From NCBI GenBank assembly GCA_964016885.1, contig OZ024742.1, forward strand, positions 158,906,001-158,970,000: a DNA stretch of 64,000 nucleotides. The letters run 5' to 3'. This DNA comes from Eledone cirrhosa. Lineage: Eukaryota. Below the pieces are notes generated by a model. The model did not search any database. It was given only the letters and a program-made list of their open reading frames with translations, and was not told where the DNA came from. The stretch's first letter is position 1. Every line of letters begins with the position of its first letter. A program made the translations under genes and the position numbers. Shown here one piece after another: positions 1 to 64,000 of the stretch.

Positions 1-203
1 ACAAGAGTAATTGTGAGAGACATAGAAACAACCATGAGACTGTTGGTGGAAATAGAAATAGAAACAACACAACTAACAATAACAATAGCACTAGTACACA
101 TAAAGCAGCAGCCTGGAACTCTACGTTTTATAATCCCTCCGATAAATCATTCGACCTGCGACGAGTCCACGCCACGACTTTACCATTTAACAAACGCACG
201 CAA

Positions 204-2497
204 TTGCCGTCGCAGGTCGATGAACAAACAGAAGCGCAATTTAGTATAGCTAGATCCGAACTTAGAAATATTATAGAACAGTATAGCAAGAAGCATAATA
301 GAATGGAGGCCCAGCAACTGGGAGAAAAATCTGCAAATGGCTTGCGTAAGCTCATGCAGCGCTCACGTAATGGAGAGATAGCATGCTTTCCAACAGACAA
401 GTCTGGCAGAATGTCGGTTGACAGCCTGCCAAACTACATCCAGGCAATGCAACCCCACATCACTAACACAAGAGAGGTAACACCACAGGAGCATGAGGAT
501 AGAGAAAAAGCCCTCAATGCCCATATGGTGATGTGGACGAATATAATGCAGCCCAACAAAAGGACTGCCAACAACTTCCAGGCCTGGAACAATGACGTGC
601 CGGCGTTGTATGGGCTTCGAAAAGACCATAAAACGGGCTGTGACCCTGTCGCGGGACCACCAACACGGCCAGTCTGTGGAGCTAACATTGCTAGTAACTA
701 GAGACTGTCCTACTTCCTCTCCCTGATCATACGCCCGATCATTGAAATGTCCCCAGATGTATGTGACAGCACGGAGGACCTCCTCAGCAGAATCGGCGGG
801 AGTAACCGATCTGGGGACCTAACAAACTGCATAATAGGCAGTATGGATGTTGTGTCCCTGTATCCATCTATTGACGTGGATTTTGCTGTGGAGAAATGCG
901 TAGAAATGATCAGTGAGAGCAAGGTTGAGTTCCGTGGGATTGATACCAGTGAGCTGGGACTCCTACTTAAGCTTACCTATAGTAATAATTACCTAGACAC
1001 ATATGACCTTAGCAGCCTGTGCCCTACAAGACCAGCAAGAGGCAGACCCCTACCATTACCTCAATGGCCAAGAAAACCCACACAGATAGATGGAACGGGT
1101 GGACCAGAGCCATACGGACACCCGAAAACCACGATGAACTGAAGAAAATGATTGCACATGCGGTAGGGGCCAGCATAAAACTAACCCTTAAGGAACATAT
1201 GTTCAAATTTAATGGAAAAATATATGCCCAAGAGGAAGGGGCAGCCATTGGTGTTAGCATTGCAGGCGACATAGCTAACTTATTCATGGTATGGTGGGAC
1301 AGTAGACTTAAACTTAAACTTAAAGAACAATTAGAAGACCCCTTAACCCTGATAATGTACTCCCGCTACGTAGATGATATAAACATCGTAGTTAAGACAC
1401 CCCCACTAGAGAACAGTCAGGAACTAGAGAAAAACACAATGGAAAGCATCCAGCAAATAGCAAACTCCATCCACCAGAACATTAGAGTTACTATAGACTA
1501 CCCAAGTAAACACCCCAACCATCGATTACCTGTACTAGACACAGAGCTCTGGTTAGATACCATTAACAACAAAAAACAAATCCTCCATTCCCATTATGCC
1601 AAACCCATGACTTCCAAACATCTGATCCACCGAAACTCGGCCGTTTCGGACCATACCAAAATCAACATACTGATTGCGGATTTGGTACGGGTGATGAGAA
1701 ATGTGTCCCGCATGTGAAACCCCGAAGAACTAGAGAGACACATACAACACTTCATCCACCGTATGCAGTTCTCTGGCTACAATCAGAGAGATAAAATCAG
1801 AGTGTATAGAGGAGCCAGAACCAAATGGGAAAAAATGGTAAATAATGACATAAATGGGACCTGCCCCTTGTATAGGAGCAAATTTTGGAATAGAATAGAA
1901 AGAACTAGGAACAAGGCTAATAGAATAAACTCATGGTATGATAGCAATAAATACCAGAGTGTAATGTTCATCGATACAACCCCTAGAGGTGAATTAGCTT
2001 ACAAATTTAGAAGGGCCCTAAATAAACATAAACTCAATATTAAGATAGTAGAAAGACCAGGTACCTCCGTAAAAACACTTATTAGCAAGACATACCCTTT
2101 TCAAAGACCCTCATGTATAGATAAGAAATGTATAACCTGTAAAAAAAGCCCCCATATTAACTGTAAAACTAGACATGTAGTGTATAGCATAAGATGTACT
2201 GAAGGACAATGTAGAGACAAAAATATAGTGTACATAGGTGAGACAGCTCGTAGTGTAGGGGAACGGATAAATGAACACTGGCGAGACCTTCAAGATAATA
2301 AAGGATCATCTGTACTCTACCAACATGCTAAAATAGAACACAAGGGTAAATTAGAGAACATAGAAATAAAAATAGAATCTACACACAGAAAAGACGCAAT
2401 GTTTAGACAAATTACAGAGGCAATAAACATAAAAGAATTACAACCAAAATTAAATAGAAAATATGAGTGGAACAGCAACATCACAACTTACAATTAA
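204..2497 (+). pseudogene. Disrupted PLE RT/GIY-YIG polyprotein
   Basis: ORFs 204-701, 747-1142, 1019-1717 and 1763-2497 join through a TAG at ~699, a frameshift near ~1050 and a TGA at ~1715. Confidence 0.9.
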
Positions 2498-2697
2498 GGA
2501 CAAAATGAAAACACACACACACATAGAACAAACAACCAACCAGTAACATGTAAATAAACAAATAAATAAATGAACATAAACACACACAGACATCCGGATG
2601 AGGCGCATGCACAGACTGAGCACACAACACACACACAGAAACAAAATGGCGTAGGACAGAACAAAGGAGAGGCACAGAAACAAAGAAAAGAATCCCC

Positions 2698-2742
2698 AGT
2701 CACTGAAGAGGTCACAAAGTGTGTGACCAAAGAACTATGACT
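2698..2742 (+). ncRNA. Degenerate hammerhead ribozyme in the PLE 3' repeat
   Basis: agtca-CTGAAGA-ggtcac..gtgacc-aaa-gaac-TA-tgact. Stems I and II pair perfectly, but the G12 of GAAA is missing. The same motif occurs at ~33871-33915. Confidence 0.55.
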
Positions 2743-2890
2743 ATATATAAACAACTATCTGGTTGTGGAACCAACCAACCAACCAGAAATTTATAAATTT
2801 ATGAATTTATTATAAATTTATTATAATAAATTGAAGTGAAAGCAACTGGTGCGTGTGTTTCTTATTGGCAACATGACCCTCCCAAAGTAT

Positions 2891-2985
<95 letters not shown>

Positions 2986-2999
2986 CATATATATATGTA

Positions 3000-3087
<88 letters not shown>

Positions 3088-3515
3088 TATATATATATAC
3101 AAACATAAATTATCGAGATTCGCATTTCGGCCCACGAAATAACGAAAAACAACCTCCGAGATGTGCGGCAAGTGCTCAATGATTCAGATGAACCAGAGCT
3201 ATAACAAACGTTAAAGTCAATGGCAACATTGAGGACCGAATATATTAAATTACCGATATAAAAGTCACAGAAGCGAAAAGCGAAAACCAACCAAACAGTG
3301 AGTGTGTTCTGTTATTAATCTGGCAATATTACACAAATATGACCCTCCTCAATATAACCATATATATATATATACACATATATACTCGCTGCATAACTAT
3401 GGAAGCATCTTGTTGAGTCAAAAAAAGCCGTACGTTAAATCTATCCACGACGCAGAGCACTCACAACCTCTAACTGGATTACCTATAACGATAACTTGTT
3501 ATCCCATATATATAA

Positions 3516-3718
<203 letters not shown>

Positions 3719-3759
3719 TAAATATACACGGATGTGTATGATTGTGTATAGAAGATTAT

Positions 3760-4105
3760 ATTAATAAAAGGAATTCCAACTTTGTCTCATTTACTCGTTT
3801 TATTTACAATCCTTTAAAATTATAATGATATTATAATGAAATAGTATGGTAGAATATTATATGTTAAATGATAATTGAACAAGTACTTTCATGCTTTCGC
3901 AATCTTCAGGTTCATATTCAGTGGTGACAGTCAAGTTGGCAATTTTCAACTGTAATGAACCTGATGATTGCGAAAGCATGAAACTACTTGTTCAATTAAT
4001 ATTTAACATTTAATATTCTACCATACTATTTCATTATAATATCATTATGATTTTAAAGGATTGTAAATAAAACGAGTAAATCAGACAAAGTTAGAATCCC
4101 TTTTA

Positions 4106-4110
<5 letters not shown>
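3760..4110. repeat. Family A: fold-back repeat (~155-bp arms), one HHR per arm
   Basis: The arms are reverse complements. Minus HHR 3876-3914 reads tgaac-CTGAAGA-t-tgc-gaaa-gca-t-GAAA-gtac-TT-gttca; the plus HHR is at 3956-3994. Confidence 0.85.
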
Positions 4111-4147
<37 letters not shown>

Positions 4148-4159
4148 TATATATATAAA

Positions 4160-5685
4160 GAATTAGTATATCTACTAACACATATATACAGATGCATACC
4201 TATGCCACCAAATATATAGGTTTTGTCTTATTAACTTTGTGGTTCAATGCATGGGGATGCAGAACAATAATATGAAAGACGTAAAATAAGAAAATTATAA
4301 AAATTAACTTACTTACTAAAATTTCACTCCAACTAATTAGTTTCTGAAAGGGAATAAACATAGTTTCCGAAGAAACGTACGGAGAAGCCTTTCGTCATCA
4401 GGGAAGTCTATTCTCAGCTAAGTTTCCAGGCAATGCGTGGACATAGGGAACTTATACAAAAATAATTCAGTGGATGGAAAAAAGCAAAGCGTGGACTAAG
4501 TTCCAAGGCTTCTCCGTACGTTTCTTCGGAAACTATGTTTATTCCATTTCAGAAACTAATTAGTTGGAGTGAAATTTTAGTAAGTAAGTTAATTTTTATA
4601 ATTTTCTTATTTTACGTCTTTCATATTATTGTTCTGCATCCCCATGCATTGAACCACAAAGTTACTAAGACAAAACCTATATATTTGCTGGCATAGGTAT
4701 GCATCTGTATATATATGTTAGTAGATATACTAATTATTTATAATTATCTCCAAATTATTTTGTCGATCAAAAATTGGCCAAAACTGCTACTATAGTTCAT
4801 AGTAACGGTTCGGCTGCTGTCTTCTTAACAAAACACTCCTCACTGATTAACCTCGATGTCACGTGATTGATTCTTTTGAATTTGCCACCGACGCAGTAGG
4901 CAGTGATTTTTTCAATGGCTTGGAACTTAGTCCACACTTTGCTTTTTTCCATCCACTGAATTATTTTTGTATAAGTTCCCTGTGTCCACGCATTGCCTGG
5001 AAACTTAGCTGAGAATAGACTTCCCTGATGACGAAAGGCTTCTCCGTACGTTTCTTCGGAAACTATGTTTATTCCCTTTCAGAAACTAATTAGTTGGAGT
5101 GAAATTTTAGTAAGTAAGTTAATTTTTATAATTTTCTTATTTTACGTCTTTCATATTATTGTTCTGCATCCCCATGCATTGAACCACAAAGTTAATAAGA
5201 CAAAACCTATATATTTGCTGGCATAGGTATGCATCTGTATATATATGTTAGTAGATATACTAATTATTTATAATTATCTCCAAATTATTTTGTCGATCAA
5301 AAATTGGCCAAAACTGCTACTATAGTTCATAGTAACGGTTCGGCTGCTGTCTTCTTAACAAAACACTCCTCACTGATTAACCTCGATGTCACGTGATTGA
5401 TTCTTTTGAATTTGCCACCGACGCAGTAGGCAGTGATTTTTTTCAATGGCTTGGAACTTAGTCCACGCTTTGCTTTTTTCCATCCACTTAATTATTTTTG
5501 TATAAGTTCCCTGTGTCCACGCATTGCCTGGAAACTTAGCTGAGAATAGACTTCCCTGATGACGAAAGGCTTCTCCGTACGTTTCTTCGGAAACTATGTT
5601 TATTCCCTTTCAGAAACTAATTAGTTGGAGTGAAATTTTAGTAAGTAAGTTAATTTTTATAATTTTCTTATTTTACGTCTTTCAT
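4160..5685. repeat. Family B1: ~530-bp HHR-containing tandem repeat with inverted 5' portion (retrozyme-like)
   Basis: An inverted partial unit at 4160-4505 is followed by ~2.2 direct units (period 530-531). HHRs at 4326-4407(-), 5019-5100(+) and 5550-5631(+) read acttcc-CTGATGA-c-gaaagg...cctttc-a-GAAA-ctaattag-TT-ggagt. Confidence 0.88.
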
Positions 5686-5715
5686 AAATATATATATATA
5701 TATACATATATATAC

Positions 5716-5860
<145 letters not shown>

Positions 5861-5861
5861 C

Positions 5862-5906
<45 letters not shown>

Positions 5907-6011
5907 TATACATATATATACATATATATATAGATATATATATATATATATAAATATATATATATAAATATATATATATATAAATATATATATATATAAA
6001 TATATATATAT

Positions 6012-7798
6012 ATGAAGACAAACATAGAATATTCGAAAATATTCTGTATGCTTATAATAAACATTTTGAAGACCTAATCGCTATAGAATAGAATACGTCA
6101 CGTATTACAATTTGAGATTCTCGATAAAAGCAAGGGAAGTAACCTACGCGTTTCATTCTTATTTGAAATCATCAGGATTACATATCCAATGCTTTTATCG
6201 AGAATGACACAGCTAGAGACTTATAGAATACTTAGCTGTGTACAGGAACTGGTTTGAAAGAGCGGTTGCCGGTCCGGCAGAAATTAGAATTTGGATTTAA
6301 TGCTCTGAAATAGCGATATATATGTGAAGACAAACATAGAATATTCGAAAATATTCTGTATGTTTATAATAAACATTTTGAAGACCTAATCGCTATAGAA
6401 TAGAATACGTCACGTATTACAATTTGAGATTCTCGATAAAAGCAAGGGAAGTAACCTACGCGTTTCATTCTTATTTGAAATCATCAGGATTACATATCCA
6501 ATGCTTTTATCGAGAATGACACAGCTAGAAACTTATAGAATACTTAGCTGTGTACAGGAACTGGTTTGAAAGAGCGGTTGCCGGTCCGGCAGAAATTAGA
6601 ATTTGGATTTAATGCTCTGAAATAGCGATATATATGTGAAGACAAACATAGAATATTCGAAAATATTCTGTATGTTTATAATAAACATTTTGAAGACCTA
6701 ATCGCTATAGAATAGAATACGTCACGTATTACAATTTGAGATTCTCGATAAAAGCAAGGGAAGTAACCTACGCGTTTCATTCTTATTTGAAATCATCAGG
6801 ATTACATATCCAATGCTTTTATCGAGAATGACACAGCTAGAGACTTATAGAATACTTAGCTGTGTACAGGAACTGGTTTGAAAGAGCGGTTGCCGGTCCG
6901 GCAGAAATTAGAATTTGGATTTAATGCTCTGAAATAGCGATATATATGTGAAGACAAACATAGAATATTCGAAAATATTCTGTATGTTTATAATAAACAT
7001 TTTGAAGACCTAATCGCTATAGAATAGAATACGTCACGTATTACAATTTGAGATTCTCGATAAAAGCAAGGGAAGTAACCTACGCGTTTCATTCTTACAA
7101 TACAGAATATTTTCGAATATTCTATGTTTGTCTTCACATATATATCGCTATTTCAGAGCATTAAATCCAAATTCTAATTTCTGCCGGACCGGCAACCGCT
7201 CTTTCAAACCAGTTCCTGTACACAGCTAAGTATTCTATAAGTCTCTAGCTGTGTCATTCTCGATAAAAGCATTGGATATGTAATCCTGATGATTTCAAAT
7301 AAGAATGAAACGCGTAGGTTACTTCCCTTGCTTTTATCGAGAATCTCAAATTGTAATACGTGACGTATTCTATTCTATAGCGATTAGGTCTTCAAAATGT
7401 TTATTATAAACATACAGAATATTTTCGAATATTCTATGTTTGTCTTCACATATATATCGCTATTTCAGAGCATTAAATCCAAATTCTAATTTCTGCCGGA
7501 CCGGCAACCGCTCTTTCAAACCAGTTCCTGTACACAGCTAAGTATTCTATAAGTCTCTAGCTGTGTCATTCTCGATAAAAGCATTGGATATGTAATCCTG
7601 ATGATTTCAAATAAGAATGAAACGCGTAGGTTACTTCCCTTGCTTTTATCGAGAATCTCAAATTGTAATACGTGACGTATTCTATTCTATAGCGATTAGG
7701 TCTTCAAAATGTTTATTATAAACATACAGAATATTTTCGAATATTCTATGTTTGTCTTCACATATATATCGCTATTTCAGAGCATTAAATCCAAATAT

Positions 7799-7831
<33 letters not shown>

Positions 7832-7915
7832 AATATATATATATATAAATATATATATAAATATATATATATATATAAATATATATATATATACATATAT
7901 ATACATATATATATA

Positions 7916-7947
<32 letters not shown>

Positions 7948-7948
7948 C

Positions 7949-8006
<58 letters not shown>

Positions 8007-8390
8007 GTGTGAGAAAATATATATATTTATATATATATATATATTTATATATATATTTATATATATATATATTTATAATATATATATATATAATTAATAT
8101 ATATAATAGATATTTGGATTTAATGCTCTGAAATAGCGATATATATGTGAAGACAAACATAGAATATTCGAAATATTCTGTATGTTTATAATAAACATTT
8201 TGAAGACCTAATCGCTATAGAATAGAATACGTCACGTATTACAATTTGAGATTCTCGATAAAAGCAAGGGAAGTAACCTACGCGAACTAGCTAAGACCTA
8301 CGTCATCTATTTGAAATCATCAGGATTACATATCCAATGCTTTTATCGAGAATGACACAGCTAGAGACTTATAGAATACTTAGCTGTGTA
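6012..8390. repeat. Family C: 312-bp HHR-containing tandem repeat, switching orientation twice (retrozyme-like)
   Basis: Units start at 6014, 6326, 6638 and 6950, are inverted from ~7100-7795, and a partial copy lies at 8110-8390. HHR gtaatc-CTGATGA-t-ttc-aaataa-gaa-t-GAAA-cgcg-TA-ggttac at 6139-6181, 6451-6493 and 6763-6805 (-), and 7280-7322 and 7592-7634 (+). Confidence 0.92.
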
Positions 8391-9023
8391 GGGTTAAGAT
8401 TCTGTTTGGGGTTAGGGTTAGGGTTAGGGTTAAGGTTACGCATTAAACAAAATAAACATAAGTTCAGAGTTAGGGTTAGGGTTAGGGTTAGCGTTGCGGT
8501 TAGGTTTAACCATTAAGTAAAGTAAGCATATGTTTAGTGTTAATGTTAGAGTTCGGGTTAAAGTTAGCATTAAGGTCAACCATTAAACCAAATAAGTTAT
8601 ATATGTTTAGGGTTAAGATTAGGGTTAGCTTTAGGGTTAGGGTTAGGGTTGGGGTTAGTGTTAAGGTTAGCCATTAAGCAAAATAAGCATATGTTAAGGG
8701 TTAGGGTTAAGGTTAGCCCTTAAACAAAATAAGCATATGTTTAGGACTAGGGTTAGGTTTAGGGGCAGAGTTAAGGTTAGCCATTAAACAAAATAAGCAT
8801 ATGTTTAGGGTTAATGTTATGGTTAAGGTTAACCCTTAAACTAAATAAGCATATTTTATGGTTAGTGTACGGGTTAGGGTTAACTATTCAACAAAATAAG
8901 CATATGTTTAGGGATAGGGTTAGGGTTAAGGTTAGCTATAAAAGAAAATAAACATAAGTTTAGGGTTAGAGTTAGGGTTCGGGTTGGGGCTAACCATTAA
9001 GCAAAATAAACATGTGGTTAGGG
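8391..9023 (+). repeat. Degenerate TTAGGG-containing compound minisatellite
   Basis: Runs of ttaggg/ttaagg alternate with ccattaaacaaaataagcatatgt; roughly a dozen units of ~40-60 bp. Confidence 0.85.
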
Positions 9024-9359
9024 CATCAAGAAAAACATAAGCACCTCTTCAAATTAATTTTATTTGTCATTCCAAAAAATGTTTTTGCAAGCTTTATATA
9101 TGGGGAGCACCATAATTCTTTAAGAAAGTAGGGTTTCGAAAGGATTTAATCCGGCACTGTCTGAAGAATATATTTCGTTTATTTAGTGAAAAAGATTTTA
9201 ACCGAAAATCGAAAGATCGCACTTTGCTCTATTCTGCAAGATCCACAGAGGATACAATATATGTAGACGTAAAATTTTCAAGAACCTTGTAGAGCAGTAA
9301 AATAATATGTATATATATATATACACACACATATAAATATATATATAAATATATATATA

Positions 9360-10279
<920 letters not shown>

Positions 10280-10479
10280 TCAATTGAAGAAAGTTGGTTG
10301 ATTGAAAATCTGCCGACTTTTTCTTAACAGAAGTAAAGCACTCCACGGTTTTTGTTCATCCTGAGTTTTATTATAATAATAAACAAGAAAAATGGTTTCA
10401 TTTACACGCCCCTATTTATGTTGTTATACGTATTTCAAAGACGTATAGCAGTTGTATAACACCTGCCCTCTCTCTCTCC

Positions 10480-10560
<81 letters not shown>

Positions 10561-10566
<6 letters not shown>

Positions 10567-11283
10567 GGAATAGAATGAAACGAAATTTCATTTCTCACTC
10601 TTAGTACGGCACTTACTTAAATGTAAGTATGTATGTATACGTACATACATATATGTATACAGACGTATAGTAGTATGTATATATATGCATACATGCACAC
10701 ATATATATATGCACGCATCGGTTTACCGAACATTTATTATAATGCTCGGTTTGTTTGTTTGTAAACAAACAAACAGCCAGAATTACGCCGTACAGTGTTT
10801 AGGCAACCACGTCTTCTTTTTGTTCAACACTGACACAGGAACGATGTACAAGTTTCAAGCTTATTAGCTATCGTCAGCATCGTATACCTTCCTGCCAGAT
10901 GGTTGAACGTCTGAAAGTATATACTTTCCTTATGCATATTAACGGCTGAGCAGCCTAATTTGTATATCGAGTGAGTTCAGTCGGCCGGGCGCACCGAAAA
11001 CCATCTGACAGGAAGGTATACGATGCTAACGATAGCTAATAAGCTTGAAACTAGTACATCGTTCCTGTGTCAGTGTTGAACAAAAAGGTGACGTGGTTGA
11101 TTAAACACTGTACGGCGTAATTCGGGCTGTTTGTTTGTTTACAAACAAACAAACCGAGCATTATAATAAATGTTCGGTAAACCGATGCGTGCATATATAT
11201 ATATGTGTGCATGTATGTATATATATACATACTACTGTACGACTGTATACAGATATGTATGTACGTATTCATACATACATACT

Positions 11284-11290
<7 letters not shown>
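10561..11290. repeat. Family E: ~440-bp HHR repeat, fold-back
   Basis: Inverted arms. HHR cgatg-CTGACGA-t-agct-aata-agct-t-GAAA-c(t/a)..g-TA-catcg at 10842-10882(-) and 11021-11061(+, core mutated to CTAACGA). Confidence 0.85.
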
Positions 11291-11360
<70 letters not shown>

Positions 11361-12004
11361 TTAATCATTATCCCTCTTAAAAGGTGTGACTTTGTTCTCA
11401 TAGCAAAAATTATTTGTGGATGACAATCGGTAAAACACCAAATTTCAGTTGAATCTTGCTTTCCATTCTTCCGGAGCCGACTTTTTAAGTGCCTGTCAAG
11501 TACCGAGGTTAATATTAACAACTATATCTTACCCAAAAACTTTCTGTCATCGTGCCAGTATTCAAAATAATCATTATCTATTTTGTATGATATTAAAGTG
11601 GTAACAATATATTACGTATTGTGTAAATTGTCGGTTACGCTGTGGGGAAAAGATAGTAAGAGTATTTGTGCGATATAGCGAGAGAAAGAAAACATTGTTG
11701 GTGTTGGCTTTATGGAAGCGGGATGGTAAGAATGTATGTGAGAGAACTAAAAGTTGAATCACTTTTTAAAACATTTCACATGCTGTGGAAAGGGGATGGT
11801 AAGAGTGAGTTTGTGAAATAGAGAGAGGAAACGGTGGCAGTGGCCCTTGTGTAGGCAATAGAAGTAAGCTGTACGGAAAATATTTTGTGGGTTTCGGTAA
11901 TTTGTTTAAATATTAATTTGCGTGAGGTTGGGCTAGGCAACAGCAACAGTATATTGTTGCCTAAAAGGTAGGCCGTTGGTATAATTAGGGAATTTAGAGT
12001 GAGG

Positions 12005-12210
12005 TGGATTGGCAGTATCGGAAGAACATCGGTGAAAATGGTTTGCAATGTTTGTTCTTTTTCTTTACTTTCTGGGTTCAAACCCCGCCGATGTCAACCT
12101 TCCGGCATAGATAAAATAAAGTACCAGTTAAATATTGGCGCCAATATAAACGAATTTCCCTTCCCCAAAACTCGCTAGCGGTGTTCCAAAATGAGAAATT
12201 ATTATTAGGA
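12005..12210 (+). mobile_element. tRNA-derived SINE, decayed
   Basis: A-box-like tggcagtatcgg, B-box-like gggttcaaaccc, then gataaaataaagtaccagt. Homologous to 46795-46970. Confidence 0.7.
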
Positions 12211-12899
12211 AATTTTTCTGGTAAGAAATTCAGTTTCAGGTTTCCAGAACCACAGTATTTTTCTTGACTGAATCACCTTGGTTTAAATGTTTAAACTTTA
12301 CTACTTCTATACTTCAGGCCTCTATATCTCAAACGGTTCATATTTATGTAAAGAGATGGAGAGAAAACTATCCAACTCTCCATTTGAGGAGGTAGTAAAC
12401 ACGTCTGGTCATTAGATATTGATGGAAATCAATAAGAAAATATGATTAACTATTTATTTCATACACAAACACATACAAACCCATACACACAGGTGAAATA
12501 AATAATCAAACATCAAATGTTTCTATTCTCTTTGATTATATGTAATTGGCTATTTGTAATCAATTAACTTATAACTGATTAATTGTAGTCAATTAATTTG
12601 TAATTTACTATTTGTAAATCAGCGAAATCTACCGATTTAATATTCTATGTGTTGATTTCAGGGGTTATAATAGTTTTCCACGTATATGTCTCTCTCACTG
12701 ACATTTGTGTCATATTTGGTTTAGGCATAAGTAAAAGAACTCGTATCTATAAGGATAAAAGACATGAGATTTTATTTTGTCCAGGCATCTCTTGATTTTG
12801 AAAGTCAATTATTTTGAACATATACACAACAAAATAAAACACAATTTACAATAAAATGGTATAAACCAATACAACAAATTTAAAACAAGTTCTCTCCCT

Positions 12900-14676
12900 C
12901 CCACCCCAGAAACTTGTGGATTAATTTTGAAATGACTCCTTCAAACAGATTCTCTGTGCTTGATGATCGTAGTCTGGGAGCTGGTGAATCATGGAAAGAA
13001 GTGAAGACTGGTATGAAAGAATCAACGGAAAACATATTGGGTTACCAGAAAAAGGTTGATTGAAGCCTGGATATTAAATCGTACATGTAATGTGATTAAG
13101 AAAAGGAAGCTTCTACATAGAAACTGCCAATACAAATCAGTAACACCAAATATAGATAATCAAATATATATCACCAAATATATATAACAAAGAATCACGA
13201 AATAAAACAATGTACAGAAAGATAAACGTAAGTGGCTTACAAGTCAAGCAAATTTAGCGTAGAGTGCAGCTGACCGCAATGACACGAGGATGGTGTATCA
13301 AAATGCCAAGAAAGTTACGGGTGGATTTAATACCTGCCTAAGTGACAACCCGACAGAAACTCTCACCATCAGTACTGACAAATTCACAGTAGAAGTGATA
13401 ACAGAGCAATTAAAGAGCAACAAATCTCCTGGTGTGGAGGGAATCAGTGCTGAATTACACAAGAATGGGGGAGATACCATCGTCAAGTTCATATGCGACC
13501 TCTGTAAGCAGGTGTGAGAGACATGAGAGATTTCTGAGGATAAGAAGAGTGGCTCTGTTGTGAGCATAGCTAAGAAGAGGAATGTATCTGATTGTGACAA
13601 CTGCTGTAGGGTGACTCTCCTTTCAGTGCCTGGGAAGGTGTACTATCGGATGATAGTGAATCGCTTGTAAGATACGGTTCATTCCCAGTTGCATGAACCA
13701 CAGGCTGGTTTCAGACCCAAAACACCATGAGTTGAGCAAATATACGTGAACACCAAATACGTGTACGCACAGAGGATGGGTCAGTGGATTGTTCAATGCC
13801 CTTACAGGAGTAAGGTAGGGATATATTTTACCCCCCCCCTCTTGTTTGCGATAGCAATTGATTGGGTACTGAAGCTTGCTACATCAGGTAAGGGTATATC
13901 CGAGGTCAATGATATCCATGACTAACTTGGGTTTTACAGATGATATTGCTGCATTAGTTAACAACACAGATCTACAAGAACTCGTTGATGTTTTCAGCGG
14001 TCATGCCAATGATTTTGGACTCAACATTAGTGTAAGGAAAACCAAGCATATGATCAGAGGCAATCATAATTCTTATTCTGATTGAAAATGTAGAAAGGTT
14101 CCCCTACCTTGGAGGCTCAGTTCAATATCATGATGACATAAACCTGAGCTGAGTTATAGAATAGGGAAAGCATCACAATTTAACCAACTTAACAAAATCA
14201 GGACTGGCAAAAAGTTGTCTCTCAAGCTAAAACTACAATTCTACAACTTCAATATGATCTTCAGTCTTATGTATGGTGGTGAGACATAACAACTGAAAAG
14301 TAGCCAAGAGAAAAAGTTTGATGCATTTGACTCCAAATGCCCGAGGAATATCCTTAGTCTTAAATAAAACGACTTTATTACAAAGAAAGAAATTAGGGAA
14401 CGAACAGCTCAGCAGTCAGTATCGTCTAAAATCTGCAAAAGGTATCTTAGCTGACTTGGAATTCTTTCCAGACTTCCACAAACGAGACCAGCCAAACAAA
14501 CTTTGCAACGGGGTTATGGAATGCAAACTAAAGCGATGAAGACCTAAAATCAAAGCATTGCGAAGGATCTGCGGCTAGTGAACAAGGAATGGAAGGACGT
14601 ATCTGCCTTGACTGAAGATATGAAAGGCTGGATATCACTGACTGCTTCATGCGTCTCAAGACGTGGGAGCCTCTAA
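12900..14676 (+). mobile_element. Heavily decayed RTE-type LINE (RT and C-terminal region)
   Basis: Broken ORFs give KSPGVEGISAEL, QAGFRP, LGFTDDIA and FGLNISVRKTK, with many stops. Confidence 0.8.
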
Positions 14677-14687
14677 GAAATATATAT

Positions 14688-15290
14688 ATCATCATCATCA
14701 TCATCGTTTAACGTCCACGCTAGCATGGTTTAGACGGTTTTGTTCCATTTGATGCGGGAATGGTCGGGAGACCGTGTCTCGCTCGTACGGTAGTGTCTCT
14801 GCCAGGTTTTTTACAGCTGGATGCCCTTCCTAACACCAACCACATTTAGAGTGTGGACTGGGAGCATTTTTACCGTGTCTCCTACACGACCACCTTACAG
14901 TGTGGACTGTTGTCTCATCGATACAGTGGACGGAACAGAAATGGGAGGATGGTGTGGGGTGTGTGGGGTGTATATTGGGTTAAAAGGTGCCAACTGACTG
15001 TAGGTTTGTATGCAAGGAAAGGCGGGTCTTCTGTACAACTTCATGGTGCCAAAGATCTCGATCCAGTGACATTCTCTTAGAGAGGTGTAAGTGAGCAAGG
15101 TCAGTTTTTATCACCTCGTCCCAGATTTTTCTTGGTCTACCCACTCCGTAGCATCCATCAATTTTCATTGCCCTGCACGTTTTTATTCAACTGTCGTCCT
15201 TCATACGCATCACATGGCAATACCAACGTAAACTCCTCTCCAGAGCACAACATTTGATACCTCTTATGCTTAGTCTCTCTCTCAATTCAT
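14688..15290 (-). mobile_element. 3' fragment of another RTE-type LINE with (GAT)n tail
   Basis: GRPRKIWDEVIKTDL on the minus strand; 3' UTR motif ggtgttaggaagggcatccagctgtaaaaa; ends in (atc)n on the plus strand. Confidence 0.75.
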
Positions 15291-15855
15291 TTATATATAT
15301 AGGTAAATATGTATAAACATTGCATTGTTAGTCATATTTGCTCAAATTTACTCTTTCAATAAATGATACAGTAATACAATATCTCATCAACATACAACTA
15401 TCTACAATATATGATATTATTACATTCGACTTTAGTACACATAGATAGTTCATTTTTCGTAGATGTCTACCTATATTAATAAACTACCACCTTAATAGTT
15501 TCATTTTATTGCGTTTGTTCATTTTCATATAAAAACCAGCTGCAGTACTTGAGATTTTAGATGTAGTTTTAGAAGTATAATTGTATCGCATGTTCATGTT
15601 TGACGTAAATCGGAGTGCATATTCTTATAGGCATCAATTTATCATAGTTATATCTAAAAATATCTATCTCATTGATTTATTTATAAACCTTGATTTAAAA
15701 TATCTCTTTGATATATACACGTATAGGTAAGTACACGCGTATCTGCTAACCTATACATACATTCATACATATTAACATACTTATACGTGTGTATGTATAT
15801 TTATATAAGATTGTATGTGTATATATGTACATATATATATGTGTGTATGTTTCTA

Positions 15856-15913
<58 letters not shown>

Positions 15914-15914
15914 A

Positions 15915-16070
15915 TATTAACAAATGGAAACTATATTTATATTTATAAAACCATATTTATTTCATTATACATATTTCAAGGACACCAAAGCAAATTATGG
16001 TGCGCTTTCATCAGATAAAATATAATATAGATCAGTTTTATAAACAAATATTGACATACCCTTAAAGAAT
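15915..16070 (-). repeat. Family F PLE terminal-repeat copy with HHR-like core
   Basis: Homologous to 36130-36380, 42277-42420, 44115-44350, 48735-48932 and 49598-49995. CTGATGA...GAAA core on the minus strand. Confidence 0.7.
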
Positions 16071-16476
16071 GCGACCATTTCGGTTGGAAGCTCCCGGATA
16101 GTGGGGTTACTAATTTTATTATTGGTCTATTATGCGGAGAGGTTTAAATCCCATACATTTAAATTAAGCCGTTGGAATAGGGGAAAAATAAAAAGAAAAA
16201 GAAAGAAAGAGCAAACCCAAAGAAGGAAAACAAAAGAAAGGAAAGAGAAAGAGAGAAAACCCTAAGTGAGAGAGCGTTGTATTAACGTAATTTTATGAGA
16301 TGATGAAGCGAAAAGATAAATACATAGTGGATGAATTACGCGGAGTAAATAAAGCGTGGATAAAAAATAAATAAATATGAATAACCGGAGAATTTTATCT
16401 ATGTTTAAATTTGATTAAATTATTGAGATCTATGAATTAAAAATTGAGATCTATATATTATTAAAAGAATATATAT

Positions 16477-16544
<68 letters not shown>

Positions 16545-17230
16545 GTTATTCCGGGTTGAATCGGTGGTAACCACAGTAAGTAAGGTACTCAATACATAGC
16601 AGAGTATAAAAGTATAAAAGTTTTAATATAGATGAGATTCTACAGGACTAGAACTGTTTCATTCATTAGAAATCATCAGGAATCTGGGTATCAAAAAGTA
16701 AATATGGTATTTATAGGTCTCTACAAGTGGTAGGAGAGGGTGGGGAGTGGGATGGGTGCAGGTCATTGGTTGATAGAAAAGGGAATTCATTAAAAGCTAA
16801 TTCTACAAAGCTATAGTTTATTTTTATTTATTTATGTTTTTAGAGTAACAAGGGCAGACAGAATTCTATAAACAGGTTCCGGATGGCATACCATTCCTTG
16901 TCATTAAGTTTCTCTTAAGCTAACAGATGTCTATAAAATCAGTGGGGGGTCAGTCATGGTCGGTAGAATTAAAGAAAAGGGAGATTCTTTAAAAGCTAAA
17001 ATCATTAAGGTTCTACTAAGTGACAAAGGTCTAGAGAATTCTGTAGACAGATTCAAAATACTGAGTGCATATCTTACTATTATCTTCGAACTTCTCTTAA
17101 ACTAATCAACTATATGCCAAAAATCAACAGACACATTCACAAAAAAACAAAAAAACACATACTCACACACTTACGCACAACCATAAACACACACACAAAC
17201 ACATATACACACATAAAAACACACACACAT
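16545..17230 (-). repeat. Inverted PLE terminal repeat containing a complete HHR
   Basis: 16705-17230 is the reverse complement of 27830-28357. HHR at 16635-16685(-): agattc-CTGATGA-t-ttc-taat-gaa-t-GAAA-cag-ttctagtc-ctg-TA-gaatct. Confidence 0.85.
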
Positions 17231-17244
17231 ATATATATATATTA

Positions 17245-17673
17245 AAAAAATGCCCACTTGAAAACAAATGCCTCACAAATGACATCGTATACAAATGCGA
17301 TGTCATCTCAGGCACCGAGGATTGCAAAAAAACTTACATCGGCATGACCTCCAACAACTTTAAGACCCGTTGGTATGCCCATACCCACTCCTTCAGTAGA
17401 CCGGATAAATCAAATCAGACAACACTCGCCTCCTACGTTTGGGACCTCAAAAGGAACTCCACCCCCTTCACGCTTAATTGGAAAATACTCCAGAAGGCGC
17501 GCTCTTACAACGGAGGACACAAGGGCTGCGACCTTTGTATTTCAGAGAGCTACGAAATTTTATTCGCCAAGGGCCCGCTACTGAACAAACTCTCTGAACA
17601 CTGCCCGAACTGCATGCACAAGAACTTTGCAACTTTCAAACACTTTAAGCCAGTGTTAAAGCCCGATGGCTAA
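17245..17673 (+). pseudogene. PLE GIY-YIG endonuclease C-terminal fragment
   Basis: CPLENKCLTNDIVYKC...TYIGMTSNNFKTRWYAH...CDLCISE...CMHK. Confidence 0.85.
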
Positions 17674-17849
17674 AAACGACCTCCCCCTATTAGCCCCTAT
17701 ACCTCCTCCCCACCCTACCCCCACCCCTCCTCAACCTGAAATACGGCCACTATGGTTATGTGAGTACCTCTTTCGTATCTACATTTTCTGCCTGTAGAGC
17801 TGTCTTTATGTGCCTGCGTATATGCGTATATTTATTGAGTACCTATTTA

Positions 17850-19350
<1,501 letters not shown>

Positions 19351-20509
19351 TTAAGTTTTTAATTAATTTTTGTATTCTGAAACATCAAAATACAACAATT
19401 TGTTGGTTACTGGACTCGGGAATGTCACGACAGAAGTTTGTGGAAGTTACACAAATATTTTAGTATATTTTAGCAGAGCAATCCTTATTTATATTTTACA
19501 TTTACTTACATCTCAATATAACATGGCTAGAATTCAAATTTTGCTAAGAGAAGAAAACGGTCAAATGAACTAGATACATCTCACTGTCCACACCACCACA
19601 ATAAAGTCTACACTCTCTCCCCACCATCACATGTCATTACCATACCATACCCTATCGAGACTAAAGTCATCGACCTGTTGTCAAACTCTCTACTCTCTGA
19701 TGAATGTATATATATATATGTGTGTGTGTATGTATATGTGTGTATATACATCACTCAGTCAAACAACCAGATTTCAACCCCAACATCTACAACAACAACA
19801 ACACCGGCCCTAATGTTTACAGCAACAACAGCTTCAGAATGAACTGAAATGAACATTTACAACAATTACAACAACAACAACAGCGGCATCAAAACATAAA
19901 AAAAAGGAAGGGAAAAGAAAAAAGAAAAGGGAAGGGGAAAAAAAAAAAAAAAAAAAAGGAGAAAAAAAAGAAAGGAAAAAAAAAAAAAAAAAAAAAACTC
20001 AAAATAACAAAACACACACACACACACACACACACACAACAGAACAACAACATCAACTGCCACCACCACCACCACCGCCACCGCCGTCGCCATCACCATC
20101 ACCAGCGACCTGGCCTTAAGAACAACTTTAATAATAATTTTTCTGCTTTTGGCACGGATCCAGCGACTGGCCAGCGCATCACTGGTACTCTCTTTTGTTG
20201 ACTCCGTGGAGAGCCATAACTCTATGCTGTAAAGCAATTATAGTAATACTGGACTGTAATACGATCGGCTTCAACTATACAAACTCTTGAAAGTCAACAG
20301 TTGACATAATCTGGTAATCTTGTATCAGTAATGACGGTAATATATATATATATATGTGTGTGTGTGCGTGTAAGTGAGTAGAGTAGCGTGTGTGTGTGTT
20401 TGTTGTGTGTGTGAGTGTTGCTGTGTGCACGCATATGTATGCGTGTGTGTGTATGTCGTACGTATAAGTGTCAATAAGTAATTTTTTTTTTTTTTTTTTT
20501 TTTTTTTTG

Positions 20510-20811
20510 CGCGGGGACATAGAAATAATCGGGCTGGATGCCCGATCGCGCAGTTAAACCACTGGGAGTGAAGAACCCCTAGCCCATGTCAGGGTATTCT
20601 TCTAGGAGAAGGCATCTCAGGAAACTGGGTTAACTCCGATATAAAACCTGCGGCTCAGTAGTTACCGATGATGTTGATCTTTTCTTCTTTTCGGGTTATA
20701 GCTACTGTCGCTCAGAGAGTGGGATTGGTTCAGTGCACAGTCTTTCCTCACTTTAAAAATATTCGTCACGCACAGGCATTGCACGAGTGCATTAATAATT
20801 ATTAATAGTGT

Positions 20812-20846
<35 letters not shown>

Positions 20847-20851
20847 TATTA

Positions 20852-20889
<38 letters not shown>

Positions 20890-23800
20890 CCAATTCAATG
20901 ATGTTCCAGAACAATGTAAACGAGATAAATGCCAATTTGGGTTCTGGAACAAAAGAGATCATTGGCAATAAGGGCAGGGGCCCCAAGTTATCACAACCTG
21001 GGCCCGTCCGTCATCGTGCCATTGTAATAGAGCCAAACAGGGCATTTAGTCTTGGCTGCTGGAACGTACGGACGCTGCTTGACAGGGATTCTTTGGAGCG
21101 TCCTGAACGAAGGACCGCTCTTGTTGCGAAGGAGCTTCGACGTTACGATCTTGACATCGTGGCTTTGTCTGAGACGAGGTTAGCTGGAGATGGTCATCTT
21201 ACGGAATTTTGTGGAGAATATACATTCTTCTGGAAAGGAAGAGATGAAGGAACCAGAAGAGAGGCTGGGGTAGGATTTGCTGTTAAGACTGTACTGGTGA
21301 ATAAATTGGAAGAATTCCCAGTGGGGATTAGTGAGCGTCTTATGTCCATGAGAGTTCCGCTGGACAAGGGAAGATATGCTACCCTGGTGAGTGTGTATGC
21401 TCCAACTATGAATTCTGTCGATGAAGAAAAACTGTCCTTTTACCATGCCTTGAAAGGTGTTTTAAGAAATATCCCTCAGGCAGACAAAGTCATCGTGCTT
21501 GGTGACTTTAATGCTAGAGTGGGTAGGGATTTTAACACATGGAATGTAATCGGAAGGCATGGGGTGGGAAAGTGTAACAGCAATGGTATGCTCTTGCTGC
21601 AGATGTGTGAGGAGCTGGATCTGTGTGTTACCAACACCATGTTCCAACAAAAGAACAAATTCAAGACCACATGGATGCATCCTGCATCTAAGGAATGGCA
21701 TCTTTTGGACTACGTCCTAGTCAGGATGCGTGACAGACAGGATGTGCGGTGTGTTCGTGTTCTTCGTGGAGCTGAGTGCTGGACGGACCACCGCCTGGTA
21801 CGCGCAAAAGTGAATCTAATCACCAAACGTAAAATCCGGGCTCCTGGTGTTACCCTGCCCAAAAGATTGAATGCTGCTCGTCTTAAGGATAAAAATGTGA
21901 AGAGGACATTGGAAGAAGAGATGCAGGCTGCAGATCTTGGTGAGGATTGGCCGACCCTTAAAAAGTCGGTTTATGATGTAGGCAGACGTGTTCTGGGATT
22001 GGTGCAGAGAAAACATCAGGACTGGTTTAATGAGAAAGATGTGCATATAGATGACTTGTTGGCTGATAAGAGGCGCGCTCTGTCACGCTACTTGACGGCA
22101 AGACCACAGGAGAGGAATACGTTGCATGAGGAGCTCAGGGATGTAAAATCACGTGTTAGGCGGAGTCTTTCTCAGATGAAGGATCAGTGGTGGAGTGAGA
22201 AGGCTGGTGAGATACAAACTGCGTCTGATTGCAATAACACAAAGCTGTTGTACAGTCTCTTGCGTGAGGTTTATGGACCGTCTTCTTCTCTGGTGACACC
22301 GATTCGCAGCAGGGATGGCAAAGAACTTCTTCGTGACTCACAGGGAATTCTACGAAGGTGGCGGGAGCACTTTGATGATCTTTTGAATCAGCCGTCTGTC
22401 GTCAGTGAAGATTTCCTCAATCTCATTCCGGAAAGTCCTGTGAAAGTAGCTCTCGCAGAGCCTCCGACACTTGTGGAGGTTGCAGTGGCTATTTCGAAGC
22501 TGAACAGTGGAAGATCTCCAGGTATGGATGGCATACATGCTGAGCTCCTACAATATGGTGGTGAGAGACTCCTGCAACATCTTCACTCTCTGTTTGGAGG
22601 GATATGGGCTAATGAATCCGTGCCTGAGGACTGGAGAGATGCAGTAATGGTGGTCTTGTACAAGGGAAAGGGTAACAGGAATGATTGTGGGAACTACAGA
22701 GGTATATCATTGCTTTCTGTCGTGGGGAAAGTTTTATGTAGGGTGCTTCTGGACCGTCTGCTGACACACATTGCAGATTGTGTCCTTCCTGAAAGTCAAT
22801 CTGGTTTTCGTGTTGGACGCGGCACTACTGATATGGTCTTCTCAGCTAGACAGCTCCAGGAGAAGTGCATTGAACAGGGCTTGGATCTGTATCAGGTTTT
22901 TGTCGATCTGACAAAGGCTTTCGATACTGTCAACAGAGATGCATTATGGAAGGTTCTCCAGAAACTTGGTTGCCCTGATAAGTTCCTTGCTTTAGTTAGG
23001 TCTTTCCATGACGACATGAAGGCTTGGGTTAATGTCGGAGGTAACATGTCGGAGCCTATCTCAGTAAAAAATGGAGTGAAACAGGGGGATATTCCAGCAC
23101 CGACCCTGTTTGCCATATACTTTGCAATGGTTTTCTGTGTTGCATTCAGGAATTGCGAGCATGGTGTTTACATCCGATATCGAACCTCAGGCAGCATATT
23201 TAACATCAGGCGCTTTGCTGCGAAGACAAAAGTATTTACATCAGTCATAAGAGACCTCTTGTATGCAGATGATTGCGATCTTGTAGCGCACACAGAGAGT
23301 GATATGCAGCACATTTTGAATGTATTTTCTGACGCTTGCACTGCCCTGGGTTTGACTGTCAGTCTCAAGAAAACCGTCGTCATGTACCAACCTGCACCTG
23401 GTAGGCAGTACACTGAACCAAACATCTATGTGTATGGCGAGCGACTTGGAGTGGTTGATCAGTTTGTCTACCTGGGAAGCACTGTCAATCGATACGGCAA
23501 CCTTGACGGTGAAATCTCACTTAGGATTAGGAAAGCAAGTGATGCTTTCGGAAAGCTAGAAAGGCGACTCTGGGGTCGGCGAGACATATGCAGGAGGACA
23601 AAGGTAAAGGTGTACAGGGCATGTGTACTCTCTTGTCTTCTTTATGCCTGCGAGACCTGGGTCACATATCGACGCCACCTTGAGCAATTGGAGCGTTTCC
23701 ATCAGATGTGTCTCAGACGGATACATGGCGTTCGCTGGAGGGACCACATCAGTGATGTCGAGATTTTGGAAAGCTCTATGTGTGACAGTATAGAAGCTCT

Positions 23801-24451
23801 TGTGCTTAGGCAGCGACTCCGTTGGAGTGGTCACCTTGCCAGGATGAAGGATTCTAGAATACCAAAACAACTCTTCTATGGAGAGTTGGTTAAAGGAAAA
23901 CGACCGCCACATAAACCAAAAAAGAGGTATAAGGATTCCTTGAAGGCCTCTCTGAAAGACGCTAACATCTCTGCTGATACATGGGAAAATATTGCTGCTG
24001 ATCGTAATAAATGGAGAAAGACTGTATATGAGGGAAAAGTTGCCTTTGAGGCATCTCGAATCGCACACGAGAAAGTAAAGCGGGACGTGAGGAAGGGTAT
24101 TGCTGTTGCACTTCCAGACGGCGAGGGTCCTCCTATGTTTCTGACATGCAGCGTCTGTGCGAGACTCTGCCTAAGCAAAGCTGGACTCGAAAGTCATCTT
24201 CGCAGTCATAAAGTAAGACCAGTGGTTGACTACCAGGCTGCTGTTGGAGATGCTACTCATCATGCTTGCCAAACATGTGGTAGAGAATGTAAATCAGCAG
24301 GAGGACTCAAGCGACATGCAAAAGTACACGAACTCCAACCACAGCCGACTATTCCCAGTAAATGTTTTGGTTGCCGACTCTGTGCAAGACATTTTGGATC
24401 ATTGGCTGGGCTAAAAAGCCACATTCGATCGCAGCACTGTTAGTTGCTATC

Positions 24452-24489
<38 letters not shown>

Positions 24490-24568
24490 GCTTATGTGCG
24501 TGCGTGTGTGTGTATATATATATGAATATGTATATTATTATTGTTGTTGTCGTTATTATTATTATTGC

Positions 24569-24650
<82 letters not shown>

Positions 24651-24655
24651 TTATT

Positions 24656-24697
<42 letters not shown>

Positions 24698-24737
24698 GTG
24701 CAATGGCCATACTCGATAACGAGGGGGCAGCCATCAT
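20510..24737 (+). mobile_element. Near full-length RTE-clade LINE, potentially active
   Basis: Single uninterrupted ORF with a 5' UTR (5' boundary uncertain). The 3' end tggccatactcgataacgagggggcagccatcat runs into microsatellite. Confidence 0.93.
20898..24443 (+). CDS. RTE LINE ORF: APE endonuclease + reverse transcriptase + three C-terminal C2H2-type zinc fingers
   Basis: 1181 aa. APE motifs WNVRTL, SETRL, YAPT, GDFNA, LDYVLV, TDH. RT motifs QSGFR, DLTKAFD, GVKQG, YADD. Fingers CSVC..SHLRSH, CQTC..RHAKVH, CRLC..SHIRSQH. Confidence 0.96.
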
Positions 24738-24948
24738 ATATATATATATATATATATATGTATATGTGTGTGTGTGTATGTATGTATATGTGTATATTTT
24801 TGTATATATGTATATATTTGAGTGTATGTATGTATATATATATACACATATATATATGTGTATGTGTGTGTATGTATGTGTGTATATATATATATATGTA
24901 TATGTGTGGGTGTGTGTATATATATATATGTGTATATATATGTGTATA

Positions 24949-24991
<43 letters not shown>

Positions 24992-25096
24992 ATATGTGTA
25001 TATATATGTGTATATGTATGTATATATATATATATATATATGTATGTATGGTGCTTTTTCCTTATATATATGTGTATATATGTGTATGTGTGTGTA

Positions 25097-25155
<59 letters not shown>

Positions 25156-25379
25156 ATGTATGTGTGTGTGTGTGTGTTTGTATGTGTATATATTCGTTTA
25201 TGTGTGTATATATATATATATATATGTGTGTGTGTATGTGTATGTATGTATATATGTATGTGGTTATATATATGAATGTGTATATATATATATATATATA
25301 TGTATATGTGTATATATATGTGTGTGTGTGTTTGTGTGTATGTATGTGTATATGTATATATATATGTGTGTGTATGGTT

Positions 25380-25428
<49 letters not shown>

Positions 25429-25434
25429 CATGTA

Positions 25435-25519
<85 letters not shown>

Positions 25520-25546
25520 GTGTATGTATGTATGTGTGTATGTGTG

Positions 25547-25601
<55 letters not shown>

Positions 25602-25619
25602 ACACATACCTACATACAC

Positions 25620-25667
<48 letters not shown>

Positions 25668-25670
25668 ATG

Positions 25671-25717
<47 letters not shown>

Positions 25718-25932
25718 CCCATACACACACATATATATACATATACACATACATACACACAAACACACACACACATATATATACACATATACATATATAT
25801 ATATATATATACACATTCATATATATAACCACATACATATATACATACATACACATACACACACACATATATATATATATATACACACATAAACGAATAT
25901 ATACACATACAAACACACACACACACATACAT

Positions 25933-25987
<55 letters not shown>

Positions 25988-26033
25988 TACACACACATAC
26001 ACATATATACACATATATATAAGGAAAAAGCAC

Positions 26034-26065
<32 letters not shown>

Positions 26066-26094
26066 CATACATATACACATATATATACACATAT

Positions 26095-26177
<83 letters not shown>

Positions 26178-26984
26178 TATACACATATATATATATACAC
26201 ACATATATACACACACCCACACATATACATATATATATATATGGTGGCTGCCAACTCGTTTTCGAGTACGGCCACTACTTTATATCCATGTAGGAGAACC
26301 CCTACCGATGCGCTGAACGAATGTGACTTTAGTCCAGCCAGCGACTTGAAAACTCTGGTACAAAGACTACACTTGTGACCATTATTGACACATAGTGCAG
26401 GGCCCATGGTACCATGTGATGACAAGTGCAGAGAGATCTCCAGATATAAAGCAATGCCTGTGCTGTGAAGCTTTTATAGTGAGCAAAGGCACTGCACAAA
26501 GCCAGTCCCACTCTCTTAACCAAGATGATATTTACCAAAAAGAAGAACAGGTCAACATCATTGGATACCATCAGGGTTGCAGGTGTTATATCAGAGTTTT
26601 CCTTCTCCTAGAATTCTGCCTTGACAAAGGCTAAGGGGTCATCTCTCCCGGTGATTTTGGATGGCCATTGACTCTTAAGAGCTCCTTTGCCCTTTGACAG
26701 GTTTTGTTTTTAGTCCTGCAGGATGTCCAAAGTCACCCTCCTCACCAAGAAACCTTGGTGGGGTTGCCAGTTTAGTCGCCAACGACCCGACCATGGGACA
26801 GGTTGTACTGGGATACATGTTACCAGTAGCACCAACTGGTGACCTGACAATAATATATATATATACACACATACATACACACACATACACATATATATAT
26901 GTGTATATATATATACATACATACACTCAAATATATACATATATACAAAAATATACACACATATACATACATACACACACACAC

Positions 26985-26990
<6 letters not shown>
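24738..26990. repeat. Microsatellite tract forming a large imperfect palindrome (centre ~25590)
   Basis: Unique interruptions are mirrored: gtgctttttcctta/taaggaaaaagcac, tattcgttta/taaacgaata, tgtgggtgtg/cacacccaca, tatttgagtg/cactcaaata. Confidence 0.85.
26241..26848 (-). mobile_element. RTE-derived non-autonomous element (SINE-like), full ~608 bp
   Basis: Made of an RTE 5'UTR-like block, a zinc-finger remnant ([19 protein letters not shown]) and an RTE-like 3' end tggccgtactcgaaaacgagttggcagccaccat. Four copies in the window. Confidence 0.88.
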
Positions 26991-27027
<37 letters not shown>

Positions 27028-27028
27028 T

Positions 27029-27065
<37 letters not shown>

Positions 27066-27092
27066 CAAACATACATACAAACATACATATAT

Positions 27093-27163
<71 letters not shown>

Positions 27164-27401
27164 CAAACATACATACAAACATACATATACACATACATAC
27201 ATATAAACATATATATACACACATATATACACGCATGTACATACACATATACACATATATATACACATATATATATACACATATATATATACACATATAC
27301 ACATATACATACATATATCTACACACACATATATATACATATTATATATACACATATACACACACATACACACACACATATATACACATACATACATACA
27401 C

Positions 27402-27495
<94 letters not shown>

Positions 27496-27699
27496 ATATG
27501 TGTCTGTGTATGTGTATGTATATATGTCTATATGTATTTGTGTGTATAAGTATACACATGTATATTTGTGTTTGTATGTATGCGTGTGAGTGTATTTATT
27601 TGTGTATATATGTGTGTGTGTGTGTATGTATGTGTATATGTGTGTGTGTATGTGTATATATATATGTGTGTGTATATATGTGTGTATATACTTATATAT

Positions 27700-27775
<76 letters not shown>

Positions 27776-27829
27776 GTATGTGTGTATGTATGTGTGTGTA
27801 CATGAATATATTTTTATATATATATATGT

Positions 27830-28357
27830 GTGTGTGTTTTTATGTGTGTATATGTGTTTGTGTGTCTGTTTATGGTTGTGCGTAAGTGTGTGAGTGAGTA
27901 TGTGTTTTTTTGTTTTTTTTGTGAATGTTTCTGTTGATTTTTGGCATATAGTTGATTAGTTTAAGAGAAGTTCGAAGATAATAGTAAGATATGCACTCAG
28001 TATTTTGAATCTGTCTGCAGAATTCTCTAGACCTTTGTCACTTAGTAGAACCTTAATGATTTTAGCTTTTAAAGAATCTCCCTTTTCTTTAATTCTACCG
28101 ACCATGACTGACCCCCCACTGATTTTATAGACATCTGTTAGCTTAAGAGAAACTTAATGACAAGGAATGGTATGCCATCCGGAACCTGTTTATAGAATTC
28201 TGTCTGCCCTTGTTACTCTAAAAACATAAATAAATAAAAATAAACTATAGCTTTGTAGAATTAGCTTTTAATGAATTCCCTTTTCTATCAACCAATGACC
28301 TGCACCCATCCCACTCCCCACCCTCTCCTACCACTTGTAGAGACCTATAAATACCAT
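27830..28357 (+). repeat. PLE 3' UTR segment, partner of the inverted copy at 16705-17230
   Basis: Near-identical reverse complement of 16705-17230. Confidence 0.88.
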
Positions 28358-28360
28358 ATA

Positions 28361-28456
<96 letters not shown>

Positions 28457-28459
28457 CTA

Positions 28460-29029
28460 TCAAAAAATATTATTAAAATATATGTTATTATTAGATAACC
28501 TTACATAATTTTATTATTAATCATCAACCAACAATTAATTATTAATTTTTCAATTAACAATAAAACTTATAAGAAAAACAAAATATATGTTTAAAATATA
28601 GGAATGTTCAGAGATTTTACCGAAGAAAAATCTCTTCTTAGTAATAGTAATACAGCGTGAGGGAAAATTAATTTGTAATTTAGATAGCTCTAAGGATTAA
28701 TTGTTATAAACGTTATGATGATAAAAAGAATTTAAGATTATAAGAGAACCTTATATTATTTTATAGTAAGTTATTATTTTATAAATTTCATATATTTTAT
28801 AAATCCACCTGTTATACAGTTGTGACTGTTAAAATATAAATTTGTTTACTATAATGTCTTAATGTTTAAAGTTTTTCATAAGAATATATCTAAAGCATAA
28901 ACCGTAAAAAGCCTTTTATATGAGTTCATTCATAGAATGTATTCAAATTATACATTTCGACATATATACACACACATATACACAGACATACATACGCATA
29001 TATACACATACATATACACACATACATAT

Positions 29030-29110
<81 letters not shown>

Positions 29111-31378
29111 ATATAAAATAAAATATGAGTTTTAATTTTAAAAAGGATTATAATTTTAAAAGGAATTAGAATTTTTAAAAAAGATATAATTATATAATTA
29201 TAAAAGGAATTATATTTTTAAGCAATGTAATTTTTAAGCAATATAATTTTTAAGCAATATAATTTTAAAATATATATATAAGAATATATAGAAAAAACAG
29301 TATAAAATATGAATTATAATTTTTTATATCCATCAGAGGAATTAACAAAAAATCTTTTTTTTAGAAACTTTCAGTATGTTTATCTTAATTTTTTATACCC
29401 ATTTAAAAAAAATCTTTCAGTATGTTTATCTAGAAGAATTTTTAATGAAAAATTTTAATGAAAAATTTTTTCTTCATTTAAGAGAGTTTTTGGCAGTCGT
29501 ATGAAGGAATCTAATGATTTATCGATAGGTTTAATAAGATGAGTAATATATTACATTTTAAATTTATATTTAAACGTTGAATTTAATCTATGTTTGCAGC
29601 AACTGAAAAGATTGTTCCTTAAATTCACAGAATTTTTGCTTTTTAATATAAAGAATATTTCCTCTATACAAAGAGCACAATTTTCCGAAGAGGCATTAAA
29701 TGGAGGAGCTTTGGAGATAATATTGCAAAGTAAAGAATAGTTAATGTTCTTTAATTTTAGATCCCATAGTAAGCTAGATAGAGAAGTTGAAGATTTTTTT
29801 ATTTATATTCGTAAAATAGCATTTATGGTTATTAAAACGAGATTTAAAGTCTGTGGAAGTAGAACCTACATAATTAAATGAATTTAAATTAGTTTTTACA
29901 TTACAATTATATACTATATTTCTAGCTAAACAATTGTTATTTAACTGACAGTTAGATTTATTTCTACAGTTACATTTATCAAAATTCAAGTTACGAGGAG
30001 CCGTATTATTAAATTGGCTATTGCTGGGGTTATTAATGGTATTCTGGTTAGGTTTTAAGTTTCTATTATTAATTCTATTAATATTCTGCCCTAAATTAGT
30101 GGTGGTTGAATAAGTTAATTGTATAGTATGTCTATTAAATATTGAGTAATATCTATGTGTTCTAGGGAAGCATTTGTCAAGAGCTTTGAAGAATAGTTTA
30201 GCAATAGGAGTTTTAATATTTAATGAGAAAGGAGGAACGAACCATAATATATTCCTAGTTCTATTTCTTTTTTGGTTTTTCGAATTATTGTAAGCCAAGT
30301 TACTGCTATTTAGGTTATTTCTCCCATAGGGGTTGAGTTTTTTGTTGTTAGAGGAGACGATGTTTTGTGCAAAGTTTGGTGTGGTGCTGTAGGAGAGTTT
30401 GATGGTATTTTTGTTAATTATTTTGTGGTAGCGGTGTTGTAGTGGGAAGTGTTTTTCAATGAGCCTAAAAAAGATTTTCCCGATAGGAGTTGTCACCTCA
30501 GCGTTGTGGGGAGGATTGAACCATGTTACATTGCGTGAGCGGCGGTGTCGCCTGCAGGTTCCTCGAATATCTGCTCATTAGCGGACAAATGAGATATGCG
30601 GAGGGAGTTGTTTTTAGCCAGGTTATTGGTGATGTTCCTGGGATGGTTTGACCGGCGGTGGATGTAGTGCAGGTTGTCGTTGGGTTTCCAGTATGGGTAG
30701 AACAGATCATTTTCGAGGTCAGGGGAACGTCCAGGAAGTTTACTCGGGTCAGGGACGTTTGTAGGGTTATTTTAAATCCCCAGTCGCAGAAGAAGCTGAT
30801 TAATTGTTTACGGACCCGGTCTGTACTACTGGGGTTGTACCCTTTAAGGGTAAGGAGCCCATCATCACGGTACAATCCACCACCGAATGCAGGAAACATA
30901 TCGGTGAGTTTAGCTAGTAGGAATAATCCTATAAGATCTGTGACCTCAGCCGAATCCGTCGCGCCCATGCTGACATCGAAGAGTGAGTCGGGAGCTCTCT
31001 TTATCCATTTGGAGTTGTCGAAGAGTAGGACTGTCTTCCTGGCGTGGAGGATGATGTTTCTTTCCTGGTCGGTGATGGGCGCAAGTGTTTCGGCAAAGTC
31101 CAAGGCAACCGTAAGTAGCGGTAAGGTAATTGAAGCATAGTAACTCTTTTGACCAATCCTTGTGACAATCACTTTTACCATATATGGAATTACCCCCTGA
31201 GAAGCTCGGCTATTCATATACCAGGATAAATATTTTCATTTAGTCCAGAATTAGCCGTAGAAACGGCTTGAGCTCAGCCGTCGGAGTCCTACTCGTTCCT
31301 ATTACCCACTCTACTACCTTAAGTATTGAGTACTTTGGTGCGTTATGGTCCACCTGGTTCCTTACCACATTTCCTTCG

Positions 31379-31380
<2 letters not shown>
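28460..31380 (-). mobile_element. 5'-truncated Penelope-like element (GLYRDDG type) with inverted terminal repeat
   Basis: RT fragment 30498-31140 (FDVSMGATDSAEVTDLIGL, GLYRDDGL) and GIY-YIG 29555-30000 (IVYNC...NYVGSTSTDFKSRFNNH). The AT-rich UTR boundary is approximate. An HHR-like fold lies on the plus strand at 31192-31287. Confidence 0.85.
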
Positions 31381-31461
<81 letters not shown>

Positions 31462-31503
31462 TATATATTATATATATATATATTATTTTCTATAGTATAT
31501 ATA

Positions 31504-32800
31504 CTCTTTTACTCTTTTACCTGTTTCAGCCATCCGGCTGAGGCCATGCTGGGGCACCGCCCTTGTTGCTACACATTTTATCTCCAGCCTGTATAGGCTG
31601 GCCACTGGTGTAGGAGGGAGTTTGTTGCTGCTGCCCTTAGGTTTCCCTCGTGTCTTGCTGTGGACTCATCCGGGATCCTGGATAACAAGGTGTCGAGATG
31701 TTTCTTAAAGACATCCACCTCCACGTCATGCAAGTCTCGCAGATGCCTCGGCAGCCTGTTGAAGAGTTGAGGGCCCTTGAATCCCAGGCTATTGCAATAC
31801 CTGCTCCTTATTCTAGATGTGGAAGACGGGACCTTTGGCACCACACAGTGACGTCCTGTTCGACGGTTGGTCCAGCTCCCAATGCCAAAGTTTGGTGCTA
31901 GTCCCTCCAGGATTTTCCACATGTAGATCACTGCGTATCTCTCCCGTCTTCGCTCCAAGGAGTAGAGGTTCAGTTCCTTTAGCCTCTCCCAGTAGCTTGT
32001 CTCCCTCATCTTGGCAATCCTCTTGGTGTAGCTTCGCTGGATTGCCTCAAGCTCCGTGGTTAGTTTGACACTATGGGGTGACCACAGCTGGGAGCAGTAG
32101 TCCAGGCGGCTTAGGACAAAAGTCCTCTACAGTGTCAACATGGTGTCTCGATCTCTTGTAAGGAAAGTCCTCAAGATCCAGCCAGCGAATCGTCTACATG
32201 TTGTCGCCACCTTCATGATGTGTGAAGAAAAAGATGCATCATCGCTCATGTCTATGCCCAGGTCTCGTATCGATTTTGACACGGGGATATCGGTCCCTCC
32301 TGGTCCTGTGTAGCTGTGTTCCGCTATATTTGTGTTTGTGTTTGCAGGTTTGTATTGTAGGGCTTGGAATTTGCCAGCATTAAACTGCATGTTGTTTTCT
32401 TCCGCCCATCTGTATATGGCATCCAGATCCTGCTGTAAGAGGGCAGCGTCAGCCGGGTTTTTGATTGCCTGTGCTACCTTAGTGTCATCAGCATAGCTCG
32501 TGAGGGATGTTGTTGCATGCACCACAGAGGGCATGTCCGAGAGAGCCACCAAAAACAGTAGTGGTCCCAGGACTGTCCCCTGGGGCACCCCACTTGTTAT
32601 CGGTGTCTCCCTCGAGAGGGCCCCATTTGCTGCGACTGCCTGGCTTCTGTCCCTTAGGAAGCCATGCAGCCACTCACCTACTTTTCCAGTTATGCCGAGT
32701 CCGTGTAGTTTGTGACATATCATTCTGTGGTCAACCTTGTCAAAGGCCTTCGCAAAGTCAAGATATATCACGTCTACATGTGAGCTGTCTAGTAGTTGTC
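31504..32800 (-). mobile_element. 5'-truncated CR1-group LINE with 3' tail
   Basis: YLDFAKAFDKVDH, GVPQGTVLGPLLF, YADDTK, LERRRERY. The 3' end is ggcggtgccccagcatggcc...gtaaaagagtaaaagag. Confidence 0.88.
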
Positions 32801-32894
32801 TCTATATAGAATATAATATAATATATATATATAGTATATTATATTCTATATATATATATATAATATATATATATTATATATATATAATATATAA

Positions 32895-32979
<85 letters not shown>

Positions 32980-32992
32980 ATATAATATATAA

Positions 32993-33052
<60 letters not shown>

Positions 33053-33057
33053 ATAGA

Positions 33058-33089
<32 letters not shown>

Positions 33090-33206
33090 ATAGAATATAT
33101 ATATATATATATAATATAGAATATAATATATATATATATATAATATAGAATATAATATATATATATATATATATTATATTATATATATATATATATATAA
33201 TATAGA

Positions 33207-33247
<41 letters not shown>

Positions 33248-33383
33248 ATAGAATATATATATATATATATAATATAGAATATAATATATATATATATATA
33301 ATATAGAATATAATATATATATATATATATATTATATTATATATATATATATATATAATATAGAATATAATATATATATATAT

Positions 33384-33427
<44 letters not shown>

Positions 33428-33428
33428 T

Positions 33429-33497
<69 letters not shown>

Positions 33498-33510
33498 TTA
33501 TATATAATAT

Positions 33511-34127
33511 AAGGGTAAATTAGAGAACATAGAAATAAAAATAGAATCTACACACAGAAATGACGCAATGTTTAGACAAATTACAGAGGCAATAAACATA
33601 AAAGAATTACAACCAAAATTAAATAGAAAATATGAGTGGAACAGCAACATCACAACTTACAATTAAGGACAAAATGAAAACACACACACACATAGAACAA
33701 ACAACCAACCAGTAACATGTAAATAAACAAATAAATAAATAAATGAACATAAACACACACAGACACCCGGATGTGGCGTATGCGCAGACTGAGCACACAA
33801 CACACACACAGAAACAAAATGGCGTAGGACAGAACAAAGGAGAGGCACAGAAACAAAGAAAGGAATCCCCAGTCACTGAAGAGGTCACAGAGTGTGTGAC
33901 AAAAGAACTATGACTATATATAAACAACTATCTGGTTGTGGAACCAACCAACCAACCAGAAATTTATAAATTTATAAATTTATAAATTTATAAATATATA
34001 ATAAATTGAAGTGAAAGCAACTGGTGCGTGTGTTTCTTATTGGCAACATGACCCTCCCAAAGTATAACAATATCGGTTTCAACACACGATTTCAGATAAA
34101 GAATCTTGCTAAACAAATTCAGAAACG
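33511..34127 (+). mobile_element. Second copy of the 3' end of the PLE at 1-2893
   Basis: Near-identical to 2342-2893 and extends ~55 bp further 3'. Confidence 0.92.
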
Positions 34128-34275
34128 ATATATATATATATATATTATATATATGTATAATTTATTATATTCTATATTATATATATATATATATTATATA
34201 CTATATTATATATATATATGTATATATATATATAATATTATATTCTATATTATATATATATATATTATATTATAT

Positions 34276-34365
<90 letters not shown>

Positions 34366-34402
34366 GAGAGGTATAGAGATTTATATATATATATATATAT
34401 AT

Positions 34403-34481
<79 letters not shown>

Positions 34482-34501
34482 TCTATATCATATATATATA
34501 T

Positions 34502-34870
34502 AGAAACTAGTACAGCGTTCCTCTGTCAGTGTTGAACAACCGAGCAACGATGGTTGCTAGACACTACGGCTTAAAACGGGATGTTTGTTTACAAACACAC
34601 GGAGCATTATAATAAATGTTCGGTGAATCCATACGTACATGTATATGCGTGCATGTATGTATATATATATACATACTACTGTACGTCTGTATACATATAT
34701 GTATGTACGTGTACATACTAAATATTTAAGTAACAGCCGTACTAAGAGTGGGAAATGAAATTTCGTTTCATTTTTTTCCGTTTATCGTTTTCGGTGCACC
34801 CGGCCGATTAACGCACTCGATATGCAAATTGGGCTACTCAGCCGTTAATATGCATAAGGTAAGTATATAT
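34502..34870 (+). repeat. Diverged family E unit, starting within the HHR (GAAActagTA)
   Basis: Homologous to 11047-11290 and to the reverse complements of 10561-10625 and 10915-11000. Confidence 0.8.
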
Positions 34871-34899
34871 AAAAGAAAACCTGGAGAAATACCGGAGAG

Positions 34900-36380
34900 A
34901 GAGAGAATTAAAATTTTAAATTATTTTTATTTTTTATTTTATTTGTTTTGACTCTGATAGCTTCTAATAACTTTCATATGTCTACCCTTGCAATATCTTG
35001 TTTGAGATATAGGTAGGATAGATTTTTATAATAAATATATAAAACATATTATTTTAACTTGAGATACTCTATAGTGTTTTAGAGATATTTAATGCTTTGA
35101 TATTTCTATATTAATATATTGATATTTGATTATCTCTATACAAAGGCCATATGTGTGTATTAACATGCATATAAAAGTTTTATAGGGTTTATTTATGTGT
35201 TTGTATATATGTCTGCATATATGCATAACGATGCTGGAAGACTCACGCAGATTTTTATTTATACATATGTATGTGTATATATGGTTGTGTGTGTATATGT
35301 TGATGTGTGTTGCAGATATGCATAATATTAAATACATAAACGGTAATCATATATATGAGGACATGAATATTAATGGTATTTTTATGTATATATACTGTGA
35401 AATTTTTATAACACTAGAAATGTATAGAAGGAATCAAGTGAAATCATTTGTGTGTCTATATTATTGACTGGAGTAGACATAATTTTATTTTTTCAGGACG
35501 TACATATGTGTGTATATATATATATACATACTTGTATCCGTATTTTTATAAATAGGGTATTTTTTTAAGGTTTTAACTCAGATTTTGGTATATTGACCTC
35601 AAGGTTTTAAACTAAACATATGGTCATTATTGAACAATGTTATTTTCTCATATTATATATCTATCTCCCATTCATGAATATTGATATTTACATTTTTATT
35701 ATTCATTTCATATGAATTGTTAACTCAACTTAATATGATATGACGTAAGGTTGTCACTATATCCCCCTCTCTCTATATAGTATTTCCTATCTCTTGACTT
35801 TCTCTATCTGTATGATGAATTATTATCTCTCTGTTGCTTTCTTTTGTTTTTCTTATTTCTTCCTTTTTCTTTCTTTTTTTATTTCCTCCTATCTATTTAT
35901 ATCTTTCTTTTATTTCCTCCTATCTATTTATATCTTTCTTTTCTACATACATTTCTCTCTCTCTCTCCGGTATTTCTCCAGGTTTTCTTTTTCTCTCTCT
36001 CCTTCTTTTTCTCTCTCCTTATCTCTCTCCGTTTTTTCTTTCTCTCCGTCTTTTTCTAACTGTGCTTAACACTATAACTAATAAAATAATTTTAAACATC
36101 TCACTATCCAGACAGCTTCCAAAAATAATGGTTGCATCTAATAGGGTACGTCAAAATTATATATAAAACTGTTTATATATTGTATTTTGTCTGATGAAAG
36201 CATACCATATTTTAATTTGGTATCCCTGAAATATGTATAATGAAATAAATATGGTTTTATAAATATAGTTTCCATTTATTTAATATCGTATATCTACTCC
36301 AAAAACTTGTCGAGTGCTTTATATCAGTTATAAAATATTTACTTGTTGTATCCCAACAATTTTAAATAGAACTTTTGCAT
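34900..36380 (+). mobile_element. PLE 3' UTR/terminal repeat fragment (family F)
   Basis: Shares blocks with 43300-44350 (e.g. cattcatgaat.ttgatatttacatt and a CT-rich tract). HHR-like ctgatga...gaaa at ~36191-36240. Confidence 0.65.
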
Positions 36381-36453
36381 ATATATTATATATATATATA
36401 TTATATATATATTATATATATATATATAATATATATATATTATATATATATAT

Positions 36454-36484
<31 letters not shown>

Positions 36485-36533
36485 ATATATATATATAAAA
36501 TATATATAATATATATATATATAATATATATAT

Positions 36534-36566
<33 letters not shown>

Positions 36567-36886
36567 ATATATATATATATATATAATATATATATATATA
36601 ATATATATATATATATAATATATACATAATATATATATATACATATATATATATAATATATATATATAATATATATATATATAATATATATATATATATA
36701 TAATATATATATATAATATATATATAATATATATATAATATATATAATATATATATATATATAATATATATATATATATATAATATATATATATAAAATA
36801 TATATATATATAATATATATATGTATAATAAATATATATATATATATATAATATATATATATATATGATATATATATATAATATAT

Positions 36887-36931
<45 letters not shown>

Positions 36932-37063
36932 TATATAATATATATAAATGAAGTAATTCCGTCAGAAAAGTCCAGGAAAAAAGAGTGCTCTATGTAGGTA
37001 ACAGAGCTTAATAGTTATGTCTATGTATATAACAATAATATATATATAATATATATAATATTT

Positions 37064-37147
<84 letters not shown>

Positions 37148-37246
37148 TATATAATATATATATATATATAATATTTATATATATATATATATATAATATA
37201 TATATATATATAAAATATGTATATATATATATATAATATATATATA

Positions 37247-40200
37247 TCATTATCTATAAAAGGCAGATTTTTATGTCTGTATGTATGTTTCAATTTTATA
37301 CATTTACACAATTCCAAAAATATTGAATGAATAATTAAGCAGAATGTTTACAAATATTCTAACTTGGGTCATGGGCGAACTTATTGGTTTAAAAAATGCC
37401 ACAATTACGGAAAAATCGATTTATTTCAACAATCGATGATTTCTCCTCTCTCATATGATATACGTTTCCTATATCTACTCCCTTCATCACCTCCCTTTAA
37501 AATTGCTACCTTCTCTTATAAGTGTTTGTGAAAAAGAGAAACATTGAAAAAAAACATATACACACATATATGTGGGTGCATACACACGCGTATATGTTGG
37601 TATGGTTACGATTGAGGTCATAGAAACAGGAACGCGGGAATTTCAATCAATCAACGCATACACAGTTTGTTTTAAAAATAACAATAGCATATAATGATAA
37701 AGAGGAAGAGAGAGAAACAAACAGACACACTAAAAGACGGATATATGTGTGTGTGTTTGTATTAGCGCGTTCAAACTCCATTTCGAAGCTGACTTTCATT
37801 TACTAAACTGTAAGTTTTTCAATCGGCCTTACACTTTCAAACTATATTTTTCTGTATAAGTAACTTTAACCTTTTAGTTTCGACATAAAAATACACACAT
37901 ACATACAAAGACCTGTAAAGTTTTTTGGGGCGCCTTTCTTATCAATATTTTTACATTCAATTATCAGCCTTATACTTTCAAAGTCAATTTTTATGTTGAA
38001 GTAACTTTCAACCTTTAATACATACATACATACATACATACATACATACATACATACATACAACCTTTAATACATACATACATACATACATACACACATA
38101 CATACATATACACACATACATACAAATACCTGTCACTTAATTTACACACACATCGGCCTTACACTTTCAAACTAAATTTTTCTGTAGAAGTACCTTTAAC
38201 TCTTTCTTTTCAACATAAAAATACACACATACATACAAATACCTGTACATTTTTTTTTTGGGGGGGGGGGGGCCTTTCTTATCAATCTTTTTACATTCAA
38301 TTATCAGCCTTATACTTTCAAAGTCAATTTTTATGTTGAAGTAACTTTCACCCTTTATTTTTCGATACCCATTTACTCACTAACATTTGTATCACAACAA
38401 CAATAACAATATTCATAAACAGACAGTAGACTTTCAAAGTCAATTTTTCTGTAGAAGTAACTTTCACCCTTTCTTTTGGACATAAAATGCCACCTAAAAA
38501 GAGGAGTCGCCTCAGTCAACATACCGCGTCAGCGGTGGCGCAAAAGTCTACTATATCAAACGAGTCCTCTGAGGAAAATGCTTCAAGACTTTCACAGACA
38601 GCCTTACGTTCAGCAGAATGTCGAGCCGCTGAAAGTTTCCAACAGCACACCGCACGCCTAGCCAAAATGGCTTCATACCAGGCTTCTTCCAGGGCTTCAG
38701 AAGCGCCTGGCTAGAAACGATGCGACTAATGCTGCTTCCAGGTCTTTGGAACGTTTAAAACAACGGACGGCTCGCCTTCCTACGAACGCTGCGGCTATGA
38801 CTACTTCCATAGCTTCTGAAGATGCAGACGGGCGGTCTATTAGCATTGCAAATGTTGCTTCTGCTATTTCTGCCAGACCTTCCCACCAAACACACGACCA
38901 ATGTTCTACGTTCAAGCGTAACAGTCGACGGCGAGAAGCTGCACGCGGTGTGACGAGCCCCAACAGCCCTTACTGGCACCTACGGGCTTTCAAGTATGAG
39001 CAAAACGTTAATTACTCGATGCGCTCTGACATAAATATAGGCGAGATGCGCTTCAATTGCCAATTCTGCAATGCTAAGTGGGCTGGGGAGCCACCTGCAA
39101 TGTGCTGCTTAAACGGTAAGGTAACCTTGCCCCCTCTTACGGAACTGCCAGAGCCTTTGAAGGAACTACTGACTGGTTATACCTCAAGGTCAAAAAATAA
39201 AACCCTGATCCCCCCCAATAAAAAACGCTGCTGGGGGTACCGGAAAAACTTTTGTAACGAATTTGATTCTCGCTAAGATTCGTCAGGAGAAAAAAGTTGC
39301 GTTGTCCGTTGCATCGTCCGGGATCGCTGCTACTTTGCTGCCGGGAGGCAGGACAGCACATTCAACCTTTAAAATCCCTTTGGATTTAGTAAAAACTGAG
39401 ACACCAACATGCAATATCAGCAAGAGTTCACACAAAGCTCTGGTTCTCAAAAGATGTTGCCTCATTGTTTGGGATGAGTGCACAATGGCCCACAGGGGTG
39501 CCCTTGAGGCATTGGACAAGGCCCGGAAAGACATTAGGGATTCTACGGCTCCTATGGGTGGCGTAACCCTTCTGCTATCAGGGTATTTTCGGAAAACGCT
39601 GCCTGTCATCCACAAAGGGACAAGAGCTGATGAAGTGCGTGCCTGTCTTAAGTCGTCCATGTTGTGGCTCCAGGTGAATAGTTTGTACCTGAGCACAAAT
39701 ATGCGTGCTCATTTGCATGGTGACAACATGTCTGCAGCACAGAACATTTTACCACTTGGTGAGGGCAAGATCCCTGCGGATGACAAGGGCGGCATAGCAA
39801 TCGACACCCTGTGCAACATTGTGAGCAGCCCTTCTTACCTTTGGGAAGCAGTTTTTCCTAATGTCTCATCTAACTTTAAAAACCACGATTGGCTCAGCGA
39901 AAGAGCCATCCTTGCTCCGAAAAATACCATGGTTAATTTTATTAACGAGCAGCTGATTGAGAAGATTCCCGGTAAAGAGCACATCTTCAAATCAGACCCC
40001 GACGATATCGTTAATTATCCGGTTGAGTTATTAAATCTCCTTGAGCCTCCAGGGCTCCCACCTCAAATTATTAAGCTTAGGGTTGGCTGTCCCATTATGC
40101 TAATAAGGAACTTGCGTCCACCAAAGCAGTGCAACGGTACTCGCATGGTCGCCAAGTCACTGACACCCACTTGATTGAGGCCACCATTGTAACGGGGTGC

Positions 40201-40801
40201 GGAAGAGGGGAGAATGTTTTCATTCCAAGGATGAACCTTTTCCCCTCGGCGTCAGATATCCCGTTCGATTTCCGGCGATCCAAATTCCCGGTGAGACCAT
40301 GTTTTGCCATGTCCTTTAACAAGTCACAAGAGCAAACATTGTCGGTGGCGGGCATCCATTTGGGGGAGCCATGCTTCTCCCATGGCCAACTTTATGTTGC
40401 CTGTTCTCGCGCAGGGAGCAGGAATGGACTTTTTGCTTACTCTCCTCAAGGGATGACATGCAATATCGTCTACAAAGAGGTGCTATAGATGTTGGTGCAG
40501 GTGTTGGAGCTATGCCGTCTGGAACACTATTTCCTGGTAGGGTATCCCATGGCGGACAGATCTGACACACAGCGGCATCAGGGCCACCATCTTGCAACTT
40601 TGGTCTACTAAATTCGCTATTGGAAGATTATTAACCCATCTTTGATTGACCAAAATGCTAATTGGTTCGTAACTTTTAATAACCGGTTCAACTGCTTTAT
40701 GCACTTAATTGATAAGCTTATTCGCTTTCAAACCACGTTTACCTGTATGTAACTTTCATAGCAAATGAACAAACCCGAGCAACGCCGGGCTAAACAGCTA
40801 G
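37247..40801 (+). mobile_element. Internally deleted Helitron
   Basis: 5' TC start in a TA tract. 3' hairpin cccgagcaacgccggg followed by CTAG|T at 40798-40802. RepHel remnants inside, with subterminal tandem repeats at 37800-38475. Confidence 0.9.
38487..40488 (+). pseudogene. Helitron RepHel remnant: N-terminus/Zn finger fused to PIF1 helicase; Rep domain missing
   Basis: CQFCNA..MCCLNGKV, then AGGTGKTF, VASSGIAATLLPGGRTAHS, VWDECTM, LIRNL...CNGTR, FAMSFNKSQ, HGQLYVACSR. Stops and frameshifts are present. Confidence 0.9.
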
Positions 40802-40819
40802 TATATATATATAAAATAT

Positions 40820-40878
<59 letters not shown>

Positions 40879-40889
40879 TATATATATAT

Positions 40890-41052
<163 letters not shown>

Positions 41053-41054
41053 TA

Positions 41055-41325
41055 CGTGGGAAAGTAAATAATCGGAGAATAGACCGTTAAAACATGTTTA
41101 TTTAAAATATCACCTACGTACGTTTCGCCCAGTTGGGCTTCTCAAGGGCATAAATAATCACAAGTGCTCCTTATATAGTTCGGAAAGAGTTTTGGGGGTT
41201 AAATCTACATCAAGATTCATTGCTCGCAAAAATATCTTGTTTTGATTTTGCAGCAGGTCAAGGGAGGTAACTCTGGCCGGTGTTAGGGCAGTCTTTCCCG
41301 GATAATTTTTTTTTTTTTTCCCGCC
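41055..41325 (-). ncRNA. Isolated short island with U3-A8 hammerhead (41111-41150)
   Basis: cc-TTGAGAA-gccc-aact-gggc-GAAA-cgtacg-TA-gg. Stem I is short. Confidence 0.65.
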
Positions 41326-41358
<33 letters not shown>

Positions 41359-41431
41359 AATATATATAATATATAATATATAAAATATACATTATATATA
41401 ATATATATATATAATATATATATAATATATA

Positions 41432-41476
<45 letters not shown>

Positions 41477-41535
41477 ATATATATATATATATAATATATA
41501 ATATATATATATATATATAATATATATATATATAT

Positions 41536-41587
<52 letters not shown>

Positions 41588-41722
41588 TATATATATATTA
41601 TATATATATATATACATTATATATATATATATATATAATATATATATTATATATATATATATTATATATATATATATTATATATATATATTACATATATT
41701 ATATATATATATATATTATGTA

Positions 41723-41756
<34 letters not shown>

Positions 41757-41843
41757 TATCTATATATATTATATATATATATATCATATATATATATTAC
41801 ATATATTATATATATATATTATATATATATATATTACATATAT

Positions 41844-41875
<32 letters not shown>

Positions 41876-42036
41876 ATATATATTATATATATATATATCA
41901 TATATATATATATATTATATATATATATATATATTATATATATATATTATATATATATATATATTATATATATATATATTATATATATATATATATAATA
42001 TATATATAATATATATATATATATTATATATATATA

Positions 42037-42085
<49 letters not shown>

Positions 42086-42091
42086 ATATAT

Positions 42092-42123
<32 letters not shown>

Positions 42124-42142
42124 ATTATATATATATATATAT

Positions 42143-44537
<2,395 letters not shown>

Positions 44538-44602
44538 ATATATATTATATATATTATATATATATATATATGATATATATATATATATTATATATATGTA
44601 TA

Positions 44603-44670
<68 letters not shown>

Positions 44671-44672
44671 AT

Positions 44673-44710
<38 letters not shown>

Positions 44711-44789
44711 CATATATATATTTATATATATATATATATATATAATATATATATATATATAATATATATATAATAACATATATATATAT

Positions 44790-44832
<43 letters not shown>

Positions 44833-44881
44833 GTATATATATAATATATATATATATATAATATATATATATAATATATAT

Positions 44882-44913
<32 letters not shown>

Positions 44914-44925
44914 ATATATATATAC

Positions 44926-44998
<73 letters not shown>

Positions 44999-45059
44999 TA
45001 TATATAATATATATATATATATATAATATTATTATATATATATATATATATATATATAT

Positions 45060-45102
<43 letters not shown>

Positions 45103-45157
45103 ATATATATATATATATATATATTATGTATATATATAATATATATTATATATATAT

Positions 45158-45189
<32 letters not shown>

Positions 45190-45391
45190 ATTATATATAT
45201 ATATTATATATATATATATTATTATATATTATATATATTATATATATATATTATATATTATATATATATTATATATATATTATATATTATATATATTATA
45301 TATATATATATATAATATAATTATATATATATATAATATATATATATATAATATATATATATATAATATAATATATATATATATATAATAT

Positions 45392-45443
<52 letters not shown>

Positions 45444-45446
45444 TAT

Positions 45447-45507
<61 letters not shown>

Positions 45508-45511
<4 letters not shown>

Positions 45512-46370
45512 GACGTAAAATAAGAAAATTTAAAAAAAAATTAAAAATTAACTTACTTACTAAAATTTCTGATGACGTAATGAATTCTCGATGGTTATAT
45601 TACGTAACTATCTTTATCCCATTACAGAAACTAATTAGTTGGAGTGAAAATTTTAGTAAGTAAGTCAATTTTTAATTTTTTTATTAATTTTCTTATTTTA
45701 CGTCTTTCATATAATTGTTCTGCATCCTCCTGTATTGAACCACCTAGGTACTATGACATAACTTATGTATTTGCTAGAATTAGTGTACATCTGTACACAT
45801 ATGTTGGTAGATATACTAATTGTCTATATTTATCTCCAAATTATTTATTTGTTGAGCAAACCTGCCAAATCCACTACTAATTCATCGCTGTGGTAGTAGG
45901 CTTTTGTCATCTTACCAACCCACTCCTTCCGACTAGCCTCAGTGTCACGTGATTGATTCTTTAGAATCTGCCATTTGACCAGAGACAGCGAACTTTTTCA
46001 GTGCATGGAATCCAGTTCCCGCTAGCTGTTCCATCCACCGAATTATTATTATTTTTATATGAATCCCTAGTGTCCGCGCATTGCCTGGAGACTTAGCTGA
46101 GAATAGACTCCCTGATGACGTAATGAATTCTCGATGGTTATATTACGTAACTATCTTTATCCCATTACAGAAACTAATTAGTTGGAGTGAAAATTTTAGT
46201 AAGTAAGTTAATTTTTAATTTTTTTTTTAATTTTCTTATTTTACGTCTTTCATATAATTGTTCTGCATCCTCCTGCATTGAACCACCTAGGTACTATGAC
46301 ATAACTTATGTATTTGCTAGCATTAGTGTACATCTGTAGTGTACACATATGTTGGTAGATATACTAATTC
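45508..46370 (+). repeat. Family B2: 543-bp HHR tandem repeat with short inverted 5' piece
   Basis: ctgatgacgtaatg recurs at 45569 and 46112. HHR 46107-46188: actcc-CTGATGA-c-gtaatg...cattac-a-GAAA-ctaattag-TT-ggagt. Confidence 0.88.
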
Positions 46371-46613
46371 TCTCTCTCTATATATATATATATATAATAT
46401 ATATATATATATTATATATATATATATATAATATATATATATATATTATATATATATTATATATATATATTATATATATATTATATATATATATTATATA
46501 TATATATATATTATATATTATATATATATTATATATATATATTATATATATATATATATTATATATATATTATATATATATTATATATATATATATTATA
46601 TATATATATATAT

Positions 46614-46645
<32 letters not shown>

Positions 46646-46794
46646 ATATATATTATATATATATATATATTATAATATATATATAAATATATTATATATA
46701 TATATATTATATACATTATATATATTATATATATATATTATATATATATATATTATATATATATATATTATATATATACATATATATATATTAT

Positions 46795-46970
46795 TGGCAG
46801 TATCGGTAGAGGGTTGGACGCCATGCTTTCCAGCATAGTTACGTCCCTTTACGATCTGAGTTCAAATCCCGCCGAGGTTAACTTTGCCTTTCATCCTTAT
46901 GGGGTCGATAAAATAAAGTACCAGTAATGCACTGGTAATTGCTGGCCTTGTGCCTAAAGGAGAAACAATT
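46795..46970 (+). mobile_element. tRNA-derived SINE with MetaSINE-like central domain
   Basis: tggcagtatcgg...gagttcaaatccc...gcctttcatccttatggggtcgataaaataaagtaccag. Confidence 0.75.
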
Positions 46971-47040
46971 ATATATATATATTATATATATAAAAATTAT
47001 ATTATATATATATATTATATATATATATATATTATATATA

Positions 47041-48596
47041 TTTAATACAATAACAGAGATAGCTTAACGCTAAACTCAGACTGGTAACCATCTCACTCAA
47101 CAAACATTAGGTTATATGTTAGTATAATCCAATTTAAGTGTTTGGGGTGCTAACTATATGTATTTTGTGGAAAGCCAGTTGTATTATTTTATGAGATATA
47201 ATTAAAGTTAAAATATATCTCTCTTTCCAAATAATTGTTTCATTATAAGTTTTCTACAAATTGGGAGAATGTTTCCAGTTTATGTAGAAGCCTAACATAT
47301 ATTCATGTAAGAATATATTTAGGTGGGCACTTATAAATCTTCAGTGGAAGCCCATTAAACTTTGATATAAGAAAAAATTCTTACCGCAGTTAAAAATCGT
47401 GTCTGCTAAGCTGCTCCTTCACGCATCGAATGAACGCCAAATTTGAAATTCCAGCAGTCTTTTGACTGAGGAAGTTTCAAGCGTCACGAAGCGGGAAAGG
47501 GAGACAACCACGATACACGAGAACAGAAAAAAATAATATACACTCGGGTTAATTAGTTTTTTCAAAAACATTATCAATCCAACGGGTTAAGAACTCAATT
47601 GAAATTAAAAAAATAAATGTATGCCTGTATTAATTACACACTCATATAGATATTTTCTTAGGCTAAAAACAGAGGTGATACCAAAATAACAAACCGCATC
47701 ACATCACCGCAGCAAATACTGAAGGTTACACTTTAAAAGCGATTGGGAATGTAAATCTCTGGCCAAATTAAGAGTAAAATATTTAATACACGCGGGTTAA
47801 TTAGTTATTTAAAACTATTATCAATTCCACGTGTTAAGAACTCAATTAATTTAAAAAAATAAATATATGCATGTAATTATTTACACACGCATATATATAT
47901 TTTCTTAGGCTAAAAACAGAGAAGTGACAACCAAAAAACCTCCATATCTCACATCAGTAACAAATACAGAAAGTCATGTTTATAAGGTACTTGGAAATAA
48001 GTACCTCTGGCCAAATCAAGAGTAACATATTTAATACAATAACAGAGATAGCTTAACGCTAAACTCAGACTGGTAACCATCTCACTCAACAAACATTAGG
48101 TTATATGTTAGTATAATCCAATTTAAATGTTTGGGGTGCTAACTATATGTATTTTGTGGAAAGCCAGTTGTATTATTTTATGAGATATAATTAAAGTTAA
48201 AATATATCTCTCTTTCCAAACAATTGTTTCATTATAAGTTTTCTATAAATTGGGAGAATGTTTCCAGTTTATGTCGAAGCCTAACATATATTCATGTAAG
48301 AATATATTTAGGTGGGCACTTATAATTCTTCAGTGGAAGCCCATTAAACTTTGATATGAGAAAAAATTCTTACCGCAGTTAAAAATCGTGTCTGCTAAGC
48401 TGCTCCTTCACGCATCGAATGACCGCCAAATTTGAAATTCCAGCAGTCTTTTGACTGTGGAAGTTTCATAGCGTCACGAAGCAGGAAAGGGAGACAACCA
48501 TGATACACGAGAACAGAAAAAAATAATATACACTCGGGTTAATTAGTTTTTTCAAAAACATTATCAATCCAACGTGTTAAGAACTCAATTGAAATT
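47041..48596. repeat. 989-bp tandem repeat (~1.6 units) with internal ~250-bp sub-repeats
   Basis: tttaatacaataacagagatagc at 47041 and 48030. Sub-repeat cgggttaattagtt...ttaagaactcaatt at ~47545 and ~47793. Confidence 0.85.
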
Positions 48597-48997
48597 ATAT
48601 ATTATATATATATTATATTATATATATTATATTATATTATATTATATTATATTATATTATATTATATTATATTATATTATATTATATTATATTATATTAT
48701 ATTATATTATATTATATTATATTATATTATATTTGAAACTATATTTATAAAACCATATTTATTTCATTATACATATTTCAGGGATACCCTATTAAAAATA
48801 TGGCATGCCTTCGTCAGATAAAATACAATATATAAACAGTTTTATAAATAATTTTGACGTACCATATTATAAGCGACCATTATATTAGGAAGCTGTCTGT
48901 GTTGCAACCCAACAATTTTAAATAAAACCTTTGCATATATATATTATATATATATATTTATATTATATATATATATATATATTATATATATATATAT

Positions 48998-49029
<32 letters not shown>

Positions 49030-49050
49030 ATATTATATATATATATATAT

Positions 49051-49081
<31 letters not shown>

Positions 49082-49112
49082 ATATATATATGTTATATAT
49101 ATATATATATAT

Positions 49113-49145
<33 letters not shown>

Positions 49146-49597
49146 ATATATATATATTATATATATATATTATATATATATATATTATATATATATTATA
49201 TATATATATATTATATATATATATAATATTATATTCTATATTATATATATATATATATATATAATATTATATTCTATATTATATATATATATATATTATG
49301 TATATATATATATTGTATATATATTATATATATATATATATTATATATATATTATATATATATATAATATTATATTCTATATTATATATATGTATATATA
49401 ATATTATATTCTATATTATATATATATATATATTATGTATATATATATATATATATTATATATATTATATTATATATATATATATATTATATTATATATA
49501 TATATATATTATATATATATATTATATTATATATATTATATATATATATATATTATATTATATATATTATATATATATATATATATTATATATATAT

Positions 49598-49995
49598 GGA
49601 AAGTTATATTTAAATTGTTGGGTTACAACGAGTAAATATTTATAACTGATATAAAAGCACTCAACAAGTATTTGGAGTATATTTACGATATTAAATAAAT
49701 GGAAATTATATTTATAAAACCATATTTATTTCATTATATATATTTCAGGGATATCATATTAAAAATATGTTATGCCTTCTTCAGACAAAATACAATATAA
49801 ACAGTCTTATAAATAGATAGATTCGACATACCTTTCAACATCGACTTGCATTTGAAAAGTTGATTTATAAGACAGTTTATATTGTATTTTGTCTGAAGAA
49901 GGCATAACATATTTTTAATATGATATCCCTGAAATATATATAATGAAATAAATATGGTTTTATAAATATAATTTCCATTTATTTAATATCGTATA
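49598..49995. repeat. Family F fold-back copy
   Basis: 49685-49815 is mirrored by 49865-49995. CTGAAGA-agg...cct-GAAA core. Confidence 0.8.
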
Positions 49996-50080
49996 TTATA
50001 TATATATATATATATTTTATATATATATATATTATATATATATATATTATATTGTATATATATATATTATATTATATATA

Positions 50081-50119
<39 letters not shown>

Positions 50120-50161
50120 TATATATATATATATATTATATATATATATATATTATATATA

Positions 50162-50226
<65 letters not shown>

Positions 50227-50227
<1 letters not shown>

Positions 50228-50510
50228 AAGGCGGTTAAAATTCCCGAGATCCATGGACTAGTTCTCTCCAGCGGTCTCTGTCCCTCATTATCGCTGCCAT
50301 GTCCTGCCTCTCCAACAGACCAGTGTCTGTCCTTAGCGCATCAACATACGTTAACCTTGGTCTTCCCCTTCTAGTGTGTCCATGTAGAGGCTCCCAAAGG
50401 AGCACTGTGTGCAATGTCAACTCTGGATGTCGGTGAACATGTCCAGCTAACCTCAGTCTCCTCTGTGTCACTTTTGAGCTGACTTTTGGGATGCTCCCAT
50501 ACAGCTCTCA
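50227..50510 (-). mobile_element. RTE-like LINE 3' fragment
   Basis: RRLRLAGHVHRH...GRPRLTYVDAL...DRDRWRELV. Confidence 0.8.
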
Positions 50511-50664
50511 GTTTTTCACTCTCAGTGTATACTGATTAATGTATATAATATATATATATAATATATATATATATATTATATATATATATATTATATTATA
50601 TATATATATATTATATTATATATATATTATATTATATATATATATATTATATATATATATATAT

Positions 50665-50696
<32 letters not shown>

Positions 50697-50753
50697 ATAT
50701 TATATATATATATATATATTATATATATATATATATTATATATATATATATAT

Positions 50754-50785
<32 letters not shown>

Positions 50786-50847
50786 TATATATATTATATA
50801 TATATTATATATATTATATATATATTATATATATTATATATATATTA

Positions 50848-51038
<191 letters not shown>

Positions 51039-51164
51039 GAATTAGAATTTACCTTCGAACAGCTGTATACAAATACACATTTAAATTTCGTATTTCTAAA
51101 GAAATACGTTATGTTTATAAATAAACATTTAGAAACCCATAGCTATGAATAACACTGCCAGCCA

Positions 51165-51365
51165 ATATATATATATGTATATATATGTGTGTGTGTGTGT
51201 GTGTGTATGTGTGTGTGTGTGTGTGTCTGTGTGTGTGTCTGTCTGTCTGTCTGTCTGTGTGTGTGTGTGTGTGCGTGCGTGCGTGTGTGTGTGTGTGTGT
51301 ATGTAGGTAAGTATGTAGGTAGAGAGGTAGGTAAGTAATGTATAGCTGTATGTATATAAACATAC

Positions 51366-51421
<56 letters not shown>

Positions 51422-51483
51422 TAGGTAAGTAGGTAGGTAGAGAGGTAGGTAAGTAATGTAGAGCTGTATGTACATAAACATAC

Positions 51484-51561
<78 letters not shown>

Positions 51562-51640
51562 TGTGTGTGGTGTGTGTGTAGGTAAGTAGGTAGGTAGAGA
51601 GGTAGGTAAGTAATGTAGAGCTGTATGTACATAAACATAC

Positions 51641-51724
<84 letters not shown>

Positions 51725-51803
51725 TGTGTGTGGTGTGTGTGTAGGTAAGTAGGTAGGTAGAGAGGTAGGTAAGTAATGTAGAGCTGTATGTATATAAACA
51801 TAC

Positions 51804-51877
<74 letters not shown>

Positions 51878-51947
51878 TGTGTATGTAGGTAAGTAGGTAG
51901 GTAGAGAGGTAGGTAAGTAATGTAGAGCTGTATGTATATAAACATAC

Positions 51948-52023
<76 letters not shown>

Positions 52024-52060
52024 AGGTAAGTAATGTAGAGCTGTATGTATATAAACATAC

Positions 52061-52134
<74 letters not shown>

Positions 52135-52171
52135 AGGTAAGTAATGTAGAGCTGTATGTATATAAACATAC

Positions 52172-52223
<52 letters not shown>

Positions 52224-52260
52224 AGGTAAGTAATGTAGAGCTGTATGTATATAAACATAC
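51165..52260. repeat. Compound minisatellite: constant spacer + variable (GT)n
   Basis: aggtaagtaatgtagagctgtatgtatataaacatac occurs ~8 times between GT runs. Confidence 0.9.
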
Positions 52261-53149
52261 GCATTAAACGATGCACGTTTCGCATTTTTTTTTAAGTCAC
52301 TTTCAAGAGCCGAATTTTAATTTATTTAATTTCATGAACACACAATTACCAATGCAAATGAACAATAATAATAATAAATCAGTTCTTTTATTGGGGTAAT
52401 TTATTTCATTATATTGCTTATTATATGGATCTTTATTCACCTAACCTCTAAAAAGAACGAGAGGGAGTTTGAGAGAGAGGAGGGAAGGTATGACAGAGAA
52501 ATAAAGAATAAAGAAAGCATGAGCGAGAGAGAGATGGTGATGATGATGAGGAGGAGGAGGAGGAGGCGGAGTAAGAGGGGGAAGGAGGAGGAGGGGGCAT
52601 AATAGAATACGAGAGAGAAAAACGGATAAAAATGTGAATAATGAGAGGGAAAACGGAAACACACCGGGAGAGAAGGAGTAAAGGAAATAGAAGTTGCTTG
52701 GTTAGAAATTCGAAATAAATGCGTTATTCATTAGGCCGACTATCACTGTTCAATAAATATCTACTTGTATCTGTGCATACTGCAAACTTGAACTGAATAA
52801 GGCATTTATTCGCATAAACAGCTCTTTGCTAAACCTTTATTCGTATACCATAATATAGTATTACGTTCATGATATCCCAGGGCACTAACGGGTGACTCTT
52901 CTAGTTACAGGTAAATAGATGTGTTTATGAATGAGTCGCATCTTCGATTCCAAATCTACATACGAAGTTTGAAGTGCTGCAGCTGTTTTTTCCATCAAGA
53001 TGAACATTCCAATTAAATAAAATTATTAGGAAGATGGTTTAGTAATTTAGTTATATAAAAAAAAAAAGTGAATTATATATTTCTACTTATGTTGAAACTA
53101 ATAATATGAAATATTGTAATTGGAATTTGTTGTTGGTTGACGAGATTTT

Positions 53150-53295
53150 TTATTTTTGTGAAAGATTAAATTTGAGCAAATATGATTAACAACACAAATT
53201 TTAAACAAACCAACCCCCACATTGGCATCTCACACATCCCCTCACACATATATATATACATAGGTATATAGACATATATATATATACTTACATAC

Positions 53296-53348
<53 letters not shown>

Positions 53349-53500
53349 ACGTGTATACATACATAATACATACATACAAAGGTACGTACATATATACATA
53401 TATACATACATACGTACATACATACATACATACATACATACATACATACATACATACATACATACATACATACATACATACATACATACATACATACATA
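53150..53500. repeat. Dispersed repeat, second copy at 63730-64000
   Basis: gattaaatttgagcaaatatgattaacaacacaaat...ggcatc.cacacatcccc is shared. Confidence 0.75.
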
Positions 53501-53683
53501 CATAGGTGGCACCTTCAAAATATGCAAAACATTCTTACGATTCAAGGGATGACAATTTCTTTTCTTTTACAACCTTGCCACCAGGAAGGTGGCCGGTCAA
53601 AAATGTACTCGAAATTAAGAGAAAGAGAAACATACATGTATACATACGTATGTACACACGCACATACATACATACATACATAC

Positions 53684-54293
53684 ATGGTGGCTGCCAACTC
53701 GTTTTCGAGTACGGCCACTACTTTATATCCATGTAGGAGAACCCCTACCGATGCGCTGAACGAGTGTGACTTTTTAGTCCACCCAGCGACTTGAAAACTA
53801 TGGTACAAACACTATACTTGTGACAATTATTGGCACAGAGTGCTGGGCCCATGGTACCATGTGACGACAAGTGCAGAGAGATCTCCAGATATAAAGCAAT
53901 GCCTGTGCCGTGAAGCTTTTATAGTGAGCAAAGGCACTGCACAAAGCCAGTCCCACTCTCTTAACCAAGATGATATTTACCAAAAAGAAGAACAAGTCAA
54001 CATCATTGGATACCATCAGGGTTGCAGGTGTTATATCAGAGTTTTCCTTCTCCTAGAATTCTGCCTTGACAAAGGCTAAGGGGTCATCTCTCCCGGTGAT
54101 TTTGGATGGCCATTGACTCTTAAGAGCTCCTTTGCCCTTTGACAGGTTTTGTTTTTAGTCCTGCAGGATGTCCAAAGTCACCCACCTCACCAAGAAACCT
54201 TGGTGGGGTTGCCAGTTTAGTCGCCAACGACCCGACCTTGAGACAGGTTGTACTGGGATACATGTTACCAGTAGCACCAACTGGTGACCTGAC
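53684..54293 (-). mobile_element. RTE-derived non-autonomous element, full copy
   Basis: Near-identical to 26241-26848, with the same 5' and 3' ends. Confidence 0.9.
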
Positions 54294-54433
54294 ATACATA
54301 TATATATACATACACATATACATACACATATATACACACACACACATATATACATACACACATACATACACATATATATACATACATATATATATACATA
54401 CATATATATATACACATACACATATACATATAC

Positions 54434-54464
<31 letters not shown>

Positions 54465-54532
54465 CATACACACATATACATACACACATACATATACATA
54501 CATACACACACACACATATATATACATACATA

Positions 54533-54570
<38 letters not shown>

Positions 54571-55081
54571 CACACATATATATATATACATACATATATA
54601 TATACATACATATATATATATACATACATATATACATATACATACATATATACATATATATACATACATACATACACATACATACATATATACATATACA
54701 TACATATACATATATATATACATACATACATATACATATATATATACATACATATACATACATATATACATATATACATATATATACATACACATATATA
54801 TATATACATATATATACATACATATATATATATATACATATATATACATACATATATATATATATACATATATATACATACATATATATATATATACATA
54901 TATATACATACATATATATATATATACATATATATACATACACATATATATATATACATATATATACATACATATATATATATACACATATATATATACA
55001 CACACATACACATACATATACATACATACACATACATATACATACACATACATACATATATATATACATACATATACATAC

Positions 55082-55132
<51 letters not shown>

Positions 55133-55261
55133 CATACATATATACATACATACATATATACATACATATATATATACATACATATATATATACATACATA
55201 TATACATACATATATATATACATACATATACACACATATATATACATACATACACATACAC

Positions 55262-55312
<51 letters not shown>

Positions 55313-55893
55313 CATACACACACATATACATACATATATACATACATACATATATACATACATATATACATACACATATACATACACATACATACATATA
55401 TATATACACACATATATACATACATATATATATACATACACATACATATATATATACATACACATACATATATATATACACATACATATATATATACATA
55501 CATATATACATACATACATATATATACACATACATATATATACACATACATATATATACACATACATATATATACACATACATATATATACACATACATA
55601 TATATATACATACATATATATATACATACATATACATATACATACATATACATATACATACATATACATACATACATATACATACATACACATACATACA
55701 TACACATACATATACATACATACATACATATATATATACATACATATACATATACATACATATATACATACATATATACATATACATACATATATATACA
55801 CACATACATACACACATACATATACATACATATATACATACATATATACACTCATATATACATACATATATATATACACATATACATACACAT

Positions 55894-56352
55894 ATGGTGG
55901 CTGCCAACTCGTTTTCGAGTACGGCCACTACTTTATATCCATGTAGGAGAACCCCTACCGATGCGCTGAACGAGTGTGACTTTTTAGTCCAGCCAGCGAC
56001 TTGAAAACTCTGGTACAAACACTACACCTGTGACAATTACTGACACATAGTGCTGGGCCCATGGTACCATGTGACGACAAGTGCAGAGAGATCTCCAGAT
56101 ATAAAGCAATGCCTGTGCCGTGAAGCTTTTATAGTGAGCAAAGGCACTGCACAAAGCCAGTCCCACTCTCTTAACCAAGATGATATTTACCAAAAAGAAG
56201 AACAAGTCAACATCATTGGATACCATCAGGGTTGCAGGTGTTATATCAGAGTTTTCCTTCTCCTAGAATTCTGCCTTGACAAAGGCTAAGGGGTCATCTC
56301 TCCCAGTGATTTTGGATGGCCATTGACTCTTAAGAGCTCCTTTGCCCTTTGA
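55894..56352 (-). mobile_element. RTE-derived non-autonomous element, 5'-truncated
   Basis: Same 3' end; truncated at tttgccctttga. Confidence 0.9.
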
Positions 56353-56374
56353 TATACATACATTTGCCCTTTGA

Positions 56375-57132
56375 TATACATACATATATACACACATATA
56401 TACATACATATACACATACATATATACATACATATATACATACATATATACATACATACATATATACACATATATATATATACATACATATATACATACA
56501 TACATATATATATACATACATATATATATACATACATATATATATACATACATATATACATACATACATATATATATACATACATATATATATACATACA
56601 TACATACATACATACACATATATATACACACATATATATATACATACATACATATATACACACATATATATATACATACATATATATATACATACATATA
56701 TACATACATACATATACATACACACATACATACACATATATATACATACATACATATATATATACACATATACACATATACATACATATATATATACATA
56801 CATATATATATACATACATATATATATACATACATACACACACATATATACATATACATACATATATATATACATATATATATATATACATACATATATA
56901 TATACATACATATATATATACATACACATATACACACACACATATATATATACATACATATATATATATATACAAACATATATATATACATACATATATA
57001 TATACATACATACATATACATACATATATGTACATACATACATACATACATATACATACATATATGTACATACATACATATACATACATACATATATGTA
57101 CATACATACATACATACATACATACATGTACA

Positions 57133-57168
<36 letters not shown>

Positions 57169-57561
57169 CATACATACATATATACATATACATACATACA
57201 TATATATATATACATACATATATATATATATACATACATATATACATATACATACATACATATATATACATACATACATATATATATATACATACATACA
57301 TACATATATACACATACATATATACACATACATACATATATACATACATATATATACACACATGCATATATATATATACATGCATATATATATATACATA
57401 CATATATACATACACATACATATATATATATACATACATATATATATATACATACATATATATATATACATACATATATATATACATACATATATATATA
57501 CATACATATATATATATATACATACATATATATATACATACATATATATTATACATACATA

Positions 57562-57602
<41 letters not shown>

Positions 57603-57885
57603 ACATACATACATATACATACATATATACATATACATACATATATATATATATACATACATATATACATATACATACATATATATATATACATACATAT
57701 ATATATATACATACATATATATATATACATACATATATATATATACATATATATATACATACATATATATATACATACATATATATATATACATACATAT
57801 ACATATACATACATATACATATACACACATATATACATACACATACATACATATATATATATACATACATATATATATACATACA

Positions 57886-57926
<41 letters not shown>

Positions 57927-58035
57927 ACATACATACATATATATACATACATATACATACATACATACATATATATACATACATACATATATATACATAC
58001 ATACATATACATACATATATATATATACATACATA

Positions 58036-58081
<46 letters not shown>

Positions 58082-58093
58082 CATATACATACA

Positions 58094-58133
<40 letters not shown>

Positions 58134-58168
58134 CATACATATATATATATACATACATATATACATAC

Positions 58169-58199
<31 letters not shown>

Positions 58200-58283
58200 C
58201 ATACATACATACATATACATACATATATATATATATATATACATACATACATACATACATATATATACATATATATACATACA

Positions 58284-58315
<32 letters not shown>

Positions 58316-58628
58316 CATATATATATACATATATATACATACATATATATATATATACATATATATACATACATATATATATTTATACATATATATACAT
58401 ACATATATATATATATACATATATATACATACATATATATATATATACATATATATACATACATATATATATATATACATATACATACATACATATATAT
58501 ATATATACATATATATACATACATATATATATATATACATATATATACATACATATATATATATATACACATACATACATACATATATATATACATACAT
58601 ATATATATACATATATATACATACATAC

Positions 58629-58675
<47 letters not shown>

Positions 58676-58753
58676 CATACATATATATATACATACATAT
58701 ATACATACATATATATATACATACATATATATATACATACATATATACATACA

Positions 58754-58821
<68 letters not shown>

Positions 58822-59349
58822 CATACATATATATATACATACATATATACATACATATACATACATATATATATACATACATATACATACATATATATAT
58901 ACATACATATATACATACATATATATATACATACACATATATATATACATACACATACATATATACATACACACACATATATATATACATACATATATAT
59001 ACACATACATATATATACACATACATATATATATACATACATATATATATACATACATATACATATACATACATATACACATATATACATACATACATAT
59101 ACATACATACACATACATACATACATATATACATACATACATACATATATATATACATATATACATACATATATATATACACATACATACATATACACAC
59201 ATACATACATACATACACATACACACACATACACATATACATACATATATACATACATATATATATACATATATACATACATATATATACACATATATAC
59301 ATACATATATATATACATACATACATACACATATATATACACATATACA

Positions 59350-59381
<32 letters not shown>

Positions 59382-59562
59382 CATACATATACATATACAT
59401 ATATATATATATACATACATATACATATACATACATATATATATACATACATATATATATACATACATATATATATACATATATATACACATACATACAT
59501 ATATACATACATACATATATATACACACACATACACACATACATACATACATATATACACAC
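56375..59562. repeat. ~3.2-kb (CATA)/(TA) microsatellite
   Basis: Directly visible; a similar 1.6-kb tract lies at 54294-55893. Confidence 0.95.
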
Positions 59563-59855
59563 ATATCATCTTGGTTAAGAGAGTGGGACTGGCTTTGTGC
59601 AGTGCCTTTGCTCACTATAAAAGCTTCACGGCACAGGCATTGCTTTATATCTGGAGATCTCTCTGCACTTGCCGTCACATGGTACCATGGGCCCAGCACT
59701 ATGTGTCAATAATTGTCACAAGTGTAGTGTTTGTACCAGAGTTTTCAAGTCGCTGGCTGGACTAAAAAGTCACACTCGTTCAGCGCATCGGTAGGGGTTC
59801 TCCTACATGGATATAAAGTAGTGGCCGTACTCGAAAACGAGTTGGCAGCCACCAT
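59563..59855 (+). mobile_element. RTE-derived non-autonomous element, 5'-truncated
   Basis: 3' ~290 bp of the family, in the opposite orientation. Confidence 0.9.
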
Positions 59856-60097
59856 GTATATATGTATGTATGTATATATATATGTATATATACATACATA
59901 CATACATACATACATACATACATACATACATACATGCATACATACATACATACATACATACATACATACATACATACATACATACATGCATACATGCATA
60001 CATACATACATGCATACATACATACATACATACATACATACATACATACATACATACATACATACATACATACATACATACATACATACATACATAC

Positions 60098-63000
60098 ATG
60101 ATGGCTGCCCCTTCGTTATCGAGTATGGCCATTGCACGAGAAGAAAAAAAAACATAATAATAACAATAATAATAATAGCAACAATAATAACAGCGAGAAC
60201 AACAACAATAATAATATACATATATATATAAATACACACGCGCACACACATAAACATATCTACACACACACGATAGCAATTAACAGCGCTGCGATCAGAT
60301 GTGACATTTAAGCCCAGCCAATGATGTAAAATGTCTTGCACAGAGTCGGCAACCAAAACATTCACTGGGAATAGCCGGCTGTGGTTGGAGTTCATGTACT
60401 TTTGCATGTCGCTTGAGCCCTCCTGCTGATTTACATTCTCTACCACATGCTTGGCAAGCATGATGAGTAGCATCTCCAACAGCAGCCTGGTAGTCAACCA
60501 CTGGTCTTACTTTATGACTGCGAAGAAGACTTTCGAGTCCAGCTTTGCTTAGGCAGAGTCTCGCACAGACGTGCATGTCAGTGACATAAGAGGACCTTCG
60601 CCGTCTGGAAATGCAACAGCAATGCCCTTCCTCACATCCCGCTTTACTTTCTCGTATGCAATTCGAGATGCCTCAAAGGCAACTTTCCGCTCGTATACAG
60701 TCTTTCTCCATTTATTACGAGCAGCAGCAACATTTTCCCATGTATCAGCAGAGATGTTAGCGTCTTTCAGATAGGCTTTCAAGGAATCCTTATACCTCTT
60801 TTTGGTTTATGTAGCGGTCGTTTTCCTTTAACCAACTCTCCATAAAAGAGTTGTTTTGGTATTCTAGAATCCTTCATCCTGGCAAGGTGACTACTCCAAC
60901 GGAGTCGTTGCTTAAGCACAAGAGCTTCTATACTGTCACACATAGAGCTTTCCAAAATCTAGACATCACTGATGTGGTCCCTCCAGTGAACGCCATGGAT
61001 CCGTCTGAGACACATCTGATGGAAATGCTCCAATTGCTTAAGGTGGTGTCGATATGTGACCCAGGTCTCGTAGGCATAAAGAAAAGAAGAGAGCACACAT
61101 GCCTTGTACACCTTTACCTTTGTCTTCTTGCATATGTCTCGCCGACCCCAGAGTCGCATTTCTAGCTTTCCGAAAGCATCACTTGCTTTCCTAATCCTGA
61201 GTGGGATTTTATTATCAAGGTTGCTGTATCGAGGTAGACAAACTGATCAAGGTAGACAAACTGATCAACCACTCCAAGTCGTTTACCATACACATAGATA
61301 TTTGCTTCCCTGTACTGCTTACCAGGGGAAGGTTGGTACATGACGATGGTTTTCTTGAGACTGACAGTCAATCCTAGGGCAGTGCAAGCATCGCAATCAT
61401 CTGCATACAAGAAGTCTCTTATGATTGATGTAAATACTTTTGTTTTCGCAGCAAAGCGCCTGATGTTAAATATGCTGCCTGAGGTTCGATATCGGATGTA
61501 AACACCATGCTCGCAATTCCTGAATGCAATACAGAAAACCATTGCAAAGTATATGGCAAACAGGGTCGGTGCTGGAATATCCCCCTGTTTCACTCCATTT
61601 TTTACTGAGATAGGCTCCGACATGTTACCTCCGATATTAACCCAAGCCTTCGTGTGGTCATGGAAAGACCTAACTAAAGCAAGGAACTTATCAGGGCAAC
61701 CAAGTTTCTGGAGAACCTTCCATAATGCATTTCTGTTAACAGTATCGAAAGCTTTTGTCAGATCGACAAAAGCCTGATACAGATCGAAACCTTGTTCCAT
61801 GCACTTCTCCTGGAGCTGTCTAGCTGAGAAGATTATATCAGTAGTGCCGCGTCCAGCACGAAAACCAGATTGACTTTCAGGAAGAACACAATCTGCAATG
61901 TGTGTCAGCATACGGTCCAGAAGCACCCTACATAAAATTTCCCTATGACAGAAAGCAATGATATACCTCTGTAGTTTCCACAATCATTCCTGTTACCTTT
62001 TCCCTTATACAAGACCACCATTACTGCATCTCTCCAGTTGTCAGGTACGGATTCATTAGCCCATATCCTTCCGAACAAAGAGTGAAGATGTTGCAGGAGT
62101 CTCTCACCACCATATTGTAGGAGCTCTAAATGTATGCCATCCATACCTGGAGACCTTCCACTGTTCAGCTTCGAGATAGCCACTGCAACCTCCACAAACC
62201 GTCGGAGGTTCTGCGAGAGCTACCTTCACGGGACTTTCTGGAATGAGATTGAGCAAATCTTCATTGACGACAGACGGCTGATTCAAAAGCTCATGAAAAG
62301 TGCTCTCGCCACCTTCGTAGAATTCCTTATGAGTCACGAAGATGTTCTTTGCCATCCTTGCTGCGAAGCGGTGTCACCGGAGAAGACAGTCCATAAACTT
62401 CACACAAGAGACTGTACAACAGCTTTGTGTTATTGGAAACTTACGCAGTTTGTATCTCATCAGCCTTCTCACTCCACCACTGATCCTTCATCTGAGAAAG
62501 ACTCCGCCTAACACGTGATTTCACATCCTTGAGTACCTTATGCAACATATTCTTCTCCTGTGGTTTTGCCATCAAGTAGCGTGACAGAGCACGCCTCTTA
62601 TCAGCCAACAAGTCTTCTATATGTTCATCATTCTCATTAAACCAGTCTTGATGTTTTCTCTGCACAAAACACGCCTGCCTACATCATAAACCGACGTTTT
62701 AAGGGTCGGTCAATTCTCACCAAGGTCTGCAACCTGCATCTCTTCTTCCAATGTCCTCTTCACATTTTTATCCCTAAGACGAGCAGCATTCAAACTTTTG
62801 AGCAGGCCAACGCCAGGAGCCCGGATTTTACGTTTAGTGATTAGTTTCACTTTTACGCGTACCAGGCGGTGGTCCGTCCAGCACTCAGCTCCACGAAGAC
62901 CACGAATACACTGCACATCTCGTCTGTCACGCATCCTGACTAGGACGTAGTCCAAAAGATGCCATTCCTTAGATGCAGAATGCAGTCATGTGATCTTAAG

Positions 63001-63725
63001 TTTGTTCTTTTGTTGGAACATGGTGTTGGTAACACACAGATCCAGCTCCTCACACATCTGCAGCAGGAGCATACCATTGCTGTTACACTTTCCCACCCCA
63101 TGCCTTCCGATTACATTCCATGTGTTATAATCCCTACCCACTCTAGCATTAAAGTCACCAAGCACGATGACTTTGTCTGCATGAGGGATATTTCTTAAAA
63201 CACCTTTCAAGGCATGGTAAAAGGACACTTTTTCTTCATCGACAAAATTCATAGTTGGAGCATACACACTCACCAGGGTTGCATATCTTCCTTTGTCCGG
63301 CGGAACTCTCATGGACATAAGACGCTCACTAATCCCTACTGGGAATTCTTCTAATTTATTCACAAGTACAGTCTTAACAGCAAATCCTACCCCAGCCTCT
63401 CTTCTGGTTCCTTCATCTCTTCCTTTCCAGAAGAATGTATATTCTCCACAAAATTCCGTAAGATGACCATCTTCAGCTAACCTCGTCTCAGATAAAGCTA
63501 CGATGTCAAGATCGTAACGTCGAAGCTCCTTTGTAACAAGAGAAGTCCTTCGTTCAGGACGTTCCAAGGAATCTCTGTCAAGCAGCGTCCGTACGTTCCA
63601 GCAGCCAAGACTTGTTTGGCTCTATTACAGTGGCACGATGACGAGCGGGCCCAGGCTGTGATAACCTGAGGCCCCTGCCCTTATTGCCAATTATCTCTTT
63701 TGTTCCAGAACCTTTGTTCCAGAAC
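60098..63725 (-). mobile_element. Decayed copy of the RTE LINE at 20510-24737, lacking the 5' UTR
   Basis: Frameshifted ORF pieces match APE, RT and zinc-finger regions of the intact ORF. Same 3' terminus. Confidence 0.95.
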
Positions 63726-63881
63726 GAGATTTTCTATTTTTGTGAAGGATTAAATTTGAGCAAATATGATTAACAACACAAATTATACACAAGACAACAC
63801 CCACATAGGCATCCCACACATCCCCACAGACATATATATACACATAGGTATATACACATATATATATACTTACATACATTA

Positions 63882-63917
<36 letters not shown>

Positions 63918-64000
63918 CGTGTATACATACATAATACATATATACATACAAAGGTACGTACATATATACATACATGCAAACATACATCCGTACATACATA

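What the first reader, a model, noticed from the sequence alone, without database searches (positions are those of the whole stretch)
6012..7795. Family C: near-identical 312-bp tandem units with a dimer-type hammerhead (palindromic stem III ACGCGT)
Five complete HHRs lie in almost identical units, suggesting recent origin. Stem III is a 6-nt palindrome too short to be a stable hairpin but able to pair between adjacent copies, as is known for dimeric minimal HHRs. Stem I is extended by a perfect 16-bp helix (attctcgataaaagca/tgcttttatcgagaat). Other families use different palindromes at the same place: AGTACT, ACTAATTAGT, ACAAGGCCTTGT, ACTAGT, ACGTACGT. Palindromy, not sequence, is what is conserved.
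Basis: partly seen in the sequence, partly recalled or inferred. Interest (0 to 1): 0.78.

Follow-up and report, generated by a model that had tools for sequence, protein, structure and literature searches.

The report
Hammerhead retrozyme with Penelope insertion signature
A very young, non-coding 312-base repeat carrying a self-cutting RNA motif belongs to a known class of animal mobile elements (retrozymes), but its back-to-back, two-armed insertion into TA repeats has the shape that Penelope-like retrotransposons leave, which points to the enzyme that copies it.

Summary
The five type I hammerhead motifs, the palindromic helix III and the perfect 16-bp helix are real and not chance (0 hits in 5000 unit shuffles). 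The array is not a simple tandem. It has two arms of 3.5 and 2.2 units, joined 5'-to-5' at 7097/7100, both 3' ends on (TA)n and 27-36 nt apart in the unit. An inverted copy, a 30-40-nt tail and a (TA)n target are the published insertion signature of Penelope-like elements (PLEs). All 8 two-armed hammerhead islands in the window show it, 4 of them with multi-unit arms. This is a new member of the animal non-LTR retrozymes. Dimer-dependent cleavage through a palindromic helix III is already known for that class, and folding energies favour it here (8.0 versus 23.1 kcal/mol penalty). Cleavage, expression and RNA circles are untested, and no partner PLE was identified. The useful addition is structural evidence that PLE machinery inserts retrozyme arrays in one event, possibly from a circular template. 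Six literature searches found no such report.

The parts
6012..7097 (-). Left arm, 3.48 units of 312 bp. 5' end at unit position 296 (17 nt before a cleavage site), 3' end at the 'short' site (unit 132-141, an (AT)4 tract) against (TA)n
7100..7796 (+). Right arm, 2.23 units. 5' end at unit position 96, 3' end at the 'long' site (unit 168) against (TA)n
7098..7099 (.). 5'-to-5' joint of the two arms; 2 bases that continue neither arm
6117..6205 (-). Type I hammerhead 1 with 16-bp closing helix (C3 at 6175, cleavage after 6145)
6429..6517 (-). Type I hammerhead 2 (C3 at 6487, cleavage after 6457)
6741..6829 (-). Type I hammerhead 3 (C3 at 6799, cleavage after 6769)
7053..7097 (-). Partial sixth hammerhead (3' half only: GAAA, palindrome, cleavage site at 7081), cut by the 5' end of the arm
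7256..7344 (+). Type I hammerhead 4: 16-bp helix 7256-7271/7329-7344; UAU/U bulge; helix I 7280-7285/7317-7322; core 7286-7292; helix II with U.U base and 6-nt loop 7293-7306; palindrome 7310-7315; cleavage after 7316
7568..7656 (+). Type I hammerhead 5 (C3 at 7598, cleavage after 7628)
7447..7524 (+). Segment most conserved between families C and D (unit 131-208, 73-88% per 26-nt bin). Holds both 3'-end sites; candidate recognition and initiation region for the reverse transcriptase (inferred)
7761..7796 (+). 'Tail': 27-36 nt present at the end of the right arm and absent from the end of the left arm
5684..6011 (.). (TA)n microsatellite, left flank and probable target
7797..8112 (.). (TA)n microsatellite, right flank
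8113..8390 (-). Third piece of family C, same haplotype. Ends at the same 'long' site (unit 168); hammerhead broken by a small rearrangement at helix II/III and the cleavage site
9362..10170 (.). Family D: collinear homologue of C (316-317-bp unit, 61% of alignment columns identical). Same two-arm, tail, (TA)n architecture; different hammerhead (U3-A8 core, 12-nt palindrome)

Best explanation
A non-autonomous, non-coding retroelement of the animal non-LTR retrozyme class, inserted recently in one event by the reverse transcriptase and GIY-YIG endonuclease of a Penelope-like element. SHOWN in sequence: hammerhead anatomy; compensatory conservation of its helices; two arms joined at their 5' ends; both 3' ends on (TA)n at two fixed sites 27-36 nt apart; cDNA that runs through the cleavage site several times. 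INFERRED cycle: (1) the array is transcribed as a multimer; (2) neighbouring hammerheads swap helix I strands and pair their palindromes, so cleavage happens mainly in multimers and releases 312-nt monomers; (3) a host ligase may close these into circles in which a lone hammerhead is nearly silent; (4) the PLE protein nicks both strands of a (TA)n tract and primes two cDNAs, one at each site flanking the tail; (5) both copy more than one unit, from a circle or an uncleaved multimer, and are joined where they stop. Odds: retrozyme inserted by PLE machinery about 0.8; dimer-enhanced cleavage about 0.65; circular rather than linear multimeric template about 0.45.
For: Motif and chance controls. 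The 16-bp helix keeps all 16 pairs between C and D, with 7 two-sided and 2 one-sided changes and 0 broken. Helix I keeps 6 of 6 pairs, 5 changed on both sides, in a hammerhead with the same helix II stem and helix III in metagenome locus L001. Circular fold z = -5.9 (C) and -6.3 (D). Active dimer penalty 8.0 against 23.1 kcal/mol; a lone hammerhead in a circle costs 11.6. Architecture: 8 of 8 two-armed islands are 5'-to-5', end on (TA)n at both sides (B' with a short CT run before it) and have one short and one long end. The same pair of sites is reused in independent insertions (B and B', C and D, G and the EN-bearing island 42275-44349). In run X1, 9 contigs end at the short site (7457) and go on in (TA)n. 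Two copies of a coding PLE in the window (RT at 1013-1717; GIY-YIG-like protein at 1718-2497) end on (AT)n 54-58 nt apart. Published PLE signature: inverted 5'-truncated copy, 30-40-bp tail, (TA)n bias (PMC8557442); the tail equals the distance between two RT start sites (PMC11167929). Retrozyme definition (PMC7229834).
Against: No cleavage, expression or circle data. No sequence link to a coding PLE: blastn of the unit against the window finds only C, D and a 28-nt hammerhead-core match, and no whole genome is held. The minimum-energy fold of a single hammerhead is an inactive one, and even the dimer sits 8 kcal/mol above the ensemble. Only 1 of 9 Xenopus retrozyme dimers cleaved in vitro, and the anole PLE hammerhead needs protein and is dispensable for insertion. 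The window's copies carry A at the first base of loop 2, where 99.8% of contig depth in X1 has U and D and L001 have C, so they may be a weakened variant. Helix I of D has one broken pair. Tails in the other families (40-127 nt) mostly exceed the published 30-40 nt. Several hammerhead islands are single-armed (8113-8390, 15918-16470, 34503-34869, 35942-36379, 41054-41326, 48720-48935), so the inversion is not obligatory. Assembly polishing could inflate identity between copies.
Confidence: 0.8

Rival explanations
1. A single pLTR-derived unit was inserted and then amplified locally at the DNA level (tandem duplication, unequal crossing-over) into a minisatellite, as proposed for retrozymes in the 2026 preprint; the inversion is a later DNA rearrangement.
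For: The preprint argues for local amplification after a PLE lands. Near-identity of neighbouring units is also expected from recent DNA duplication. The third piece at 8113-8390 shares the haplotype, which suggests some local secondary event.
Against: It does not explain why 8 of 8 two-armed islands are 5'-to-5' with one short and one long end, nor why both arms are multi-unit, non-integer (3.48 and 2.23) and of one haplotype, with unrelated 5' break points.
Confidence: 0.1
2. PLE-inserted, but copied from an uncleaved linear multimeric transcript. The hammerhead is a weak or protein-dependent passenger and no circular intermediate is used. This differs from the best explanation only in template and ribozyme role.
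For: For the anole PLE, hammerhead mutants do not affect insertion and unprocessed RNA is the main substrate. None of the three 5' ends here (unit 296, 96, 215) falls at the cleavage site. The monomer fold is inactive.
Against: Core and helices are kept with compensatory changes across C, D and L001, which implies selection on the ribozyme. Linear templates would only shorten arrays over generations. Circles are documented for coral, mussel and axolotl retrozymes.
Confidence: 0.35
3. The hammerhead cleaves efficiently as a monomer, helped by loop 1-loop 2 contacts and the 16-bp helix; the palindrome is incidental.
For: Most invertebrate retrozyme hammerheads cleave well as monomers. The 16-bp helix should trap the local monomer fold during transcription (inference). 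Family D's 12-nt palindrome can form a 4-bp hairpin and its monomer penalty is only 5.8 kcal/mol.
Against: Helix III here can form only 1 bp plus a palindromic tetraloop, as in axolotl HHR_Amex1 (6% monomer cleavage), and helix II has the U.U base of HHR_Amex2 (22%); both improve as dimers. Energy gap of about 15 kcal/mol.
Confidence: 0.25
4. Assembly artefact (fold-back chimera or mis-joined repeat).
For: Inverted repeats in low-complexity DNA are error-prone, and no contig in the runs laid spans the array (only one unit was laid).
Against: The arms are out of register and of different length, the outer flanks differ, the same family-specific ends recur in independent islands, and the short end recurs in 9 contigs of a public run.
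Confidence: 0.04

Closest known systems
Animal non-LTR retrozymes (Cervera and de la Pena 2020, PMC7229834; coral 220-245 nt, mussel 350-390 nt, axolotl 330/350 nt)
   Same: Non-coding, low-GC, head-to-tail unit of about 300 nt with one canonical type I hammerhead; highly self-paired monomer; weak palindromic helix III as in HHR_Amex1; U.U at the base of helix II as in HHR_Amex2
   Different: Two inverted arms with a tail and (TA)n flanks, which the passages I read do not describe; both weakening features in one ribozyme; RNA not demonstrated
Penelope-like elements with endonuclease (Penelope/Poseidon, Neptune, Naiad; Craig et al. 2021, PMC8557442; Frangieh et al. 2024, PMC11167929)
   Same: Inverted 5'-truncated copy at the 5' end, 30-40-nt tail on one end only, microsatellite target, partial tandems, type I hammerhead
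   Different: No ORF (longest stop-free stretch 56 codons); unit of 312 bp; canonical rather than minimal hammerhead
Non-autonomous Chlamys elements such as MRC1 (PMC8557442, passages)
   Same: Non-coding elements producing pLTRs and multi-copy head-to-tail insertions by PLE machinery
   Different: Green algal; the clade mostly lacks canonical hammerheads; they resemble autonomous partners at their 3' ends, whereas no partner was found here
Xenopus and other vertebrate retrozymes as PLE derivatives (Li, Clavereau and Pollet 2026, bioRxiv 10.64898/2026.07.22.740005)
   Same: Same class and same proposed donor machinery
   Different: Their evidence is co-occurrence and pLTR homology, and they favour local tandem amplification; the text has no mention of tails or inverted arms

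Membership tests
Type I hammerhead ribozyme | Conserved core CUGANGA / GAAA / UH | tested here: met
   intact in 5 of 5 complete copies
Type I hammerhead ribozyme | Helix I open-ended, about 6 bp, with an adjacent internal loop | tested here: met
   6 bp plus UAU/U bulge; 6 of 6 pairs kept in L001 and 5 of 6 in D
Type I hammerhead ribozyme | Helix II of about 4 bp starting with G10.1-C11.1 | tested here: inconclusive
   3 bp on a U.U mismatch, so not the usual pair; the same variant is published for axolotl HHR_Amex2 and recurs in families A, E and L001
Type I hammerhead ribozyme | Rfam model score above gathering | tested here: not met
   0 hits at gathering; HH9 20.1 bits against cut-off 52
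Type I hammerhead ribozyme | Self-cleavage after the UH | not testable with these tools
   needs a cleavage assay or raw RNA reads
Dimer-dependent (short helix III) hammerhead | Palindromic helix III too short for a hairpin but stable as a duplex | tested here: met
   hairpin 0.0, self-duplex -7.5 kcal/mol; dimer fold favoured by about 15 kcal/mol
Dimer-dependent (short helix III) hammerhead | Faster cleavage as dimer than as monomer | not testable with these tools
   experiment needed
Non-LTR retrozyme | Tandem units of 150-450 bp, each with a type I hammerhead, at least two consecutive | tested here: met
   312 bp; 3 and 2 consecutive
Non-LTR retrozyme | Non-coding, GC below 50%, no LTR structure | tested here: met
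   longest stop-free stretch 56 codons; region GC 0.30
Non-LTR retrozyme | Highly self-paired monomer | tested here: met
   62% paired, circular z = -5.9
Non-LTR retrozyme | Dispersed multi-copy family | tested here: inconclusive
   441 contigs with many variants in run X1; its kind is not on record and no genome is held
Non-LTR retrozyme | Expressed as linear and circular monomer RNA | not testable with these tools
   only contigs of runs of unrecorded kind were available
PLE-mobilised insertion | Inverted 5'-truncated copy joined at the 5' end | tested here: met
PLE-mobilised insertion | 30-40-nt tail at one end only | tested here: met
   27-36 nt in C, 22-32 nt in D
PLE-mobilised insertion | Microsatellite target | tested here: met
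   (TA)n on both sides and in 9 contigs of X1; perfect (TA)5+ runs make up 14.6% of the window
PLE-mobilised insertion | Sequence similarity to the pLTR or 3' end of an autonomous PLE | tested here: inconclusive
   none within the 64-kb window; rest of the genome not available
Autonomous PLE | RT plus GIY-YIG ORF | tested here: not met
   no ORF in the unit

The most novel reading that the evidence does not exclude
The array is a one-step fossil of rolling-circle retrotransposition. A PLE protein, possibly a dimer, primed two cDNAs from the two strands of a cut (TA)n target at two fixed sites of a 312-nt ribozyme-made RNA circle. It copied the circle 3.5 and 2.2 times and joined the cDNA ends. 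The 78-nt segment conserved between C and D would be the hijacked recognition and initiation module, and the dimer-only hammerhead a switch that cuts multimers but spares the circle. This would be direct structural evidence that animal retrozyme arrays are written by PLE enzymes from circles rather than grown as satellites.
Probability: 0.4. Interest if true: 0.75.

Novelty: new member of a known kind. Interest (0 to 1): 0.5.

Why it matters
Which enzyme mobilises animal retrozymes, and whether their arrays come from rolling-circle reverse transcription or from DNA-level amplification, is stated as open. A 2020 review says the repeats show no conserved motif that would identify the partner (PMC7761336), and the 2026 preprint rests on co-occurrence and homology. 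This locus and its neighbours supply an insertion signature, two mapped initiation sites and a conserved candidate recognition segment. These can be tested directly with the published in vitro PLE system. The dimeric-hammerhead point on its own is textbook.

Tried and rejected
Rfam at gathering threshold: no hit; the microRNA hits at E-value thresholds are low-complexity noise. No whole genome is held, so copy number and partner PLE could not be tested. Sequencing runs: no RNA holder listed, which is no evidence on expression. Contigs of 342 and 340 nt in runs X4 and X6 close on themselves over one unit; a tandem DNA repeat gives the same picture, so I did not count them as circles. Summed depth in X1 was not turned into a copy number. 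The long 3' end could not be checked in X1 because it lies 13 bases from the start of the stretch laid. The viral contig scan gave 0 matches. The metagenome scan gave 3 loci that share only the 31-nt core; L003 lacks a matching helix I and was left out of the pair counts, and L002 repeats L001. RNA polymerase III boxes: no convincing A/B pair in the unit. The long-helix comparison was one base out of register for D and was redone; only one search is used. Pfam did not detect GIY-YIG in any of the four endonuclease-like frames; that assignment rests on visible motifs and the atlas lead (13-18% of cluster members). Lunse et al. 2017 is not held. Earlier notes by place, by sequence and by eight words returned nothing.

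Full report
OBSERVATION. The window is AT-rich, microsatellite-rich eukaryotic DNA with decayed retroelement frames; no genome is held. A descriptor scan finds five identical type I hammerhead motifs in 6012-7796, three on the minus strand and two on the plus strand. Each has a 6-bp helix I, the core CUGAUGA, a helix II of 3 bp on a U.U mismatch with a 6-nt loop, GAA, the palindrome ACGCGU and A17. Beyond helix I lie a UAU/U bulge, 3 bp, a 2x2 loop and a perfect 16-bp helix. The descriptor hit 0 of 5000 dinucleotide shuffles of the unit, and 2 times in 30 shuffles of the microsatellite-stripped window against 10 real hits. Rfam gives nothing at gathering threshold and only a 20-bit HH9 match.

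ARCHITECTURE. Numbering the unit from the cleavage site (position 1 = 7317), the left arm runs on the minus strand from 7097 (unit 296) to about 6012 (unit 132-141), 3.48 units with 2 clear mismatches. The right arm runs on the plus strand from 7100 (unit 96) to 7796 (unit 168), 2.23 units with none. Two bases that continue neither arm join them. The arms therefore meet at their 5' ends and both 3' ends abut (TA)n, 27-36 nt apart in the unit. A third piece at 8113-8390 ends at the same long site and has a broken hammerhead. No 5' end lies at the cleavage site, and the copies run through that site four times on the left and twice on the right, so the template was not a single pass over a cleaved linear monomer (inference).

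THE PATTERN RECURS. Of 17 islands examined, 8 have two inverted arms of one hammerhead-bearing family: A 3717-4110, B 4158-5686, B' 45508-46371, C, D 9362-10170, E 10564-11290, G 49598-49992 and 42275-44349. All 8 are joined 5'-to-5', end on (TA)n and have one short and one long end. Tails are 40-44, 113, 122-127, 34-35 (27-36 allowing for AT microhomology), 22-32, 57, 86-87 and 88-90 nt. Random orientation would give 8 of 8 with probability about 0.004; the islands fall into five family groups, so the true figure is weaker. Four of them (B, B', C, D) have more-than-unit arms and are retrozyme-like; the others may be pLTR pieces. The other 9 stretches examined show no inverted arm pair of the same kind; several are single-armed hammerhead pieces, and one is a 989-bp tandem without a detected hammerhead. 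A coding PLE lies at 1-2898, with a weak RVT_1 match and a GIY-YIG-like frame (atlas score 0.97, family on 13-18% of cluster members). It and its second copy at 33502-34127 end on (AT)n 54-58 nt apart, which serves as an internal positive control.

CONSERVATION. Family D is collinear with C over the whole unit but has a different ribozyme: a U3-A8 core and a 12-nt palindrome. All 16 pairs of the long helix survive, with 7 two-sided and 2 one-sided changes. Helix I keeps 5 of 6 pairs. The best-conserved stretch is unit 131-208 (88, 77 and 73% per 26-nt bin, against 38-73% elsewhere), and it contains both 3'-end sites. D ends at the homologous positions. Two of 3 metagenome loci carry a hammerhead with the same helix II stem and helix III palindrome and an unrelated helix I in which 6 of 6 pairs hold (L001).

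PUBLIC RUNS. Six runs hold the unit, none on record as RNA; I laid 4 of the 6. X1 has 441 contigs on it with many variants, and 9 of them end at 7457 (unit 141) and go on in (TA)n. No variant listed touches the catalytic core or the palindrome; the helix I variant makes a G.U pair, and three variants fall in loop 2. The window's loop 2 allele is 0.2% of summed depth in X1, yet all complete window copies share it. This fits a single template for both arms if organism A is the same species, which I do not know.

MECHANISM OF CLEAVAGE. In a two-unit transcript (7240-7660) the double hammerhead is a nested fold: swapped helix I strands, the two palindromes paired. It lies 8.0 kcal/mol above the free ensemble, against 23.1 for two active monomers. 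Without helix III pairing the swapped fold costs 14.1. A lone hammerhead costs 11.6, in a linear or a circular monomer. These models ignore Mg2+ and tertiary contacts, and the 16-bp helix may trap the local fold during transcription.

COMPARISON WITH THE LITERATURE. PMC4209133 (parts 1-2 of 4 read) defines canonical metazoan type I hammerheads as helix I 6 bp, helix II 4 bp and helix III 1-2 bp with a palindromic loop, working as dimers. PMC7229834 (results and discussion read; its supplement could not be read, and may show insertion structures) defines non-LTR retrozymes, shows circles, reports the U.U variant and names PLEs as candidates. PMC8557442 (passages) and PMC8969392 (passages) give the PLE signature of inverted copy, tail and microsatellite bias, and note non-autonomous Chlamys elements. 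PMC11167929 (parts 1-2 of 4) shows cleavage of both strands at AT-rich DNA, two internal RT start sites that bound the tail, a predicted protein dimer, and a hammerhead that is protein-assisted and not needed for insertion. bioRxiv 10.64898/2026.07.22.740005 (abstract to discussion; supplements not seen) links retrozymes to PLEs by co-occurrence and pLTR homology, favours local amplification, and found 1 of 9 dimers active; 'tail' and 'head-to' occur 0 times in it. PMC7761336, PMC6765202 and PMC8490949 were seen as passages. Lunse et al. 2017 and Forster et al. 1988 were not seen and are known here only through these papers. Six full-text searches returned no paper that, in its listing or the passages I read, describes inverted arms and tails on retrozyme arrays. 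Most subscription papers and Repbase entries are outside the library, so this is a limited negative. An earlier unchecked note of this scan (e1-7810660) reports a similar PLE-type pattern for a tRNA-bearing repeat in another genome.

VERDICT. Real, recent, and a new member of a known class. The two-arm, tail, (TA)n architecture is the informative feature: it ties retrozyme arrays to PLE enzymes and gives mapped sites for a direct test. Interest 0.5.

Noticed in passing
window 9362-10170: Family D, homologue of C, has a U3-A8 variant hammerhead core and a 12-nt palindrome that could also form a monomer hairpin; the ribozyme has diverged while the candidate initiation segment is kept.
   Followed up: yes
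window 4158-5686 and 45508-46371: Families B and B' (530 and 543-bp units) have hammerheads with a very long helix II, a C.A mismatch at its base, the same 10-nt palindrome, and tails of 113-127 nt, far longer than the published 30-40 nt.
   Followed up: partly
window 8270-8310: In the third family C piece the hammerhead is broken by a small rearrangement that repeats the bases around the cleavage site; it could be a scar of RT stalling or repair at the cleavage or ligation junction.
   Followed up: no
window 8391-9023: A 46-70-bp minisatellite rich in TTAGGG-like telomeric units is joined directly to the 5' end of the third family C piece.
   Followed up: no
window 3909, 3961, 10877, 11026, 16679: The U.U mismatch at the base of helix II recurs in families A and E and in the motif at 16679, so it is a common hammerhead variant in this genome.
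   Followed up: partly
window 1-2898 and 33502-34127: Coding Penelope-like element broken by a frameshift and stops, with a CxxC-rich linker (Neptune-like by recall) and an imperfect minimal hammerhead near 2703; two copies end 54-58 nt apart on (AT)n.
   Followed up: partly
window 17101-17673, 29774-31235, 42354-42896: Further decayed PLE-like RT and endonuclease fragments, assigned by visible motifs only; Pfam gave no relevant hit.
   Followed up: no
window 20895-24443 and 60272-63712: LINE with an intact 1182-aa frame (AP endonuclease, RT, C2H2 fingers) and a 92% identical decayed copy.
   Followed up: no
window 38662-40488: Broken PIF1-type helicase frames, probably a Helitron remnant.
   Followed up: no
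window 47040-48600: 989-bp unit in 1.6 tandem copies between (TA)n tracts, with no inverted arm and no hammerhead found by my descriptors.
   Followed up: no
L001 1512-1572, L002 1390-1459: A hammerhead with the same helix II stem and helix III palindrome as family C but a different helix I lies downstream of eukaryotic coding sequences in metagenome-collection contigs.
   Followed up: partly
window 41100-41150 (minus strand): Degenerate hammerhead with a U3-A8 core, a GC-rich helix II and an 8-nt palindrome but only 2 bp of helix I.
   Followed up: partly
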